Source: an uncultured Gammaproteobacteria bacterium (GTDB taxonomy: Bacteria; Patescibacteriota; Microgenomatia; Daviesbacterales; UBA10151). Taken from it: DNA of 64,000 nucleotides. The notes under the pieces were generated by a model, which saw only the letters and a program-made list of their open reading frames with translations, did no database searches and had not been told where the DNA came from. The stretch covers positions 13,585-77,584 of the forward strand of contig CAZAZW010000003.1 in NCBI GenBank assembly GCA_964489875.1, read 5' to 3'. Each line of letters begins with the position of its first letter. Within the stretch, counting starts at the first letter, position 1. Positions 1-64,000 of the stretch are shown here, piece after piece. A program made the position numbers and the translations under genes.

Positions 1-529
1 CCTTAGCAAAATATTTTTTATCTTTGGGATGAAAGGGAGAAACCAGTTTGTTTAAGATAGGCAGATTGCTTAAACCTAAAATCCAAAAAATTAAATTCAA
101 AGGACTTGGCAGGTTACCGGAACTTGGTTGCAACTTACCGGTAGAATAAGTTAACTTTGCTCCCAAGCAGTCACAATTTAAATTGACTCTAAAATATGCC
201 AGCGCTTTATATAAACTCTCTTCCTCAACATAAACATCAGAATTAAGGAGCAAAATAAATGGGGTTTTTGTTTGCCTCATGGCCAAGTTATTGCCCTTAG
301 AAAAACCTAAATTCTCCTTTGAAACAATAAGTTTGACCCAAGCATAGTCAGATTTAATAAATTCTGCTGATCCATCACCTGAGGCATTATCCACTACAAT
401 CACCTCAATCTTATTTTTCAGCTTCTTCTCGCAATACTCCTTAGCCACTTTCACTTTATCCAAACACCGACCGGTAATGTCTTTGGTATTGTAACTTAAA
501 ATAATAATGGAAAGGTCTAGATTACTCAT
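1..529 (-). CDS. GT2-family glycosyltransferase, N-terminal part (gene continues past the left window edge)
   Basis: Open-ended, so absent from the ORF track. Hand translation from ATG 529-527 gives MSNLDLSIIILSYNTKDITGRCLDKV..IEVIVVDNASGDGS..ENLGFSKGNNLAMRQTKTPFILLLNSDV. The start overlaps the stop of the upstream gene by 8 nt. Confidence 0.8.
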   Translation of the reverse strand, partial: MSNLDLSIIILSYNTKDITGRCLDKVKVAKEYCEKKLKNKIEVIVVDNASGDGSAEFIKSDYAWVKLIVSKENLGFSKGNNLAMRQTKTPFILLLNSDVYVEEESLYKALAYFRVNLNCDCLGAKLTYSTGKLQPSSGNLPSPLNLIFWILGLSNLPILNKLVSPFHPKDKKYFAK

Positions 530-1445
530 AGCGAAGCCCTGTCATTATCTTAAATTTTCTGTAATGTTCCAGCAGTTTTATTCCCCACAGCACAAAATCT
601 CGAAAGATCGGCGGGTATTTTTTATAGTAGTGCCTTTTGTAGAAAATTCTCATGGCAGAGGCGGCATGGGTAGCTGCCGTAAGTCTTGTTGCCTTTTCCA
701 CTTTTGTGGCAGAAGTTCTCCACAAACCTGATGAAGAACCCTTAAAATGGATAATACTAACATCCGGATAAAAATAAATTTTCCAACCTCGCTCCCGCAA
801 AGAATAACAAAATTCAATATCCTCACCATTAAAAAAATATCCTTCATGCCAAAACCCGATCTGCTCTCCGGCAACTCTTCTGACCATCAGAAATGTGCCA
901 CTAATACAATCAACTTCATGAGGTTGAGTAATATCCAGAAAAGAAGCACTGTAACCGGAAAAAAGGGCTGATTTTGGAAATAGCTTACTAAGACCGCTAA
1001 AATAAGCTAGTGAATTCCAGGGGGTAGGGAAACCACGGTGGCAAGAATAATCTAAACGTCCATCAGGTAATTCTACCCTACAACTTAATGCCCCAATGTC
1101 CGGGTCAGACAGTAATACTTCCAAAGATTTTTGGATGGCATGATCTTTGATAACCGTATCGGGATTTAAAAATAAAATCACAGGGCCTTTAGCTTTTTTT
1201 ACCCCCACATTATTGCCGGCAGCAAAACCTAGATTCTCTTTATTCTCAATCAACTCTACCTGTGGAAATTTACTCTTAACCGCCTCAACAGACCCGTCAG
1301 AAGAGGCATTATCAACTACAATCACCTGCCAGAGATCCAGCTTACCTTTGCTGACAAAAACAGAATCAAGACAATTTAGCAATAAATCCTTAACATTGAA
1401 GTTCAGGATAATAATAGAGAGCTCCGGATTTACACTTTCTGCCAT
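522..1445 (-). CDS. GT2-family glycosyltransferase
   Basis: 307 aa. Motifs SIIILNFNVKDLL, VIVVDNASSDGS, ENLGFAAGNNVG, ILFLNPDT and GEDIEFC fit the GT-A/GT2 pattern. Confidence 0.85.
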   Translation of the reverse strand: MAESVNPELSIIILNFNVKDLLLNCLDSVFVSKGKLDLWQVIVVDNASSDGSVEAVKSKFPQVELIENKENLGFAAGNNVGVKKAKGPVILFLNPDTVIKDHAIQKSLEVLLSDPDIGALSCRVELPDGRLDYSCHRGFPTPWNSLAYFSGLSKLFPKSALFSGYSASFLDITQPHEVDCISGTFLMVRRVAGEQIGFWHEGYFFNGEDIEFCYSLRERGWKIYFYPDVSIIHFKGSSSGLWRTSATKVEKATRLTAATHAASAMRIFYKRHYYKKYPPIFRDFVLWGIKLLEHYRKFKIMTGLRYE

Positions 1446-1487
1446 GTAGAGTAATTGTATAACAATTAGAAGCCAACCTCAAAAACT

Positions 1488-2504
1488 TTACGGGCGGGGA
1501 GTCGGGTTATTAATATTCCATTGAATCACCCCGCCGCCAAAGTTATACCCTGATCCAATTGCCGCCATGGCTATAATATCGCCCTTTTGCAATAATCCAT
1601 CATTAAAAGCTTCACACATTGCAACAAAAATAGAAGCAGCTGAAATATTACCCATATTTTCTATATAAGAAATCATCTTATCCTGAAAGCCTAATTTCTT
1701 TGCTGCACTCTCCATGATACGGATATTCGCTTGGTGGGGGATCCACCAAGTCACATCTTTCTTAGTAACTCCGGCTCTCTCCATTGCTAACAATGTCATT
1801 TTAGTCATGGCTTTGACAGCATCTCCGTAAACCGCCGGGCCATTCATTTTGACTTTAAAATGCCCGGCTTCGATATTTTCTGGAGTGGCCGGGAAAACAC
1901 CCCCTCCTCCTTCAAAGCTGATATTCATAGCTTTTGTACCGTCGGATCCCATTACAAAACCATACGGGCCAGGATTGGGGACTATCCCTATTAAAGCTGC
2001 TCCGGCTCCATCTCCGAATAAAACACATGAACCTCTATCGGTATAATCTACAAAATCTGTTAAATTTTCCGCACCAATGACAAGAATATTTTTTCTAAAT
2101 CCCGATTGAACCATCGCATAACCAAGTTCTAAACCAGCCAAACCACCATTACAAGCATTGTTAATATCAAAAGAGGGAATATGTTTTGTTGGATTTAATC
2201 TAGCCTGCACTAAATTAGACACGGAGGGAAACAAATAATCAGGAGTAGCGGTAGCAACAATTATTTGTTCCAGTTCGGAAGGTTTCATACCAACCATTCT
2301 CAATGTTCTCTGAGCAGCATGCGTGGCTAAGTCGGAAGTATATTCACAAGGTCCAGCCACATGTCTATTTTTGATACCGGTCATCTGGATCATCCATTTA
2401 TTAGAGGTATCTAAACCCAAATCTTCACTAAAATAACTGTTGGGGCGAATCTCTTTTGGCAAATATTTACCAATAGCAATAATACCCGGACCTCTCTCTT
2501 GCAT
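1488..2504 (-). CDS. fabH: 3-oxoacyl-ACP synthase III-like condensing enzyme (FabH family)
   Basis: Cys-His-Asn triad contexts NNACNGGLAG, WIPHQANIRIM and GNISAASIF. Start moved to ATG 2504 (MQERGPGIIAIGKYLP) because the track start 2663 overlaps the divergent neighbour. Confidence 0.75.
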   Translation of the reverse strand: MQERGPGIIAIGKYLPKEIRPNSYFSEDLGLDTSNKWMIQMTGIKNRHVAGPCEYTSDLATHAAQRTLRMVGMKPSELEQIIVATATPDYLFPSVSNLVQARLNPTKHIPSFDINNACNGGLAGLELGYAMVQSGFRKNILVIGAENLTDFVDYTDRGSCVLFGDGAGAALIGIVPNPGPYGFVMGSDGTKAMNISFEGGGGVFPATPENIEAGHFKVKMNGPAVYGDAVKAMTKMTLLAMERAGVTKKDVTWWIPHQANIRIMESAAKKLGFQDKMISYIENMGNISAASIFVAMCEAFNDGLLQKGDIIAMAAIGSGYNFGGGVIQWNINNPTPRP

Positions 2505-2562
2505 GAAAAGTGAGTTTATCAAATATTGACAACCAAGTCCAGATATTATAGGATCGGCCGTG

Positions 2563-3921
2563 ATGTATGTTGACTTAGATCCTTCCATAAGAATAGTAGT
2601 TACCGGAATGGGAACAGTCAACCCACTGGGAAATGATTTGCCTTCTACTTGGAATAAGGCCATTCATGGTGAATCCGGAATAGATGTAATCTCAGATGAA
2701 TCACTTTGGGATCCCAGAGTCAGGATTGCTGGTGAAGTCAAGGATTTTGATCCTTTAATCTACTTTAAGTCTCCGCAAGAACTAAAAGGCAGGCACAGAA
2801 ATGTACTATTGGCCCATGCGGCTACATTAGAGGCTTTAAGCCAGGCTAAATTAGCAGATATTAGTGATTTAGAAAAACCTAAGTTTGACTTTGATCCCGA
2901 TGAAATAGGAATAATTTATGGGAGTGGTGTCGGAGGAGCACCATTTATAGCAGAGGTGCAGAAAACTATTATGGAAAACTCCCGAAAAGCTCTGGCAATC
3001 AATCCTCGTTCCATTCTATATGTACTAGCTGAAAGACATGCTACAGACATGGGTATGGCTTGGAATATAAAAGGTCCTGCGGCAGATATAACAGCAGCTT
3101 GTGCATCTGCTTCTAAAGCAATTGCTGCTGCAGCTCTACAAATTTCGGCAGGAGATGCAGACATTATGATCACAGGTGGAACTGAAGCGGCCATTGGTCC
3201 TATTGGAATAGGGATGTTTGCAGCAACACGGGGTGCGCTAGATACAAGAAACGACACTCCAAAACAGTCCAGCACTGCTTTCGATAAAAGCAGACAAGGG
3301 TTCGTTTTCGCTGAAGGAGCAGCCACCTTAATTTTAGAGAGATTAGACCATGCTTTAGATAGAGGTGTTTCCATTTATGCTGAACTTGTGGGATATGGAG
3401 ATAAGAGTGACGCTTATCACGAAACAGCTCCTAAAGCCATTGAGGGCTATGACGATCCGGAAAAACCCTACCTTAGAAATGAACTTTTAGTGGCAAATAA
3501 ACCAGGTTCTGTTAGGGCTATGGAGCAGGCACTAAGAAGAGCCGGTATAACTCCAGATGGAAACGATAGGGTGGACTATATTAACGCTCATGGTACTGCC
3601 ACGACTCTCGGAGATCCCGCAGAGGCGGCAGCTATTGAATACGTCTTCAGAAACTTTGACAGATATCCTCTGGTGAGTTCAACAAAGTCTATGACAGGAC
3701 ATTTACTGGGAGCTGCGGGGGGACTTGAGTCACTTATGTGTATTATGGCAATCAATAAAGGCATTATTCCCCCTACTATTAATTTAAGAAATCCCATTCA
3801 TACTCTGTTGGATTTAGTACCTAATAAAGCACGGAAATTTGATGTTAATATAGCGGAAAATAATTCCTTCGGCTTCGGCGGAATAAATCATGTGCTTGTA
3901 TTCAAGCGTTTTATTCGGTGA
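2563..3921 (+). CDS. fabF: 3-oxoacyl-ACP synthase II-like condensing enzyme (FabF/KAS II family)
   Basis: IVVTGMGTVNPLGN; Cys in ITAACASASKAI; His-His in NAHGTATTLGD and SMTGHLLGAAG; C-terminal NSFGFGGINHVLVF. The track start 2560 is GTG; an ATG lies at 2563. Confidence 0.85.
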   Translation: MYVDLDPSIRIVVTGMGTVNPLGNDLPSTWNKAIHGESGIDVISDESLWDPRVRIAGEVKDFDPLIYFKSPQELKGRHRNVLLAHAATLEALSQAKLADISDLEKPKFDFDPDEIGIIYGSGVGGAPFIAEVQKTIMENSRKALAINPRSILYVLAERHATDMGMAWNIKGPAADITAACASASKAIAAAALQISAGDADIMITGGTEAAIGPIGIGMFAATRGALDTRNDTPKQSSTAFDKSRQGFVFAEGAATLILERLDHALDRGVSIYAELVGYGDKSDAYHETAPKAIEGYDDPEKPYLRNELLVANKPGSVRAMEQALRRAGITPDGNDRVDYINAHGTATTLGDPAEAAAIEYVFRNFDRYPLVSSTKSMTGHLLGAAGGLESLMCIMAINKGIIPPTINLRNPIHTLLDLVPNKARKFDVNIAENNSFGFGGINHVLVFKRFIR

Positions 3922-3936
3922 GATTTTTTGAAAACC

Positions 3937-4347
3937 TTAGCGGACTCTGTGGCGGCGTTTGACCCGGAGTTGAGCCAAAGATTTTTCTAAATTTGCCATA
4001 GTTTCAGCATATTCTTCATCAGACAAAGTTTGAGTTAAAGCTTGCTCTGCTCTTTTTTTGGCTTCCTCAACAGCTCTTTCATCAATATCAGTAGCTAAAG
4101 TTGCCAAATCCGTCATAACAGTTAAAGTATTATCAGAAACCTGCAAAAACCCGTCCCCGATAGCCATAGATTCTGCTTTGCCGTTTCTTTTAATAACCAG
4201 CTCTCCGGGTTCTAGCTTGGCCATTAAATTAGCATGATGGGGAAGTATGCCAATCTCGCCCTGTTCAGTCGAGACATTCACTTGTGAAACCTCTTCGTCC
4301 AGTATCAACTTCTCCGGAGTAACAATTTTTAAATGCAACTGAGACAT
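3937..4347 (-). CDS. atpC: F1 ATP synthase epsilon subunit
   Basis: 136 aa. LKIVTPEKLILDEEVSQVNVSTEQGEIGILPHHANLMAKLEPGELVIK is typical of epsilon. Confidence 0.9.
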   Translation of the reverse strand: MSQLHLKIVTPEKLILDEEVSQVNVSTEQGEIGILPHHANLMAKLEPGELVIKRNGKAESMAIGDGFLQVSDNTLTVMTDLATLATDIDERAVEEAKKRAEQALTQTLSDEEYAETMANLEKSLAQLRVKRRHRVR

Positions 4348-4353
4348 AGGGAT

Positions 4354-4359
4354 ATTATA
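4354..4359 (-). promoter_or_regulatory. -10 box TATAAT placed 6 nt upstream of the atpC ATG (leaderless-type)
   Basis: The minus-strand intergenic sequence reads cttatatttcTATAATatccctATG. Confidence 0.5.
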
Positions 4360-4371
4360 TAGAAATATAAG

Positions 4372-5085
4372 TTAAGGAACAATGATCTCTAATTTCGTCG
4401 CACTTGGTTTAAGTTTCTCAACAGTCTCAGCAATCTTAAAGAACCTTACCAAATCAGGAATACCGAGATCTGCCATAAACCAATCATCTATCCTAAATCT
4501 GGATCCATCATAAGCAGCCTCTGTAGTTTTTCTAAAAGAGTTTACTCTTACACCTTCTTCTTTATGATTACCATTCAGTCTGTAGTGTTTGCCACCCAAA
4601 CTTCCCATTAATTGTGTTAAGGCGTGTCCAATCCTCAAGCCTCCTCTGTTCATGGTCTCGTGTAATTCGTACGGATATACAGCAGATTCAAGCATCCCTT
4701 GAATCCATAAATCAGCATACCCACAACCACCATGATCAGCGCTATGCGTACCCGGAGCTATACCAAATCTTTTTAATATTTCCGTTGCTCTTTGTAATCC
4801 CACTTCATCACCACCTGTCAGCATAGCCATAATAGCATTGATTCCACCTAAGACTCGAATACCTCGGACATGATGACTTGCTCCTTCTTCGCGCTGATCC
4901 TCGGCTACTAAATCTCTATCTTCTAATTGATCAAAACGACCATCTCCACACTCTAAAGCAGCACCTTTAGTTATTTTTACTAATTTAACCTCACTAACTG
5001 GAATTGTAATTACTGACCATTTTCGGTCTGTAAAATAATTAGCTATTTTATCCGGATTAAAGCCTGTATATACTTCGTATCTCAT
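4372..5085 (-). CDS. Hypothetical protein with a beta-carbonic-anhydrase-like CxDxR + HxxC motif pair
   Basis: 237 aa. ECGDGR (C46, D48, R50) and DHGGCGYA (H118, C121). No other family recognised. Confidence 0.55.
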   Translation of the reverse strand: MRYEVYTGFNPDKIANYFTDRKWSVITIPVSEVKLVKITKGAALECGDGRFDQLEDRDLVAEDQREEGASHHVRGIRVLGGINAIMAMLTGGDEVGLQRATEILKRFGIAPGTHSADHGGCGYADLWIQGMLESAVYPYELHETMNRGGLRIGHALTQLMGSLGGKHYRLNGNHKEEGVRVNSFRKTTEAAYDGSRFRIDDWFMADLGIPDLVRFFKIAETVEKLKPSATKLEIIVP

Positions 5086-5092
5086 TTGATCT

Positions 5093-5120
5093 AAAAAAAT
5101 CCGACCCGCTTGGGGTCGAA
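5093..5120 (-). terminator. Intrinsic-terminator-like hairpin + U7 on the minus strand, 8 nt upstream of the 4372..5085 start codon
   Basis: Minus strand: UUCGACCC-CAAGC-GGGUCGGA followed by UUUUUUU. The 8-bp stem includes one G-U pair. Confidence 0.55.
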
Positions 5121-5185
5121 TCTTGAAGTTTTAAGTATACCACAGATCTGTTCAAGAGATTGAAAATGGTGTAAAATTTTCTCTT

Positions 5186-5548
5186 ATGGATCACAGTTGT
5201 GAGGCAGTAATAGTTACATGTATTGATTTTAGGTTTCAGGAATATATCAATAACTGGATAGCCAGCAATTTTTCTCTCAAGTCTTTTGACCGGATTGCTA
5301 TTGCCGGGGGCGTATTTGATTTTGACTATGTTTCAAAACAGGTTGAAATATCAAAAAGGCTGCACCATATTAAAAAAGTTGTCCTGATAAATCATGAAGA
5401 CTGCGGGGCATACGGGGAAGCGGGAACGCCGGAAAAACATGCGGAAGACTTAAAAAATGCTTCGGAAAAGATCAAACAACAATATCCTGATTTAACAATG
5501 GAAACCTATTATCTTCATCTCGATGGCACCTTTGAACAGATCTCTTAA
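5186..5548 (+). CDS. Minimal (120 aa) beta-carbonic-anhydrase-like protein
   Basis: TCIDFR (C12, D14, R16) and NHEDCGAYG (H70, C73). RIAIAGG lies between them, resembling the RNAGN region. Confidence 0.6.
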   Translation: MDHSCEAVIVTCIDFRFQEYINNWIASNFSLKSFDRIAIAGGVFDFDYVSKQVEISKRLHHIKKVVLINHEDCGAYGEAGTPEKHAEDLKNASEKIKQQYPDLTMETYYLHLDGTFEQIS

Positions 5549-5568
5549 AACTGTTCTCAATTAAGCTT

Positions 5569-5643
5569 GTCATTGCGAGACCACAAAGTGGCGAAGCAAT
5601 CTTCTATGGATTGGAGAGATCGCCACTAACCCTTCGCGATGAC
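5569..5643. repeat. 75-bp GTCATT...ATGAC nested-palindrome element, intergenic copy
   Basis: gtcattgcgagaccacaaagtggcgaagcaatcttctatggattggagagatcgccactaacccttcgcgatgac. Terminal inverted repeats plus internal hairpins. Confidence 0.75.
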
Positions 5644-5693
5644 GATTTGAATAATAGTAATTATTATCACAGAAAAAATCAGTAGCTAGGATT

Positions 5694-6110
5694 ATGCTTC
5701 AAAAAGAGGGGGTGAGAATTTTGATAAAAGGTATTGAGAGTATAACTTTATTTTCTGAAGATGCCAAAAGAGTGGCAGATTTTTATAAAGATAAAGTGGG
5801 GCTTAAGATGACCATGGAAGCAGAAGTAGGGGAGGAGGGGGAAAATTTATTTGGCTTTGAATTTGAAGGAGGACCGGGACTATACATCATGGATCATTCA
5901 GAAGTCAAGGGAACCAGTACACAGCCGGAAAGGATTATTTTTAACCTGGAGGTAGATAACATTGAAGAAAATGTCAAAAGACTGGACGAGGCAGGAGTCA
6001 AAAAGATTAAAGACACCTACCATATGCAAAATTACGGGTTTATTGCAACCTTTGAAGATATTGACGGCAACTACTTCCAACTGGTTCAAATTAAAGCCAG
6101 TGAGTCCTAA
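5694..6110 (+). CDS. VOC / glyoxalase-bleomycin-resistance family protein
   Basis: 138 aa. IESITLFSEDAKRVADFYKDKVGL ... NYGFIATFEDIDGNYFQLVQ. Confidence 0.75.
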   Translation: MLQKEGVRILIKGIESITLFSEDAKRVADFYKDKVGLKMTMEAEVGEEGENLFGFEFEGGPGLYIMDHSEVKGTSTQPERIIFNLEVDNIEENVKRLDEAGVKKIKDTYHMQNYGFIATFEDIDGNYFQLVQIKASES

Positions 6111-6124
6111 TTTCATTTATGCCA

Positions 6125-6146
6125 CGGCCGTGGGATATTTGAAACA
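6125..6146. repeat. 22-nt exact repeat (second copy inside murC at 50211..50232), part of a hairpin after the VOC gene
   Basis: cggccgtgggatatttgaaaca is identical at both sites. Confidence 0.8.
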
Positions 6147-6148
6147 AC

Positions 6149-6181
6149 TTTAGCCTACAACCTTTCAGGTTGCCGCACAAA
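6149..6181. repeat. 33-nt hairpin element (GCAACCT-TTC-AGGTTGC core), likely bidirectional terminator between the VOC gene and atpD
   Basis: tttagcctacaacctttcaggttgccgcacaaa. It matches 52915..52947 at 31/33 positions and is related to 21632..21662. Confidence 0.7.
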
Positions 6182-6299
6182 TTTTGGAATACTGTATTAG
6201 AGAAGGATTATTAAAAAGTCCTATCGCTGCCATTTGCGAAATAGAATCTGTAAAACAAGACGTATTAGAAGGCGGAGTTTTTGTTACGTAAAAACGAAT

Positions 6300-8580
<2,281 letters not shown>

Positions 8581-8581
<1 letters not shown>

Positions 8582-10119
8582 TACTTCTTGCCTCCTTTTC
8601 CGCTCTTACTAAACATCCCTACAAATTCTTTAGTCACTTTTTCCAACTGCTTAGCCATACCATCATCCAGTTCTTTTTTATCTGCCACCTCAGACATCAG
8701 CTTCTTTTCCCGAAGCTTTAAGTGGGCCACATATTTTTCCTCAAATTCTTTTACTCTCTCTACTTCCACATTATCCAAATATCCATTTGTGACAGCCCAA
8801 AGCACCACTACTTGTTCCGAGAGTGCAACAGGGGAGAAGGGAGGTTGTTTCAAAACTTCGGTGACTCTTTTACCTCTTTCAATCTGCGCCTTTGTGGCCG
8901 GATCTAAATCCGAAGAAAACTGGGCAAAAGCCTGCAAAGCCCTAAATTGTGCTAAATCCAAGCGCAATTTTCCTGCCACTGACTTCATGGCTTTAGTTTG
9001 CGCGGCACCGCCCACCCGGGAAACGGATAAACCAACATTAATAGCCGGCCTGATTCCGGCAAAAAAGAGATCCCCCTCCAAATATATTTGTCCGTCAGTA
9101 ATGGAGATAACATTTGTGGGAATATAAGCGGAAACATCACCGGCTTGTGTTTCAATAATCGGCAGGGCCGTCAGTGAACCACCGCCAAAATCTTTAGAGA
9201 GCTTTGCCGCCCGCTCCAGGAGTCTTGAATGAAGGTAAAAAACATCACCTGGATAAGCTTCACGGCCGGAGGGTCGGCGAAGAAGTAAAGAGACTTGCCT
9301 ATATGCCCAGGCATGCTTGGATAAATCATCATAAATAATCAAAGCGTCTTTCCCTTGATCCATAAAATATTCACCCATGGCGCAACCGGCGTATGGAGCT
9401 AAATATTGCATCGTAGCTGAGTCAGAAGCAGAAGCGGAAACTACGATGGTATGATCCATGGCTCCCAGCTCTTCCAGTCTGGCCACAATTTGCGCAACTT
9501 TAGATGTTTTTTGTCCGATTGCCACATAAATACAGATGACATCTTTTTGGTTAATAATAGTATCTATAGCGATGGTGGTTTTACCTGTACTTCTGTCACC
9601 AATAATCAACTCCCGCTGGCCACGACCAACTGGAATCATGGCATCAATGGCTTTAATACCGGTCTGCAGGGGAGTATTAACCCCTTGCCTGGTGATAACT
9701 CCGGGAGCAATCTTTTCCACCGGGTAGTGATCTTTGGCTTTAATAGGGCCCTTGCCGTCAATCGGACTTCCCAGCGCATCAACCACCCGGCCAACCAAAG
9801 CCTCGCCAACAGGCACCTGTAAAATTTGACCGGTAGTTTTAACTTCGTCGCCTTCTTTAACCTTGGTAAAATCTCCAAAGATGACAGCTCCCACATTGTA
9901 TTGCTCCAAATTTAGTGCTAACCCGTAAACTTCTTTTCCAAAATCCAACAATTCCGAATATTTAACATCTGATAACCCTTCGATCCTGGCTACCCCGTCA
10001 CCGATTTCAGTAACTATACCCATATTTTGTTTTTGGGCTTTTAATTTTAAACCTTTAATCTGGTTTTCTATATCAGCTATAAGCGAAGCTTGCGAGCTAC
10101 CGCTCTTTAAATCAGCCAC
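8581..10119 (-). CDS. atpA: F1 ATP synthase alpha subunit
   Basis: 512 aa. [18 protein letters not shown]. Confidence 0.97.
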
Positions 10120-10507
10120 TGATAGCCTCCTTTACCTGATTAATCTTACCTGAAACTGATTCATCCCAAATCTCGTCTCCAATCCGGAGTTTAAATCCAC
10201 CTAAAATCTCCGGGTTAATATTAACTAAAACTCTGGCAATTTTAACCTTTTTCTCCACAATTTTTTTCATTCTTTTAACCTGGGCAGGGGATAGCGGGAC
10301 CACCGTTTCAATATACATAGTATGCTCTCGCTCTTTTCTTTTTAAGTTTTTTAAATATTCTGATAAAGCTGGTATTGCTTCAGACCTTGACAGAGATTTT
10401 AATACTTTAATTGATCGGGCCACTTGCGCTTCCGCTATCTTACCGTCTTTAAAACTTAAATCTATCAATTTATTAACTGTTTTTTGTAATTGTTTTCTGA
10501 TTTTCAT
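10112..10507 (-). CDS. atpH: ATP synthase delta (OSCP) subunit, short form
   Basis: 131 aa, positioned between atpF and atpA. The C-terminal [22 protein letters not shown] is OSCP-like. Confidence 0.7.
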
Positions 10508-10995
10508 GATAGGTTCTTGATCTCCTTTTCAATAATTTCTTTTTGGTCTTTTTTCAACACTTTGCCGGCCACTTTCTCCATTCCTGCTGCCACAATATCA
10601 GCCATTTTACTCATTATTTGTTGCTCCATCCTTCCTGCCTCGGCCCTGGCAGCCTCTTCACCCTTTCTGATTATCTCCTCTACCTGAAGCTTGGCATTCT
10701 GCTTCATCTCTTCCCGCATTTCTTCCAGCTCTTTTTTAGTCTCATCCAACAATTTTTGTGCCTCATTTGCTGCTTTCGCCAAAACTTTTTCTTTTTCTTC
10801 CTCTGTTTCTAAAAGTCTTTTTTCAATTTCCTCAGCATTTTTTAAACTCTCTTCAATCTTTTTCTTCCGTTCTTCTAAAACCTTCAAGATTGGCTTATAC
10901 AGAAACCTTTTTAGGATAAAAAGGAGTAAGAAAAAATTAACTACCTGCGCAGCCAAAAGTAATGGATTTATTCCAAATTGATTTAAAATTTCCAT
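10504..10995 (-). CDS. atpF: ATP synthase Fo subunit b
   Basis: 163 aa with an N-terminal TM followed by a long charged helix; operon position supports the call. Confidence 0.8.
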   Translation of the reverse strand: MEILNQFGINPLLLAAQVVNFFLLLFILKRFLYKPILKVLEERKKKIEESLKNAEEIEKRLLETEEEKEKVLAKAANEAQKLLDETKKELEEMREEMKQNAKLQVEEIIRKGEEAARAEAGRMEQQIMSKMADIVAAGMEKVAGKVLKKDQKEIIEKEIKNLS

Positions 10996-11007
10996 AAGTG
11001 AAAGGGA

Positions 11008-11075
11008 ACAGGGTACAGTGAACAGGTTACAGTAATCGCTAGAAAACTGTCACCTGTAACCTAAAACCTGTAACC
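11008..11075 (-). other. Intercistronic imperfect stem-loop directly after the atpE stop, arms built of CTGTAAC-type heptamers
   Basis: acagggtacagtgaacaggttacagt ... actgtcacctgtaacctaaaacctgtaacc. The inner 12 bp pair with one mismatch. Confidence 0.6.
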
Positions 11076-11330
<255 letters not shown>

Positions 11331-11335
11331 TTAAT

Positions 11336-12058
11336 TTAGTGTTCTACTGCATGCTTTTCTGACAGTAACACCATAAACACCAGTGTTAACATCATAAAAA
11401 CAGCAGCCTGTACAAATCCTACAATAATTTCCAGAAAATAAAAAGGGAGCGGTACTATAAAGGCAAAAATTGATGAGATCGTTACCAGCACCACCTCCCC
11501 GGCAAATATATTACCAAAAAGCCGAAAGGAAAGTGAGACTATTTTAGTAAATTCTCCCACAATCTCCAAAAGACCCACAAATAAAAATATCGGGTTTAGC
11601 GTAAACCACTTTTTTAAATATTCGATAATACCTAAGTAACGAAGGGCAAAAATATGAGTTAAGGCTGCCGAGGTCAAAGCCAGAGCCAAAGTCATGTTTA
11701 AATCAGAGTTCATGGAACGAAGCAGTGGTTCCTTATGATAAGTGATGGTGGCAAAGCCCGGGAGTAAACCGATCCAGTTGGAAAAAAGGATAAACAAGAA
11801 AAATGTCATCACAATCGGGAAAAAGACTTTGGCTTTTTTGTCCCCAGCAAGTTCTGAAACTGTACTGTAGCCAAAATCAATTACCATCTCAAACAAACCC
11901 TGCAGTCCGGAGGGAACAAGTTGAACCTTCCTTGTTGACAAAAAACTAACGATCGTCAAGAAAATGATTACAATCCAAGAAACCAGCAGAGTATTGGTAA
12001 TGGGGAAATTTTGAAAATATCCCAAAATTTCCGGCGGCAGCACTATTCCATGTTCCAT
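11336..12058 (-). CDS. atpB: ATP synthase Fo subunit a
   Basis: Multi-TM protein with SLSFRLFGNIFAGE. The track start 12082 is TTG and lies 2 nt from the predicted -10 box, so ATG 12058 (MEHGIVLPPE) is preferred. Confidence 0.85.
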   Translation of the reverse strand: MEHGIVLPPEILGYFQNFPITNTLLVSWIVIIFLTIVSFLSTRKVQLVPSGLQGLFEMVIDFGYSTVSELAGDKKAKVFFPIVMTFFLFILFSNWIGLLPGFATITYHKEPLLRSMNSDLNMTLALALTSAALTHIFALRYLGIIEYLKKWFTLNPIFLFVGLLEIVGEFTKIVSLSFRLFGNIFAGEVVLVTISSIFAFIVPLPFYFLEIIVGFVQAAVFMMLTLVFMVLLSEKHAVEH

Positions 12059-12084
12059 ATAAATATTGTGCTTGAATGCCAAGT

Positions 12085-12113
12085 ATTTTACAAGAAGCTA
12101 ATAATATGGTCAA
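12085..12113 (-). promoter_or_regulatory. Sigma70-type promoter of the atp operon: TTGACC-17 nt-TAAAAT
   Basis: Minus strand reads TTGACCatattattagcttcttgTAAAAT. Confidence 0.55.
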
Positions 12114-12206
12114 CGCCCATTCCTGATCTAATCCAGCTTTTCCCGCTGGGACCGAAGAAAAGAAAACCATTGTTCAAAAAAGGCAAAAATTCCTTTAAAT
12201 GGAGTT

Positions 12207-13691
12207 TCAATTATCAAATATCAGCAGGAAAATGTTTAATTGGCTGATTGTCAAAGTTAGCCTTCTGCCGATTTGAATCAGTGGCATAAAGAAAAAGTCA
12301 AACAGAAGATATCCTATATTCTCTTTTTTCTCCCTAAAAATAAACATATGGGCAGTCCGGTTAATCCTGTAACTAACGAATGAAACAATTGCCAAGAAAA
12401 AGATAAACACACCCTGGGAAAACGGATTTACATTCAGCTTAGTCAGAATAAATACCACTGCTCCAAAGCTTAAAGCAGCAGTTGCTATCCAAAGTATGGC
12501 AAATACAACCCAAAGCAACGGATCAATCTTATTGGGTTTTTTCTTAACCAAAAGAGGGGTACTAAGCACAGGTGGATCATCATACAAAATAGTATTTATT
12601 TTGCGTAAAATCCGGTATGAGTTTTCTCTATTAGGGGATTCAATCAAAAACCCCACTATAATCATCAGGATAGGCGGAGTTAGAACATTTATAGCAATAG
12701 AGGACCAGTATGTCTTTCCATAAAGCAGCCTTTCAAATGTTCCTTCGATAAACAGAGCAAAGACAGCTTTTGTCACAAAAATAAAGATCACGGATCTCAC
12801 AATCGCCCTTCTGACTTTTCCGGCAATAGATTTATAGCGGGCGTTGCATGCGGCCAGCACCTCTGAACTTAAGTATTCCTCATTTGAAACTGTAGCCAGA
12901 GCCTTTCCTCTGTGCTTGCGTAAAACATCATCTAGTATTAGAAAGGGGATTGTTTGATTTTTTACATATGAATGAATCTTATCTTTGGCCGGATACTTAA
13001 ACTGCTCTTCTATCTGTTTGAGAGCCTGTGGAAAATGGTTGGCAATTTTTTCCAGATTCTCTGCATCTAAACTTCCAAAATATTGGATAAATAAATGGTA
13101 GCGCAGAAACGCCAAATCCTCATTGGCATAGGCGCGCCTTACAGCGATAAAAACCTGGAGATCCTTTACCTCTTCGCTGTCATCAGTAATAGTTACGGCA
13201 TCCCTAAAGATCCTGAACATGAAATTACTCATCACATCTTTCGGATCATGAGGTTTCAAAACATGCTCTATCTCGGAAGACAGAAGGTGCAGAATCCACT
13301 CATTAACCACTCCTTTATTGATACGGTGATCCCGGTTAATTTTATCCTCCAGCTTCAAATATAAATCTATAGTTTCTTCAACCTTGACCACTTGAGACTC
13401 CGTGATTGATGAGTCGGGAAAATAGCGGGCCCAAACCAGTTCCCTAATCAAAGGCGGGGCTATTGTTCTACCATTTCCTCCTAAAATTAACCTTCTCTTT
13501 AAGATTCGCTCAATTGTTGAACGGAGAATTACCTCATCTTCCCTATAATCCATGGCTGTACGGAATTTTTCATACCAGGTGGCTATTTCTGCAACCAAAG
13601 GATTTACGGAAATAGTCCGGTCATGATTTGGGGCAAAAGTTCTATCATATGCTGCTACTAAACCTAACGATAATTTATTTAATGTCGCCAT
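12207..13691 (-). CDS. Hypothetical membrane protein (soluble N-terminal ~300 aa, about 5 C-terminal TM helices)
   Basis: 494-aa ORF with hydrophobic segments from about residue 300. No family recognised. Confidence 0.65.
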   Translation of the reverse strand: MATLNKLSLGLVAAYDRTFAPNHDRTISVNPLVAEIATWYEKFRTAMDYREDEVILRSTIERILKRRLILGGNGRTIAPPLIRELVWARYFPDSSITESQVVKVEETIDLYLKLEDKINRDHRINKGVVNEWILHLLSSEIEHVLKPHDPKDVMSNFMFRIFRDAVTITDDSEEVKDLQVFIAVRRAYANEDLAFLRYHLFIQYFGSLDAENLEKIANHFPQALKQIEEQFKYPAKDKIHSYVKNQTIPFLILDDVLRKHRGKALATVSNEEYLSSEVLAACNARYKSIAGKVRRAIVRSVIFIFVTKAVFALFIEGTFERLLYGKTYWSSIAINVLTPPILMIIVGFLIESPNRENSYRILRKINTILYDDPPVLSTPLLVKKKPNKIDPLLWVVFAILWIATAALSFGAVVFILTKLNVNPFSQGVFIFFLAIVSFVSYRINRTAHMFIFREKKENIGYLLFDFFFMPLIQIGRRLTLTISQLNIFLLIFDN

Positions 13692-13698
13692 TTATAGT

Positions 13699-13704
13699 AT
13701 TATA
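13699..13704 (-). promoter_or_regulatory. -10 box TATAAT placed 7 nt upstream of the ATG of 12207..13691
   Basis: Minus strand reads gatacTATAATactataaATG, within a 34-nt divergent gap. Confidence 0.45.
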
Positions 13705-13725
13705 GTATCATATTAAGATCACTCT

Positions 13726-14832
13726 ATGACAACTGAGGAAAAATTTAATTTAATCACCAGAAATTTAGAGGAAACTCTGACTGAAGAAGAACTAAAAACT
13801 CTTATAGAATCAGGCCAACCTCTTCGCCACTATATTGGCCTTGAAATCTCCGGGAAAGTGCACCTCGGCACTGGTTTTGCTGTCATGTTAAAAATCAAAG
13901 ACCTACAGAAAGCCGGAGTTAAAACCACAATCCTTTTAGCAGATTGGCATACTTGGTTAAATAGGAAGCTCGATGGAACACTGGAAACAGCTACCAAAAT
14001 GGCACGAGAATATTTTGAAGAAGGAATGAAAGCTGCGGCAATTTGTATAGGGGCTGACCCGGACAAAATTGAATTTGTTTTAGGTAGTGAACTATATGAA
14101 AAGTTAGGCTCCAACTTTTGGGCTACGGTTATTAAGGTTTCCAAAGCCACTACGCTGGCCAGGATGCTTCGCTCTACTACCATCATGGGACGCAAGGAAA
14201 GCGAAATTTCCGATGCCGCCATGTTGATTTATCCTGCGCTGCAGTCTGCTGATATTTTCGCGATGGGAATTAATATTGCCCACGCCGGAACGGATCAGAG
14301 AAATGTCCATGTGGTAGCAAGAGAAGCTGCAAAAGAGTTAAACCAACCCAAACCAGTCGCAATTCACCATCGCTTGCTACAAGGCCTGATGCAACCGGTT
14401 TTCACCACTGATGAAAATGGAAAACAGGTTCTGGACTTAGAAGCGGCGAAAATGAGTAAATCTAAGCCTGACAGTGCAGTATTTATTCATGATGACCCAG
14501 ATGAAATTAAAAGAAAAGTTAATAATGCCTATGCCCCGGAAGGAGTAATAGAATTTAACCCCATTTTGGATTGGGTTAAGCATTTGATTTTTTATGAACA
14601 AGGCTCAAACTTAAATATTAAACGTGATCCGAAGTGGGGAGGGGATTTGAGTTATACAAATTATGAAGATCTGGAAAAAGATTATGCCGAGAAAAAGTTG
14701 CATCCGATGGATCTGAAAATAGCCGTAGCAGAATGGCTTATTCAAAAATTAGAACCTGCCCGAAAATATTTTGAGGAACCAAAAAGAAAAGTAGCCTTAG
14801 AAGAAATTGAAAAACTAACTCAGAGAAGTTAA
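13726..14832 (+). CDS. tyrS: Tyrosyl-tRNA synthetase, archaeal/eukaryotic type
   Basis: By recall, collinear resemblance to M. jannaschii-type TyrRS. IGLEISGKVHLGTG (HIGH region), KMSKSKP, and HPMDLKIAVAEWLIQKLEPARKYF. Confidence 0.85.
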   Translation: MTTEEKFNLITRNLEETLTEEELKTLIESGQPLRHYIGLEISGKVHLGTGFAVMLKIKDLQKAGVKTTILLADWHTWLNRKLDGTLETATKMAREYFEEGMKAAAICIGADPDKIEFVLGSELYEKLGSNFWATVIKVSKATTLARMLRSTTIMGRKESEISDAAMLIYPALQSADIFAMGINIAHAGTDQRNVHVVAREAAKELNQPKPVAIHHRLLQGLMQPVFTTDENGKQVLDLEAAKMSKSKPDSAVFIHDDPDEIKRKVNNAYAPEGVIEFNPILDWVKHLIFYEQGSNLNIKRDPKWGGDLSYTNYEDLEKDYAEKKLHPMDLKIAVAEWLIQKLEPARKYFEEPKRKVALEEIEKLTQRS

Positions 14833-15021
14833 GCCTTTAGCACCAGCTCCGATCTGACCTCCTGCCCAAAGACCTGCACCAATCACTAGAGATAACCCAG
14901 CCAGCGTCCAAACCAATTTGGTCAAAAACTTTTTACGGCCTTTTCCTAAACCAATAAATGGCCCCCACTTCTCATCTTCAGTAGATAGGACAGCACCCTT
15001 TGTTTCGACCCCTGGTTTCAT
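14815..15021 (-). CDS. Possible small membrane protein
   Basis: 68-aa ORF with one Gly/Ala-rich TM. It overlaps the tyrS end by 18 nt and has no homology support. Confidence 0.3.
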   Translation of the reverse strand: MKPGVETKGAVLSTEDEKWGPFIGLGKGRKKFLTKLVWTLAGLSLVIGAGLWAGGQIGAGAKGLTSLS

Positions 15022-15182
15022 AGGCAGATACTCATAAAATTATACACTTTTCTTTTTTCTTTGCAAGCGATACAATAATTAGATATGTACTCAAAAAAGT
15101 TCAGGATTTTCTGGATAATTTTATCGGTGGTGGCAGGAATAGCTATTGTCCTTTTTTCCCTTTTGCCCCTTTTAACATCCCT

Positions 15183-15509
15183 TTAATTAATCACCTGAGG
15201 ATTATTCTTTAGCGTTTCGACTTCTTGCCTTAACCTTTTTTCCAACTCCTCTGCCAACGAGGGAATGTCTACAGAAATTTCTGCTATTTTTTGAGGCATT
15301 TCCGGACTATCCATTGGAATACCTTTAATAGAACTCAGCTGTTCATCTGTCATCATATCTACAGTAACATCAAAAATAACATTATTAAGATGGTCCTGCA
15401 CTTTAAAAGCATATTCTTTCCTTTTTTCCTCATTTAAAACACTTAAACCGGGGGCTTGTAGAACTTCTAAAACTAAACTGTTTATATAAGCTTGTAATTT
15501 TTGATCCAT
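15183..15509 (-). CDS. Hypothetical acidic protein
   Basis: 108-aa ORF lying 6 nt downstream of the 672-aa gene on the same strand. Confidence 0.55.
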   Translation of the reverse strand: MDQKLQAYINSLVLEVLQAPGLSVLNEEKRKEYAFKVQDHLNNVIFDVTVDMMTDEQLSSIKGIPMDSPEMPQKIAEISVDIPSLAEELEKRLRQEVETLKNNPQVIN

Positions 15510-15515
15510 AATTTC

Positions 15516-17531
15516 TTAAGCTACCTTATCTAATACAACTCTTGCTTGTTGCTCAGCTATTAATCTAAGTTTAGAACCGGCCGGAATCCAATGCAGAGCC
15601 TGGCGAAGCCTTCTGAGGGCCGATTCATCCCCATCTTCTACTGCTCTCCTGACTAAATCGTCAATTTCTGACATACTGACCGGGAAATGGGTATTAGGCA
15701 ACAGATCAGGATTCGTTTTAGCCATCTCAGCCCACATCTCCGTCAATGTTTCATAATTGGCGGCAATATTGGCTCCCATTACCGGAGCATCCTGAGCATT
15801 CCAACCTAAATGCAAAAGCTCTCCGGCTGTCGCGCCTTTCTCAATAGTTACTTCACGGAACAAATCAGGGTTATGATCCAAAGCTTCGCTGACTTTCTCA
15901 GCCAGAGCATGTTCCACCTCCGGTTGTTCTGTAATAGCATTCTGGCCAACTTCAGCCGCTCTGATATCAACAGCTGGCTCTGCAGCAGGCGAGGGAGTTG
16001 CCTCTGCAGGAGCTGCCGCAACCGCTTGCGCGCCTTTCGCCTGGTTTAAATACTCATTAACTGAGTGAATATCTAGACTTTTTCCGGCGGCAACTTTAGT
16101 TGGATCAGTAATATCGTTATCAGTCATCACCTGATGAACTACTTTATTTAAGTCTGCGAGTTCCGAATCATTTAATGGCCTGTCACCTAGGTTTTGTTCC
16201 AGGTAATTTTTAACTTCAGTCCATACGTTTGATCCCTTGGGCAAAGTAATTGTCTCGCTAACATGGGAAACTACAGCAGGAGCTGTTTCTGTAAGTACGG
16301 GAGCAGAAGCTGCTGGTTGTGCTGCCGGGGGAGTAGCTGGTTGTGTATCAGCGGAAACGGTGGGCTCAGTATCCGGAAGCGTTGGCGGCTGTTGATCAGC
16401 AGAAGCAGGTTCAGTAGCACCTGTCGACTCGGCACCAGAAGTTTCTGCTCCTTCTGCAGCAGCAGGGGTAGTTGCTGTTGCCGGAGCAGTAGTGGGTTCA
16501 ACTTTAGGGGCAACACTGGCTGACGGCTCAGTAGTAGGGGAAGCCACACCTCCTGGCATAGCAGGGACAACTGCCTGCGCTTTCGCCGGTTGGGGAGTCT
16601 GTTCGGAAGCAACAGGAGCTGAAGTACCGGAAGGACCAGCACTAAAAGCTTCAGCTATATGTTTTGCAATCTCACTGCCTATTGCTCCGCCTACAAATCC
16701 AAAAACCGCTCCTTTTTTTGCAGCCTGCCTAATTTTTTCCTTATCGGCAGCCTTTAATTTCCGGAAGCCATTCTTTATCCCGGCAACAATAAAAGCTTTT
16801 TCTCCCGGAGCAAGCTGATCTGCCTGCCTAAAAAACACTTCCTTAGCTGCTGCGGCGGCGGCACCTCCCACAGCCCCGGAAACTGCTGCTATAGCTATAC
16901 CTGGACCGATAGTGACACCAGAACCGGCAAGCAAACTGGTTACAGCCAGGCGGGTTGCCCACCTGGTCACACTTCCAAATCCCGCACCAGCCAGCATTTC
17001 CGCTTTATGGCTGCGGGCATAATCCCAAATTTCTCTCTTGTGGGTTAGAGTATAACGAATAGCATTTAGAATCTGTCGATCCAACCCAATATCAGATAAC
17101 CTTCGACCAAAGATCTTTAAAGTCCTAATCGTTGAATGTGCTGTATGAGCAAAAATAGTTTCTCTTGCCTGATTTATTACCTGTTGTTCGGCCGGCTGAG
17201 ATGAATACCTGGCCAGCTCTGCTTCTACTGCTGCTGCCTGCCCTTGATCGCTTGGAACATCCACATCAGCTCCGGCAGCCCTTTGAAACAAATCGTCGGC
17301 TTGCTGTTCTGGAGATCTGCTTGCCGGACCAGCCTCAGAAAAGTTGCTGGCAAAAAAGGAATCGGCATCTTGAACAACTCTGTCTTGATCAGTCAAACGA
17401 TTATCTATTTGTTCCGCTCTTCCGCTTGTTGAACCGGGGTTGCCAAAGTTGTTTGCAAAGAAAGCATCAGCGTCTTGAGTCACACTCCTTTGTTCGGGAA
17501 CCGGGGCACCTGACGGTGTTTCTCCACTCAT
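15516..17531 (-). CDS. Large orphan membrane-anchored protein (QDAD-FF repeats, glycine-zipper TM region, Pro/Thr/Ala spacer)
   Basis: The track start is GTG 17534, with ATG at 17531. A GGAGG SD lies 8 nt upstream, preceded by TATTAT. Confidence 0.7.
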   Translation of the reverse strand: MSGETPSGAPVPEQRSVTQDADAFFANNFGNPGSTSGRAEQIDNRLTDQDRVVQDADSFFASNFSEAGPASRSPEQQADDLFQRAAGADVDVPSDQGQAAAVEAELARYSSQPAEQQVINQARETIFAHTAHSTIRTLKIFGRRLSDIGLDRQILNAIRYTLTHKREIWDYARSHKAEMLAGAGFGSVTRWATRLAVTSLLAGSGVTIGPGIAIAAVSGAVGGAAAAAAKEVFFRQADQLAPGEKAFIVAGIKNGFRKLKAADKEKIRQAAKKGAVFGFVGGAIGSEIAKHIAEAFSAGPSGTSAPVASEQTPQPAKAQAVVPAMPGGVASPTTEPSASVAPKVEPTTAPATATTPAAAEGAETSGAESTGATEPASADQQPPTLPDTEPTVSADTQPATPPAAQPAASAPVLTETAPAVVSHVSETITLPKGSNVWTEVKNYLEQNLGDRPLNDSELADLNKVVHQVMTDNDITDPTKVAAGKSLDIHSVNEYLNQAKGAQAVAAAPAEATPSPAAEPAVDIRAAEVGQNAITEQPEVEHALAEKVSEALDHNPDLFREVTIEKGATAGELLHLGWNAQDAPVMGANIAANYETLTEMWAEMAKTNPDLLPNTHFPVSMSEIDDLVRRAVEDGDESALRRLRQALHWIPAGSKLRLIAEQQARVVLDKVA

Positions 17532-17640
17532 CACAAAATCCTCCTACTCCCATAATACCGCAGAAACACCTGCCCTTGTCAAACTAAAACCTTAAAAAAC
17601 TATTTGCAATCAGCCCCAAGCAGTAGGATAATTAAGAAAT

Positions 17641-20214
17641 ATGCCAACACCAGAAAATTCGATTCAACCATCAGCAAGCCAGGGGCCGGAAGCTCAAGGC
17701 GTTGAAGCAGCACCTAGAAATCCGGGGGAAGTCTGGAATCAATTAAAACAGGATCAAGCATCGGGAAATATCCCCGGGGTCCTTCAAGGAGTTCGCACCC
17801 TTGACCAAACTCTTTTCCCAGCTCCCACCCCGGAAGATCCTCGCCGGCGAATCCCGCTTACTGAAACTCCGCAAGTGGAAAGCTATCTCAAAACTGCAGT
17901 TGCTCCCACCCGTGCTGTTAGAGAAACTCTAAGACAGCAGTTTGAGAATGCATACAACAGTGATGACCCGGTGTCACAAGCGGCACAAGAAGATTGTCAG
18001 CGTTTGCTAAAAGTCCTAGGCATAGATCCATTCGAACTGCTGGATTTGCAGATAGAGGAAAACCAAGCAACCGAAGGAACACAGCCAGCCACAGCTGCAG
18101 CAACAGCAACCGATCTTCCGGCTCAACCTGTTAAAAAAAGAAGGTCCTTATTCCATCCTTTCGGGGGAGGACACAAAACCCCTACCGGCCAACCAGACCG
18201 TGAAGTAAATACAACCCCAGCTCAACCCGCACCAGAACGGGGGACTATAAAAGAAACTGAAACAGAAGTAGAAATCGGGATGGAGGATTTACTTAAGGCA
18301 GATGCCAACTTGTATGCCAATAAAAATAATCTGCTTAGTCCGGCGGCATTAAGGGACTTGCAAAGCGCCTGGAACAAGCTCCAGCAGGAACATCCCGACC
18401 AAATCACCGGTTACATCCAAAACAATCATCCGCTGGTTTTACAAAACACCATCCTGAAACAGTCTAAAGGAGAAATCTCCAAGCTGGTCCGCAAAACCAG
18501 ACAAGATCTGACCCAAGAGGAAATAGAACCATCCCTGATAGACGACCCGTTAGCTATTTTAAGAGTCGATTATGAACTTATGCATCAAACAAGCGGTGGC
18601 GCTAGAGACGTTCTGAGGAATACTGCCGCAAAGTTAGACACATTACTCGTGCAACAAGAATTAGGGGTAAATCCGTTTCTGGCTTTAGAAACTGGAGAAA
18701 AAATGTTGAAAACTGGCGGTCCCTACGCTGGTCAACTTTCCACCGAAACCACCAAAGAGCTTCTCAAGGCGATGCAGGCTATAAGCCGGGAACAAGTCGA
18801 AACTCATTTAGCCCAACATCCAAAAGATATCCTCAAATTTACTCCCGCCAATCTTAGCTACCTAAATCCGGATGCACGGAAAGCTTTAGTGCAAATAGCC
18901 AGGAAGTTAAGATTTAAATTCGCCGAAGGACCAACTACCACAACAGCACTAGGAGCAGCAGAAACACCTACAGCAGCTGCTCAAACGGAAGCGGGAAACA
19001 TACAAATAGAAGCAGTCTCTGGAACTCTGACTGATGCTCAAATTCATCAAAAGTTAGCTGATATCACTGCCAAAGCCCATGATCAAATTGGAAAAGGCCA
19101 AAACGTTGATGTAGTTAAAAACTCAGTCATAGAAGATCTAAAAACCGGCCTTAATCTAAGCGACGAAGCTCAGATTGCCAGTCTGGCTAAGCTAACCATG
19201 TGGCGGGCCGAACTTAAAACACCAGCACAAGGTCAGGAGAAGTGGGTCGTTCTTAGTATACCTCCTGGAGTAGCTCTGGAGGAGCACACGGGAGACCGTA
19301 CTGATTACCACCGCAAACGGGCCCGAATTATACAGGTGCATGCTAATTTGATCACTGTGTGGAGCCCTGACACCAAAAAAACCTTTCAGGTGCAATACTC
19401 GGAAGTTTTCGAGGATGGAACCGTTATTCAAACAGAAGCTCCTAAGCCATCTTCTGAAGAATCAGAAGTTGCTGGTGAAGCTACCCCTGCCAACTCAAGA
19501 CTGGCACAGCTATTGGAAGAGAGGAAATCTATAGAAAATCTTTCTATTTCAGATGAAGCAAAAAGAATACCACTGGCTGAGATTGAAGAAAAAATTAGGC
19601 AAGAAGAAGCTGCTCAAGCGGAAGATTCTACTAACGTAAGTCAATTATACTTCCGGACATTAAGAGGAATTTTAGACAGTTCTAACCTTACAGATGCCCA
19701 AAAGGTCGAAATGGTAGGTAAGGTTCAAGCAGCAGTTGCGCAAACAAATGCTATTATTGCAGAAAGCCAAGCCCGGCTTCAGGGTCAACAAGGTGGAGAA
19801 ACAAATCCCCAACCAGCCGGTGCAACAACAGAGAGTGCAACTATTGTTGACAAAACAAAAGTGCCGGAGATTGTTTCAGAATCTAATTTTGGTAAAACAG
19901 TAAAGGCCACCCTTCCTTCCGGCAAGCCAGGGGAAACAGCAGTTTATCAAGGCACTATTAAAGGAATAGAAACACGTTTTGGCGAACCACAGTATGTAAT
20001 CCAACTGGATAACAACACCCTACGTACTGCAAGACCTGAGAATATGGAATTCCTTGAGCAACGAGCTGAAGAAAGAACCCTGACACCTGAACGCCAGACC
20101 TTGGAAAATGGAGCGTTACAACAAGGTCAGGCTCTTGCCGGAGAAACCGGCGCTCCTCTTACCGAAGAAGACTTACAAAAATTTAGACAATCACAAGAGG
20201 GAAAACAGGGATGA
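17641..20214 (+). CDS. Large orphan protein (857 aa)
   Basis: Long uninterrupted ORF, divergent from 15516..17531. No recognisable domain. Confidence 0.7.
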   Translation: MPTPENSIQPSASQGPEAQGVEAAPRNPGEVWNQLKQDQASGNIPGVLQGVRTLDQTLFPAPTPEDPRRRIPLTETPQVESYLKTAVAPTRAVRETLRQQFENAYNSDDPVSQAAQEDCQRLLKVLGIDPFELLDLQIEENQATEGTQPATAAATATDLPAQPVKKRRSLFHPFGGGHKTPTGQPDREVNTTPAQPAPERGTIKETETEVEIGMEDLLKADANLYANKNNLLSPAALRDLQSAWNKLQQEHPDQITGYIQNNHPLVLQNTILKQSKGEISKLVRKTRQDLTQEEIEPSLIDDPLAILRVDYELMHQTSGGARDVLRNTAAKLDTLLVQQELGVNPFLALETGEKMLKTGGPYAGQLSTETTKELLKAMQAISREQVETHLAQHPKDILKFTPANLSYLNPDARKALVQIARKLRFKFAEGPTTTTALGAAETPTAAAQTEAGNIQIEAVSGTLTDAQIHQKLADITAKAHDQIGKGQNVDVVKNSVIEDLKTGLNLSDEAQIASLAKLTMWRAELKTPAQGQEKWVVLSIPPGVALEEHTGDRTDYHRKRARIIQVHANLITVWSPDTKKTFQVQYSEVFEDGTVIQTEAPKPSSEESEVAGEATPANSRLAQLLEERKSIENLSISDEAKRIPLAEIEEKIRQEEAAQAEDSTNVSQLYFRTLRGILDSSNLTDAQKVEMVGKVQAAVAQTNAIIAESQARLQGQQGGETNPQPAGATTESATIVDKTKVPEIVSESNFGKTVKATLPSGKPGETAVYQGTIKGIETRFGEPQYVIQLDNNTLRTARPENMEFLEQRAEERTLTPERQTLENGALQQGQALAGETGAPLTEEDLQKFRQSQEGKQG

Positions 20215-20217
20215 TTT

Positions 20218-21636
20218 ATGCCGGAAAAACAACCATTTGACCTCCAACAAACGGTTAAAGGCATGTCTGATGCCGAACTTCAGCAATTTAACACTTGGTT
20301 AATTACAGAAAGATACCGAGTTCAGGCAAAAAAACTTCAAATTGATATGCCTCATGGAAATTTTATGCTTATGGATGGCAAAAAAGTTATTGACGACCTC
20401 CACCCAGATGGTGTTATCATCCCTCTTAATACTAATCCCCAGGAAGTAGAACCACGACTTAATCAAATGGGATCCTTCACTCAATATGTAGGTACTGTCA
20501 GTTTCGTTGGTCCGGATGGTAGATATTGGAAAGGAGTAGATTCTAGAGAGAATATCGAGGCTTTACAAAAGGCCTGTTATAACCCAGGATCAGTGTTTGT
20601 CTTTATAGGCGAAGACGGCAAATTTGCCGATCCGGCCGTACAAAAGGAATGGGAAACAATCCTTCATCCTCTTCCACAAGTTTCTGAGGAATCAAGATCA
20701 GCAAAGGAGGCTGAAAAACGCCAAGAATTAAAAGAAAGCCTTACTAAAAACTTAACCAGCGATTTCCGGGAAGAAGAGGATGGATTTGTACTGGAAACAG
20801 GGTCTTTCAAAGGGTATAAAATCTCCAGAGCTTTTCGGGGTGGAGCTCATGGGTATATCTATTATGCACAAACACCGGCGGGAGAACCGGCAATAATAAA
20901 AGTCGCAAAGGAATCCGCTAGTAAACCTTACTATCTTACTCTCCAAGAAACTAATCAAATCGAATACGCTGTTTTGGAGCATACCAGTAAACTTCTTGCA
21001 GAACACTATATGGCACCTCTTGTATCTATTCCGATAGCTTTTGACACCACCTCCTATTCCAATGCTGCTTTTAGTGAAAGTTTAATGCCGGGGGAGGCAG
21101 CATCCGATTTAATACAAAATGGGAGCAAGTACCCTCCGGAGGTTATCTTAAAAAATATATTCCGCATTAGTGAATTAGGAAATCTTTTGGCGGGAAAGGC
21201 ATTTCAATTGACATTACGAGATGAAGCCGTGCAGTTGGAAGTTTCCCTGGAAAGGGACCGTCGTCCGGATACAATCTTTTTAGACCCTAAAACCGGCGAG
21301 CTGACCGGCATCATTGATTTTTCCACTTCCGCCTATTACACAAAAGATTATGATTACTTACTAAAACATGCTTCCTCATCTCTTCCTTATCAATCTGAGG
21401 AATACACAAGGGCCGAGGAAAGAAGGAAACAATTGGAAATAAGGACACTGGAGGGTATTATGCGCCATGACTCTGAGAGAGGCGGAGTTAAAAGTATGGG
21501 CCTTATGGCTGAAAGATTATCCCGAATGGAAGAAGCTACTCCGGAAATCAGAAGCCTGTTTGAAAGGATGGCCGCCGGCCAAATACCTAACTTTGTGGCA
21601 GTCTACCAGGAGATAGTCAACCAAGGCTTGATTTAG
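20218..21636 (+). CDS. Protein with a C-terminal protein-kinase-like (ePK/APH-fold) domain
   Basis: Gly-rich loop FRGGAHGYIYYA; Lys motif PAIIKVAK; catalytic-loop-like ERDRRPDTIFLD; DFG-like IIDFSTS. Confidence 0.65.
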   Translation: MPEKQPFDLQQTVKGMSDAELQQFNTWLITERYRVQAKKLQIDMPHGNFMLMDGKKVIDDLHPDGVIIPLNTNPQEVEPRLNQMGSFTQYVGTVSFVGPDGRYWKGVDSRENIEALQKACYNPGSVFVFIGEDGKFADPAVQKEWETILHPLPQVSEESRSAKEAEKRQELKESLTKNLTSDFREEEDGFVLETGSFKGYKISRAFRGGAHGYIYYAQTPAGEPAIIKVAKESASKPYYLTLQETNQIEYAVLEHTSKLLAEHYMAPLVSIPIAFDTTSYSNAAFSESLMPGEAASDLIQNGSKYPPEVILKNIFRISELGNLLAGKAFQLTLRDEAVQLEVSLERDRRPDTIFLDPKTGELTGIIDFSTSAYYTKDYDYLLKHASSSLPYQSEEYTRAEERRKQLEIRTLEGIMRHDSERGGVKSMGLMAERLSRMEEATPEIRSLFERMAAGQIPNFVAVYQEIVNQGLI

Positions 21637-21662
21637 CCTGCAACCTGAAAGGTTGAGGCAAA
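21632..21662. repeat. Hairpin element related to the 33-mer family; contains the stop codon of the kinase-like gene
   Basis: tttagcctgcaacctgaaaggttgaggcaaa. The flank matches 6149..6181 but the loop is inverted (gaa versus ttc). Confidence 0.6.
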
Positions 21663-21716
21663 GGTTAAAGCACGAAATTCTAACAAAAATAGCCTGTTTT
21701 TAAACTCAATTTGTGC

Positions 21717-21722
21717 TAAAAT
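21717..21722 (+). promoter_or_regulatory. -10 box TAAAAT placed 6 nt upstream of ATG
   Basis: gcTAAAATatagttATG. Confidence 0.45.
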
Positions 21723-21728
21723 ATAGTT

Positions 21729-22031
21729 ATGAAAAAATTACCGGTTTTTTTAAAAAAATACTTCTGGGATGTGGATTTTGAAAAATTAAATCCGGAGAAA
21801 TATCCTTACTACATCATCAAAAGAATTTTGAACCATGGGGATCAATATGCTAATAAATGGCTATTCAGAAATTTTGATGAAGCAGCCATGAAACATAGTA
21901 TCCAGAATCACCGTGGATACTCAAAGCGAGCAGCAATATATTGGGGTAAATTTTTTCGTATGCCGAGAAGAAATATCATGTATTTTAAAAAGGGCTTCCC
22001 TAATCCACCCGTACGGCTCTGGCCATATTAG
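21729..22031 (+). CDS. Small conserved-looking hypothetical protein
   Basis: 100-aa ORF (LKKYFWDVDFEKLNPEKYPYYIIKRILNHGD). Confidence 0.55.
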   Translation: MKKLPVFLKKYFWDVDFEKLNPEKYPYYIIKRILNHGDQYANKWLFRNFDEAAMKHSIQNHRGYSKRAAIYWGKFFRMPRRNIMYFKKGFPNPPVRLWPY

Positions 22032-22138
22032 GCTTGACTATTCAAACAAGAAAACTAACTGAAGAATTGTTAAAGTAAAATCATCTATAAGCGAAGCTTG
22101 AAAACAAAGTATTTCAAGCAGAGCTTTCAAACTTTGTT

Positions 22139-22144
22139 TATAAT
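22139..22144 (+). promoter_or_regulatory. -10 box TATAAT placed 6 nt upstream of ATG
   Basis: tttgttTATAATggatttATG. Confidence 0.5.
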
Positions 22145-22150
22145 GGATTT

Positions 22151-25036
22151 ATGGCAGAACAAGTTTCTGAAAGTCCGTTAGTTGTTTTAGACCGGATTAA
22201 AGTCAACCAAAAACTGGGAGAGAACATGGATGTTCCGGGTGTACTTTCGGACGTTGGCCTGTTTGTCCAGATGGGAGTGACAAAGCTTCCCGAAACCTCC
22301 AAATATTTAAAAAACTTTGGCCTTCAAAAAAACGTTCGGACAACCTTACTTTATAGAATCCGTGAAGGCTACCAACGAAAAGATACAAAAGGAGTTTTGC
22401 AGGATTTATCCATTGCCGAAGCTATCGGCATGAGCGAAATGCCGGAAGTTGCACCCTATCTTTCTTACATCCAAACTAACCTCCAAAACAAATTCCGAGA
22501 ACCGGCACCCAAAAAAGCTGCAGTAAAAAAACCAAAACAGCGCCATTTAAAAAGAAAGCTTGCCCTGGCTGCCGCTACTGGCTTAGTTGCTTTTACCTCA
22601 CTTACAGGTTCAGGTGCCCCAATCACTAAAGCCCTAGACGATCTATTACATAAACAAAACACTACCCAAGCAAGCTCCAGAGAAGAAACCGCAGCAGAAA
22701 CAGGGACTACGTCTGAAACAAAAGAAGTATCTACCAGTCCGGATTTTCAGCAGCTGATCAAACCTTTTGTAGATGAAGCCATGAAAAGACGGGCTGAACG
22801 GGCAGCCAATGACCCCGAATACTACAACCGAGTAGATAAAGAGCTCAACCAGGACCGGGTTAACATTCTTCTCTACGGATATGGTGAGGAATGGAAAGGT
22901 GGGGAAGATATGGATCAACCGACTTTTGGATCTCACTCCATCTTCTCAATCAACTTAAAATCCGGCAAAATCGATCTTGTTTCTCCAACTCACGACACCC
23001 GGGCTCCGGAAATCGAACAGTTCCTGAAGAAAAACGGAAAAGAAGCGCGTCCGACCAGAATAGACCGGGCATATGATATCGGCGGGTATGATCTGATGCG
23101 GCAGGTGTTGGAAGATGCAACCGGTCTTTCAGTTGATTATCAAATCAGGGCTGAAGATACTCTTATCAAATATCTCGTTGATAATCTCGGCGGTATCAAT
23201 GTTGATATCCCTTTTAATGTAAATACAAAGCAGTTCCGTGACGACGGAAAGATGTATCCTCCGCACCAGTTCTCTAAAGGATCTCAGAAAATGGATGGTA
23301 TTACGGCTCTCCAATTTATTAAAGCCTGGTCAGACCCGGTTGATCCTGCCAAAGAGCGCAATATCCGAAAACATCTGGCGATGAAAGCCATATTTGATCA
23401 GGTCAAACAAAAAACAAAAGAGGGAGATCGGATGTTTGGTATTAACATGTTTTCTCTTCTGGCCACTGAAAACCTGAAGGGCAATATCGGATTTGATTTT
23501 GATGAAAAGCAGTTTATCTTTCCAGTGCTGGGAAATTTGGGAAAGCTGGGAAAATTGGATCTTTCTATAGAAAAAACCATCTTTGTAGTAGACCCGGCCA
23601 TCGGCGACGGGGGAGTTCAGTGGATCACTGCCAATGCTGCTGAAAATCCTATCACCCAAAAAGATATTGAAAATGGTGTATATGGCCAAGACTTGGCTAT
23701 GGAGATTCCTTTCAATGCCAATCCCTACTCATCAAATCTGGTGCGCGATTATTGGAAATCTGTCAGGGATTTGATAAGCAGCCGACTCGGCAAACCCCAA
23801 CAACCAACAGTAGGTAAACCAGAACCTGCTCCTCCAGCCGCCACTCCAACCTCATCACCATCTCCTTCTCCAACTGCCAGCCCGACACCGACTCCCACCA
23901 AAACACCGGAACCAACACCTACACCTGAAATCAAAACCTTTAAAAAAGATATCTTCAGGGAACAAATCGCCCCGATTATTTATAAAAAAATAGAGAGAAT
24001 CAGAGCTGAGCGGGAAGCCAATGACCCCGAATATTACCAAAGAATCAATAAAGAATTAAACAATGGGAAAATCAACATCTTAATTACCGGCGGCAGAGAA
24101 GATGATGATTTAACGGATTCTATTCAACTGTTTTCCTGGGATCCTGCCACTAATTCTCTCTATGTCATCTCTATCCCCAGGGATCTGCAATCCCCTGAAG
24201 TTTTGCAGAAGACAAAAAGCCAAATTGATTCTAAAATAAATCAGGCCACCCATTTCACCGCCAACACTGATCTGTTAAAACTAGCTGTGGAAAATGCCAC
24301 CGCCTTATCAGTTGACATGTACATGCATGTAGGTTTTAGCGCCTTTGAAGATACTATAAACAAGACAGTAAAAACGGTTGACGTTGAACTGGATAAGGAC
24401 ATTGTCGATAATGCCTACCCAACCGAAGATAATTGGTACAAGCGAATTGAATACCGAAAAGGTCCCAATAAACTAACCGGAGAGCAGGCTTTGGAAGTAG
24501 TCAGAACCAGACATATCGACAATGACTACGAAAGGTCTAAAAGGCAACAGATGATCATTGAAGCTTTAATAAAGAAGATACTATCTGATAATTTTTTCAA
24601 CCAGTTCAGTCATTTATCTACTTTAAGGGATATCTGGTATGAAGATGTCAAGGGCAAAAGCACCATCAAACCGGATTTTGATTTAGATGATCTATTTTTC
24701 AACGACTTAGGGCGTTTAGCACAAAAAATTCCGCAGATGGCTTGGGCCAAGCTTTCTGGGCAAGCCAAAATGGCCGAAATTCCGACCATTTTTACAACCG
24801 GCTTAACCAATAGAAACTTTGTGGTGGGAGCCGGTATTATAAGAAAAGACGGCACAGAAAGCTACAACACCAAAATTAGCGGTGGCAATCCCAATACTAA
24901 CAACCCCAGAAAAGATTATTGGGCTAAATCCCGAAATTTCGTCGACAACTTTATTAAAGGAAATGCCGGTGAACCACCTGAAGAGGAAGAGATTCAAATA
25001 GAGATCCCTACAAATTCAGAAAATCCAACCTCTTAA
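22151..25036 (+). CDS. Membrane protein with two tandem LytR-CpsA-Psr (LCP) domains
   Basis: Cytoplasmic N-domain and one TM (LALAAATGLVAFTSL). LCP1 begins VNILLYGYG ... and LCP2 begins INILITGG..SIPRDL... A PT-rich linker separates them. Confidence 0.8.
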   Translation: MAEQVSESPLVVLDRIKVNQKLGENMDVPGVLSDVGLFVQMGVTKLPETSKYLKNFGLQKNVRTTLLYRIREGYQRKDTKGVLQDLSIAEAIGMSEMPEVAPYLSYIQTNLQNKFREPAPKKAAVKKPKQRHLKRKLALAAATGLVAFTSLTGSGAPITKALDDLLHKQNTTQASSREETAAETGTTSETKEVSTSPDFQQLIKPFVDEAMKRRAERAANDPEYYNRVDKELNQDRVNILLYGYGEEWKGGEDMDQPTFGSHSIFSINLKSGKIDLVSPTHDTRAPEIEQFLKKNGKEARPTRIDRAYDIGGYDLMRQVLEDATGLSVDYQIRAEDTLIKYLVDNLGGINVDIPFNVNTKQFRDDGKMYPPHQFSKGSQKMDGITALQFIKAWSDPVDPAKERNIRKHLAMKAIFDQVKQKTKEGDRMFGINMFSLLATENLKGNIGFDFDEKQFIFPVLGNLGKLGKLDLSIEKTIFVVDPAIGDGGVQWITANAAENPITQKDIENGVYGQDLAMEIPFNANPYSSNLVRDYWKSVRDLISSRLGKPQQPTVGKPEPAPPAATPTSSPSPSPTASPTPTPTKTPEPTPTPEIKTFKKDIFREQIAPIIYKKIERIRAEREANDPEYYQRINKELNNGKINILITGGREDDDLTDSIQLFSWDPATNSLYVISIPRDLQSPEVLQKTKSQIDSKINQATHFTANTDLLKLAVENATALSVDMYMHVGFSAFEDTINKTVKTVDVELDKDIVDNAYPTEDNWYKRIEYRKGPNKLTGEQALEVVRTRHIDNDYERSKRQQMIIEALIKKILSDNFFNQFSHLSTLRDIWYEDVKGKSTIKPDFDLDDLFFNDLGRLAQKIPQMAWAKLSGQAKMAEIPTIFTTGLTNRNFVVGAGIIRKDGTESYNTKISGGNPNTNNPRKDYWAKSRNFVDNFIKGNAGEPPEEEEIQIEIPTNSENPTS

Positions 25037-25048
25037 GTACCACAGTTG

Positions 25049-25054
25049 TATAAT
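25049..25054 (+). promoter_or_regulatory. -10 box TATAAT placed 6 nt upstream of the recG ATG
   Basis: agttgTATAATtagcacATG. Confidence 0.5.
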
Positions 25055-25060
25055 TAGCAC

Positions 25061-27148
25061 ATGGATTTGAAAACTTCACTCTCAGGTCTTACCGGAATTG
25101 GACCCGGGCTTTCATACAGGCTCAAAAGGCTCAATTTAAATACTATTGAGGACTTAATTTACCACTTTCCTTTTAGGTATGATGACTTTTCTAATACCAC
25201 TTCAGCCCTGGATGCCAAGATAGGGGAGAATGTAACGCTGCAAGGGGAGATTTGGTCTATCCAGAATATTTTTACCAGGTCCAGAAAAATCATCACCAAA
25301 GCCGTATTTAATGACGGCACCTCACCAATAGAGTTAACTTGGTTCCACTCCTCTTGGCTGACTAAACAAATCCAGACAGGTGACAGACTACAGGTTTCCG
25401 GAAAAGTCAGCAAGTATAAAAATAAGCTTTCAATCATTGCCCCACGCTGGGAAAAACTCACCGAGACATTGACCCGCCGACCCACTGATATACCAACCAT
25501 CCATACTGGAAGGCTTGTGCCAATATACCCTGAAACAGAAGGCTTAAGCTCTAAATGGCTGCGGACAAAAATAGATAAACTACTGCCCCTGGTTATAGAT
25601 GAAATCAGCGATCCCTTGCCAAACCAAATCAGAAATGGGATGCTAACACTGACACAGGCCATTCAGCAAGTCCATTTTCCGGAAGATATACAGCAAGCAG
25701 AAAAGGCTAGGGAAAGATTGGGTTTTGACGAGCTGTTTTTTGTTTCGCTTGCTACCCAAAAAGCCCGCATGGAATGGAAGAAAAAACCCATATTGGAACC
25801 GTTAAAAATTAACCCAAAAGACGTCAAGGATTTTACTGATCATCTACCTTTTAAATTAACCGGCGCCCAAGAAAAGGTCTTAAAAGAAATCTTAGATGAT
25901 CTTAAAAAAGATCAGCCCATGAATAGGTTAGTACAAGGAGAGGTAGGCTCAGGGAAAACTGTAGTAGCCACCATTATTGCCTATTTAGTCCACAAAAATG
26001 GCTTGCGTACCTTATTTATGGCTCCGACGGAAATTCTGGCCTTCCAGCATTTTGAGACACTTTCCAAACTTCTCAAACCTTTTGGGGTAACAGTGGGAAT
26101 ATATACTGGGAGCAAGAAGAGTCAAGAGTCAAGAGTCAAGAGTCAAGGAAAAAAGAAATCTAGACTCTCGACTCTAGCGACTAGCCACTATTCTGACATC
26201 ATCATCGGCACCCATGCCCTGCTGTCCCAAAAGCTTGCCACTAACAATGTCGGGCTAGTCATTATCGACGAACAGCAACGCTTTGGAGTGGAACAAAGAA
26301 CTCTGCTTCGTTCCAAAGCCAAAATCCCGCATTTTCTGACTATGACCGCCACCCCGATACCCAGAACCGTAGCGCTAACTTTATATGGAGATTTGGATAT
26401 GTCGGTTATTGATGAAATGCCGGTGGGACGACAAAAAGTGAAAACATATCTTGTCCCGGAAAAAAAGAGGCAGGATTCTTATAAATTTATCGCCAAAAAA
26501 GTAGCAGCGGGGGATCAAGTCTATATCATTACGCCCTTAATCGAAGCTTCGGAAACTTTAATCACGGTGAAGGCCGCCAAAGTGGAATTTGAGAAACTTA
26601 AAAAAGTATTCCCCACTTTTAGCCTGGATTTACTCCACGGCAGGATGAAAGGAGCTGATAAAGATGCTGTTATCAAAAATTTCCGCTCCGGACAAACGGA
26701 CATCCTGGTTTCCACTTCCGTAGTTGAGGTGGGCATGGATAACCCCAATGCCACCATTATTGTAATTGAAGGGGCGGAGAGATTCGGCCTGGCCCAGCTT
26801 CATCAACTTCGAGGAAGAGTTGGCAGAGGAGAAAAGCAGTCTTATTGCCTGCTTTACACATCAAATTTCTCAAGTGACGAAAGCAGGCGCCTGAAATATC
26901 TGGAAACTACTTTTGACGGCTTGAAGCTCGCTGAGTTAGATTTAAAAATCCGCGGCAGCGGGGAGATCTTTGGAACTATGCAGTCAGGTAGGTTTGAATT
27001 TAAAATTGCCAGTTTCAGCAATATCACACTGCTTGAAAAAACCAGGCAAGCAGCCAAAGAATTATTGGTCATAGATCCCACCCTTGACAAACACCCGCTG
27101 CTCAAGGCAAAATTACAGGATATCGCATCAGAAGTGATGCCTGATTAA
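25061..27148 (+). CDS. recG: ATP-dependent DNA helicase RecG
   Basis: 695 aa. Wedge domain, GEVGSGKTVVA, DEQQRFGV, TATPIPRT, QLRGRVGRG. Confidence 0.93.
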   Translation: MDLKTSLSGLTGIGPGLSYRLKRLNLNTIEDLIYHFPFRYDDFSNTTSALDAKIGENVTLQGEIWSIQNIFTRSRKIITKAVFNDGTSPIELTWFHSSWLTKQIQTGDRLQVSGKVSKYKNKLSIIAPRWEKLTETLTRRPTDIPTIHTGRLVPIYPETEGLSSKWLRTKIDKLLPLVIDEISDPLPNQIRNGMLTLTQAIQQVHFPEDIQQAEKARERLGFDELFFVSLATQKARMEWKKKPILEPLKINPKDVKDFTDHLPFKLTGAQEKVLKEILDDLKKDQPMNRLVQGEVGSGKTVVATIIAYLVHKNGLRTLFMAPTEILAFQHFETLSKLLKPFGVTVGIYTGSKKSQESRVKSQGKKKSRLSTLATSHYSDIIIGTHALLSQKLATNNVGLVIIDEQQRFGVEQRTLLRSKAKIPHFLTMTATPIPRTVALTLYGDLDMSVIDEMPVGRQKVKTYLVPEKKRQDSYKFIAKKVAAGDQVYIITPLIEASETLITVKAAKVEFEKLKKVFPTFSLDLLHGRMKGADKDAVIKNFRSGQTDILVSTSVVEVGMDNPNATIIVIEGAERFGLAQLHQLRGRVGRGEKQSYCLLYTSNFSSDESRRLKYLETTFDGLKLAELDLKIRGSGEIFGTMQSGRFEFKIASFSNITLLEKTRQAAKELLVIDPTLDKHPLLKAKLQDIASEVMPD
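26119..26184. repeat. Heptamer-periodic hairpin (GAGTCAA x4 ... TAGACTC TCGACTC TAGCGAC) inside recG
   Basis: gagtcaagagtcaagagtcaagagtcaagg-aaaaaagaaatc-tagactctcgactctagcgactag. Confidence 0.8.
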
Positions 27149-27151
27149 CCT

Positions 27152-27346
27152 ATGGCAGGAGAACCGAAGAGGAGACATTCTAAAGCGCAAAAGCGAACCA
27201 GAAGAGCTGCAATTAAATTGGCAGTTAATTTAGTAACCTGTAAAAACTGCGGTAAATTAACCGTGCCTCACACTGTTTGCAAAGAGTGTGGATTTTACGG
27301 CGGCAAGGCTGTCACCAAAGAAAAAGTCCAAGTCACTCGCGCATGA
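27152..27346 (+). CDS. rpmF: Ribosomal protein L32
   Basis: 64 aa. RRHSKAQKRTRRA and CKNCG..CKECG zinc ribbon. Confidence 0.9.
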   Translation: MAGEPKRRHSKAQKRTRRAAIKLAVNLVTCKNCGKLTVPHTVCKECGFYGGKAVTKEKVQVTRA

Positions 27347-27708
27347 AGAAAAAATCTGACCCCCGGCACTTAAAAAGAGCCAAGCTCATGCAAGAGCTAT
27401 TCTCCTGGCAATTTAAACCCGATCAAAAACCAGCTCTAGAGATCCAGGAAATAATTTCTAAGTTGTCCAAAATCGATCAGTTAATTACCAAATCTGCACC
27501 TGATCGGCCAATTGACCAAATCAATAAAGTTGATTTAGCTATATTGCGTCTGGCAGTTTTTGAGATTATATTAGATAAAGGGGCACCTCCAAAGGTAGTC
27601 ATTGATGAGGCGGTGGAGTTAGGAAAAGAGTACGGTTCCGACTCATCAGCCAGTTTTATCAATGGAGCCTTGGGGAAACTGCTTGAAATAAAGAAAATCA
27701 AAACTTAA
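27343..27708 (+). CDS. nusB: Transcription antitermination factor NusB
   Basis: Start at the ATGA overlap with the rpmF stop. DLAILRLAVFEIIL, IDEAVELGKEYGSDSSASFINGALGKL. Confidence 0.85.
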   Translation: MKKKSDPRHLKRAKLMQELFSWQFKPDQKPALEIQEIISKLSKIDQLITKSAPDRPIDQINKVDLAILRLAVFEIILDKGAPPKVVIDEAVELGKEYGSDSSASFINGALGKLLEIKKIKT

Positions 27709-27945
27709 ATGAACACTGAAACAAAAATCATTCAAGCAATAGCAGAACATTTGGGTCTTTCTATAGAAGACCTAGACAGACATGCGCTTCTTAGAGAGGA
27801 ATTGAATTTAGGCCCAATTGAACTGCATGATCTGCTTTCCGATTTGTCCCAAAAGTTTGATGTCACTCTTAATCCTGAAGAGGTAGAAGATTTGAAAAGG
27901 ATAGACGATATAATTGTTCTTATTGAAGATAATTTATTAGACTAA
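27709..27945 (+). CDS. Acyl-carrier-protein-like four-helix protein lacking the phosphopantetheine-attachment Ser
   Basis: 78 aa of ACP length and pattern. The DSL site reads LGPIEL. Its position upstream of rnc matches acpA in Firmicutes. Confidence 0.6.
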   Translation: MNTETKIIQAIAEHLGLSIEDLDRHALLREELNLGPIELHDLLSDLSQKFDVTLNPEEVEDLKRIDDIIVLIEDNLLD

Positions 27946-28634
27946 TGCCAAACAATGATTTTACACAACTTCTCCGCCTGCTTGATATAAACTTCAAAGA
28001 TCCAAAACTTCTGCAGCAAGCTTTCTTACACAGATCCTATCTAAATGAAGTAAAAGTAGATATGCAATCTAATGAGCGCTTAGAATTCCTAGGTGATTCG
28101 GTTTTGTCCCTGGTTATCTCTTATTATCTCTATATTCAAAGAGGTGCGGACTCCGAAGGAGAATTAACCAACCTCCGGGCTCATATAGTTAAAACCAAAT
28201 CTCTCGCAGAAGCTGCAAAAAGACTTCAACTGGGAGAGTATTTGAAACTTTCCAAAGGGGAAGAGATTTCGGGAGGCAGAAACAACCCCCAGCTTCTGGC
28301 AAATACTTATGAAGCACTGCTGGGAAGCATATTTTTAGACCAGGGTTTAGAAGCCACCAAAAAAGTTGTTGATAAAACATTGCTGCCATTTTTTGAGCAA
28401 GAACTAAAAATAGGGCCACCCAAAGATGCCAAATCTTCTTTGCAGGAAATAGTCCAACAAAACTTAAAGGAGTCACCACATTACAAAATTTTGAAAACCG
28501 CCGGTCCTGATCATGCTAAACAATTTACTGTAGCCGTATACATTGGAGGAAAAGAAATGGGACTGGGCACAGGTAACAGCAAACAAGTCGCTGAAGAAAA
28601 AGCAGCCAAACATGCTTTACAGCAGTTGACTTAA
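27945..28634 (+). CDS. rnc: Ribonuclease III
   Basis: ERLEFLGDSVL signature plus a C-terminal dsRBD. Confidence 0.92.
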   Translation: MPNNDFTQLLRLLDINFKDPKLLQQAFLHRSYLNEVKVDMQSNERLEFLGDSVLSLVISYYLYIQRGADSEGELTNLRAHIVKTKSLAEAAKRLQLGEYLKLSKGEEISGGRNNPQLLANTYEALLGSIFLDQGLEATKKVVDKTLLPFFEQELKIGPPKDAKSSLQEIVQQNLKESPHYKILKTAGPDHAKQFTVAVYIGGKEMGLGTGNSKQVAEEKAAKHALQQLT

Positions 28635-28661
28635 GCTCGTGAGCTATATATACTTACACCC

Positions 28662-29132
28662 ATGCTAAAAATACGATTAATGCGAATCGGTGCCAAGAAG
28701 AAACCATTCTACCGGGTGGTAGTAGTTGATGAGAGGGCAAAAAGAACCGGAGCCTACATTGAACTCTTGGGTACTTACAATCCCTTAACAGAACCAAAAG
28801 ATATTAAACTAAAGCAGGATAGAATTGATTACTGGATCAAACAAGGAGCAAAGCTTAGTACAGGATATCTTAGAATAATCGGCAAAGCCCCCCAAAGGCC
28901 ACCCAGAAAGCCTAAGAAAGAAAAGAAAACAGAAGAACCAGTAAAAACTGAAGCAACTCTGGCAAACACCTCGGATGGTGGCGCCGAAGGCGACTCCTCC
29001 GAGGTGAATAAGGCTGAAGAAACTATTCAGAAAGACTCAGAAAACTCAGATAGCCAGAATGTCGGAGGATCTGATCAATCCGATACTCCGAGTCCTTCCG
29101 AGTCTTCTGAAAACGAAAGCGAATCCAAATGA
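28662..29132 (+). CDS. rpsP: Ribosomal protein S16 with a long acidic Ser-rich C-terminal tail
   Basis: MLKIRLMRIGAKKKPFYRVVVVDERAKRTGAYIELLGTYNP. Confidence 0.9.
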   Translation: MLKIRLMRIGAKKKPFYRVVVVDERAKRTGAYIELLGTYNPLTEPKDIKLKQDRIDYWIKQGAKLSTGYLRIIGKAPQRPPRKPKKEKKTEEPVKTEATLANTSDGGAEGDSSEVNKAEETIQKDSENSDSQNVGGSDQSDTPSPSESSENESESK

Positions 29133-29413
29133 AAGACCTCTTAAACTTTATAGTCACCAATTTAGTCACCAAACCGGAAGCTGTAGTAATTGATGAGCAA
29201 AAGGAAGAGGGAGTAGTCAATCTGAATCTTACAGTTGATCCTAGCGATATGGGACTAATTATTGGTAAAAGCGGGCAAACAATCAGGGCTATTAGAAAAC
29301 TTTTAACAGTTAGGGCAATTGCTGAAAATATCAGAGTCAGCGTTCAACTGACCGAACCCCCTGGAGAGCTTAGAGTCGAAAGTCAAGAACCAAGTGCAGA
29401 ACCTGCTTCTTAA
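29129..29413 (+). CDS. KH-domain RNA-binding protein (YlqC/UPF0109 type)
   Basis: GLIIGKSGQTIRAIRKLL, and a position between rpsP and trmD. Confidence 0.85.
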   Translation: MKDLLNFIVTNLVTKPEAVVIDEQKEEGVVNLNLTVDPSDMGLIIGKSGQTIRAIRKLLTVRAIAENIRVSVQLTEPPGELRVESQEPSAEPAS

Positions 29414-29441
29414 CTGCTAGACTCCCAGCGCCCAGACTCTA
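29366..29441. repeat. GAGTC-type hairpin spanning the KH gene 3' end, its stop codon and the trmD start codon
   Basis: Left arm gagcttagagtcgaaagtcaagaac and right arm ctagactcccagcgcccagactcta. tagagtc and gactcta pair perfectly. Confidence 0.55.
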
Positions 29442-30142
29442 TGAAATTTTCTATCATCACTTTATTTCCAGAAGTCTTTGAACCCATATTCAACTCTTCC
29501 ATACTGAAACGAGCCCAAAAAAAGGGTTTGGTTGAGTTTGAATTAATTAACCTGCGTGATTTTGGCAAAGGAAAACACAAGATAGTTGATGACAGGCCGT
29601 ATGGCGGCGGAGCAGGAATGGTGCTGAAAGCTGATATACTAACTAAAGCACTCAAAAGCATTGCCCCCAAACTACCAACTACCAGCTACCAACTACTTAC
29701 TATCTTAATGTCCGCTTCAGGACAACCCTACAAACAAACAAAGACAAAAGAATTTTCTAAACTAGATCATCTAATCATTGTATGTGGCCACTATGAGGGA
29801 GTAGATCAAAGATTTATTGACAAATATATTGACGGCGAAATCTCCATTGGGGATTATGTATTAACAGGTGGTGAAATCCCGGCCATGGTGATTGTTGATT
29901 CCATTACCAGGTTAATTCCAGGGGTTTTAGAAAAACCTGAGGCCACCGTTAATGAATCTTTTTCCGAAGGACTGCTGGAGTATCCCCAATACACCAGACC
30001 GGAAGAATTTGAAGGGAAAAAGGTCCCGGAAGTTTTATTGTCAGGAAATCACGCCGAAATAAACAAATGGCGCCTGGAAAAATCTCTGGGAAAGACTAAA
30101 AAGGTTAGGCCCGATTTACTAAAATCTACTCGAATGGATTAG
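29441..30142 (+). CDS. trmD: tRNA (guanine37-N1)-methyltransferase
   Basis: 233 aa. IITLFPEVF, DDRPYGGGAGMV, GHYEGVDQR, SIGDYVLTGGE. Confidence 0.92.
   Translation: MKFSIITLFPEVFEPIFNSSILKRAQKKGLVEFELINLRDFGKGKHKIVDDRPYGGGAGMVLKADILTKALKSIAPKLPTTSYQLLTILMSASGQPYKQTKTKEFSKLDHLIIVCGHYEGVDQRFIDKYIDGEISIGDYVLTGGEIPAMVIVDSITRLIPGVLEKPEATVNESFSEGLLEYPQYTRPEEFEGKKVPEVLLSGNHAEINKWRLEKSLGKTKKVRPDLLKSTRMD
29672..29696. repeat. Tandem heptamer CTACCAA/CTACCAG x3.5 inside trmD
   Basis: ctaccaactaccagctaccaactac, encoding LPTTSYQL. Confidence 0.6.
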
Positions 30143-30830
30143 ATTTGCCTCTGGAAGACTCAATTGCTGAAGAGCTTGAAGGAGCATAAATCATTTGTCC
30201 CAACTCTTCAAGTCTCAAAATTAACTCCTTATCTTTTTGACTAAGTTCAGGCAGGGGAGAATCTACTCCACCGAAATCCTTAGGCAACTGCGCATATAAG
30301 GCTTCTACACCTAAAGTTGATTCGAAAAGTTGAGAATTTCCTTTAGATGAAGCATCAATGCTATTTACCCTCACTAATCGGGGCGAACTTTCTAGATTAT
30401 CTAACAGAGTCTGAAAACTAGTTTTGGACCCCCTAATATCCAGTTTAACCTCGAAGTTACTTAAATTGGCTACTTTACTAGCAGCATTACTAAATGAGAT
30501 TGCATCGGCGCTAAATCCCGACTGTATAGTCAGCTGCTGCAATAATCCTAAGACATTTCCAAAATCTTTATCTGTAGGCAAAGTAGTTAGGATTATCCCA
30601 ACCTTGCTGGATAAATCTTCACCGTCGTAACCTTCCAGTGCCATAACTTTAGTTTCCAAAAATTGCGACCTTTTATTAAGATCGCTTAACGCATTCTGAT
30701 TATCAACCAATTTAATAATCTGCGGATAAATTACAAATATGATTAAAAAAAGGCTCGCTAGCGCAACTATTACCGGAAAAATTTGTGCCCTATGGGTTGA
30801 ATAAAATTTAATTAAGTCTTCTTTCTTCAT
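30126..30830 (-). CDS. PilO-like pilus assembly protein
   Basis: 234 aa with one N-terminal TM and a coiled coil. It lies immediately downstream of pilN with a 4-nt overlap. Confidence 0.5.
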   Translation of the reverse strand: MKKEDLIKFYSTHRAQIFPVIVALASLFLIIFVIYPQIIKLVDNQNALSDLNKRSQFLETKVMALEGYDGEDLSSKVGIILTTLPTDKDFGNVLGLLQQLTIQSGFSADAISFSNAASKVANLSNFEVKLDIRGSKTSFQTLLDNLESSPRLVRVNSIDASSKGNSQLFESTLGVEALYAQLPKDFGGVDSPLPELSQKDKELILRLEELGQMIYAPSSSSAIESSRGKSNPFE

Positions 30831-31372
30831 TTAGGTTTGATTGTTAAACTTCCCCTATAGAACCCATCTCTACCTCTATTGAGACTTTCTATTCCAATTA
30901 AACTAATCTTTTCCTCATTACTATCCCTGTTAGTAAAACTTTCTATCAGGTTATCCAGACTAGAAGCGTCCGGTACCAAAACTACCAACGTCACTTCACC
31001 AGTTTTATTTATAGATATGCCGTTTATAATGACATCCGGAGGAATCAATTTATCAATCAATTTATACATCAGAGATTGATTTGACGATACCCCCAAATAC
31101 TTATCAATTACAGTTATTCTATCTTTAAGAAGGATGAGGGCAGCTTGAGTATCTTTTAAGTCAGAAACCTGCTGCTCTGTCTCCGAAATCTTGGCCTGTA
31201 CCTCTGTAATACTGCGACTTTGTAAAATCCGAAGAGCCACAGTTAAAGAGGCTAGAAAAACCATAATCAGAATAACTATAATGCCGGCGAGTTGAATTCT
31301 ATAGAAATTCGCCTTTTTTAATTCCTTGGTTATGATCTCGGTTGGAAGTAAATTGATCGAGATTTTAGCCAT
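30827..31372 (-). CDS. pilN: PilN-like pilus assembly protein
   Basis: MAKISINLLPTEI followed by a TM segment and a coiled coil. Confidence 0.7.
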   Translation of the reverse strand: MAKISINLLPTEIITKELKKANFYRIQLAGIIVILIMVFLASLTVALRILQSRSITEVQAKISETEQQVSDLKDTQAALILLKDRITVIDKYLGVSSNQSLMYKLIDKLIPPDVIINGISINKTGEVTLVVLVPDASSLDNLIESFTNRDSNEEKISLIGIESLNRGRDGFYRGSLTIKPK

Positions 31373-31375
31373 AAT

Positions 31376-32410
31376 TTAATCCTCCCTTAAAGCCAGTCCC
31401 ACTGCAACAGAGTAAGAAGGGGCATCTTGGGCAAGACGTGCAATGGATTCTTTTTCTTTGATAATAGAATACCAAGGATCAGCCTCCTGAACTTCCAGTC
31501 CCAAAATATTTGCTAAATAAATTACAAGTCCCGGCATTTTTGCTCCGCCACCTGAAACAACTATTCTTTTGATAGGGTCAGAATATTTTGTCTGAAAAGC
31601 CTGAATAACCCGTCTAGCCTCACCTGTTATAATATCCACAACCGGCTTCAAAGCCTCAAATACCTTTCCTTCCAATTGATCTTCTGAAAGTCCATAAATC
31701 CTTTTGTATTGCTCTGCTTGAGCGACCTCGAAATTAAAATGTTGTGCTAATGATCTCGTGAGAGCCATACCACCGGTTGAGATTGAACGGGTCAACCATA
31801 TTAATCCTTTAGAAACTGTCGCAAAATCAGTCGTGGTAGCACCGAATTGTATAATTAAGGAACTAGGGGAGAAAGGATTGTTTCCGACTAAAGATCGTGT
31901 TACCGCAATTATCTCTGTTTCTAAAACCTTAGGATGAAGTCCCGCAAGATCCAACACCTTAAGATACTTAGCCACCACATTTTTGGGAGAAGCAATCACC
32001 AAGACTACCGTCTTCGTATTTTTTCCTTTGCTATCAGATCTCACCAAAACCTGCCAATTTAAATTGACCTCGCTTAAGGGCATGGGGATAAACTCTTCTG
32101 CGGCGTAACGGATAGTTGAAGCAAGCTCGTTATCGTTTAAATACGGTAAATCATCGATAATTCTGGTAAAAACTCTTGATTCAGGGAGTGCTACCACTAC
32201 ATCCTTTGTTTCAATCTTAACCGCTGCAAAGAGTTGTTTGATGGTATTTGATAGCGCCTCAAGATCTGAATCATTATCAGATAATATTCCCGGCTGCGGA
32301 GCAGGAATGGAACCTAATGAGACAAGCTTAAATTGATCCTTATCTTTTAGTAGTGCGACCACTTTAACTCCGGAAAAACCTATATCTAAACCAACAGTAA
32401 TCTTTGCCAT
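31376..32410 (-). CDS. pilM: Type IV pilus assembly ATPase-fold protein PilM
   Basis: Actin-like fold with VGLDIGFSGVKVVAL. The track start 32425 is GTG; an ATG lies at 32410. Confidence 0.85.
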   Translation of the reverse strand: MAKITVGLDIGFSGVKVVALLKDKDQFKLVSLGSIPAPQPGILSDNDSDLEALSNTIKQLFAAVKIETKDVVVALPESRVFTRIIDDLPYLNDNELASTIRYAAEEFIPMPLSEVNLNWQVLVRSDSKGKNTKTVVLVIASPKNVVAKYLKVLDLAGLHPKVLETEIIAVTRSLVGNNPFSPSSLIIQFGATTTDFATVSKGLIWLTRSISTGGMALTRSLAQHFNFEVAQAEQYKRIYGLSEDQLEGKVFEALKPVVDIITGEARRVIQAFQTKYSDPIKRIVVSGGGAKMPGLVIYLANILGLEVQEADPWYSIIKEKESIARLAQDAPSYSVAVGLALRED

Positions 32411-32459
32411 AGGCAGTCTAACCACTAAGGCTAGTCATAAATATTGTAAAACAAACTAT

Positions 32460-32568
32460 ACCCTAAATGCTACCCCGATCTCATCGGGGCAAGCTCTGCT
32501 TTAGATCCGAAGGATCACAAGCTCTGCTTATACCCTAAACCCTTAGGCGAAGCCGCAAGCTCCGCTTA
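32460..32568. repeat. Three tandem modules, each a short hairpin followed by CAAGCTCYGCTTW
   Basis: ccccgatctcatcgggg-caagctctgcttt; agatccgaaggatc-a-caagctctgctta; cttaggcgaagccg-caagctccgctta. ACCCTAAA is also duplicated. Confidence 0.7.
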
Positions 32569-34353
32569 TTTAACTTGGTACGTTCCTTTAACTAAAGAAT
32601 AAGACCCTGAGGGACCGGAAGAAAACAAAGTGCTGGATAAACCAGTTTCATAATCAATCACCGAACTATTGATTAACCTTATTCCCCAAGCTGTTAATTC
32701 CTTAAAAGAGTTACCCGTGCCTGGTTGGATAATACCGGTGTTAGCATAGTACACGCCGGTATTACCATTGCTGTTAACCAAGATTGCTGACTCAAGATCT
32801 ACCCGAGAATCATAAGTTGTAAGAGCCATTAGTAAACTGCTACCAACTCCAGTCCCATTTAGGCGATTATAGCTGTTCATTTCAATTTTTCCATCAACTA
32901 TAATTACACCAGAAGCTTGCCCATAGCTCGAGTCAAGGGTCAAAATATTGTTACTGTTTAAAAACAATGAACCGGTAATCCAGATCGGGGTCTTTACGGT
33001 AACCCTGCATCCGCTGTTAAAAGTGACATTACCCACTATTTTTATCGGACCCAAGATATTAACACACTCAGTAATATCACCAACTAATGTTGTTTCTGGT
33101 TTATCAACCTGGCTCTTCCAATCTGCTATATTAGCACTAGATATGGGAAATACTTTAGGCGGCGGATCAGCAGAACCCGGGTAAGAATTACCTGATACTG
33201 TCGAGGTAATTAGAGTTTGATAGTAGGCATCTTTGGCAACAGCTAAATTCTCAATTGTATTAGCATGAACTTCACCCTCAACAGTCATTTTATTGGATCC
33301 TGCCCTGACTGACGTAGGTGCTCCACCCAAATACGTCTTAAAACTTAAATCTCCGTCTGGGTGAAATGAGTTCCAAGTGGGATTTCCGGTTGACCAATTT
33401 GGAGACCATTTAGGTAACCCTCCGAGATAACCTTGGGCCAGATCATTTTGCCATGACCAATAATTACTTGCATCTTGTGAGGTATCAACTACTATCCAGT
33501 AGGTAGTATCCTGGGTTAAGACAGGAGAGGAGTTAAATGTGATATCAGTCCACCCATAAGCCGAAGTTACCAAACTACTATAAAGAGTGCCCGTTGTTAA
33601 AACTTCGTTTTTATCGGGTTTCCCGCTTTCTTCTTGCATAATCCTGACTGTAATGTCAGACGGACTACCGACCTTTTTTACCTTTATGGAAATTTTATTT
33701 AACACTCCGCTGTTGTCTGATTTAAAACTTTGAGCAACATCTAAGCGAGCCTGACCATCAACAGTTCTACCAAAGAAAAAGTCTTGGCAATTGCTATCTA
33801 TACAGTCAGTCTGTTGATCGGCTACAAGTTGCGGGCCACCAGCTACCCAAACATCCCCGGTTACGATGTTGCTGTTCCCGGCTGTAATATTTCCGTTCGA
33901 ATATATTGACCCTTTGACCAAATTAGTGTTACCTAACTCAAGTCCTCCTTCTCCCACTTGTATACCATAATTAAAAGCTATACCAACACCTCTTGAAGCA
34001 GTAACCTTAACTGTCCTTTTGGCCCTAGCGTTAGCCTTGCTTGGTATATACCCTGTTGCTTGAATTACCTTGGTAGCCGCATTTGTAGAGGTAATATTAA
34101 CAGAGTATGATCCGTCTCCAAAAACAGTTTCTGTTTCACCATTATAGCTTCCGGCGGTTTTGTTTAACGATGCTAACGCCTTATCTACTCCTGCCTCAGC
34201 TAAACCTAAGGCTTTTTCGCCATTTGTAGAATATGAGGCATTTTGGAAATAGACTTGCGCTCCACTAATCACAAACAGAACAGTAAAAAGCACTACTCCT
34301 AAAGCAATGAAGACTAAAATCAGCATTTGACCCGATTGATTTAACTTAATCAT
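32566..34353 (-). CDS. Large pilus-associated protein (PilX_N-like hydrophobic N-terminus, beta-helix-like repeats)
   Basis: MIKLNQSGQMLILVFIALGVVLF; GSIYSNGNITAGNSNIVTGDVWVAGG. The start is taken at ATG 34353, giving an 8-nt overlap with the upstream gene. Confidence 0.65.
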   Translation of the reverse strand: MIKLNQSGQMLILVFIALGVVLFTVLFVISGAQVYFQNASYSTNGEKALGLAEAGVDKALASLNKTAGSYNGETETVFGDGSYSVNITSTNAATKVIQATGYIPSKANARAKRTVKVTASRGVGIAFNYGIQVGEGGLELGNTNLVKGSIYSNGNITAGNSNIVTGDVWVAGGPQLVADQQTDCIDSNCQDFFFGRTVDGQARLDVAQSFKSDNSGVLNKISIKVKKVGSPSDITVRIMQEESGKPDKNEVLTTGTLYSSLVTSAYGWTDITFNSSPVLTQDTTYWIVVDTSQDASNYWSWQNDLAQGYLGGLPKWSPNWSTGNPTWNSFHPDGDLSFKTYLGGAPTSVRAGSNKMTVEGEVHANTIENLAVAKDAYYQTLITSTVSGNSYPGSADPPPKVFPISSANIADWKSQVDKPETTLVGDITECVNILGPIKIVGNVTFNSGCRVTVKTPIWITGSLFLNSNNILTLDSSYGQASGVIIVDGKIEMNSYNRLNGTGVGSSLLMALTTYDSRVDLESAILVNSNGNTGVYYANTGIIQPGTGNSFKELTAWGIRLINSSVIDYETGLSSTLFSSGPSGSYSLVKGTYQVK

Positions 34354-34969
34354 TCCGTAAATTTGCTTCCGATGTGCCGGTTTGTACCTCAAAATTTAAG
34401 CCATTTTTCTGCTTTAGAGTTAGGGTAATCCTTACTTTAGCAGCATTCAGAGGAGTAACTTCAACCGGCGGATTAGCAGAATTAAAGTATTGAAAATTCA
34501 CGCTTTCAGCCATATTCGAAAGAATTCGATCCGCCAGCTTTCTTGAGCTTGCAGGATCCGGAAAAATCTTAAAGTGAAGTAGATTTTGATCCAGAAAGAA
34601 AACAAAGTAATCGAAAGTATTATCAATAATATTGCCTGAAGAATCTTCCGATAAAACCTTTAAAACAAGCTGACTGAGACCGCTAACATATGTAGATCCA
34701 CCGCCGGTGTAATTCTCGGCTACTGCGTTTGCCTCCTTAATACTGCTTCTAACTTGTAATAAAACATCATTGATATTTAAACCCTGCTGCACCTTTGAAG
34801 ATTGTTCCGTAAATAGGCCGGCGCTGTTTACCATGATCACAACCAGGAGCACTCCAGCCACCGTCGCTATCCCCATCGCTACTAGGACTTCAATAAGAGT
34901 TAAGCCCTTTCTGCGATTGACAATTTTTTTAATAATTTTCCATTTTCCATTGTCAATTTTCCATTTCAT
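34346..34969 (-). CDS. Prepilin-type (class III signal) minor pilin
   Basis: A 22-aa leader ending in RRKG, followed by LTLIEVLVAMGIA. Confidence 0.75.
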   Translation of the reverse strand: MKWKIDNGKWKIIKKIVNRRKGLTLIEVLVAMGIATVAGVLLVVIMVNSAGLFTEQSSKVQQGLNINDVLLQVRSSIKEANAVAENYTGGGSTYVSGLSQLVLKVLSEDSSGNIIDNTFDYFVFFLDQNLLHFKIFPDPASSRKLADRILSNMAESVNFQYFNSANPPVEVTPLNAAKVRITLTLKQKNGLNFEVQTGTSEANLRND

Positions 34970-35397
34970 TGATTAATCCCTCCTTCACCAATCATAGTTG
35001 TAAAAGAAACTGTTTGCAGCTTTGCATTATCTTGCCAAAGAACTGTTACCGTAACCACCTTAATATTTTCCCCCTGAGTACAGATTGCAGGGTCACAATC
35101 CGTAACTTCCACTGTTCCGCTACCTTGGGGAATCAAATTTAAACGCGTGTCAGAAATAGGAGAATTATCATTTACCAAGTTGCTATAATTTATTGCCCTT
35201 TTGTCCTCAATCTGTTTAACAGCAATCTCTCTTGCCAAACTCTCATGTCTGCTTTTGCCAATCAGCATCAAGGCATTAGGAATGTTTGCAACAAGAAACA
35301 CCACTGATCCGATAATGGCTACAACTAGCAGGGCTTCGATCAATGAAAAACCACTTTGGCTCCTTAATTTTGACTTTTGACATTTTACTTTTGACAT
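34966..35397 (-). CDS. Prepilin-type minor pilin
   Basis: ...SQSG followed by FSLIEALLVVAIIG. Confidence 0.75.
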   Translation of the reverse strand: MSKVKCQKSKLRSQSGFSLIEALLVVAIIGSVVFLVANIPNALMLIGKSRHESLAREIAVKQIEDKRAINYSNLVNDNSPISDTRLNLIPQGSGTVEVTDCDPAICTQGENIKVVTVTVLWQDNAKLQTVSFTTMIGEGGINQ

Positions 35398-35398
35398 T

Positions 35399-36361
35399 TT
35401 ACTTATTTATGTCGCCGGCAGAAAAAATGGCATAGTCAAAATAGGGGGGGACTACGTTCTCAAACTGGCAGACTTGGATCTTTCTTTGTGTCTGGCCGGA
35501 AGTACCTGTGGATACTAATATCTTAGCTTGAGTCGGTATACAACCACTTGTATTATCATTTTCTCTGCAGACGCTTCCGGCGGCAGCTCGTACTGCAAAT
35601 GGTTGACTTTTTGAGCTATACAAAAGCCTGGCACGAAGCAGTATTAAAGTTGAAGGCGAAGAAGGCAAGGATCCTCCCGGATCACTTGAGCTTCCAAGCG
35701 TATACTGACATTGATATTCCGGTAACTCAGGGATGCCGCCATTGCAAAGCACTTTTTCAAAGCCATTATTTGTAGCCCTGGTAGCCGATAGATGGTCAAG
35801 ATACCATTTGCGGCTTCGGTACTTTGGTGTTGATCCATCAACTAAATCCGTAGGATCTGTTCCATAATAAACTATGGTTACTTCTAAAGCAGCCTTGTCA
35901 TTGTTGTCAGAAGAATCTCCCCAATAAACATCAAGACTGGTCTGTTTATAGCAATAATCAGTAGCGCTACACGTTGGCAGATTTAGCTTTGGATCTGCCA
36001 GCCAAATTTGGGCTATATCTTCTTTAGCAAACTCGGATCCGCCGAGAGAGCATTTGATAGGGTCCTGGCGCCGAGGGGTCTCAAACGAAGCAGGAATTGC
36101 CGGTATTGCCTCATTTTTATTTACCTCCGCGCTGGAATTGTTATCCGGAAAAGAGACGGTTATTAAATTGTTATTTCTTGGTTCGCTTAATGCTTTCTCT
36201 ATTCCCGCCTCAGCTGCTGAGAAAGCTCTGGAAGATTGCTCGACTTTTGAAGAGGTTGATATATCAGACAGTGAACGTTGAATAACTGATAAACCAATCG
36301 CCAAAGCCACAGTCATTACTAAAATTAATATTAAAATCACTTGGCCTTTTTGGCTTCTCAT
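35399..36361 (-). CDS. PilX_N-like pilus protein
   Basis: MRSQKGQVILILILVMTVALAIGL, with no Glu at position +5. 320 aa. Confidence 0.6.
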   Translation of the reverse strand: MRSQKGQVILILILVMTVALAIGLSVIQRSLSDISTSSKVEQSSRAFSAAEAGIEKALSEPRNNNLITVSFPDNNSSAEVNKNEAIPAIPASFETPRRQDPIKCSLGGSEFAKEDIAQIWLADPKLNLPTCSATDYCYKQTSLDVYWGDSSDNNDKAALEVTIVYYGTDPTDLVDGSTPKYRSRKWYLDHLSATRATNNGFEKVLCNGGIPELPEYQCQYTLGSSSDPGGSLPSSPSTLILLRARLLYSSKSQPFAVRAAAGSVCRENDNTSGCIPTQAKILVSTGTSGQTQRKIQVCQFENVVPPYFDYAIFSAGDINK

Positions 36362-36395
36362 ATAATTATTATAATCATTATAACCGTTATAATCA

Positions 36396-37010
36396 TTATC
36401 TCAGTTGCACAGTTGTTTGAAACACTACCGGATCAATTTGGCCTCTAATGATATCCGGCGCCCCGATGGGCGGTCCCAGTTGAAATTTAATAGTGACGCT
36501 ATCTTTTGAACCGGGTAGGGGATTCCTGGTGAAAAAATTTGACCCAGGAACGTTTTGAACCGAAACACCGGTTTGAAGATTATCATCAGTAAGATTCTGT
36601 ATGGAATTAGGAGCAGCATATCTTCCCATCGGATCCGTACAGATACCTTCAAGGAATATTGTAATATCACTTTCTTCAGATTGAAGCGGAGAATCTTGTT
36701 GAATCAATCCGTTATTAATTCCCCAAGCAATTATTCTATAACGCGTATAGTTACCATTCTTCACAACCACTAAAGTATCATCTTCGCTTGCAGATCTACC
36801 GGTACAAACAACATTATCCGCCTCTCTGACAGTTTTATCCATATTTTCTAAAACCGCTTGGCCGTTTTGCTTGATATTAGCCAAAATTTGCGATTTATTA
36901 CTGCCCCGCAGGGTATTGGTGAAAATCGCCACCATTATTGTCCCGATAATGGCAGTTATGGCTATCACTACTAACAGCTCAGCTATTGTAAAACCGCTTT
37001 CTGCTTTCAT
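36396..37010 (-). CDS. Prepilin-type minor pilin
   Basis: MKAESG followed by FTIAELLVVIAITAIIG. Confidence 0.8.
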   Translation of the reverse strand: MKAESGFTIAELLVVIAITAIIGTIMVAIFTNTLRGSNKSQILANIKQNGQAVLENMDKTVREADNVVCTGRSASEDDTLVVVKNGNYTRYRIIAWGINNGLIQQDSPLQSEESDITIFLEGICTDPMGRYAAPNSIQNLTDDNLQTGVSVQNVPGSNFFTRNPLPGSKDSVTIKFQLGPPIGAPDIIRGQIDPVVFQTTVQLR

Positions 37011-37603
37011 AACTTTCTAAGGATTGTTACCAGCTTTGATTCACGCGTTCCTGCAAAATCAGTCCACCTCACAATCACTGTAACTGTTTTTTGAACCTGA
37101 TAGGAGGGAACTGTAGTTCCATCAGCAAGTCTGACAGTGGAAGAATTATCCGACAAAATTACCACTCTTTTGAATTGACCAATCGGTTTGGCCCGCGATG
37201 GAATAGAAGAAGCGACACCAAGATACTGCAGACTGCCATAGTTATCGTCAGAGCTATCAATGTTAAAATAACAATAGGTTGGGGAGGGATCGGAATTACC
37301 ACAGTTACCGCTTATTTGATAATCCCACAGAGCTCCGGGACAGGGACTGGCATCTCCATTCCATGAACCAATACAATTTCCGCCTATCTGTAAATTGTCT
37401 GTTATCGCAGAACTTCTGTCTCTTCCTGACCTGACTGTTTCTATCCCTTCTTGAGCCAGCTTTGTGGCTTGAGCTGCTGTTTTGGCATAATTGGCATTTC
37501 TAAGAGAATAAATAGTGGCAAAAGTTAAAGCCGAAACTACCAGAATCCCCACAGTGGCAGCTATTATCACCTCTGCCAAACTTTGACCCCTCTCATCGCC
37601 CAT
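37007..37603 (-). CDS. Prepilin-type minor pilin
   Basis: MGDERG followed by QSLAEVIIAATVG. ATG 37603 is preceded by an AAGGAGG SD; the track start 37624 is TTG. Confidence 0.7.
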   Translation of the reverse strand: MGDERGQSLAEVIIAATVGILVVSALTFATIYSLRNANYAKTAAQATKLAQEGIETVRSGRDRSSAITDNLQIGGNCIGSWNGDASPCPGALWDYQISGNCGNSDPSPTYCYFNIDSSDDNYGSLQYLGVASSIPSRAKPIGQFKRVVILSDNSSTVRLADGTTVPSYQVQKTVTVIVRWTDFAGTRESKLVTILRKL

Positions 37604-38120
37604 AAATTCTACCTCCTTGTTCAATCTTTAAAGATCTTGGATTTGGTATTATGCGGTTTCGTAAAGTAATTATTATACTAGTACAATTTGGCATCTCACG
37701 ATACATATAATTAAGAAATTCTATTTTGCCACTAAGCGGAGCAAAAGCTATTGAAAATATTTGACCGCTGTCGGGGCAATTAAGCGAAGGATCAACCTGC
37801 ATTGTAATATTGGAGCCTAATTTTGAGGATTTTTTGAGCCAGATGTCAGACGAATTTTCCGTACATTGGAGATTAAAAGTTGTGGCATCAACAAATGTAA
37901 CCATCCATCTGGCACCATATCCCGTATCACACTTTACATTAGTGGTAGCATTTGTTTGGGCCTGACGGAGCAAACTTTGGATATCCAAAACAGCACTTTT
38001 TAATTTTTGGTCTTCACCAAAGGATTTATAGTTAGCCAGGGTAAAAACCCCTACTATAGCCATAATGGCCAGCACCACCAGGAGTTCAACCAAGGTAAAT
38101 CCACGGGCAGAAATCTTCAT
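37593..38120 (-). CDS. Prepilin-type pilin (FimT/GspH-like)
   Basis: MKISARG followed by FTLVELLVVLAIMAIVG. Confidence 0.8.
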   Translation of the reverse strand: MKISARGFTLVELLVVLAIMAIVGVFTLANYKSFGEDQKLKSAVLDIQSLLRQAQTNATTNVKCDTGYGARWMVTFVDATTFNLQCTENSSDIWLKKSSKLGSNITMQVDPSLNCPDSGQIFSIAFAPLSGKIEFLNYMYREMPNCTSIIITLRNRIIPNPRSLKIEQGGRIYGR

Positions 38121-38130
38121 CTAATTTGAT

Positions 38131-38158
38131 TGTAACCTGTAAACTGTAACCTGTAAAC
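38131..38158. repeat. Tandem 14-mer TGTAACCTGTAAAC x2 (heptamer-periodic)
   Basis: Exact direct repeat at 38131-38144 and 38145-38158. It resembles the arm of the atpE hairpin. Confidence 0.8.
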
Positions 38159-38162
38159 TGTT

Positions 38163-38654
38163 TTATGGGGGAGTAACTGCAAAATTATAGGTAGTGTTGG
38201 TACAAGTTGCCGGCTTGCTAAGATTAGAATTTTCCAGATTTGTATAAATACAATAACCAGTACACTTTGCTGTTGGTGCAGTTGAATTATCACATCCTTC
38301 AGGGCTTGCCCAATAATAGTACTTCCATGTATCGCTATTAAGTGGATCTTTTGGCAGAGAGTTTATATAAGTTTTGACAGAGGAGGGAGGAGACGGATTT
38401 CCGGTTGAACTGCTAAATGCGGTAGGTGAATCTGCTCTTAAAGCGCTATCTAAACCACTACCTGTAGGATAAAAAAACTGATCTGCAAAGTATTGTTCGA
38501 GCGCCGACTGGATTGTACGCAAATCGGATTGCCTCTTGCTATCCCGTCCCTGTTCCAAAACAACATGGTAAATTACCAGTCCAATCGCCGAAAGCACGGC
38601 AATAATGCTAACTGTTACTAAAAGTTCAATTAGAGTGAAACCGCGATTCTTCAT
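38163..38654 (-). CDS. Type IV pilin
   Basis: MKNRG followed by FTLIELLVTVSIIAVL, then GRDSKRQSDLRTIQSALEQYF. Confidence 0.85.
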   Translation of the reverse strand: MKNRGFTLIELLVTVSIIAVLSAIGLVIYHVVLEQGRDSKRQSDLRTIQSALEQYFADQFFYPTGSGLDSALRADSPTAFSSSTGNPSPPSSVKTYINSLPKDPLNSDTWKYYYWASPEGCDNSTAPTAKCTGYCIYTNLENSNLSKPATCTNTTYNFAVTPP

Positions 38655-39124
38655 TGTTGGTTAGAGACACAATAGATATTACTGGGATTTTCACCAATTT
38701 CCAGCAGTGCGCAAACTTGAAAATTTGTGGTGTCGGCAGGAGGCGGCTGTACCCCTGTACCTGTAATTGGATTATTTAATGGTTCTGTAGTTGTCGGGCA
38801 TTGTGAAGTTACCGCCCATTCGCTTGGTTTACTAGGAAAAATAAAGTCCGTTCTGGAAATGATACAGTATTCAGCGATTCTGTTAGAAGGATCCGTAGGG
38901 ACCGATCCTTGGGCGAATTGACTATTTGCCAGCGGCTGGTAAGTAGTCGGCCCTTTATTAACCTCCAGCGCCTTTAAAATGGCATCAATATCACCCCTTC
39001 TTCTGCCGTCACGGGTCCTGGCTTGAACACTGTTATACGTACTAAAAGCCACCAGGGATAAAATCCCGATAATGGCAACCACTACCATTAACTCAATTAG
39101 TGTGAAGCCTCTATTCTTTTTCAT
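38651..39124 (-). CDS. Type IV pilin
   Basis: MKKNRG followed by FTLIELMVVVAIIGIL. The start is taken at ATG 39124, 1 nt after the upstream stop codon (39126-39128). Confidence 0.85.
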   Translation of the reverse strand: MKKNRGFTLIELMVVVAIIGILSLVAFSTYNSVQARTRDGRRRGDIDAILKALEVNKGPTTYQPLANSQFAQGSVPTDPSNRIAEYCIISRTDFIFPSKPSEWAVTSQCPTTTEPLNNPITGTGVQPPPADTTNFQVCALLEIGENPSNIYCVSNQQ

Positions 39125-39125
39125 T

Positions 39126-39683
39126 TTAACGGATTGTGTTTGACTTACAATATACTGTATTGCTTCTTTCAAGTACTGCACAGACTTTCCAACCCATAAT
39201 GTCAATATCTGTTAAATCATTCCCAGGACCTGTCCTTGTTAGTACAGTATTATTTGGAGCACTACCACCGACAGCGCCAATTATGCTCCATTGAACCGGA
39301 ACACTAGGACAAACGGCACCGGCAGCCCAGATTGGAGGATCCGAGCTGGAAGCTCCGTTCGGCGGGGTAGAAGTTGTACTAACCGCATAACAATACCTGC
39401 GATCTCCCGGATCAGCTAAACCAGCAGGATAATCCCTGGCCATAAGACTATTAGCCCCACCGGTGTAGCGATAAGACCCTGTCAAAGGATCCCTGGTTGA
39501 TTCAATATTCTTGGCTAATGAGTCAATTTCTGCTACTCTCCTGGAATCCCTGGCAGAACCCTGGGCACCGGAGAAAATGCCTAAAGCCACAACTGCTAGG
39601 ATACCGATAATGGCAATCACTACCATTAACTCAACTAAAGTGAATCCTGAAGTATCTTTAAAAATGGGCAGGAATTTTTTCAT
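39126..39683 (-). CDS. Type IV pilin, paralog A
   Basis: MKKFLPIFKDTSG followed by FTLVELMVVIAIIGILAVVALGIF. The C-terminus is VCAVLERSNTVYCKSN. Confidence 0.85.
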   Translation of the reverse strand: MKKFLPIFKDTSGFTLVELMVVIAIIGILAVVALGIFSGAQGSARDSRRVAEIDSLAKNIESTRDPLTGSYRYTGGANSLMARDYPAGLADPGDRRYCYAVSTTSTPPNGASSSDPPIWAAGAVCPSVPVQWSIIGAVGGSAPNNTVLTRTGPGNDLTDIDIMGWKVCAVLERSNTVYCKSNTIR

Positions 39684-39774
39684 AAGTGCTAACTATTTAA
39701 TAGTTACATAACTAAAAAAGCCTGTCAATGTATGAGAGTAAAATAAAAGATTTGAGAGTTACTGAATTCAGCGA

Positions 39775-40329
39775 TTACTGAATAACATTTGTCCTGCAGA
39801 ATACCGTGTTGCTTCTCTCAAGAGTAGCACAAACTCTCCAAGCTCTTGTAGCAGTACCACCAGTGTTCCCATCAGCTACATCATTATTGTTGCCCGCAGT
39901 TGTTCCTACAGTAGAGTTTGGAGTCCCAGCGACACCGCCAATAGCGGGATAATTAGTAGGACATGCGCCAGTACCAGTATTCCAAGGGGTCGGGACAGCT
40001 GGAAGATTAGCATTAGTGGTTGCTGCTGCCTGACAATATGAAATTGCCGGGGTTGTACCACCCGGGTCAGCTAAACCATTAGGGTAATCTCTAAGCATGA
40101 TAGCACTTGTATATTGATAATTTCCTGTTCCTGGATCCCTGGTTGATTCAATATTCTTGGCTAATGAGTCAATTTCTGCTACTCTCCTGGAATCCCTGGC
40201 AGAACCCTGGGCTCCGGAGAAAATACCTAAGGCCACAACTGCCAAAATTCCAATAATGGCAATCACTACCATTAACTCAATCAGGGTAAAGCCGGAGGTA
40301 TTTTTAAAAATGGGCAGTGATTTTTTCAT
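39775..40329 (-). CDS. Type IV pilin, paralog B
   Basis: MKKSLPIFKNTSG followed by FTLIELMVVIAIIGILAVVALGIF. The C-terminus is VCATLERSNTVFCRTN. The start is taken at ATG 40329. Confidence 0.85.
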   Translation of the reverse strand: MKKSLPIFKNTSGFTLIELMVVIAIIGILAVVALGIFSGAQGSARDSRRVAEIDSLAKNIESTRDPGTGNYQYTSAIMLRDYPNGLADPGGTTPAISYCQAAATTNANLPAVPTPWNTGTGACPTNYPAIGGVAGTPNSTVGTTAGNNNDVADGNTGGTATRAWRVCATLERSNTVFCRTNVIQ

Positions 40330-40421
40330 TGAATTTTGTTGACTGTTTCTATTATTTGCATAACCAAAAATAGTTGTCAATACCCCAATTCAGCCTCGGT
40401 TTTGTCAGTTTTTTAAAAGAT

Positions 40422-41330
40422 TTATCTACCTAGTCTCAAATACCAATCAATAATTTCCCGACCCCAAAAAAGCATGATTAAACTTCCCAACACTAAAAAG
40501 GGTCCAAAAGGGATAGTTTGACCAAAATGCTTTTTACCAACAGCAATAAGTCCTACTGAAAATATAGCACCTGTTAAAAATGATAAGACTAAAGCAAATA
40601 GCGCTTGCGGAAATCCCAGCATTATCCCTATAAATGCCCCCAGCTTAACATCCCCTCCGCCCATCCCTTTTCCACGGGTTATAATTATTAAACCCATAAA
40701 AAACCCACCTATTATTAAGGCTGTTAATATTGAACCAAAAAGGGGCTGGGCAGCTGCCAAAGCATGCCTTTGAAAATAATCACTTTGTGGAGGAAGAAGT
40801 TTTTGACCTACAAGAGTTTGAGATAAGGAGTAGTAAAGATATCCTATCTTATATAAAGTAATTGCCAATAGGAAAGAGGCCCCAATCCAAATAGCCGGAA
40901 TCACCACTCTATCCGGAATAAACATCTTTTTTAGGTCTGTCAAAAAAAGTATAGCCAAAACTGTTATGAAGAAAAGTTTATAAACAAGATCCGATAAAAG
41001 AATTGATAACTGAAAAACAGATTGCCACGTCGCTTCGCTCCTCGCAATGACAGCCGAGGTCTGCCAAAATAAAAACCCTATTAACACTCCCATTCCCACT
41101 TCCACTAATAGATATCCGATACCGATCTTCTTGTGGCAATATCTGCACTTTCCCCGAAGTATCAAAAAAGAGAAAATAGGGAAAAGGTCGTACCATGCCA
41201 GCTTGTGCCGGCATTTTGGACAGTACGACCTTCCCCAAAAAGATTTCTTACCTAAACTTCGGTCAGCGAGCGCCTTAACCAAGCTTCCCAAAACCATACC
41301 AATTAAAAACCCCGCTGACCCCCAAATCAT
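40422..41330 (-). CDS. pilD: Prepilin peptidase / N-methyltransferase
   Basis: CPKCRHKL..CRYCHKKI zinc motif, multi-TM body, GGGDVKL. The track start 41342 is GTG; an ATG lies at 41330. Confidence 0.88.
   Translation of the reverse strand: MIWGSAGFLIGMVLGSLVKALADRSLGKKSFWGRSYCPKCRHKLAWYDLFPIFSFLILRGKCRYCHKKIGIGYLLVEVGMGVLIGFLFWQTSAVIARSEATWQSVFQLSILLSDLVYKLFFITVLAILFLTDLKKMFIPDRVVIPAIWIGASFLLAITLYKIGYLYYSLSQTLVGQKLLPPQSDYFQRHALAAAQPLFGSILTALIIGGFFMGLIIITRGKGMGGGDVKLGAFIGIMLGFPQALFALVLSFLTGAIFSVGLIAVGKKHFGQTIPFGPFLVLGSLIMLFWGREIIDWYLRLGR
41019..41051. repeat. 33-bp half-copy of the GTCATTGCGA-type element inside pilD
   Basis: agattgccacgtcgcttcgctcctcgcaatgac. It matches the right half of the murC copy and encodes VIARSEATWQS. 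Confidence 0.7.
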
Positions 41331-41331
41331 A

Positions 41332-41880
41332 TTAATAAGCACAACTTATGCCATCAGGAGAAATCAAAGTTAGATCAGAACCGACCTCATATAGGGCCGG
41401 ATCATCACCACCATCTTTTCCTGCTTTATCAGACTGTTGTTGAGATTCCAAAGCCGTATTAATCTCCCAACCAATACCATCAGAACAATAAGTGTAATGG
41501 TTCGCTGTAGTATTGAGTTGGTCAACAGGCAAAGTTGGAACCGACACACTTTTCTGAGCAGACATATTGACTTTCACCCAACCTGTCCCATCCGAAGCTC
41601 TGACACCCGTACCACCAGCATTACTATTCCCAGGACATGGTACTGTACCACCCACACAAAGAATGTCAGACGCAGAACCGGTTGCTTCTTGGACTGCTAC
41701 ATTAATTGCTTGTTGCAAGTTAGCTAGATCAGAGAGTCTCGCCGCATCCCTACCTCTTCGAGTAAGCTCCAATGGATTAATGATTAAAACAACAACCGCT
41801 GCCAAAATGGCAATAATAGCGATAACTACTAAAAGTTCAACCAGGGTAAAACCCATTCGAACTTGAGCAGATTTTTTCAA
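41332..41880 (-). CDS. Type IV pilin (candidate major pilin), TTG start
   Basis: (TTG)KKSAQVRMG followed by FTLVELLVVIAIIAIL. GGGGGTGAGGA lies just upstream of the TTG. Confidence 0.8.
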   Translation of the reverse strand: MKKSAQVRMGFTLVELLVVIAIIAILAAVVVLIINPLELTRRGRDAARLSDLANLQQAINVAVQEATGSASDILCVGGTVPCPGNSNAGGTGVRASDGTGWVKVNMSAQKSVSVPTLPVDQLNTTANHYTYCSDGIGWEINTALESQQQSDKAGKDGGDDPALYEVGSDLTLISPDGISCAY

Positions 41881-41941
41881 AATTCCTCACCCCCTTTTTT
41901 CCATTGTAGACATAACCTTAAACTATTAGTCAAGAGGTCAG

Positions 41942-43141
41942 TTAAAAACTGGTTGTCAGTTGATATATCGGCATAATGATTGAAAATACCAAAAATGCCA
42001 CTCCTACCCCTAGAATAATTAAAATTATCGGCTCAATCGCTACTGTCAGGTTTTTTACCATATGATCCGATTCCGATTCAAAATATTCGGCAAGTTTAAA
42101 AAATATCTCATCCACCTTACCTGTCTCTTCGCCAACTCTAACCATTTGACTAACAATCTTAGGAAAAATATTAGCGGTTAGAAGAGAGGAAAACGGCAGA
42201 CCTTTTTCAACACCTTTGTAAGCATCTTTAAGGGCATTTTTAAATACCGGATTATCCGTTAAATCAGAAACGATTCCAATTGAATCAAGCAAGGGGATAC
42301 CCGCAGAAGTTAAAAGCCCAAAAGTACGGTTAAAATTAGTTAAAGTTACGTTGACTATGATTTTCCCTACAATCGGAAGTTTTAAAAGAAATTTGCCGAA
42401 TAAAAGATTCCCCTCAGGTGTCTTCTTCCACCTATTAATACCTATGATGATACCCACTATAATAATTATTCCAAGCCACCAAAAGTTTATAAACAGATTT
42501 GATGTCACGATCAAAATCCTGGTAGGTAGCGGCAGTTGCATCGTAGATTGAGTATACAAAGTGACAAGCTTAGGGATCACAAAAACCATCATGATAATAA
42601 TGACTGCAATCATCATAGTCACCACCAACACCGGGTAGATCAATGCCCCTCTAATTCTTGCCCTAAATTCCCGGTCTTTTTCCAATCCGTCAGCCATCTG
42701 CAAAAGCACCGAATCAAGTTTACCGGAAGTCTCACCGGCTTTAACTAGATTAGTATATAGGTGGGGGAAAATATTGGGAAACCTACCTAAAGCTTGAGCC
42801 AGCGTTAAACCTCCCTTTATATTCTGGGAAACTTCCACCAATGCCCGTTTTAAGGTCTTATTAGTTTGTTGCTCTTCTAAGATATCTATCGCTTCCGATA
42901 AGACTAGACCGCTGCTGATCATTGTTGCCAACTGTCTGGTAGTAACAACCAGCTCTGAAAAACTTACCCTGTTTAGAAAATTGCCTAATATTCCACCCAC
43001 AGGGGGATTTTTCGGATTAAGAGAGACAACAATTAAACCTTTCTTACGTATAATTACTACAGCCGAATGAGCATCAGGCGACTGAACGCTACCGGTATGA
43101 TCCTCACCTTGCAAATCTTTTGCTTTGTACAGAAATTCCAT
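41942..43141 (-). CDS. pilC: Type IV pilus platform protein (GspF family)
   Basis: 399 aa with two GspF repeats and three TM segments. Confidence 0.9.
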   Translation of the reverse strand: MEFLYKAKDLQGEDHTGSVQSPDAHSAVVIIRKKGLIVVSLNPKNPPVGGILGNFLNRVSFSELVVTTRQLATMISSGLVLSEAIDILEEQQTNKTLKRALVEVSQNIKGGLTLAQALGRFPNIFPHLYTNLVKAGETSGKLDSVLLQMADGLEKDREFRARIRGALIYPVLVVTMMIAVIIIMMVFVIPKLVTLYTQSTMQLPLPTRILIVTSNLFINFWWLGIIIIVGIIIGINRWKKTPEGNLLFGKFLLKLPIVGKIIVNVTLTNFNRTFGLLTSAGIPLLDSIGIVSDLTDNPVFKNALKDAYKGVEKGLPFSSLLTANIFPKIVSQMVRVGEETGKVDEIFFKLAEYFESESDHMVKNLTVAIEPIILIILGVGVAFLVFSIIMPIYQLTTSF

Positions 43142-43164
43142 AGTTAGTTAATTCGAACTCATGA

Positions 43165-44217
43165 CTACTTCAGTAATCTACTAAGCAGTTCAGGACGCAA
43201 GGCAAACCTTAGTGCTACATCTTGAGAAATTTTTCCTCCTTTAACTAAGTTAGCCAGCGAACGCTCCAGAGACTGCATTCCCAGCTCTGCTGATGTTTCA
43301 ATTGTATTATCTATTAAATATGATTTGCCCTCTCTGATAATGTTGCGGACAGCGGGAGTGGCAAATAATACCTCACTTGCCAATGTCCTGCCGGGATCTA
43401 TTGTCGGTACCAACCGCAGCGATAAAATTGCCTCCAAAGTTGATGCCATCTGAAGCCTGATTTGAGGCTGCTGTATTTCCGGAAAAACATCAATAATTCT
43501 GTCTACGGATTGGGCGGCAGAATTTGTATGCAGGGTGGCAAATACCAAGTGGCCGGTTTCTGCAATAGTCATGGCAGATGAGATAGTCTCTAAATCTCTC
43601 ATTTCTCCGATTAAAACTACATCCGGATCTTCTCGCAGCGCCGAGCGCAGGGCATTTTCCCAAGATTTAGTATCAGAATACATTTCTCGCTGTTCAATTA
43701 ATGATTTACCCGGAGGATAAACATATTCAATCGGATCTTCCACAGTAATAATATGCGCGGCCCGGGTCTTGTTGATTTGATTGATAAACGATGCCAAAGT
43801 AGTGGATTTTCCATGGCCGGTTGGCCCAGTCACTAAAATAAAACCTTGCTTTAGCTCAATTAGTTTATTTACCACAGGTGAGAAACCCAATTCCTCAATA
43901 AATGGGATTCTATAGGGAATAAGTCGCAGTGCAGCCGCGGGATGTCCCTTTTGTCTAAATAAATTAATTCTAAATCTGGCTCTGCCTTCAAATTCAAAAG
44001 AAAAATCAAGCTCAAAAGTTTGTCTGTAAATATTTGACTGCATATCGGAAAGAAGCGGTTTAATCAAGCTCTCAATCTGCTCCGGGGAAGTAGGCTGCTC
44101 TCCTGGTACCGGAATAAGTTCACCATGAATTCTAAGGGTTGGCGGAAATCCAACTGATAAGTGTAAATCTGATGCATTTCTGGTAATAGTTAGATCTAAT
44201 AATTGTTGTACATTCAT
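43165..44217 (-). CDS. pilT: Twitching-motility retraction ATPase
   Basis: 350 aa. ASDLHLSVGFPPTLRIHG and GPTGHGKSTT. Confidence 0.9.
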   Translation of the reverse strand: MNVQQLLDLTITRNASDLHLSVGFPPTLRIHGELIPVPGEQPTSPEQIESLIKPLLSDMQSNIYRQTFELDFSFEFEGRARFRINLFRQKGHPAAALRLIPYRIPFIEELGFSPVVNKLIELKQGFILVTGPTGHGKSTTLASFINQINKTRAAHIITVEDPIEYVYPPGKSLIEQREMYSDTKSWENALRSALREDPDVVLIGEMRDLETISSAMTIAETGHLVFATLHTNSAAQSVDRIIDVFPEIQQPQIRLQMASTLEAILSLRLVPTIDPGRTLASEVLFATPAVRNIIREGKSYLIDNTIETSAELGMQSLERSLANLVKGGKISQDVALRFALRPELLSRLLK

Positions 44218-44218
44218 A

Positions 44219-45937
44219 TCAGTCTTGGGCTACCCTTAGCACCTCCTCCATAGTAGTTACTCCCTCCAGTACCTTTAAATACCCATCCTGCTTCATAGTA
44301 ACCATACCGGAGGCAACAGCTGTCTGCTCAATAGTCCCGGAGGAAGCATGTTCTAATATCAGCTTAGCAATTGGTTCTGAAATAGAAAGCACCTCATAAA
44401 TACCAACTCTTCCCAAATAACCGGTATTTGCGCAGTTTGAACACCCCTTACCCTTAAAAAGTTTTAATGAAGTATAGGCAGAAGAAGGCAAAAACTTTCC
44501 CAAAACGGATTTGATATTTTCAACTACTTCCGGCGAGGCATTAAATTCTATCCTGCAATGAGGGCAAATCTTCCGAACCACCCTTTGCCCGACAACCGCA
44601 TTTAAGGCAGAAGTCAGCAAAAACGGTTCAACACCCATATCCAAAAGACGGGGCGGCGCGCCGGCAGAAGAATTTGTATGAACAGTGGAAAAAACCTGAT
44701 GTCCGGTCAAAGCTGCCTGGATAGCCAAATCCGCAGTCTCGGTGTCTCGGACCTCGCCAACCATAATGATATTAGGGTCTTGCCGAAGGAAACTTCGAAG
44801 GGCCGATGCAAAAGTTAAGCCAACACCGGTATTAACCTGCACCTGATTGACTCCGGGGATCTGATACTCAACCGGATCTTCAATCGTAACTATATTAACC
44901 TTTGTGGTAGAAATCTTCGTCAAGATGGAATAGAGGGTGGTGGTTTTTCCACTGCCTGTCGGGCCACATATCAGAATAATTCCATGAGGCCGCGTAAGTT
45001 GACTCTCCAGATTCTTCAAGGAATTGCCTCTAAGCCCAAGCTCAAGAAGTGAAGGCGCCCCCGTGGATTTAGGTAGCAACCTCATGACCACTTTCTCTCC
45101 AAAAATAGTCGGCACAGTAGAGATACGGAGATCCACAATATTTTGCCCATAGGTAAAAGTAAACCTGCCGTCTTGCGGCAGCCTTTTTTCATCGATTTTT
45201 AGAACCGAGAGAATTTTAATCCTGGAGACCAGCGCATCGTGTACTCCTTTTGGTAAAAGAATTTTTTCCTGCAGAATCCCGTCGATTCGGTATCTTACCC
45301 TGGTCCGTTCTTCCTGAGGCTCGATGTGAATATCAGACGCCCTGGTTTTTATAGCGTATTCCAAAAGCTGATCTATGATATTGGAAACAGGCGCCTCGCG
45401 TAAAATTTCCGGCCCTGCCTGCATATCTTCTTCCGGTTTAACTGCTGCTACCTCTTTTAATGCTGAAGTTACTTCTGAAGTTAGGTTTTGCGAGTACTGA
45501 TCCGAGATGGCCTTTAGAATATCATCTGCCTGGGCCAGAAACGGCTTAACCCGAAGACCTGCCCGCTTTTCCACAAATTGACTGATTTGAATATCCAGAG
45601 GATCTGCCATGGCCACCCAGAGTTCTTCTCCCTTTTTCTCAAATGGAATTATCTTGTAGCGGCGTGCTGCTGCTTCCGGAACCAAGTTTAAAACATCAGT
45701 CGCAATAGCTTTACCCTCGAGCTTAATATAGGGAATGTTTAAAGTTTGTGCTTTTGCTTGGGTTATCTTTTCAATAGGTACTAGACTGCGCTGAAGAAGA
45801 ATCTTCTCAACTGGTTGTCCGGAATTGATGCTTTCCAGTTTAATAGCAGAAAGTTGATCAGCGGTCAGATATTTTTCCCTAAAAAGGATATCTTCCAAAG
45901 ATAGATCCTGTAAGTTTGGGGCAGGAATATTGGGCAT
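44219..45937 (-). CDS. pilB: Type IV pilus assembly ATPase (GspE family)
   Basis: 572 aa. N-terminal GSPII domain, GPTGSGKTTT, and a tetra-Cys motif CPHC..CSNC. Confidence 0.92.
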   Translation of the reverse strand: MPNIPAPNLQDLSLEDILFREKYLTADQLSAIKLESINSGQPVEKILLQRSLVPIEKITQAKAQTLNIPYIKLEGKAIATDVLNLVPEAAARRYKIIPFEKKGEELWVAMADPLDIQISQFVEKRAGLRVKPFLAQADDILKAISDQYSQNLTSEVTSALKEVAAVKPEEDMQAGPEILREAPVSNIIDQLLEYAIKTRASDIHIEPQEERTRVRYRIDGILQEKILLPKGVHDALVSRIKILSVLKIDEKRLPQDGRFTFTYGQNIVDLRISTVPTIFGEKVVMRLLPKSTGAPSLLELGLRGNSLKNLESQLTRPHGIILICGPTGSGKTTTLYSILTKISTTKVNIVTIEDPVEYQIPGVNQVQVNTGVGLTFASALRSFLRQDPNIIMVGEVRDTETADLAIQAALTGHQVFSTVHTNSSAGAPPRLLDMGVEPFLLTSALNAVVGQRVVRKICPHCRIEFNASPEVVENIKSVLGKFLPSSAYTSLKLFKGKGCSNCANTGYLGRVGIYEVLSISEPIAKLILEHASSGTIEQTAVASGMVTMKQDGYLKVLEGVTTMEEVLRVAQD

Positions 45938-45943
45938 ACATTC

Positions 45944-45949
45944 ATTATG
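45944..45949 (-). promoter_or_regulatory. -10 box CATAAT placed 6 nt upstream of the pilB ATG
   Basis: Minus strand reads aaCATAATgaatgtATG. Confidence 0.45.
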
Positions 45950-45950
45950 T

Positions 45951-45956
45951 TAAAAT
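45951..45956 (+). promoter_or_regulatory. -10 box TAAAAT placed 6 nt upstream of the holB ATG
   Basis: gtTAAAATctccctATG. The whole divergent gap is only 25 nt. Confidence 0.45.
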
Positions 45957-45962
45957 CTCCCT

Positions 45963-46597
45963 ATGATTGCAAGGCTTTTAATTTCACCTGATTTGGAAAA
46001 AAGGGTAGAGGAGATCAAAAATATTTTAGCTTCCCACTTGACGAGTGGGAATACGAATCACCCGGATTTGCTATACATCAAAGATGGAGAAAAACTTGGG
46101 ATTGCAGAGGCCAGAAAGATAAAAGAACATTTTTCCTTAAAACCTTACTGCGCCAAAGGCAGGGTGGTAGTTTTAGAAGATGCATCGCCGTTAACCATTG
46201 AGGCTCAAAATGCCCTGTTAAAAACTTTAGAAGAATTACCTGAGGAGGCAACTTTAATCTTAGGAGCTACTTCAGATGCCAATTTTTTGCCTACAATCCT
46301 ATCGCGCTGCCGGGTTATCCATCTGGAAAGCGCAGTTTCTCATCCTAGTTCAAAGACAGACTTCACTCAGGACATCACAAAACTCCTTTCAGCTGATATG
46401 GAAGAAAGGTTTGGGTATATTGAAGGATTGAAAAATAAAGAAGGATTTTTAAAGGCATTGTTATTTTATTTCCATCAGGATGTATATAAAAACAAGGACT
46501 TTTTAGCAAAACTTTTACAAGCAGAAGAGTGGGCCAAACATAATGTCAATATTCGGGCAATTTTGGAATATTTAATGCTGGAAATGCCAAAGAAGAA

Positions 46598-46616
<19 letters not shown>
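45963..46616 (+). CDS. holB: DNA polymerase III delta-prime-like subunit, short form
   Basis: 217 aa. VVVLEDASPLTIEAQNALLKTLEELPEEATLILGA and ILSRCRVI. Confidence 0.75.
46031..46051. repeat. 21-nt hairpin TTCCCACT-TGACG-AGTGGGAA inside holB (the exact reverse complement occurs at 56541..56561)
   Basis: ttcccacttgacgagtgggaa, encoding SHLTSGN. Confidence 0.85.
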
Positions 46617-48758
<2,142 letters not shown>

Positions 48759-48782
48759 AATTACTAATGTTAATTTTCACCT

Positions 48783-49274
48783 ATGGGTGCTCAAGAATCA
48801 GAATTAAGCTTACTGGATAACCCAACAGGTTTCCTTGATTATCTAGGATCCCTAAACTCCCAGGCACCTTTATCAGAAAAACAACTTCAGAAATTAGTGG
48901 CTTTACTTACCAATGAATACCATCGGGCAGATGATTTGCTTAGGCCGGAGAAATTTATTCGGGTAGTCAGGCCTAATGGAAGACCGGGTACGCCCGTCAG
49001 ATCTGTCAAATTTACCCCGGATGTTCAAATTTATGAAGCACTCTCCAACTACGGCACTGTAAAAATAGATGTTCATTACAACCAACAAAAACACTGGATG
49101 ATAAAAGCATCTTTTCTTGGTGGTCCGGAAGACAGAAGGTCATTAACTAATTTTTTTATTAGAGACGAGGCTGCTGCCCGCGAATACTCAGAAGGAAATC
49201 GGAATATAAATCCAAGAGGTTTTGCAGTAACTATCAGCCCGCCCAGTTTACGATCTTTAAATGGTAATTTCTAA
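48783..49274 (+). CDS. Hypothetical protein
   Basis: 163-aa ORF between gyrB and murC. No family recognised. Confidence 0.55.
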   Translation: MGAQESELSLLDNPTGFLDYLGSLNSQAPLSEKQLQKLVALLTNEYHRADDLLRPEKFIRVVRPNGRPGTPVRSVKFTPDVQIYEALSNYGTVKIDVHYNQQKHWMIKASFLGGPEDRRSLTNFFIRDEAAAREYSEGNRNINPRGFAVTISPPSLRSLNGNF

Positions 49275-49358
49275 CTATACCCTTAAAGTAATTAGCCCAC
49301 CTGGAGGGTGGACTAGCTTGGCACCTGTTCTTTTCTCGCATTAACAGATTAGAAATCA

Positions 49359-49364
49359 TATAAT
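49359..49364 (+). promoter_or_regulatory. -10 box TATAAT + GTAGCTT motif, 10 nt upstream of the murC ATG
   Basis: caTATAATgtagcttaatATG. Confidence 0.45.
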
Positions 49365-49374
49365 GTAGCTTAAT

Positions 49375-50856
49375 ATGGCTACAAAAGTACATTTTTTGGG
49401 TATTGGAGGCTCAGGCGCTTCAGGGGCAGCGGCTATTACGGAGGCTCAAGGCTTTGAGATCACCGGCTGTGACCTGGAACCCAACAATGAATTTACCACT
49501 ATTTTCAAACCAGACCAACTCCTCGTTGGACATTCCCCAGATCACATATTCCGTCATTGCGATCCGGCGAAGCCGGAGAAGCAATCTAGTTTGGAAGATA
49601 ACCCTACCAAGATTGCTTCGTCGCCTACGGCTCCTCGCAATGACGATGAGAATAACCATAACGATAGAACAATAGATATTCTGGCAGTCACTCCGGCCAT
49701 TTTTTCTTTAGACCCCAGTAACCCTGAACTTTTGGCAGCCAAAGAAAAAGGCATACCAGTAATTACCTGGCAACAATTTGTTGGTCAGTATCTGACCAAA
49801 GACAAATTTGTCATTGCCATTTGCGGCACCCACGGCAAAACCACTACCACAGCCATTATTGGCCAGTTATTAGAAGATGCCGGGATGGACCCGACAGTAC
49901 TTCTTGGAGCCATCGTCCCCAAATGGGGCACAAACTATCGCATACCTCGACAAAAAGTTCACGATCGTGAATATTTTGTCATAGAGGCAGACGAGTTTAA
50001 TGATAACTTTCTACCTACCAAACCTGATATTGCAGTAGTCACTAATATCGAAATGGACCACCCGGAATATTTTAAAGACTTTGAGACGGTTAAAGATAGC
50101 TTTAAAAGGTTTTTACTACAAACCAAACAAGCTGTGGTAGCTAACATGACTGACCCAGGAGTAGCTGAAGTTATGAAAGTAGTGATGAAAACGCCACATC
50201 AAATTTCCTCCGGCCGTGGGATATTTGAAACATATTTAGATTATTCCAGGAATGAACTGGGCATAAACTTACAGGTCCCCGGGGAATTTAATCGGTTAAA
50301 TGCCAAAGCTGCCATGGCGGTAGGGCTCTTGCTGGGAATAAAACCAGACACTATTAAAAAAAGTCTGGCAAACTTTACAGGAGCAAGCAGAAGGTTTGAA
50401 TATATCGGAGAATTTAATGGTGCAAAAGTTTATTCTGATTTTGGCCACCATCCGACGGAAATCGAAAAAACTATGGAAGCAGTTAGAGAAAAGTTTCCTA
50501 AGGAACGAATTTTACTGGTTTACCAACCACATATGTTTTCCAGAACCAAGGCTCTATTTAATGATTTTGTAAAAGTATTCCAAGATATTGCGGCTGATAA
50601 GCAAAGCTTGAAATTCTCGCAACGCTCGAATTTTAAAACTTTTATCCTGGATATTTACGCATCAAGGGAAGTGGATACTGGCTTAGTAACCAGCAAACAG
50701 CTTGTAGAAACCATTAACAAACCATCCGTATCATACCTGGGAGCTGTCCCAGGTTCCCTGGAAAAAATTAAGCCGGAAATTAAATCAGGGGATATTGTCT
50801 TTTTTATGAGCGCCGGAGATACTGATAAATTAGCTAAAGAACTAGTGGATTCCTAA
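49375..50856 (+). CDS. murC: UDP-N-acetylmuramate--L-alanine ligase
   Basis: VHFLGIGGSGASGAA, ICGTHGKTTTTAIIG, and a Mur ligase C-terminal domain. Confidence 0.9.
   Translation: MATKVHFLGIGGSGASGAAAITEAQGFEITGCDLEPNNEFTTIFKPDQLLVGHSPDHIFRHCDPAKPEKQSSLEDNPTKIASSPTAPRNDDENNHNDRTIDILAVTPAIFSLDPSNPELLAAKEKGIPVITWQQFVGQYLTKDKFVIAICGTHGKTTTTAIIGQLLEDAGMDPTVLLGAIVPKWGTNYRIPRQKVHDREYFVIEADEFNDNFLPTKPDIAVVTNIEMDHPEYFKDFETVKDSFKRFLLQTKQAVVANMTDPGVAEVMKVVMKTPHQISSGRGIFETYLDYSRNELGINLQVPGEFNRLNAKAAMAVGLLLGIKPDTIKKSLANFTGASRRFEYIGEFNGAKVYSDFGHHPTEIEKTMEAVREKFPKERILLVYQPHMFSRTKALFNDFVKVFQDIAADKQSLKFSQRSNFKTFILDIYASREVDTGLVTSKQLVETINKPSVSYLGAVPGSLEKIKPEIKSGDIVFFMSAGDTDKLAKELVDS
49553..49644. repeat. 92-bp GTCATTGCGA...TCGCAATGAC element inside murC
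   Basis: Perfect 10-bp terminal inverted repeat, inner agcaatct/agattgct inverted repeat, and a ccgg-cgaag-ccgg hairpin. Confidence 0.8.
50211..50232. repeat. 22-nt exact repeat inside murC (other copy at 6125..6146)
   Basis: cggccgtgggatatttgaaaca, encoding SGRGIFET. Confidence 0.8.
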
Positions 50857-53331
50857 CTTTTTAACCCAATCCTTAAACTGGTTTCCCCGATCTTCATAAT
50901 CCTTAAATAAATTAAAACTGGTTGAAGCAGGGGAAAGGAGGCAAATTTTTCCTGACTTAGTTTGCGCAAAAGCAATTTTTACAGCTTTTCCCATATCCGA
51001 AACATCAAACTTCTTGGGCAGTTTCTTGGAATATTTACAAACGGAATTCCAGATTTTTATTCCCGTATCCGGGAAGAGTATTAAAGTTTTAATATTAGAT
51101 TTTGCAATAGCCTCTCCCAGAAAGGAATAATTCAAACCTCGATCAAATCCACCGGCAATTAAAGTTTCCACATTTTCACCCAAAGCAGTCAGTGCCGCTG
51201 CAGTGGCTTGAGGGATAGTAGAAAGCGAATCATTATAGAACCTGATACCTTGAGCTTCTGTTACAAATTCTAATCTATGCGGCAAAGGCTTAAAATTGAT
51301 AATTGCTTCTTCAATTCTATTGTCTGCCACTTTAAATAATCTGCCCACAACTATGGCAGGTACCACATTTAATAAATTAAAATCTCCCAAAAGAGGAATT
51401 GTATCTTTGTGAATTAAATCCAAAACCATTTGCCTGTTCTTTTTGGAAAAGGAGATTTTGTTGGCTTTACTTTCCTCAGCAATCACTCTCAGCTCAGGAA
51501 TTTCTTGATTATAAATTAAATAATCTTCCTTCGTTTGAAACTTGGTGATATTATTTTTTGCCCTGATATAAAAAGGAAAATCTTTGTGATGATCTAGATG
51601 CTCAGGATAAATATTAGTCATTACGCCGATATGGGGACTTCTTTCTAAATCTTCTAATTGAAAAGAGGATAGTTCATAAACCACCACTGATTTTTCATTT
51701 AACTGATCCAATAAATCCAAAGCCGGCTTGCCAATATTACCAATTAAATGAACATCTATTCCACCATTTTTCAATACTTCATATATCAAAGAGGCAGTCG
51801 TGCTTTTACCCTTAGTACCGGTTACCCCGATAATTTTCCCTTTAAAATTATCAAAGAAAATCTGTGTAGCAGAGGTAATAATTTTGCCTTGCCTTTTTGC
51901 TTGTTCTATCTCCGGCAGATAGGGAATACCGGGGGATTTTATGATGACATCATAATCTTTTAACTTTTCTAAATAATTCTCTCCATCATTTTTATCAGAG
52001 ATATCAATTTTCTTGCCCGGAAAATGCTTTTCAAAAAACTTTAGAGTTGCTTTACCTTCTCTGCCAAAACCTAAAATCAAAATTTTTTGGAAATATTGTA
52101 AAACTGTGGGGATTTTCTGTTTATCTTTTTTAGCTCTTTCAATCCCTAAAGAAATGGCAGTTTTTATTTCCAGAGCAGTAGCTACACACTCAAATGGTTT
52201 AACTTCATTATTTTCACGAAGCAATCCACGAACCAGTGATATCAAGCTCTCGTCTTCCAGTAGATTCTTACCAAATATTTTCTTAAGTTTGCTTCCCAAA
52301 AAGGGATAGAGCAAAAGATAAGTGGAAACACACTTCGGGCACTTACCACACCATATTCCTTGTTTTGAGCCTTTGTTACAGCTTCTAAATAACTTATGAT
52401 ATTTCTCCATCTTTGAGAACTTTTCACTTATTTGCAATTCACCAAAATTTCTTAAGAAGCTAAAGTAATTGGCAGAGGAAGACAGATAATTCTTAGAGTA
52501 ATCCCTAAAATCCTGCTCAAATTCTGAGGTCTTGGAATATTGGTGATTAATTTCCTGGCCAAGCCAGTCCACATTTCCTTCATTAGAGGAGACTTCATTG
52601 GAAACCACTAGATTTTTGTAATCATATAAGACTCCGGCAAAGGTGGATAGGAAAGCAAGGTATGCAGAAAAAGGGGTGTGGCCGTTCAAATAACCTTGCT
52701 TATTAAGCTCCAGCAACTTGGGGTCTATTATCCTTTTTATTATGATCGGATTTTTACAACCTCCAACTTCTGCAATTTTGATTGCCGCTTCAGTCGGATT
52801 TAAGATTAGACAGTTGAACTCTTTCCCTTTTTGACTGATAGATTCCAGTGTTACAACCGAATCTTTACCACCTCCAATTAAAACCAAATCCCGGTCTTTC
52901 AAGCTGCCATCATATTTAGCTTGCAACCTTTCAGGTTGCCGCACAAACTCAACAATATTTTCTTCAGTAAAATCTATTTTGTTGTTGTAGAAAAATTCTC
53001 CCAAACCTTTTATTAACAGATTCTTCCAAAAGGCAATTTGATTATCACCTAGGGAGCCTGCTTTAATAACAATTTGCGGAGGGCAAGCTACTTTCCAATA
53101 ACTCAATAACTCAATCATGCCCAAATTAAATACCAGATTTTGCAGGACTTCCGGGCCAATTTCATCAAGCCTCTCCATTGAAACATTAGGCAGTATAACT
53201 TCCGGGTTGAATTTAATATCAGGAGCAAGAAGAAAATCAAAAATTATCTTTAAATTTCCCTGCCCAAGCTCAGTTTCATAGCCTTTATAGATAAACCGGC
53301 TATGTTTTTTCCTCAATTCATTAAAATTCAT
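50842..53331 (-). CDS. murD: Fusion protein: N-terminal PP-loop-like domain (about aa 1-415) + UDP-MurNAc-L-Ala--glutamate ligase MurD (about aa 415-829)
   Basis: N-terminal part: LIGGGKDSVVTLE and CGKCPKC. C-terminal part: ILILGFGREGKA and GVTGTKGKSTTASL, with a Mur ligase fold. Confidence 0.8.
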   Translation of the reverse strand: MNFNELRKKHSRFIYKGYETELGQGNLKIIFDFLLAPDIKFNPEVILPNVSMERLDEIGPEVLQNLVFNLGMIELLSYWKVACPPQIVIKAGSLGDNQIAFWKNLLIKGLGEFFYNNKIDFTEENIVEFVRQPERLQAKYDGSLKDRDLVLIGGGKDSVVTLESISQKGKEFNCLILNPTEAAIKIAEVGGCKNPIIIKRIIDPKLLELNKQGYLNGHTPFSAYLAFLSTFAGVLYDYKNLVVSNEVSSNEGNVDWLGQEINHQYSKTSEFEQDFRDYSKNYLSSSANYFSFLRNFGELQISEKFSKMEKYHKLFRSCNKGSKQGIWCGKCPKCVSTYLLLYPFLGSKLKKIFGKNLLEDESLISLVRGLLRENNEVKPFECVATALEIKTAISLGIERAKKDKQKIPTVLQYFQKILILGFGREGKATLKFFEKHFPGKKIDISDKNDGENYLEKLKDYDVIIKSPGIPYLPEIEQAKRQGKIITSATQIFFDNFKGKIIGVTGTKGKSTTASLIYEVLKNGGIDVHLIGNIGKPALDLLDQLNEKSVVVYELSSFQLEDLERSPHIGVMTNIYPEHLDHHKDFPFYIRAKNNITKFQTKEDYLIYNQEIPELRVIAEESKANKISFSKKNRQMVLDLIHKDTIPLLGDFNLLNVVPAIVVGRLFKVADNRIEEAIINFKPLPHRLEFVTEAQGIRFYNDSLSTIPQATAAALTALGENVETLIAGGFDRGLNYSFLGEAIAKSNIKTLILFPDTGIKIWNSVCKYSKKLPKKFDVSDMGKAVKIAFAQTKSGKICLLSPASTSFNLFKDYEDRGNQFKDWVKKLGIH
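52915..52947. repeat. 33-nt hairpin element inside the murD-fusion ORF
   Basis: tttagcttgcaacctttcaggttgccgcacaaa, encoding VRQPERLQAK on the gene strand. Confidence 0.8.
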
Positions 53332-53340
53332 TTATGCCTA

Positions 53341-53346
53341 ATTATA
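53341..53346 (-). promoter_or_regulatory. -10 box TATAAT placed 9 nt upstream of the murD-fusion ATG
   Basis: Minus strand reads aagaTATAATtaggcataaATG. Confidence 0.4.
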
Positions 53347-53386
53347 TCTTTTTAAAGATTCAGATGCTATTAAACTTCTTTTGCGA

Positions 53387-53401
53387 TATAATTTAGCTTC
53401 A
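53387..53401 (+). repeat. 15-nt exact direct repeat TATAATTTAGCTTCA (copy 1, no gene start follows)
   Basis: Identical to 53843..53857. Confidence 0.8.
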
Positions 53402-53426
53402 GAAAAGTTTTTAAAAAACCCTGAAT

Positions 53427-53792
53427 CTAATTCTGAAATGGGGGATAAATGTGGTCCCTAAAAAGAACTAAATCTGTCGATTTCTCTCCTACTCCAAATC
53501 CTCGTATTTTGGCAGTTTCTTCAGCAATAACTTGTTCTGCCCAGCTGCCTTTTTCTTCAATCAGCTTTGTAGCCGACTCCCTCATTTTCTGAGACAAAGC
53601 CACTCCTAGCTGATCAGCTTCTGATAAAGCCCTACCTATCATTTTTATCCCTTTGGCGGCAAATAAATCGTCTATCTCCTCTGCGGCCGACCCTAATGAA
53701 ACTTCACATTTTTCACCAACTTGCACTAATTGGAAACCCCGAATAATTTGGGTCCTAATGATATCCGCTTGTGATAATCTTGGTTTTTCCAT
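53427..53792 (-). CDS. Hypothetical protein
   Basis: 121-aa ORF lying between the two 15-nt direct repeats. Confidence 0.55.
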   Translation of the reverse strand: MEKPRLSQADIIRTQIIRGFQLVQVGEKCEVSLGSAAEEIDDLFAAKGIKMIGRALSEADQLGVALSQKMRESATKLIEEKGSWAEQVIAEETAKIRGFGVGEKSTDLVLFRDHIYPPFQN

Positions 53793-53842
53793 AAAAATAC
53801 CAACAAATTATATCAAATTCGCCTTAAATTAACATTTTAAGG

Positions 53843-53857
53843 TATAATTTAGCTTCA
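53843..53857 (+). promoter_or_regulatory. TATAATTTAGCTTCA (copy 2), a putative alr promoter -10 region ending 4 nt before the ATG
   Basis: ggTATAATttagcttcataaaATG. Confidence 0.5.
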
Positions 53858-53861
53858 TAAA

Positions 53862-55040
53862 ATGATTGATCGCATTTTTAGTTTTTTTCGAAAAAAATAT
53901 CAAACTCTAAATAAAATAGAGATTTCGCGTGATAATTTATTGCACAATTACCGGTACCTTTCTTCACTTGATAGAAGAGTCAGAATTGCTCCGGTGGTAA
54001 AAAGTAACGGCTACGGGCATGGCATTATCAATGTGACCAAAATCCTGGAGTCACTTTACACATCAGACGTGGGCTCATCGCCCAACGATGTGTCAAGTGA
54101 ACTACCATTTCTTTGTGTTGACAGCCTGTTTGAGGCTTATCAGTTACAAAAAGCCAATATCAAAAATGAAATCTTAATAATGGGTTACACAAACCCCGAA
54201 AACTTTAAAATCAAAAAATTACCATTTTCTTTTGTAATTTTTGATTTAGAAACAGCTAAAATTTTGAATGAATTCCAACCTGGCTGCAAGATCCATATTT
54301 TCGTAGATACTGGTATGCACCGTGAAGGGGTAGCAATCGAAGAGCTGCCGGAGTTTTTAGACCAGGCTAAGAAACTATCTAACATCAAAATTGAAGGCCT
54401 GATGTCACACCTAGCCTCATCAGCAGGCCGCAAGGATCTACTGTTTCTGACCCAGATTAAACAGTTCAAAAAAGCAAAAGAAATTCTCAAAAAGCATAAA
54501 GTCAACCCTAAGTGGTTTCACATCGGCGCAACCGGCAGCATCATCAATCCCGAGACCCGACCAATTATAGCTAAAGTTTCTAATCTGGCCCGGGCTGGTT
54601 TAGCTTTATATGGTTTTTCCTCAAGTACCTTTGACAAGAACTTAAAACCAACCTTGAAACTCACAACTAAAATTGTCCAAATAAAAAAAGTTCCAAAAGG
54701 TGAAAAATTAGGTTACGATGGTACATATACTGCCAAAAAAGATATGCTAATCGGAGTTTTACCAATCGGATATTATGATGGAGTAGACCGAAGATTGTCT
54801 AATAAAGGAGTATTCTTGGTAGATAATCATCCCTGCCAGCTACTGGGAAGAGTCAGTATGAATGTGAACATAATAAACTTAGAAGCAGTTCCAAATCCGA
54901 AAGTAGACCAAGAAGTAGTTGTCTATTCCAGCAACCCCAGGGACAAAAATTCAATCAACAGCGGTGCCAAAATCTGCAAAACCATTCCCTATGACCTTTT
55001 GGTAAATTTAGCTGAAACAACCAAAAGAGTAGTAGTTTAA
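53862..55040 (+). CDS. alr: Alanine racemase
   Basis: PVVKSNGYGHG with the PLP lysine, and a full-length fold pattern. Confidence 0.88.
   Translation: MIDRIFSFFRKKYQTLNKIEISRDNLLHNYRYLSSLDRRVRIAPVVKSNGYGHGIINVTKILESLYTSDVGSSPNDVSSELPFLCVDSLFEAYQLQKANIKNEILIMGYTNPENFKIKKLPFSFVIFDLETAKILNEFQPGCKIHIFVDTGMHREGVAIEELPEFLDQAKKLSNIKIEGLMSHLASSAGRKDLLFLTQIKQFKKAKEILKKHKVNPKWFHIGATGSIINPETRPIIAKVSNLARAGLALYGFSSSTFDKNLKPTLKLTTKIVQIKKVPKGEKLGYDGTYTAKKDMLIGVLPIGYYDGVDRRLSNKGVFLVDNHPCQLLGRVSMNVNIINLEAVPNPKVDQEVVVYSSNPRDKNSINSGAKICKTIPYDLLVNLAETTKRVVV
54052..54100. repeat. About 49-bp palindromic segment inside alr
   Basis: cactttacacatc...gatgtgtcaagtg; the arms match at 12/13 positions. It encodes SLYTSDVGSSPNDVSSE. 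Confidence 0.55.
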
Positions 55041-55043
55041 ATT

Positions 55044-55787
55044 ATGTATTCCAATATAAACGGACAAAATATTTATTACCAAAAAACCGGTGCAGGCAAA
55101 GATTTAATTCTGCTGCATGGTTGGGGAGAAAATGTTTCTACTTTCTGGCCGGCAGTGGAGCTGCTAAAAGACATGTTTACTTTATGGTTGATCGACTTGC
55201 CGGGATTTGGCAGATCTGATTTACCATTAAAAGCTTTGGGTAGCAGCGATTTTGCAAAAGTTGTTGCAGAGTTTATTAAGAAAAATAAAATTAGAAAGCC
55301 AGCTATTTTGGGCCATTCTTTTGGCGGCAAAGTTGCTATCAAATTAGCAGCAGAAAACCCAGATTTAATCAGTAAATTAATCCTAGTGGGAGCTTCCGGC
55401 CTGAAGCCGGATCTTTCTTTTCAAGAGTTAATCATTTATCCCTGGGCTAAATTTTTTCACTTTTTGTTCCCTGATATCTTCAATATAAAGAAAATAATCA
55501 GAATTAAATTTTATAGAAAAATAGAATCAGATTATGCAGATGCCGGAGCCATGAAAGACACCCTAATCAAGACTTTAACAGAAGATTTAACTGGTGATTT
55601 GAAAAAGATTAAAGTTGAAACACTGCTGATTTGGGGAGATAAGGATAGAGCAATTCCCTTAAAATACGGAAAAAGAATGTACCAACTGATTAGAAATTCT
55701 AAGCTCACCGTTTTAGAAGGAAAGGGTCATTTTTTACATGCCAATGACCCGGAAAGGTTTAGTTACTATGTCAAAGATTTTGTCTAA
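55044..55787 (+). CDS. Alpha/beta-fold hydrolase
   Basis: LILLHGWG and the nucleophile elbow GHSFGG. Confidence 0.8.
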   Translation: MYSNINGQNIYYQKTGAGKDLILLHGWGENVSTFWPAVELLKDMFTLWLIDLPGFGRSDLPLKALGSSDFAKVVAEFIKKNKIRKPAILGHSFGGKVAIKLAAENPDLISKLILVGASGLKPDLSFQELIIYPWAKFFHFLFPDIFNIKKIIRIKFYRKIESDYADAGAMKDTLIKTLTEDLTGDLKKIKVETLLIWGDKDRAIPLKYGKRMYQLIRNSKLTVLEGKGHFLHANDPERFSYYVKDFV

Positions 55788-57195
55788 AATTTTTCCTATT
55801 ATCGACCATCTTTATATTTACCAAATTTTGGAGTACAAATCCGGGGAATTTTTAATCTGGTTTTTGAAAAACCCTTTCAAAAGAAATTTACAAAAGAAAC
55901 ACAAACTTGAATGGACTCAAAAAGCCAAGCTGCTGGCTTTCTTTGGTATCACATTACTGATTTTAGATTCAGTGATAACCTCTTATCTATTAACCGGCAA
56001 ATTCTGGCTAAGCTTGATTTTGTTACCAGTAAAATCTTTGTATTCACCGCTATTTATAGTAGTTTCCCAAATTTTAATTTCACCTCTGGAATATTATCAA
56101 AAACAAAGAACACTTAGAGCAGCAAAAAAGAAACTATCGAAATTACCTAATTTAAAAATTGTCGCCATCACCGGTTCCTTTGGCAAAACTTCCACCAAAG
56201 ATATCCTCTATACACTGCTTTGGAAAAAATATTTTGTGGTCAAAACTCCCAAAAGCTTTAATACTCCTTTGGGAATTGCCCAAACCATTCTGGAGAACCT
56301 CAAAGAAAATACGGAAGTTTTCATCTGTGAAATCGGCGCCTACAAAAGAGGAGAGATTAAAAATCTGACTAAATTTCTTAATCCAAGAATAGGCATTATC
56401 ACTGCAATCGCCCCGCAGCACCTTGAACGGTTTGGGTCTTTGGAAAATATTGCCAAGGCTAAATTTGAACTGGTAGAAAACCTACCCAAAAACGGAGTTA
56501 CCATCCTAAATAACAAAAGCAATTGGTTACAAAAACTGGCTTCCCACTCGTCAAGTGGGAACGTAATTTTTTATGGAGATGAGAATAATCCATTTTATGC
56601 ATCTAATATCAGAACGGGAATCGTAGGAACTACTTTTCAAATCCACACCCCTAAAGGCCAAACAGAGATTAAGATACCCTTGATAGGAGAACACCATGTT
56701 CAAAATTTCTTAGCAGCTACTGCAGCTGCTCTAGCGTTAGGTTTAACTCTTTTTGAAATTAAAGGAAGGGCAAAATTGTTGTTGCCAACCCCACATAGGA
56801 TGGAGATTAAAAAAATGGGTAATATTATTTTAATTGATAACTCATTTAATACTAATCCAAAATCAGCCGAAGCATCTTTAAGTTTGCTAGCAAGTTTTAA
56901 AGAAAACAGGAAAATTGTTATAACCCCTGGGTTTGTGGAATTAGGGAAAGAAGCTGCTGAAGCAAATCAAGAATTTGGCCACGAAATTCTCTGCTTAGCA
57001 GACGAAGTCATAATTGTTGGAGAAAATGCCAAAAAGGATTTACTAGAAGGCATGAAAGATATTTATCCAAACCCAGAAGAATTCGTCCATTTTGCTAAAA
57101 GCACCCAAGAAGCATTAGTTCTTGCCCAGGAATTAACCCAGGGCATGGAAACAGTAGTACTCCTGGAAAACGACCTGCCAGACCAATATAGTTAA
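55768..57195 (+). CDS. murF: MurF-like Mur ligase with a membrane-spanning N-terminus
   Basis: AITGSFGKTSTKDIL, HVQNFLAATAAALALG, GFVELGKEA. Two predicted TM helices replace the usual N-domain. ATG 55738 is an alternative start. Confidence 0.8.
   Translation: MSKILSKIFPIIDHLYIYQILEYKSGEFLIWFLKNPFKRNLQKKHKLEWTQKAKLLAFFGITLLILDSVITSYLLTGKFWLSLILLPVKSLYSPLFIVVSQILISPLEYYQKQRTLRAAKKKLSKLPNLKIVAITGSFGKTSTKDILYTLLWKKYFVVKTPKSFNTPLGIAQTILENLKENTEVFICEIGAYKRGEIKNLTKFLNPRIGIITAIAPQHLERFGSLENIAKAKFELVENLPKNGVTILNNKSNWLQKLASHSSSGNVIFYGDENNPFYASNIRTGIVGTTFQIHTPKGQTEIKIPLIGEHHVQNFLAATAAALALGLTLFEIKGRAKLLLPTPHRMEIKKMGNIILIDNSFNTNPKSAEASLSLLASFKENRKIVITPGFVELGKEAAEANQEFGHEILCLADEVIIVGENAKKDLLEGMKDIYPNPEEFVHFAKSTQEALVLAQELTQGMETVVLLENDLPDQYS
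56541..56561. repeat. 21-nt hairpin TTCCCACT-CGTCA-AGTGGGAA inside murF (reverse complement of 46031..46051)
   Basis: ttcccactcgtcaagtgggaa, encoding SHSSSGN. Confidence 0.85.
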
Positions 57196-58361
57196 TTTTT
57201 TATTCCACCTTTTTCAGCCATGGAGGAGAGTAAACCGGATTCAAAGGTATATTGAGTCTTACTTTGATTTTCTGCCCGCTTTAGGGCAAACTCTATCAAC
57301 AATCCCAGAAGTTTAGAAAATTTTATCTCTGATTTTTCCCATAGATAAAAAGCAAAAGAACCAGGAGGAGTATTTATTTCATTAATCCAAAATTTGTTCT
57401 TTTCTTTATCTACGAAGTAGTCTATTCTAGCTACACCACATCCATCTAAAGCTTTAAAAACTTTTACAGTTGTTTTCTGTATCTCCTTGGCTAATTTTTC
57501 CGGGATTGGGGCCGGAATAATCCGGGAAAGGGAAGCCATACCCACTTCTTTGCTGCTCTTGCCGCCGCCTTTTTGATATTTATCAGCAAAAGACAAAACT
57601 TCACTTGATCCCACCGGCATCTCACAAACAGAAACCATAACTTCCTCATAACCTAAAGCAGAACAATTTACTTCAATAGTATCTTCAAAAGCCTCTTCAA
57701 TTAAAGCTTTTTCGGAATAAGTAAATGCCACCTCCAGGGCAAAGTTCAAAGAATCGCCGTCTTGAGCCTTATTTACTCCAATAGAAGAACCAATGGTAGC
57801 CGGCTTAACAAACATGGGGAATTGTAAAACCTTTTTGGCTTCTGTTAAAACTTTTTTAGGATCTTTTAGAAAATCAATTCTGCTGACAGCAAGGTAACGG
57901 CAAACCGGCAAACCCAATTCCTTAAAGATAGATTTTGAAATGGCCTTATCCATCGCAATACCAGAAGATAAAACATTAAATCCGGTATAAGGAATTTGAT
58001 ACATCTCCAAGAGTCCCTGTATACAGCCATCTTCGCCAAAAGACCCATGGAAAGAAAGAAATGCGACATCTAAGGGAATGAATCTGGAAAACAAACCTTG
58101 AGTAAAAAATCCACCTTGATTTTCTTTTCTAGCTAGATTGATTTTAGTGGAGGATAAAAGCAAAGAATCTATATCTTTATAATTTTTTAAGTCCAAAAAC
58201 TTCCGGTTAGTATAAAACTCACCCTTTTTACTTACATAAATAGGGATTATTTCGTAGCGCTCTTTATCAATATTCTCATAGACCTGAAGGGCTGTTAATA
58301 CAGAAACCTCATGTTCAACCGACCTTCCCCCAAAAAACAACCCAACTTTCAATTTGTTCAT
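57192..58361 (-). CDS. ddl: D-alanine--D-alanine ligase
   Basis: KVGLFFGGRSVEHEVSVLTA and an ATP-grasp pattern. Confidence 0.9.
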   Translation of the reverse strand: MNKLKVGLFFGGRSVEHEVSVLTALQVYENIDKERYEIIPIYVSKKGEFYTNRKFLDLKNYKDIDSLLLSSTKINLARKENQGGFFTQGLFSRFIPLDVAFLSFHGSFGEDGCIQGLLEMYQIPYTGFNVLSSGIAMDKAISKSIFKELGLPVCRYLAVSRIDFLKDPKKVLTEAKKVLQFPMFVKPATIGSSIGVNKAQDGDSLNFALEVAFTYSEKALIEEAFEDTIEVNCSALGYEEVMVSVCEMPVGSSEVLSFADKYQKGGGKSSKEVGMASLSRIIPAPIPEKLAKEIQKTTVKVFKALDGCGVARIDYFVDKEKNKFWINEINTPPGSFAFYLWEKSEIKFSKLLGLLIEFALKRAENQSKTQYTFESGLLSSMAEKGGIKN

Positions 58362-58368
58362 TATTCGT

Positions 58369-58374
58369 ATTATA
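58369..58374 (-). promoter_or_regulatory. -10 box TATAAT placed 7 nt upstream of the ddl ATG; the opposite strand reads TATTAT for def
   Basis: Minus strand reads ccagagTATAATacgaataATG. Confidence 0.45.
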
Positions 58375-58391
58375 CTCTGGGGGGCAACAAA

Positions 58392-59000
58392 ATGAAAAAT
58401 CTTTTCTTAAGACCAAATGATCCGCGCTTAAGAAAAGTTGCTGAGGAAATTCCTCAAGACCAAATTAATTCAGAGAGTACTAAAAAAATAATTAAGACCA
58501 TGCTAAAAGTGGTCCAACCATTTATGGTAGGACTGGCTGCACTACAGATTGGCATTCCTAAAAGGATCATCTTGGTAGATATAAGAGCAGACGGAAAAGG
58601 CCCGCTTCGCCAGCGAAGCGAGGCGGGCAAAGTAGGAAATTTGCGAATATACATCAACCCAAAAATAATCTGGAAATCTAAAAGAGAAGGGGAGTGGTAT
58701 GAGGGTTGTTACTCCACCGGCAGAGTTTGCGGCATAGTCTCCCGTCCAATCTCCATCAAAATCCAAGCATTTGTATTGACACCCCAAGGGTGGAGCCTCA
58801 AATTTGTAGAAGAAAAGCGGTCAGATTATACAGCCAGGATTTTTCAGCATGAAATTGACCATCTTGATGGGAAGTTATTCATGGACCATATTAAAAATCC
58901 GGACCATCTACATTGGGTAGAAGAAAATGAATTTCCGCTTTACAGAAACAAACAAGCCTGGAGAAATTGGCCCAAAAAATACCCTTTACCCCTTGCTTAG
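58392..59000 (+). CDS. def: Peptide deformylase
   Basis: GLAALQIGIPKR, EGCYS and HEIDHLDG. The start is taken at MKNLFLRPNDP. Confidence 0.88.
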   Translation: MKNLFLRPNDPRLRKVAEEIPQDQINSESTKKIIKTMLKVVQPFMVGLAALQIGIPKRIILVDIRADGKGPLRQRSEAGKVGNLRIYINPKIIWKSKREGEWYEGCYSTGRVCGIVSRPISIKIQAFVLTPQGWSLKFVEEKRSDYTARIFQHEIDHLDGKLFMDHIKNPDHLHWVEENEFPLYRNKQAWRNWPKKYPLPLA

Positions 59001-59060
59001 AGAAGGCCAAAAAAGGTATAATTAAGCCAGAGCGAAAGCTCGTTTTTCTTTTAAATCTAC

Positions 59061-61616
59061 ATGTCAAACATCGGCAAAATACAACCAGCCCCAATTATTG
59101 AAGAGATGCAAAAGTCCTATTTGGACTATGCCATGTCTGTCATTGTTTCAAGAGCATTACCTGATGTCCGTGACGGCCTGAAACCTGTCCAGCGAAGAAT
59201 TATTTATGCCATGCACCAACAGGGTTTGCACCACAGTTCCCGTTTTCAAAAATCAGCTGCCGTAGTCGGAGAAGTTATGAAAAACCTCCACCCGCACGGT
59301 GATGCCCCTATATATGAGGCCATGGTCAGAATGGCCCAGAATTTTTCCATGAGATATATGTTGGTGGACGGACAAGGAAACTTTGGATCAATTGACGGAG
59401 ACTCTCCGGCTGCGATGCGTTATACCGAAGCCAGGCTATCGGCAATTTCCGAGGAACTCCTTCGTGATATCAGCAAAAACACAGTTAATTTTATTGATAA
59501 TTATTCCGGTACCACCCAAGAACCAATACTTCTGCCTTCTGTCATTCCCAATCTACTCCTAAACGGCGCCTCCGGTATTGCCGTTGGCATGGCCACCCAG
59601 ATCCCGCCTCATAATTTAGGGGAGGTCTGTGACGCGCTGGTCTACATGATAGAACACCCAATGAAAGAGTCAAGAGTCAAGAGTCAAGAGTCAAGTGACG
59701 AAAAAGAAGATACTAGACTCTCGACTCTAGCGACTAGCGACTCTTTTCAATCCGAAGCTACTGTTGAAGACCTTATCAAATTTGTCAAAGGCCCGGATTT
59801 TCCCACGGGTGCCTCTATTTATGACCAAACCGAAATACTGGCAGCTTATGCTACCGGCAAAGGCCGGATCGTCATGCGAGCCAAAGCCGAAATTGATGAA
59901 ACCCCGGCCGGAAAAATGCAAATCATTGTTTCAGAGCTACCATATCAAGTAAATAAAGCTACTCTAATTGCCAGAATTGCCGAGCTGGTTAAGGACAAAA
60001 AGTTAGAGGGTATCGCGGATCTCAGGGATGAATCAGATCGCAAACAAATGGTCCGAATCGTTTTTGACCTAAAAAGGGATGCCAAACCGCAAGCAATTTT
60101 AAATAACCTCTACAAACATACAGCTATGCAGTCGGTTTTCAACGTTAACTTAGTGGCGCTAGTTGACGGCGTACCACATCTCCTAACCTTAAAACATATC
60201 CTGGAGGAGTTTATTCATCATCGGCAAGTTGTTGTCAGGAAACGCTCGGAATTTGAACTGGCAGAAGCCAAAGCTAGAGAACACATCTTAGAAGGCTTAA
60301 AGATTGCAGTTGATAACATTGATGCTGTCATCGAAACAATCAAGAAGTCAAAAGATGCAGATGCAGCCAAAACCAATTTGATGACCAAATTTAAACTATC
60401 CGAACTCCAGGCTCTGGCAATTTTGGATATGCAGCTTCGAAGGTTAGCCGCACTGGAGCGGCAAAAAATTGAAGATGAGTTAAAGATGGTCCGGGAAACA
60501 ATCGCCTATTTGGAAGACTTATTAGCTCATCCTGAGAAAATCTTAAAAGTCATCAAAGATGAACTGACAAGAATAAAAGAAAAATACGGAGACGACAGGA
60601 GAACCCGGGTTTATAAACAAAAAATAGGGGAGTTTAACGAAGAAGATTTAGTGCCGAATGAGGTCACCATCGTTACTATTACCGAAGGCGGTTACATCAA
60701 GCGCCAATCTCCAATGTCTTTTCGGACCCAACAGCGGGGCGGTAAAGGGGTCATGGGTATCGCCACTAAAGAAACCGATGCAGTCTCTCATATTTTCTAT
60801 ACTCAAACCCACGACAGCATTCTCTTTTTTACCGATAAAGGTCGAGTTTTTCAAATTAAAGTTTGGGAAATTCCGGAAACTCAAAGAGCAGCTAAAGGAC
60901 AGGCTATCGTTAATTTAATCAATGTGGAGCAAGGAGAAAAGATTACCGCTGTTTTAACCACTCGCCAAAAAGGTGAGAGCGCCCGATATTTCTTTATGTG
61001 TACCAAAAAAGGCACTGTCAAAAAAACTGCCGTTTCAGAATATGCTAATATCAGAAAGAATGGTTTGGTAGCTATCAAATTAGATACAGGTGATGAATTG
61101 GGGTGGGTATCGGCTACCTCCGGCAAGGATGATTTAATCATCGTTTCAAGAGCCGGCAAATCCATACGTTTTTCAGAGACACAAGTTAAACCCACCCACC
61201 GGGATACTTCCGGGGTAAGAGGTATCAGGCTCGGCAAAGATGACGGGGTTGTATCACTCAATCTTGTACAAAAAGATGCCCAACTTTTGGTGATTATGGA
61301 AAATGGTTTGGGTAAAAAAACGGCCTTTTCTGCCTGGAGCAGACAGGGCAGGGGAGGACAGGGGGTAAAAGCTGCCCAGGTAACAGCCAAAACCGGACCG
61401 ATTGTGACAGCACAAGCAGTGGATGGCAAAATGGATACTTTGGTTCTCACTTCCACCAAAGGACAACTCATTAAAATGGATCTTAAACAGGTACCTATTT
61501 TGCAACGGCAGACTCAAGGTGTAATCTTGATGAGAGTCAGACCCGGTGAGAAGGTGGCAGCTGCCACAGTGGTGGCGTCTAAAGAAAAAACTGAACAATC
61601 AGAACCTAAAGCATGA
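59061..61616 (+). CDS. gyrA: DNA gyrase subunit A
   Basis: 851 aa. [26 protein letters not shown], and C-terminal beta-pinwheel repeats. Confidence 0.96.
59667..59743. repeat. Heptamer-periodic hairpin (GAGTCAA x4 ... TAGACTC TCGACTC TAGCGAC TAGCGAC) inside gyrA
   Basis: Both arms are near-identical to the recG copy. Confidence 0.8.
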
Positions 61617-61822
61617 AGAAATCCTCTATTATCTCCACTATAGGAATAATTTACTTTATTGCAGGATTTGTTTTTGCCGTGGCTTTTGCCATCTATTACC
61701 GCTGGCCAATTTTATCTTTTTTATCTCCGGGATTTTATAGCGTAATTTTAACCTGGCCCTTCCAGGCAATTGGCTTTGCAAGAGACCTCCTAATTTACGG
61801 CCTCGCCGGCAAACCTATATAA
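61613..61822 (+). CDS. Small two-TM membrane protein
   Basis: 69 aa, with an ATGA overlap with the gyrA stop. Confidence 0.45.
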
Positions 61823-61831
61823 TCCTATAGT

Positions 61832-61860
61832 TTGACACGGATCTTCGAATATTCTATAAT
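61832..61860 (+). promoter_or_regulatory. Perfect consensus sigma70 promoter TTGACA-17 nt-TATAAT, 9 nt upstream of ATG
   Basis: TTGACAcggatcttcgaatattcTATAATacagcctctATG. Confidence 0.65.
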
Positions 61861-61869
61861 ACAGCCTCT

Positions 61870-62934
61870 ATGAAGCTTGTCGAAATTAGCTCTTTAGAGC
61901 AATATAGAAATATGCGTTTAGATACTCCTATTACCTTTAAGGACCGAGTCTTACATCTAAAATCTAGCACTGCTGCGACTCTGAAAGCGACTGAAGCTCA
62001 AATACCGGCAGAGAATGGTGGTTTAGTGTATCAGTTGGCAGTAAGACACCATACAAATACTAGTCTTACCCAGCTTGCTAAAGATTTAAGTGTTAATAGA
62101 AAAACAATTTCTGCTCTTTTTGATTTTTTTGGGATTCCAAAATTATCCGGTAGAGAAGCTTTAACTAGAAAATGGGAGCAAGATCCAACCTTTAGAAGCT
62201 GGCATGAAAATCATGCAGCAAATGTTCTGAACGATCCGAATTCGAAAGATGATAAACATGATACAAGAAAAGCTCATTTAGAAAAACAAATGCAAGACCC
62301 GGAATTTGAGAAGGCAAGGTTAGATGGTTTGAGGGAAAAAAGCAAGGATCCTGCATACCTTGCAAAAAGAGGAAGAGCAATTGCGGCCAACTGGGAGGAT
62401 CAGAAGTTTAGAGATGCTCACGAAGAAACCGAAAGAATAAAATTAGCATCGTTAAAACAGGATCCTGGATTTCGATTGAGCCAGGCTCACGGAATTAGAA
62501 ATTCTAATCGAATACCAAAGTGTTCAATACAAGGAGAAAGGATTGATATCGGGTTTGCACAGTCAACATATGAGGCTAATATAGCAAGAATATTAACACT
62601 TGTTGGTGCTGATTTTCAGCGCGGATTGGCGTTCGCTTTACAACCAGAGGAGAAAAGCGAGAAACTAACAGCTCTTACTTTAGATTTTGTAGTAAATATA
62701 AAAGGTAGACAAAAAATTTATGAAATTGTGACAGGAAGAAATATTCGCAGATTACAACTTTTAGAAATGCTCGCAACACAAAACCCAAAACTTAGAATTA
62801 ATATTATTACAGAAAGACGGTATAGAAGATTAAGAGGAATGTTTCAAGATAGAATAAATAATGATCCGAGATTCGCTGGATGGGAAACACCAAAAGACAA
62901 TTTAAGAACTAATCCAACAAGATACGCAGCTTGA
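61870..62934 (+). CDS. Orphan protein: HTH-like segment, five DPxF(R/E) helical repeats, possible nuclease-like C-terminus
   Basis: LTQLAKDLSVNRKTISALF. Repeats QDPTFRSW, QDPEFEKA, KDPAYLAK, EDQKFRDA and QDPGFRLS. C-terminal ..LTLDFVV..IYEIVTG. Confidence 0.5.
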   Translation: MKLVEISSLEQYRNMRLDTPITFKDRVLHLKSSTAATLKATEAQIPAENGGLVYQLAVRHHTNTSLTQLAKDLSVNRKTISALFDFFGIPKLSGREALTRKWEQDPTFRSWHENHAANVLNDPNSKDDKHDTRKAHLEKQMQDPEFEKARLDGLREKSKDPAYLAKRGRAIAANWEDQKFRDAHEETERIKLASLKQDPGFRLSQAHGIRNSNRIPKCSIQGERIDIGFAQSTYEANIARILTLVGADFQRGLAFALQPEEKSEKLTALTLDFVVNIKGRQKIYEIVTGRNIRRLQLLEMLATQNPKLRINIITERRYRRLRGMFQDRINNDPRFAGWETPKDNLRTNPTRYAA

Positions 62935-62967
62935 TACCCTTGGCTAAGAGTATGGTTAGTACTAACC

Positions 62968-63243
62968 CTATTTACTCCCCAGAAACTTCTGAACCAAGTC
63001 ATTAAGATAATTTGATAACCTGGCAATAATAAGAGCAGACAGAAGGAATTCCCAAAACGGGCTTCTGATTTCCGTACCCAAAAGGATATTAAACAAACTG
63101 ACCTGAAAAGCAAAAGTCAGTAAAATTGCAGAAGCTAAAGATAAAAGGGGAATATAGGGCTTTAAAGCCTGAATATTTCCCACCAAATATTCAATAACAG
63201 CTTCATTCAAAGTGGTGAAAATCAAAACCACCAACCAACTCAT
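62968..63243 (-). CDS. Small three-TM membrane protein (holin-like by topology only)
   Basis: 91 aa, with a 4-nt overlap with the upstream coiled-coil gene. Confidence 0.45.
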   Translation of the reverse strand: MSWLVVLIFTTLNEAVIEYLVGNIQALKPYIPLLSLASAILLTFAFQVSLFNILLGTEIRSPFWEFLLSALIIARLSNYLNDLVQKFLGSK

Positions 63244-63518
63244 ACGGCCTTTCCGGGCGGGAAAATGAACTTGTACAAGTTAATCAAAACACCAATTATT
63301 GTCAAGGTATTATCGGTACGCGGCTTTTCCTCTTTCTCCAGGCCATTACATTCTGATAATTTCATTTCCAAGTCTTTTATCTTTTGGTCCCTTTCCTGCA
63401 AAGTTTCCTGCAGGATAATTACCTGCTGATTAAGCGAAGCAAGAGTTGTCTGTAGATTTTCAACTTGAGACTTTAAGTCACTGGAAGCTGTAGGAGTATT
63501 AAAAACTATTTCAGACAT
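63240..63518 (-). CDS. Small coiled-coil protein
   Basis: 92 aa with a heptad-rich LQTTLASLNQQVIILQETLQERDQKIKDLEMKL. Confidence 0.45.
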   Translation of the reverse strand: MSEIVFNTPTASSDLKSQVENLQTTLASLNQQVIILQETLQERDQKIKDLEMKLSECNGLEKEEKPRTDNTLTIIGVLINLYKFIFPPGKAV

Positions 63519-63539
63519 ACAAACGGGCAGAGCGCCTAA

Positions 63540-63568
63540 ATACTACAAGAGCACAGTCTCTCTGTCAA
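63540..63568 (-). promoter_or_regulatory. Near-consensus promoter TTGACA-17 nt-TAGTAT
   Basis: Minus strand reads TTGACAgagagactgtgctcttgTAGTAT, 21 nt upstream of ATG 63518. Confidence 0.55.
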
Positions 63569-63574
63569 TCTGAA

Positions 63575-64000
63575 TTAGATTTTAAATAAAGACCGCAAGG
63601 GAGGAAGTGTAATAATTAGCAGCTGTATTGCCAGGATAACTGCAACGGAAGCAAAAAGCTTTTTATTAGATAAAACCCCGTGATGCCTTCTCATCACAAA
63701 AGGCAAAAACATCTGCAAAACTACCATGACGGTAAAAGTAACCGCGCGGGATGTTTGAAGACCCATGCTAGTAAACACAAAATAAAAAATTAATAAACAT
63801 ATCAAAGATATGATTACTCCGCCGGAGATTATAAACCGCAGCGAATCTCTGCTCAGTAAACTAAGACGCTTTCGGGGTTGTGTTTGCATCAGGTGCGAAG
63901 AAGCGCTATCAAAACCTAAAGCCAAAGCCGGTGGTCCGTCTGTCACAAAATTGATCCAGAGGATTTGGATAGGCAAAAGCGGCACAGGTAAGCCTAAGAT
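63575..64000 (-). CDS. P-type cation-transporting ATPase, C-terminal membrane part (gene continues past the right edge)
   Basis: The frame stays open to position 64000: ILGLPVPLLPIQILWINFVTDGPPALALGFD. The track M at 63985 is an internal GTG. Confidence 0.85.
   Translation of the reverse strand: MLGLPVPLLPIQILWINFVTDGPPALALGFDSASSHLMQTQPRKRLSLLSRDSLRFIISGGVIISLICLLIFYFVFTSMGLQTSRAVTFTVMVVLQMFLPFVMRRHHGVLSNKKLFASVAVILAIQLLIITLPPLRSLFKI

Follow-up and report, generated by a model that had tools for sequence, protein, structure and literature searches.

A CGTC-tagged, REP-like palindromic repeat probably tolerated and translated within murC of a Candidatus Daviesbacteria genome

In this study, we analyzed a palindromic element that lies within the murC gene of Candidatus Daviesbacteria (Patescibacteria/CPR), a tiny groundwater-type bacterium; the window referred to throughout is the whole 64-kb stretch of DNA that was analyzed. 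The best homologues of the encoded protein are MurC proteins of Candidatus Daviesbacteria, and MurC structures in the PDB match it down to E 5e-62. The initial annotation placed the element in coding sequence between LVGHSPDHIF and IDILAVTPAIF, in agreement with the translation of the open reading frame, which reads ...LVGHSPDHIF-RHCDPAKPEKQSSLEDNPTKIASSPTAPRNDDENNHNDRT-IDILAVTPAIF... at this point. The gene, the parts of the element and the related repeats found elsewhere in the window are listed in Table 1.

Table 1. Coordinates of murC, of its palindromic element and of related repeats in the window
Feature	Position	Strand	Description
murC	49375..50856	+	Open reading frame; Pfam Mur_ligase, Mur_ligase_M, Mur_ligase_C; cell-wall ligase, essential
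Palindromic element CGTC...GACG, CGTCATTGCGA…TCGCAATGACG, 94 bp	49552..49645		Imperfect palindrome, in frame in murC
Left arm, (C)GTC-ATTGC-GAT-[CCGGCGAAGCCGG]-AGAA-GCAAT-C	49553..49586	+	Pattern match to family arms
Inner hairpin of left arm, CCGG-CGAAG-CCGG	49564..49576	+	Contains GCGAAGC mini-hairpin core
Central spacer, variable	49587..49610		Between the two arms; centre varies across the family
Right arm, (C)GTC-ATTGC-GAG-[GAGCCGTAGGCGAC]-GAA-GCAAT-C	49611..49644	-	Arm profile and pattern match
Insert-specific tail beyond the palindrome	49646..49671	+	Relative to the empty allele in L121, and L122, L124, L125
Intergenic copy, same ATTGC family	5568..5644		Whole 75-nt copy at 5569-5643; left arm canonical; right arm degenerate, ATCGC/GCGAT variant
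Canonical CGTC-1-type dimer in atpG, TGTCATTCCCGCGCAGGCGGGAATCCA ... TGGATCCCGACATCCGTCGGGATGACA	7936..8012		In frame; gene 7673-8581, minus strand; 25-residue peptide
Single arm (singleton REP unit) in pilD (prepilin peptidase)	41020..41052	-	In frame; gene 40422-41342, minus strand; peptide AVIARSEATWQSV
Related dimer in gyrB, ATTCTGG/CCAGAAT stems	48446..48533		In frame; gene 46704-48758; 29-residue peptide

In the murC element, two REP-like stem-loop units are joined in inverted orientation as a dimer with the tags outward, so that CGTC stands at either end (49552-49555 and, on the other strand, 49642-49645). The perfect 10/10 terminal inverted repeat previously reported at 49553-49644 is borne out (GTCATTGCGA at 49553-49562, TCGCAATGAC at 49635-49644) and is lengthened by a flanking C and G to 49552-49645. 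The inner repeat noted with it is present as AGCAATCT (49579-49586), complementary to AGATTGCT (49610-49617), as is the ccgg-cgaag-ccgg hairpin, which has a family-wide counterpart, GAG-CG[N]AGC-GAA. Because the interior of the right arm differs from that of the left, the element is a heterodimer; the 3' tails of its arms are CTA and CTT. By repeat search the arms are 43 nt each, 74% complementary and 8 nt apart, and an HMM trained on 169 arms from other genomes matched both of them (E 3.9e-9 and 3.4e-4). The single strand is predicted to fold into a four-way junction at -48 kcal/mol; shuffled sequences gave -24.65 +/- 3.25 (z -7.18), and 0/200 of them folded equally well. Inspection of the sequence revealed no T-run terminator after this copy or after the one at 5568-5644. 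Rfam at a permissive threshold returned only sub-threshold miRNA-like hairpin matches for the murC copy, and at the gathering threshold nothing except one tRNA for nine loci with canonical copies.

A 10/10 inverted repeat is by itself within chance, since the window contains 18 such perfect pairs whose spacers measure 3-100 nt, and shuffles have a mean of 11.4 and a maximum of 29. The terminal 10-mer, allowing at most one mismatch, has 7 matches in the window where 2.29 are expected, a number that 0/100 shuffles reach, and there are 9 CGTC-type arms in the 64 kb (four dimers and one singleton) for 1.57 expected and a maximum of 5 in 100 shuffles. It is the nested repeat, the z-score of the fold, the excess of the 10-mer and the match to a very large family, taken together, that lead us to regard the murC element as real.

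In-frame repeats occur in four housekeeping genes of the window: atpG, pilD, gyrB and murC. The recurrence of part of the element in pilD proved to be a whole single arm, and its left end, first seen again at 5569, belongs to a larger unit, a whole copy with a degenerate right arm. The tags of these other copies are TGTC or CGTC. The atpG copy encodes VIP..GI...DSRLRGND, a signature that is absent from the murC copy and that equals the R. conorii CGTC-1 (RPE-6) entries in Additional file 3 of PMC3733652; its arms carry the 3' tail CCA, and its peptide falls in an alignment gap relative to the solved gamma chain 9itj_G. The GyrB of locus L125 has no insert in the loop that matches the gyrB copy. 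A profile search (nhmmer, 169 arms) of the window and five Daviesbacteria loci gave no ATTGC-type copies beyond those of the pattern search. The window copies differ among themselves, which counts against assuming present-day activity in the host genome.

Judged from alignment with 120 orthologues, the murC element is an insertion. Insert-free MurC proteins read GH.P.HLE-N-VDILAVTPAIF, with HLE-N-VDIL at the insert spot, and at the DNA level the empty L121 allele is cat ctg gaa aac gta gat. The window MurC has 40 extra residues here (positions 60-99), encoded by a 120-nt insert whose length is a multiple of three, and in solved structures of MurC this place is shorter by about 36 residues, which supports the view that canonical MurC has only a few residues there. 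The prediction that the borders of the orthologue gap would coincide with those of the element held on the left side, where codon 60 begins at 49552, and failed on the right, because 26 inserted bases (49646-49671) lie beyond the palindrome. Together with the G at 49645, this tail codes for D-ENNHNDRT; it may be what is left of earlier right ends (AATGAC-like triplet repeats). The nearest relative is 76% identical, so that gain versus loss and the timing of the event are not fixed by the comparison. In independent assemblies, orthologues hold a different repeat family or nested copies at the same site, and for this reason we consider it a recurrent insertion spot.

The AlphaFold2 model of the window MurC (mean pLDDT 83.6, pTM 0.84) places residues 65-95, with pLDDT below 50, in a coil between helix 55-59 and strand 102-105. 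The insert is thus most likely a disordered, hydrophilic surface loop of the N-terminal domain that leaves the ligase fold undisturbed. All insert-bearing MurC orthologues keep the open reading frame. On each strand, two of the three frames of the element's conserved modules are free of stop codons, and in long open reading frames the element was seen only in its two stop-free frames. From the open frame, the stop-free modules and the tolerated disordered loop, it is most likely that the insert is translated along with the rest of MurC. There is no sign that the element plays a special role in MurC chemistry.

The murC element belongs to a huge family that crosses phyla. With its exact termini as the query (GTCATTGCGA-N45-75-TCGCAATGAC), at least 120 genome loci in many phyla were matched, and among the matches listed are Bradyrhizobium, sphingomonads, Mucilaginibacter/Pedobacter, Nitrospirota, Chloroflexi, Planctomycetota, cyanobacteria and Patescibacteria. 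The same termini occur in at least 120 viral stretches, these being IMG/VR contigs, which can include host DNA, and of which two were checked for phage genes. The listed copies have a common modular build: a [C/T]GTC tag, ATTGC, GAG, a small variable hairpin, GAA, GCAAT and a CCA/CTC tail. Among 125 copies from other genomes, GTC is preceded by C in 65-70% and by T in 28-29%, and apart from YY before GTC the flanks of these copies have no target-site consensus. The interior of 225 arms measures 7-30 nt, most often 12 or 18; it starts with GAG in 208 of them and ends with GAA, GCG or GTG around the small hairpin, and the 3' tails are CCA (115), CTC (40), CCC (17), CTT (15), CGC (14) and CTA (9). 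The inner hairpins vary in sequence, and 86 unique interiors have a mean MFE of -4.27 compared with -2.13 for shuffles; this support for pairing is a fold-versus-shuffle statistic, the lengths being too different to align. The 11-nt termini and GAAGCAATC are strongly conserved across phyla, which could reflect a host function instead of pure selfishness. In other genomes, in-frame copies were found in GuaA, UvrA, a transglycosylase, a Wzy-like protein and a Mu-like transposase. A full-text literature search with the DNA strings of the element and the encoded peptides gave primer coincidences or nothing, and a search for papers tying RPE-like elements to Patescibacteria/CPR gave none that deals with both.

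Several observations bear on how the family spreads. A flanking direct repeat, as a target-site duplication would leave, is absent in 116 of 125 copies. The copies of one genome have their variable hairpins in common; one phage contig (L169) holds two copies that are 100% identical and another (L173) three near-identical ones, both contigs encoding portal, terminase, protease, baseplate and tail-fibre proteins. Moreover, the left arm of the murC copy (35 nt) turns up unchanged in 5-6 low-GC metagenome contigs with other flanks, where it stands alone or is joined to other right arms; Hainich H51 groundwater samples are among those with identical arms. Full copies are also present on plasmids of Methylosinus, Novosphingobium, Methylocystis and Aulosira, and those on phage contigs sit directly 3' of open reading frames. 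As to a mobilizing enzyme, the genes between copy pairs encode portal, other structural or housekeeping proteins and no transposase, none of 190 small open reading frames adjoining copies at 240 loci combines HUH and Y motifs, and the 25 most frequent of the 115 Pfam families matched by 150 neighboring open reading frames include no transposase family. A "transposase" at a GenBank phage match was considered as a candidate mobilizer and rejected; it is Mu-like and has an arm in frame within its own coding sequence.

We propose, at a probability of roughly 0.8, that the murC element is a non-autonomous selfish palindromic repeat, a CGTC-tagged REP-like dimer, that is tolerated and probably translated in a surface loop. 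It would have landed where murC encodes a surface loop in the N-terminal domain, and it would survive there because the frame is open, the modules are stop-free in two frames and a 40-residue disordered loop is harmless. By analogy with the logic of IS200/IS605 and REP/RAYT, its spread might depend on a trans-acting enzyme that recognizes the single-stranded DNA hairpin together with the CGTC tag, while phages and plasmids may ferry the repeats between hosts. Given the gene density of a CPR genome, persistence would be limited to copies in tolerant protein loops. A wider picture, which we put forward tentatively and hold to be possible rather than probable, is that ATTGC- and CGTC-type repeats are pan-bacterial, phage- and plasmid-borne and enzyme-moved, and that in CPR bacteria they lie mainly in coding sequences, re-enter hot spots such as those in murC and gyrB, and act as a steady source of lineage-specific loops.

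The family may alternatively serve the host at the level of nucleic acid, through mRNA stability or processing, pausing, or a site for gyrase or another protein, in which case its presence in murC would amount to regulation. The very stable fold (z -7.18), the inner hairpins that change sequence yet keep pairing over 86 interiors, termini conserved across phyla and, as for REPs, the position of phage-contig copies just 3' of open reading frames are all consistent with this, as is the case made in PMC3733652 for many REPs being RNA elements. However, constraint on the hairpin is equally expected if a transposase must recognize it, and copy number and location vary as for mobile DNA. Moreover, there is no Rfam match and no T-run terminator follows the copies, and no conserved requirement is visible in murC because close orthologues lack the element or hold another family at the site. 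We therefore consider such a host function unlikely. The initial annotation had implied a MITE-like insert; a palindrome inserted in frame and belonging to a dispersed multi-copy family is supported, and the element is not a MITE in the classical sense of terminal inverted repeats plus target-site duplication but a REP-like dimer that lacks such duplications. A classical MITE, that is, an internally deleted IS mobilized by the DDE transposase of its parent, would account for the perfect 10-11 bp terminal inverted repeat, the small size and the many copies. It is nevertheless a highly improbable description, given the want of a target-site duplication in 116/125 copies, single arms that exist and proliferate alone, and a build of two REP-like hairpins in place of terminal repeats around an IS remnant; neither an IS with CGTCATTGCGAG ends nor a transposase adjoining the copies was encountered among those examined.

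Two further readings concern the murC copy itself. A strong hairpin within the coding sequence of an essential gene invites comparison with the yeast mitochondrial "byp" elements or the hop in T4 gene 60, in which case the element would escape translation by ribosome bypass or RNA processing. Bypass needs none of what is seen, however: the 120-nt insert is fully open and a multiple of three in length, the atpG, gyrB and pilD copies and the insert-bearing MurC orthologues are open as well, and long open reading frames contain only the two stop-free frames, so that we give this explanation a very small chance. Still less weight can be given to a chance inverted repeat in a variable lineage-specific loop or to an assembly artifact. 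The number of 10-bp inverted repeats (18 observed, 11.4 expected) would allow for the former, but both readings are refuted by the family of at least 120 loci, by the agreement of both arms with a profile derived from other genomes, by the identical 35-nt arm in independent metagenomes and by related elements at the same murC site in independent assemblies.

In-frame "protein-coding palindromes" have so far been treated as a Rickettsia curiosity, and here they occupy four housekeeping genes of a single 64-kb CPR stretch, one of the families involved having ends that stay conserved across Bradyrhizobium, cyanobacteria, Patescibacteria and tailed phages. This provides material for asking what moves CGTC-type repeats and what share they have in the odd protein insertions of reduced genomes. 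For annotators, RHCE...PRND or VIP..GI...DSRLRGND in a metagenomic protein is a warning that the segment is repeat-derived.

The murC element does not represent a new type of system. Palindromic repeats lying in frame within housekeeping genes are already known as Rickettsia RPEs and CGTC/GTAG REPs (PMC3733652; PMC10969869), although a 2024 review called a similar process in other prokaryotes merely "conceivable" (PMC10969869). The RPEs (Ogata et al., 2000, 2002, as summarized in PMC10969869 and PMC3733652) likewise are palindromes in frame in numerous housekeeping genes that are unrelated to one another, in a genome that is small and reduced, with the peptide placed where the fold tolerates it, as in the murC, atpG and gyrB copies. 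They differ in that the CPR bacterium with the murC element lives freely or as an epibiont and is not an intracellular alphaproteobacterium, and the murC element appears to be another sequence family; RPE-1, at about 150 bp, is unrelated to it in sequence. REPIN/RAYT (TnpA-REP) systems resemble it in that two inverted REP hairpins make one long hairpin, copies form populations within a genome, no target-site duplication is left and a 4-nt tag by the hairpin foot could be a cleavage signal (Bertels & Rainey, 2011; PMC3116915). Their tag, in contrast, is GTAG (GT[AG]G) and not CGTC or TGTC, and a single-copy RAYT (Y1 HUH) gene is flanked by REPs, whereas none lies beside the copies in the loci examined here. 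REPIN-RAYT systems are also lineage-specific and vertically inherited, in contrast to near-identical ends across phyla and in phages.

On its sequence features, the murC element comes nearest to the CGTC-tagged REP superfamily with its families CGTC-1 to CGTC-4, in which RPE-4 and RPE-6 of Rickettsia are CGTC-4 and CGTC-1 units, respectively (Di Nocera, De Gregorio, & Rocco, 2013, BMC Genomics 14:522; PMC3733652). These repeats have an unpaired 5' tag CGTC (with TGTC and CCTC as variants) beside the stem, as in the murC copy, A-T and T-A pairs at the start of the stem, to which ATTGC...GCAAT conforms, and a short unpaired 3' tail with the consensus CCA, found in 115/225 arms of the murC family, whereas the ATTGC copies of the window end in CTA, CTT or CTG. 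As in the murC family, they form inverted dimers, are dispersed in multiple copies, occur in many phyla, most often in Alphaproteobacteria, include in-frame intragenic copies in repair, replication and cell-wall genes, and have no dedicated transposase, in agreement with the copy neighborhoods seen here. Furthermore, the atpG gene of the same window harbors a textbook CGTC-1 dimer. In CGTC-1 to -4 the stem is continuous over 8-9 bp and the loop has 4-5 nt; the murC family has a 5-bp ATTGC/GCAAT stem instead, then an internal loop (GAG / GAA, GTG or GCG) and an inner hairpin that varies. The text of that paper and its list of intragenic copies contain neither ATTGC nor the peptide signatures RHCE..EAI, VIAS.AKQS, ..LLR.ARND and ..DCFA.LAMT, and the hosts it reports do not include Patescibacteria and phage genomes. 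The murC element is accordingly set apart from CGTC-1 to -4 by their descriptions, and it may overlap with a Bradyrhizobium subset of CGTC-1 that has other loops. Neisseria dRS3, assigned to CGTC-1 in PMC3733652, has the same layout of tag, AT-initial stem and tail around an ATTCCC-N8-GGGAAT core. That core is also the core of the atpG copy in the window. The dRS3 repeats are best known as integration targets of filamentous prophages and IS110-type recombinases.

The murC element is a palindromic dimer whose 43-nt arms are 74% complementary in a repeat search and whose single-strand fold is a four-way junction (-48 kcal/mol, z -7.18). In the window it reads cac ata ttc, then CGTCATTGCGATCCGGCGAAGCCGGAGAAGCAATCTAGTTTGGAAGATAACCCTACCAAGATTGCTTCGTCGCCTACGGCTCCTCGCAATGACG, then at gag. 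Its 10-bp terminal repeat (49553-62 paired with 49635-44) is at the positions given in the initial annotation, as are the CCGG-CGAAG-CCGG hairpin and the inner repeat AGCAATCT/AGATTGCT; a flanking C and G widen the terminal repeat to 49552-49645. A perfect 10/10 repeat is by itself unremarkable: the window holds 18 such pairs against a shuffle mean of 11.4. A chance inverted repeat nevertheless fits less well: the terminal 10-mer is over-represented in the window (7 matches versus 2.29 expected, 7 being reached in 0 of 100 shuffles), and the element belongs to a large family.

The element is contained in an open reading frame of 493 aa (49375-50856), where it codes for RHCDPAKPEKQSSLEDNPTKIASSPTAPRNDD, with ENNHNDRT directly after. 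The nearest homologues of this MurC are those of Candidatus Daviesbacteria, a lineage of the Patescibacteria (CPR); the top non-self match is 76% identical, and in an alignment of 120 orthologues it has 40 additional residues (60-99), while many others, such as P0004, P0009 and P0010, run GH.P.HLE-N-VDILAVTPAIF without an insert; at the Daviesbacteria locus L121, whose allele is empty, the corresponding DNA runs cat ctg gaa aac gta gat atc. The proposal that the borders of this gap coincide with those of the element held on the left side but not on the right, where 26 further inserted bases (49646-49671) lie beyond the palindrome. Residues 4-41 and 100-490 are alignable to solved MurC structures, leaving about 36 unmatched, and an AlphaFold2 model (47 sequences; of good overall confidence, mean pLDDT 83.6, pTM 0.84) has residues 65-95 as coil with pLDDT below 50, flanked by a helix (55-59) and a strand (102-105). 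The murC element is an insertion in a tolerant loop with the frame kept open, and the earlier reading of the insert was essentially right and the finding genuine. The insert would be translated; translational bypass, in which the ribosome would skip it, fits less well with the open frame.

Insertions recur at the murC site, which makes it a hot spot. The Daviesbacteria loci L124 and L125 carry, following the same H-L-Y/F codon, a different family (TGTC-ATCCT...AGGAT-CTC ... GAG-ATTCT...AGAAT-GACA), as do, judged from their peptides (CHPERSEG...DSSLITQNDK), the orthologues P0060, P0064 and P0105. Locus L122 (3166-3355) has nested copies, with three left and two right ends, and also the short hairpin TCCCACatcggaaGTGGGA, which encodes SHIGSG; L123 has at murC codons 58-68 only the short hairpin TGCAACCTgaaAGGTTAC, encoding CNLKGY. 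Many MurC orthologues encode similar hairpin-like inserts (SHIGSGN, CNLKGYRTN and the like). These short hairpins may be remnants, may serve as targets or may form a small repeat family of their own. New copies may prefer sites already occupied by a copy, or this may simply be the sole loop where insertions survive selection. Downstream of murC, the minus-strand gene at 50842-53331 (829 aa) is an apparent fusion of a MurL-like epimerase and a Mur ligase; Pfam assigns MurL_N, MurL_epimerase_C, Mur_ligase_M and Mur_ligase_C to its L121 orthologue, and the two parts occur in L122 as individual genes (426 and 423 aa).

Scanning the window for GTCA[TC] followed by a stem of 5 nt that begins with AT, the complement of that stem and a C gave 9 arms, against a shuffle mean of 1.57 and maximum of 5. 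Of the five elements within 64 kb, four lie in frame inside housekeeping genes.

Palindromic elements of the window and the peptides they encode
Location	Position	Type	Peptide
murC	49552-49645	ATTGC-type heterodimer	RHCD...PRNDD
Intergenic	5568-5644	ATTGC-type dimer, right arm variant	none
Prepilin peptidase gene	41020-41052	single arm	AVIARSEATWQSV
gyrB (46704-48758)	48446-48533	ATTCTGG-type dimer (ATTCTGG/CCAGAAT stems)	in frame, 29 residues
atpG (7673-8581, minus strand)	7936-8012	textbook CGTC-1 dimer	in frame, 25 residues

The gyrB dimer is located in a variable C-terminal loop of GyrB, at which L125 has no insert and other Daviesbacteria have different ones. The atpG dimer (ATTCCCGCGCAGGCGGGAAT core, CCA tails) encodes a peptide that sits in a gap relative to solved ATP synthase gamma subunits. 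Upstream of gyrB, some 40 nt from its start, a long, imperfect and CTAG-rich inverted repeat (46603-46668; GAGTCTAGTGACTAGAGTCTAGC ... CTCTAGACTCTAGCGACTAGTCAC), bearing no relation to the CGTC-type repeats, may be an operator or the terminator of the upstream gene.

When one genome per species was scanned for GTCATTGCGA-N45-75-TCGCAATGAC, at least 120 loci were found, the matches listed including Bradyrhizobium, sphingomonads, Mucilaginibacter, Pedobacter, Flavobacterium, Nitrospirota, Chloroflexi, Planctomycetota, Nostoc, Microcoleus, Deltaproteobacteria and several Patescibacteria. The 126 copies listed have one build in common, [C/T]GTC-ATTGC-GAG-[small hairpin]-GAA-GCAAT-CC(AG)-[variable centre]-(CT)GG-ATTGC-TTC-[small hairpin]-CTC-GCAAT-GAC[G/A]; the base preceding GTC is C in 65-70% and T in 28-29% of flanks. 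Among 225 arms, the interior begins with GAG in 208 and ends with GAA in 171, GCG in 23 and GTG in 20, and the tail is CCA in 115. The most frequent interiors are GAG-CG[A/C/T/G]AGC-GAA, containing a GCGNAGC unit; such a unit reportedly folds, according to Hirao and co-workers, into a DNA mini-hairpin of unusual stability that has a GNA loop. In longer interiors the hairpins differ, as in GCCCCAAAGGGGC and CCCACCTCCTTGCAGGTGGG, and these fold better than their own shuffles (mean -4.27 versus -2.13 kcal/mol). Such folding would also suit a REP-like role of the hairpin in the host, as RNA or as DNA, an explanation that fits less well but may still apply. Other in-frame copies of the ATTGC type lie in GuaA (GMP synthase, L042:4073-5743), UvrA (L050:1761-4490), a Patescibacteria PBP-like transglycosylase (L060:7112-7999) and a Wzy-like protein, and the frames seen in long ORFs are confined to the two that avoid the terminal TGA (...RND, ...LAMT).

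The family multiplies, and target-site duplication is absent. Copies within one genome have variable parts in common (L017, L027, L118, L040/L064). A classical MITE would likewise be a short element with terminal inverted repeats, but it fits less well: a flanking direct repeat is absent in 116 of 125 copies, and no neighbouring transposase was found next to the copies examined. The murC left arm, with its unusual GCGAT and CCGGCGAAGCCGG hairpin, is identical in 5-6 low-GC metagenome contigs, three from one groundwater sample, where its flanks are different and it stands by itself or is paired with other right arms. The unit that multiplies therefore seems to be the single arm, the murC copy being a heterodimer. 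Movement would be brought about by a trans-acting enzyme recognizing the single-stranded DNA hairpin together with the CGTC tag, in analogy to IS200/IS605 and REP/RAYT (REP-associated transposase).

Phages and plasmids would carry the repeats between hosts. The same pattern occurs in IMG/VR (at least 120 stretches; 145 copies in 1.1 Mb among the matches listed). Two tailed-phage contigs encoding portal, protease, terminase, baseplate and tail-fibre proteins hold three copies each, two of them 100% identical in L169 and all near-identical in L173; those at L169:6429-6511 and 8549-8631 and L173:614-703, 7885-7973 and 11586-11675 lie among structural genes, just downstream of ORFs. Plasmids of Methylosinus, Novosphingobium (one replicon with at least 40 places), Methylocystis and Aulosira bear full copies. 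Arms are also present in Helicobacter prophages; in one of these, BK070154.1 (L246:3001-3036), a single arm accompanied by a second, degenerate head is in frame close to the C-terminus of a Mu-like transposase (peptide ...MDCFANARNDREEESRND...).

In-frame palindromic repeats are of a known kind. A 2024 MITE review (PMC10969869) treats in-frame insertions of Rickettsia palindromic elements (RPE) as peculiar to Rickettsia, though perhaps also present in other organisms, and our literature search found no paper linking RPE-like elements to CPR. PMC3733652 (Di Nocera et al., 2013) describes a CGTC-tagged REP superfamily with a CGTC/TGTC tag, an AT-initial stem of 8-9 bp, a loop of 4-5 nt and a CCA tail, found mostly as inverted dimers with in-frame intragenic copies and without a dedicated transposase, and taking in Rickettsia RPE-4/RPE-6 and Neisseria dRS3. 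The atpG peptide resembles R. conorii VIPAKAGI...DSRFRGND, a signature shared with RPE-6-type inserts, and the GMP synthase, UvrA and transglycosylase copies recall the repair and cell-wall targets listed in 2013. The murC string and peptide signatures were not found in the text or intragenic-copy list of that paper. The murC element resembles the superfamily as described there in tag, AT start and dimer layout, with the CCA tail family-wide, but differs in its 5-bp stem, internal loop and variable inner hairpin; as far as that text and list go, its sequence makes it a new variant of the CGTC-tagged REP rather than CGTC-1 to CGTC-4. Beyond this variant, the novelty lies in finding the ATTGC-type family in phages and a CPR genome, in how densely in-frame copies occur within essential genes and in the repeated use of one murC loop.

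Follow-up and report, generated by a model that had tools for sequence, protein, structure and literature searches.

A palindromic repeat inserted in frame in gyrA belongs to a dispersed family of Candidatus Daviesbacteria

A segment within gyrA is, in our judgement, quite probably a translated, RPE/REP-like mobile palindrome of a dispersed Candidatus Daviesbacteria family, and not a terminator. The element would be a small non-autonomous repeat in which a short loop separates two arrays of four heptamers in inverted orientation, and it resembles a REPIN or a MITE. The window, i.e. the whole stretch of 64 kb that was analysed, contained three exact copies (in gyrA, in recG and upstream of gyrB) and one degenerate copy (before trmD).

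Table 1. Positions in the window of the gyrA element, its parts and the other copies
Feature	Position	Strand	Basis or remark
gyrA ORF, 851 aa, uninterrupted through the element	59061..61616	+	PF00521, PF03989, 4ddq alignment
Whole insertion, 93 nt, 31 codons	59661..59753	+	Comparison with empty-site gyrA genes and PDB alignment
Left 'shell', ATG AAA	59661..59666	+	Outside the GAGTCAA family; form NNN AAR in all filled gyrA sites
Left arm, (GAGTCAA)x4 (59667-59694) plus G (59695)	59667..59695	+	All three forward frames open
Loop, TGACGAAAAAGAAGATAC, 18 nt	59696..59713	+	Length and sequence differ among copies
Right arm, TAGACTCTCGACTCTAGCGACTAGCGACTC	59714..59743	+	Most conserved part of the family; one of six frames open (RLSTLATSD)
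Right 'shell', T TTT CAA TCC (F-Q-S)	59744..59753	+	Homologous to TTY NNN TCY
recG copy, in frame (ORF 25061-27148)	26117..26190	+	Near-identical to the gyrA copy
Intergenic-type copy, stops in all frames	46594..46664	+	Between holB-like ORF and gyrB
Degenerate intergenic copy	29365..29440	+	nhmmer E = 7e-4

Results

The insertion in gyrA

The window GyrA carried the domains PF00521 and PF03989 (precomputed Pfam for the identical protein), was 94% identical to its orthologue P0002 and aligned to B. subtilis GyrA (4ddq) with E = 2e-176. An exact-protein look-up returned no record for it. A reading made earlier from the sequence only had described a GAGTCAA hairpin within gyrA and the peptide that it encodes, and both agree with the sequence and the 851-aa ORF. 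The hairpin measured 77 nt (59667-59743) and was imperfect, with (GAGTCAA)x4, a loop of 18 nt and a right arm of 30 nt. Its stem consisted of GAGTC/GACTC blocks of 5–6 bp with mismatched bases between them. A flanking AAAG...CTTT extended the hairpin, the AAA of the left shell pairing with TTT at 59744-59746.

Compared with empty-site homologues and solved GyrA structures, the element was an insertion, as had been proposed, and a clean one of 31 codons. It was bounded by CCA (Pro200) on the left and GAA GCT (Glu-Ala) on the right. Empty sites (L038, L042) read CAC CCT GAG/GAT GCT ACT, and insert-free Daviesbacteria GyrA proteins read ..MIEHP(D/E)ATVEDL... The basal spacing of 27 aa was found in about 30 of 120 GyrA homologues. 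In the PDB alignment, query residues 201-230 were unmatched and fell at residue 202 of 4ddq. True inteins were present elsewhere in some homologues (PF14528, PF14890).

The insert would add ~31 hydrophilic residues before the GPDFPT motif, at a junction that is devoid of residues in solved GyrA structures. It is probably unstructured. The AF2 model gave coil with pLDDT < 50 for residues 204-226 and, being weak overall (pLDDT 61), shows no more than coil. The insert would lie at the protein surface, and the enzyme presumably tolerates it. It would be transcribed with the gene and, judged solely by the maintained ORF, translated with it.

The element occupied the same gyrA site in independent assemblies (L006, L027, L035, L037, L045 and L046). 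The shell was common to all five gyrA orthologues and likewise to the proteins P0002, P0003 and P0034. The closest orthologue (L035) had the same loop length with two substitutions. The gyrA copy was passed down to the nearest relatives. The sequence-only reading had also considered that the segment might prove ancestral in sister genomes; it is indeed inherited in P0002, P0003 and P0034, but it is still an inserted repeat and not original GyrA sequence. An NJ tree was built from 112 GyrA proteins after deletion of the insert; it was poorly resolved, and empty and filled sites were interleaved in it.

Other copies in the window

The recG copy was inserted at a point where the basal RecG linker is 8 aa long. 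Compared over 26119-26190, its left arm (29 nt) was identical to that of gyrA, as had been claimed, and its right arm was identical over the first 25 nt. The right arms differed by three substitutions in the last unit (GACTC vs CACTA), and the loop was 18 nt long in gyrA vs 13 nt in recG. The extra heptamer once attributed to the gyrA right arm does not exist: both right arms consist of four heptamer-length units.

The stop codon of the holB-like ORF fell within the left arm of the copy upstream of gyrB. The right arm of the degenerate copy (..CCAGACTCT) abutted the trmD ATG at 29441. With at most one mismatch, GAGTCAAGAGTCAAG was matched seven times in the window vs 0.00 expected (100 shuffles), and the 22-nt right-arm pattern was matched three times vs 0.00 expected.

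At least eight palindromic inserts lay inside long ORFs of the window, those of gyrA, gyrB and recG among them. A separate hairpin family, located at 49552-49645, begins with CGTC.

A repeat family with one reading frame

Exact right-arm matches numbered 34 in about 14 species-level genomes of Candidatus Daviesbacteria, with 10 in a single genome; as the loci L001-L034 were picked by this exact match, their apparent conservation is inflated. Diverged and single-arm copies were also found with nhmmer. The copy density was about 1 per 16–90 kb. A metagenome scan for the coding-type arm gave only three matches, all of them gyrA orthologues.

Fifteen copies were intragenic and lay in the ORFs of ten different genes, encoding GyrA, RecG, PolA, UvrA, DnaX, ThyA and Fpg-like, LeuRS-like, CarA-like and TsaD-like proteins. 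The earlier emphasis on DNA-metabolism genes is partly right: it extends to polA, uvrA, dnaX, fpg-like and thyA, but not to the LeuRS-like, CarA-like and TsaD-like hosts.

All 15 intragenic copies had a single orientation and a single right-arm frame, which was free of stops (..SRLSTLATS..). The coding consensus was open in one of six frames and the intergenic type in none. Genes carried only the 'coding-competent' right-arm variant CTAGACTCTCGACTC, in place of CTTGACTCTAGACTC. Only one orientation and frame occurs in genes because the other five frames hold stop codons, and the use of the open frame in every intragenic copy is as expected if these copies are transcribed and translated through.

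The element also resembled protein-coding palindromic repeats in three respects: several dispersed copies were found per genome, they lay in frame in genes of known function that are not related to each other and have insert-free homologues, and they were predicted to fold as hairpins (z from -2.8 to -4.5).

Reuse of the insertion sites

At least five unrelated hairpin families, all of them folding, were found at the GyrA codon boundary in different lineages. The RecG boundary behaved likewise. The right shell TTY NNN TCY was also seen in gyrA genes with other hairpin families. In L037, the GAGTCAA element stood beside a different resident insert. In L008, another palindrome was nested in a GAGTCAA copy, and this nested insert was flanked by a 5-bp direct repeat, TTGAC. 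Since these sites accommodate many hairpin families that are not related to each other, they do not require this particular sequence. At the gyrA hot spot, an older insertion would have left the shell (xK...FxS), and hairpin families would then have replaced one another inside it.

Genome-wide concerted evolution was considered for the pattern of same site and different sequence. It was rejected because the gyrA and recG families of CAZKCV01 differ; the common variants retained by polA orthologues also count against it. The covariation between WIN (the window) and JACPDA depends on one position only.

Conservation and position of the right arm

Between orthologues, identity was 85–95% for the element vs 75–85% for the surrounding gyrA codons. 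The excess was confined to the element, and the right arm matched that of WIN at 30 of 30 positions in L035 and at 29 of 30 in L037. A recombination tract from another species was rejected, since the raised identity ends at the element edges. In 19 of 22 intergenic copies, the right arm lay 6–20 nt upstream of an ATG on the same strand, and some intergenic loci had the right arm alone. At three loci (L004, L025, L026), the stem had AGGAG/GGAGG at its 5' foot and ATG at its 3' foot. In the alignment of 30 copies, units begin with (T/A)AGAGTC, and a G precedes TAG in a few copies only. Among single-base variants of GAGTC, GAATC was predominant (21/39), meaning that GANTC was kept.

Excess conservation is not predicted by a purely passive, decaying insertion, and neither strict polarity nor abutment to start codons is obviously predicted by a purely selfish element. 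These points count against the mobile-palindrome reading that we prefer. Together with the reuse of boundaries, they go beyond the known kind of protein-coding palindromic repeat.

The right arm could instead be a functional polar nucleic-acid signal, an array of GANTC heptamers whose copies in genes are kept for their function. It might serve as a protein-binding or methylation array, as an mRNA processing or translation signal beside start codons, or as an uptake or recombination signal that, like DUS/USS, is enriched in genome-maintenance genes. The excess conservation, the exact 22-nt right arm at 34 loci, the position before start codons, the right-arm-only loci, the AGGAG/GGAGG and ATG at the stem feet and the kept GANTC all point in this direction. 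So do the hosts, which are rich in replication and repair genes; DUS are likewise noted in genome-maintenance genes. Intragenic REPs are alike in this respect (PMC3733652). However, the copies are sparse (about 1 per 16–90 kb, vs ~1 per kb for uptake signals), the same sites also house many unrelated hairpin families, GTGAC variants of the unit disrupt GANTC, the exact-match selection of L001-L034 inflates conservation, and LeuRS-like, CarA-like and TsaD-like genes are hosts too. Moreover, no sigma-70-like promoter was found when the + strand of the intergenic right arm was scanned. TTGACT is present in this arm, with no acceptable -10 at 16–18 nt, and because of this spacing a promoter for leaderless mRNA was rejected. 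Altogether, we consider a functional signal unlikely.

Folding and termination

The hairpin had been called terminator-like, and an intrinsic terminator or attenuator inside two DNA-metabolism genes would cause regulated premature termination. The gyrA region did fold stably, at -35.6 kcal/mol (z = -4.35), and none of 200 shuffles was as stable; z was -2.8 for the recG copy and -3.1 for the intergenic copy. CTTTTC follows the gyrA copy, and a copy of the element is also found in the intergenic region upstream of gyrB. However, the stem is broken every 5–6 bp instead of being G+C-rich and uninterrupted. The four T's after the gyrA copy (CUUUUC in the RNA) pair with the AAAG of the stem base and form no U-tract, a T-run is lacking altogether in the recG copy, and a terminator scan of positions 58900-61900 did not flag the gyrA hairpin. 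Hence the term had to be dropped. Translating ribosomes would also unwind the hairpin, a terminator would not need an open frame in 15 of 15 copies, and quite different hairpins occupy the same gyrA codon in other lineages. We regard termination as very improbable.

RNAalifold with 30 copies supported only the innermost stem, formed by the inner heptamer, and compensatory changes were absent; selection on the long hairpin as such does not follow from this. No known RNA family was found at the gyrA element.

Equally improbable is the removal of the segment before the protein is mature, by RNA excision, by protein splicing or by translational bypassing of the kind known from T4 gene 60 and the yeast mitochondrial 'byps'. 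There is a precedent in Magnusiomyces mitochondria, where coding genes contain mobile inserts of hairpin shape that are bypassed. However, removal would lift the constraint on frame, orientation and stops; that every intragenic copy nonetheless has a length divisible by three and the one open frame counts against it. A stop codon after a take-off codon is absent, the insert has just 31 aa and no intein motifs, and Rfam gave no intron. The segment thus did not qualify as an intein, an intron or a bypassed sequence.

An ordinary lineage-specific low-complexity loop, with the likeness to recG due to coincidence or misassembly, could appeal to the variable loop length of GyrA in many bacteria, but it is refuted by the chance-match counts (54/54 nt identical over the matching stretches of the gyrA and recG arms vs 0 chance matches expected), by the right-arm matches across genomes and by the same element at the same site in independent assemblies; the 77-nt element is probably shorter than typical reads, so misassembly at the repeat seems unlikely.

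Candidate enzyme for mobility

No transposase gene was found in the 64-kb window. Related genomes did have Y1_Tnp genes adjoining gyrA (L036, L039) and uvrA (L021), with HFHFLL as HUH motif and with the motif RYIHLNP; the Y1 proteins of L036 and L039 are 224–227 aa long. The Y1 products scored 37–45 bits vs a cut-off of 80 for NCBIfam RAYT, and no hairpins were found to flank these genes. The gyrA boundaries (CCA|ATG...TCC|GAA) showed no clear target-site duplication. The arms are inverted repeats, and TA lies beside many copies, but it may simply belong to the heptamer unit. The lack of a transposase gene in the window, the low scores of the Y1 proteins, the absence of hairpins around their genes and the missing duplication weigh against the mobile-palindrome reading.

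REP doublets (REPINs) are said to be mobilised by RAYT transposases, as Bertels and Rainey reportedly described in 2011. For the Daviesbacteria palindromes, the most likely route of spread would involve single-stranded hairpin intermediates, processed by an HUH/Y1 (RAYT-like) transposase and directed at hairpins as their targets; copies may in addition undergo gene conversion with one another.

Discussion

Comparison with known repeats

Rickettsia genes carry RPEs in frame (PMC10969869, citing Ogata 2000, 2002). As far as that account describes RPE-1 to RPE-10, the likeness is close: both are short dispersed palindromes of a small-genome bacterium, in frame in many unrelated housekeeping genes, with a conserved peptide per copy, in surface regions thought to be tolerant, and with intergenic copies too. 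Against the same account, the Daviesbacteria element is shorter (about 75 nt vs about 100–150 bp) and has no sequence relationship to RPEs, judged by the absent CGTC head (RPE-4, RPE-6) and the unrelated hosts. It further differs in its arms, which are 7-nt arrays (GAGTCAA / GACTCTA), in a separate closed-frame intergenic subtype, in the reuse of its codon boundary by several unrelated families and in the phylum (candidate phyla radiation).

With REPs and REPINs, the element shares two usually inverted units around a short spacer, single-unit remnants and a location mostly between co-directional genes. Intragenic REPs with GTAG/CGTC are found above all in genes for replication and repair, uvrA and polA included, and different REPs occur at about the same site of Xanthomonas recB (PMC3733652). 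Y1/HUH transposase genes in related genomes are a further likeness. In contrast to REPs, the unit is a heptamer array and not a small palindrome and has neither GTAG nor CGTC at its end, and the Y1 genes are not flanked by repeats and fall below the RAYT cut-off.

Like bacterial MITEs (Correia/CREE, ERIC, Nezha, CIR), the element is small, non-autonomous, hairpin-forming and fused in frame, as MITEs are at times. Some MITEs carry promoters, processing sites or GANTC methylation sites, and CIR carries GANTC sites. CIR is the Caulobacter CcrM-associated intergenic repeat (PMC10969869). Unlike MITEs, the Daviesbacteria element has no known parent IS, no IS with such ends having been seen in the sequence analysed, and its gyrA copy has no demonstrable terminal inverted repeats with target-site duplication.

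The coding palindromes of Nematomorpha mitochondria (PMC6649704) and the yeast GC-cluster/'byp' elements are also hairpin inserts in essential genes, in frame or tolerated. Those are organellar, however; the Nematomorpha arms are perfect and long, and byps are bypassed by the ribosome, whereas the single open frame of the Daviesbacteria copies favours translation.

DUS/USS of Neisseria and Pasteurellaceae are short conserved motifs, often in inverted pairs, that occur in genes with preferred frames, are biased to genome-maintenance genes and are more similar than neutral drift predicts. The Daviesbacteria element shares the motif conservation, inverted pairing, preferred frame, genome-maintenance bias and similarity above neutral drift, but its density per kb is lower by a factor of roughly 10 to 100, and many families compete for its sites.

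Significance

Genomes of the candidate phyla radiation have a size of ~1 Mb and are taken to be streamlined, with little mobile DNA; yet 64 kb held at least eight palindromic ORF inserts. The literature searched gave no account of such inserts for these bacteria. By analogy, the Daviesbacteria element can be read as a bacterial counterpart, so far little known, of the Rickettsia palindromic elements. In annotation, such inserts make core proteins vary spuriously in length and show 'low-complexity' loops, and phylogenetics built on GyrA or RecG is affected. The inserts also bear on the tolerance of essential enzymes to repeated insertions of 20–60 aa at one loop. The gyrA site, with at least five families and preserved nested intermediates, is a natural experiment on the target choice and movement of REP/RPE-type elements.

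It is possible, if somewhat doubtful, that Daviesbacteria have an active system of hairpin-into-hairpin replacement, in which palindromes of one superfamily, heptamer arrays among others, home time and again to a few permissive codon boundaries in essential genes, and/or that the right arm acts as a polar GANTC cis-signal. With replacement, each incoming palindrome would displace the resident within the conserved shell at gyrA, recG and other sites. As a cis-signal, the GANTC array would be kept by selection, biased gene conversion or uptake, which would explain both the conservation above that of the gyrA codons and the position before start codons. If either holds true, the inserts would not be passive junk but something that an ultra-small bacterium maintains in its genome-maintenance genes.

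The GAGTCAA element in gyrA

The hairpin described in gyrA from the sequence alone is real: array, loop and right arm all lie within an intact ORF (see table). A database record for a protein identical to the window's GyrA lists PF00521 and PF03989; the closest relatives that bear a name are Candidatus Daviesbacteria DNA gyrase A subunits, and the protein matched B. subtilis GyrA at E = 2e-176. The predicted fold had -35.6 kcal/mol (z = -4.35), a stability that 0 of 200 shuffled sequences reached. The stem is imperfect, with mismatches between GAGTC/GACTC blocks, and is lengthened by flanking AAAG...CTTT.

The window holds further copies, with 0.00 matches to the arm patterns expected by chance. 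The sequence-only reading had described the recG copy as near-identical, apart from one extra heptamer in the gyrA right arm. The left arms are indeed identical. The right arms agree in their first 25 nt; both have four units, with three substitutions in the last, and no heptamer is extra.

Repeats and related features in the window and in related genomes
Feature	Position	Strand	Description
gyrA ORF	59061-61616	+	851 aa, uninterrupted, encloses the GAGTCAA element
GAGTCAA element in gyrA	59667-59743	+	(GAGTCAA)x4-G, 18-nt A-rich loop, TAGACTCTCGACTCTAGCGACTAGCGACTC
recG copy	26117-26190	+	inside recG ORF 25061-27148
Third copy	46594-46664	+	between holB-like gene and gyrB; full of stop codons
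Degenerate fourth copy	29365-29440	+	ends at ATG of trmD
gyrA-adjacent slot	window 61870-62934; L035 12839-13534; L036 6218-6901; L039 6195-6869; L038 5708-7465; L041 5790-6395
Split GAGTCAA copy	L008 7105-7240		interrupted by ~62-nt fragment of another palindrome family; TTGAC direct repeats on both sides
CGTC-tagged palindrome	49552-49645	+	94 nt, CGTCATTGCGA...TCGCAATGACG, -45.6 kcal/mol; in frame in 495-aa ORF; peptide ..HCDPAKPEKQSSLEDNPTKIASSPTAPRNDD..
Separate palindrome family	7936-8012	-	TGTCATTCCCGCGCAGGCGGGAATCC ... GGGATGACA, -34 kcal/mol; in frame in 310-aa ORF
Partial GTCATT-type arms	48446-48500		inside gyrB ORF (ATG 46704, stop 48758)
Partial GTCATT-type arms	41018-41052	-	inside 307-aa ORF (AVIARSEATWQS)
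23-nt hairpin GCTTCCCACT(N5)AGTGGGAA	46029-46051		in frame in holB-like ORF (LASHLTSGN)
23-nt hairpin, same family	56541-56563		in frame in 492-aa ORF (LASHSSSGN)
Three-copy direct-repeat family	6149-6198; 21632-21681; 52915-52964		contains TTTAGCCTRCAACCTTTCAGGTTGCCGCA, a small hairpin (CAACCT TTC AGGTTG)
Hairpin with ACAGGTT/AACCTGT heptamer-like arms	11010-11076		no long spanning ORF; may be another heptamer-array family
Tandemly duplicated small genes	39045-40329		conserved hydrophobic N-terminal segment; similar to paralogues of type IV pilins or pseudopilins

Among 120 Daviesbacteria GyrA proteins, about 30 had the basal spacing ..MIEHP(D/E)ATVEDL.. (27 residues from PPHN to GPDFP). The others carried 3-56 extra residues, exactly at the window's insertion point. 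Empty-site DNA in two loci from related genomes (L038 and L042) reads CAC CCT GAG/GAT GCT ACT, which defines the window insertion as 59661-59753 (93 nt, 31 codons). In solved GyrA structures nothing corresponds to residues 201-230; in 4ddq the sequences on either side join at residue 202. In a poor AlphaFold model (mean pLDDT 61, shallow alignment as input), residues 204-226 were coil with pLDDT < 50, which fits an exposed, disordered loop without proving one.

A dispersed family with a coding rule

We compared the 22-nt right-arm core with one genome per prokaryotic species. It was found at 34 loci in about 14 genomes (10 loci in a single genome), and those with informative names were Daviesbacteria. 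Fifteen copies, including the window's two, were inside long ORFs. Based on conserved motifs in the translations, the hosts were GyrA, RecG, DNA polymerase I, UvrA, DnaX, ThyA and Fpg-like, LeuRS-like, CarA-like and TsaD-like proteins. All 15 had one orientation and one right-arm frame (..SRLSTLATS..). This follows from the coding-type consensus being open in only one of six frames, while in the intergenic type (CTTGACTCTAGACTC...TAGTCACTA) every frame is closed. All intragenic copies have TCG where most intergenic copies carry TAG, which points to a putative coding-competent subfamily or to the same change having been selected repeatedly.

A 30-copy nhmmer profile found more diverged copies as well as left-arm-only and right-arm-only copies. 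In architecture, full copies are therefore like an inverted pair of repeat units, and the single arms like remnants of one unit. In the left arms of all copies, GAATC made up 21 of 39 single-base GAGTC variants, meaning that the GANTC pentamer is mostly retained; it is disrupted in GTGAC variants. Methyltransferases of the CcrM and HinfI classes recognise GANTC.

The terminator function first proposed for the hairpin was wrong: a consensus terminator scan did not flag it, the recG copy has no T-run, and the four T's 3' of the gyrA copy pair with AAAG. Removal of the insert from RNA or protein was also rejected, as the strict frame rule would then be unnecessary. No Rfam family reached its gathering score anywhere in the window, and around the element none matched at E <= 1. 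RNAalifold on 30 copies kept the innermost heptamer pair alone, with no compensatory change, and we therefore do not claim that the long hairpin itself is selected.

Polarity of intergenic copies

Next to 19 of 22 intergenic copies (about 14 independent sites), a same-strand ORF begins 6-20 nt past the right-arm core. The left arm's first TAG often serves as the stop of the upstream gene. Three intergenic copies (L004, L025 and L026) have AAGGAG/AGGAG/GGAGG at the 5' base of the stem (left border) and ATG at the 3' base; folding would juxtapose this Shine-Dalgarno-like sequence and the ATG. The arrangement is like the split ribosome-binding site of phage T4 gene 38, where folding joins both parts. 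The right arm contained no fitting sigma-70-like promoter. The polarity could reflect a role in expression or strand-specific single-strand insertion. All four window copies are on the + strand and tied to + genes (20 window genes on +, 32 on -), which does not discriminate between the two.

Inheritance and turnover at the insertion sites

The family occupies the same gyrA site in the closest relatives (L035, L006, L027 and metagenome contigs L045 and L046), and the L035 loop is likewise 18 nt long, with two substitutions. The window copy was thus inherited. Unexpectedly, orthologues were 85-95% identical in the element and 75-85% in the surrounding 1.2 kb of gyrA, with third codon positions in the flanks just 40-68% identical; the excess ended at the element's edges. 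The right arm matched the window's at 30/30 positions in L035 and 29/30 in L037, both retrieved by protein and not by motif. Nucleotide-level selection, conversion from other copies and re-insertion are each possible explanations.

At the same boundary, gyrA DNA from other lineages had quite different inserts: a CGTC-type palindrome (L039), (CAGTCGT)x4 with a partner arm (L040), a GACCGAC/TACCGAC array (L041) and GTACCACGA repeats (L043). All were predicted to fold (-23 to -42 kcal/mol), and their peptide signatures recur among the 120 GyrA proteins. All filled sites share the flanking residues HP-x-K ... F-x-S-x-ATVEDL (DNA: NNN AAR ... TTY NNN TCY), which GAGTCAA copies in other genes lack. 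The simplest history would be a single old insertion whose interior was later replaced. In L037 (protein P0023), the element adjoins a different resident insert that occurs by itself in the related P0032 and P0040, indicating separate arrival. The split copy in L008 is direct evidence for nested insertion.

RecG behaves likewise. A basal 8-residue linker follows TGS in 44 of 105 homologues; the others have 10-60 linker residues from several families, including GAGTCAA and its deletion remnants (e.g. KKSLETSHYPN). Together with L037 and L008, this supports turnover. Genome-wide homogenisation was ruled out as the cause, because different families occur at the gyrA and recG sites within one genome.

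Other inserts and a candidate mobiliser

In other Daviesbacteria, the hot spots of gyrA and recG hold the CGTC-tagged family found at 49552-49645 (VIASEAKQS...PRNDN). The 'ASHxSSG' peptide of the 23-nt hairpin is also found at the RecG hot spot (P0167, P0172, P0182 and P0190). The GTCATT-type arms suggest that gyrB, too, contains a repeat remnant in frame. Intein domains (PF14528, PF14890) were present in several GyrA proteins of ~1260-1350 aa from Daviesbacteria and Microgenomates (P0054, P0067, P0070, P0074, P0076, P0094 and P0098); gyrA in this group thus hosts inteins as well as hairpin inserts.

No mobilising enzyme is encoded within the 64-kb window. In L036 and L039 the gene immediately downstream of gyrA, and in L021 a gene beside uvrA, encodes a Y1/HUH protein of 224-227 aa (HFHFLL, RYIHLNP). 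It passes Pfam Y1_Tnp and scores under the NCBIfam cut-off for REP-associated tyrosine transposases; no hairpins were found flanking its genes. As a mobiliser it counts as a lead and not as evidence. Directly beside the hairpin hot spot, the gene found between gyrA and two conserved ~91-aa genes differs in almost every genome: two relatives have a Y1/HUH transposase in this slot, and the window has a 354-aa ORF that matches nothing in Pfam or NCBIfam. The slot is variable and possibly one for mobile genes.

Relation to known repeats

In-frame palindromic repeats are established for the Rickettsia RPEs (PMC10969869). Di Nocera et al. described GTAG/CGTC REPs within genes of several phyla, with a concentration in genes for replication and repair (uvrA and polA among them); in two Xanthomonas species, different REPs lay at about the same site in recB (PMC3733652). 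The GAGTCAA element works like both, but by sequence it falls outside the described families and has no GTAG/CGTC tag. In the literature that was searched, nothing turned up on such elements in candidate-phyla-radiation bacteria. The element is a new family of RPE/REP-like palindromic repeats in a new phylum, presumably translated, given that its ORFs are maintained. The multi-family turnover at fixed codon boundaries, the conservation of the element above that of its host gene and the polar placement before start codons are worth follow-up.
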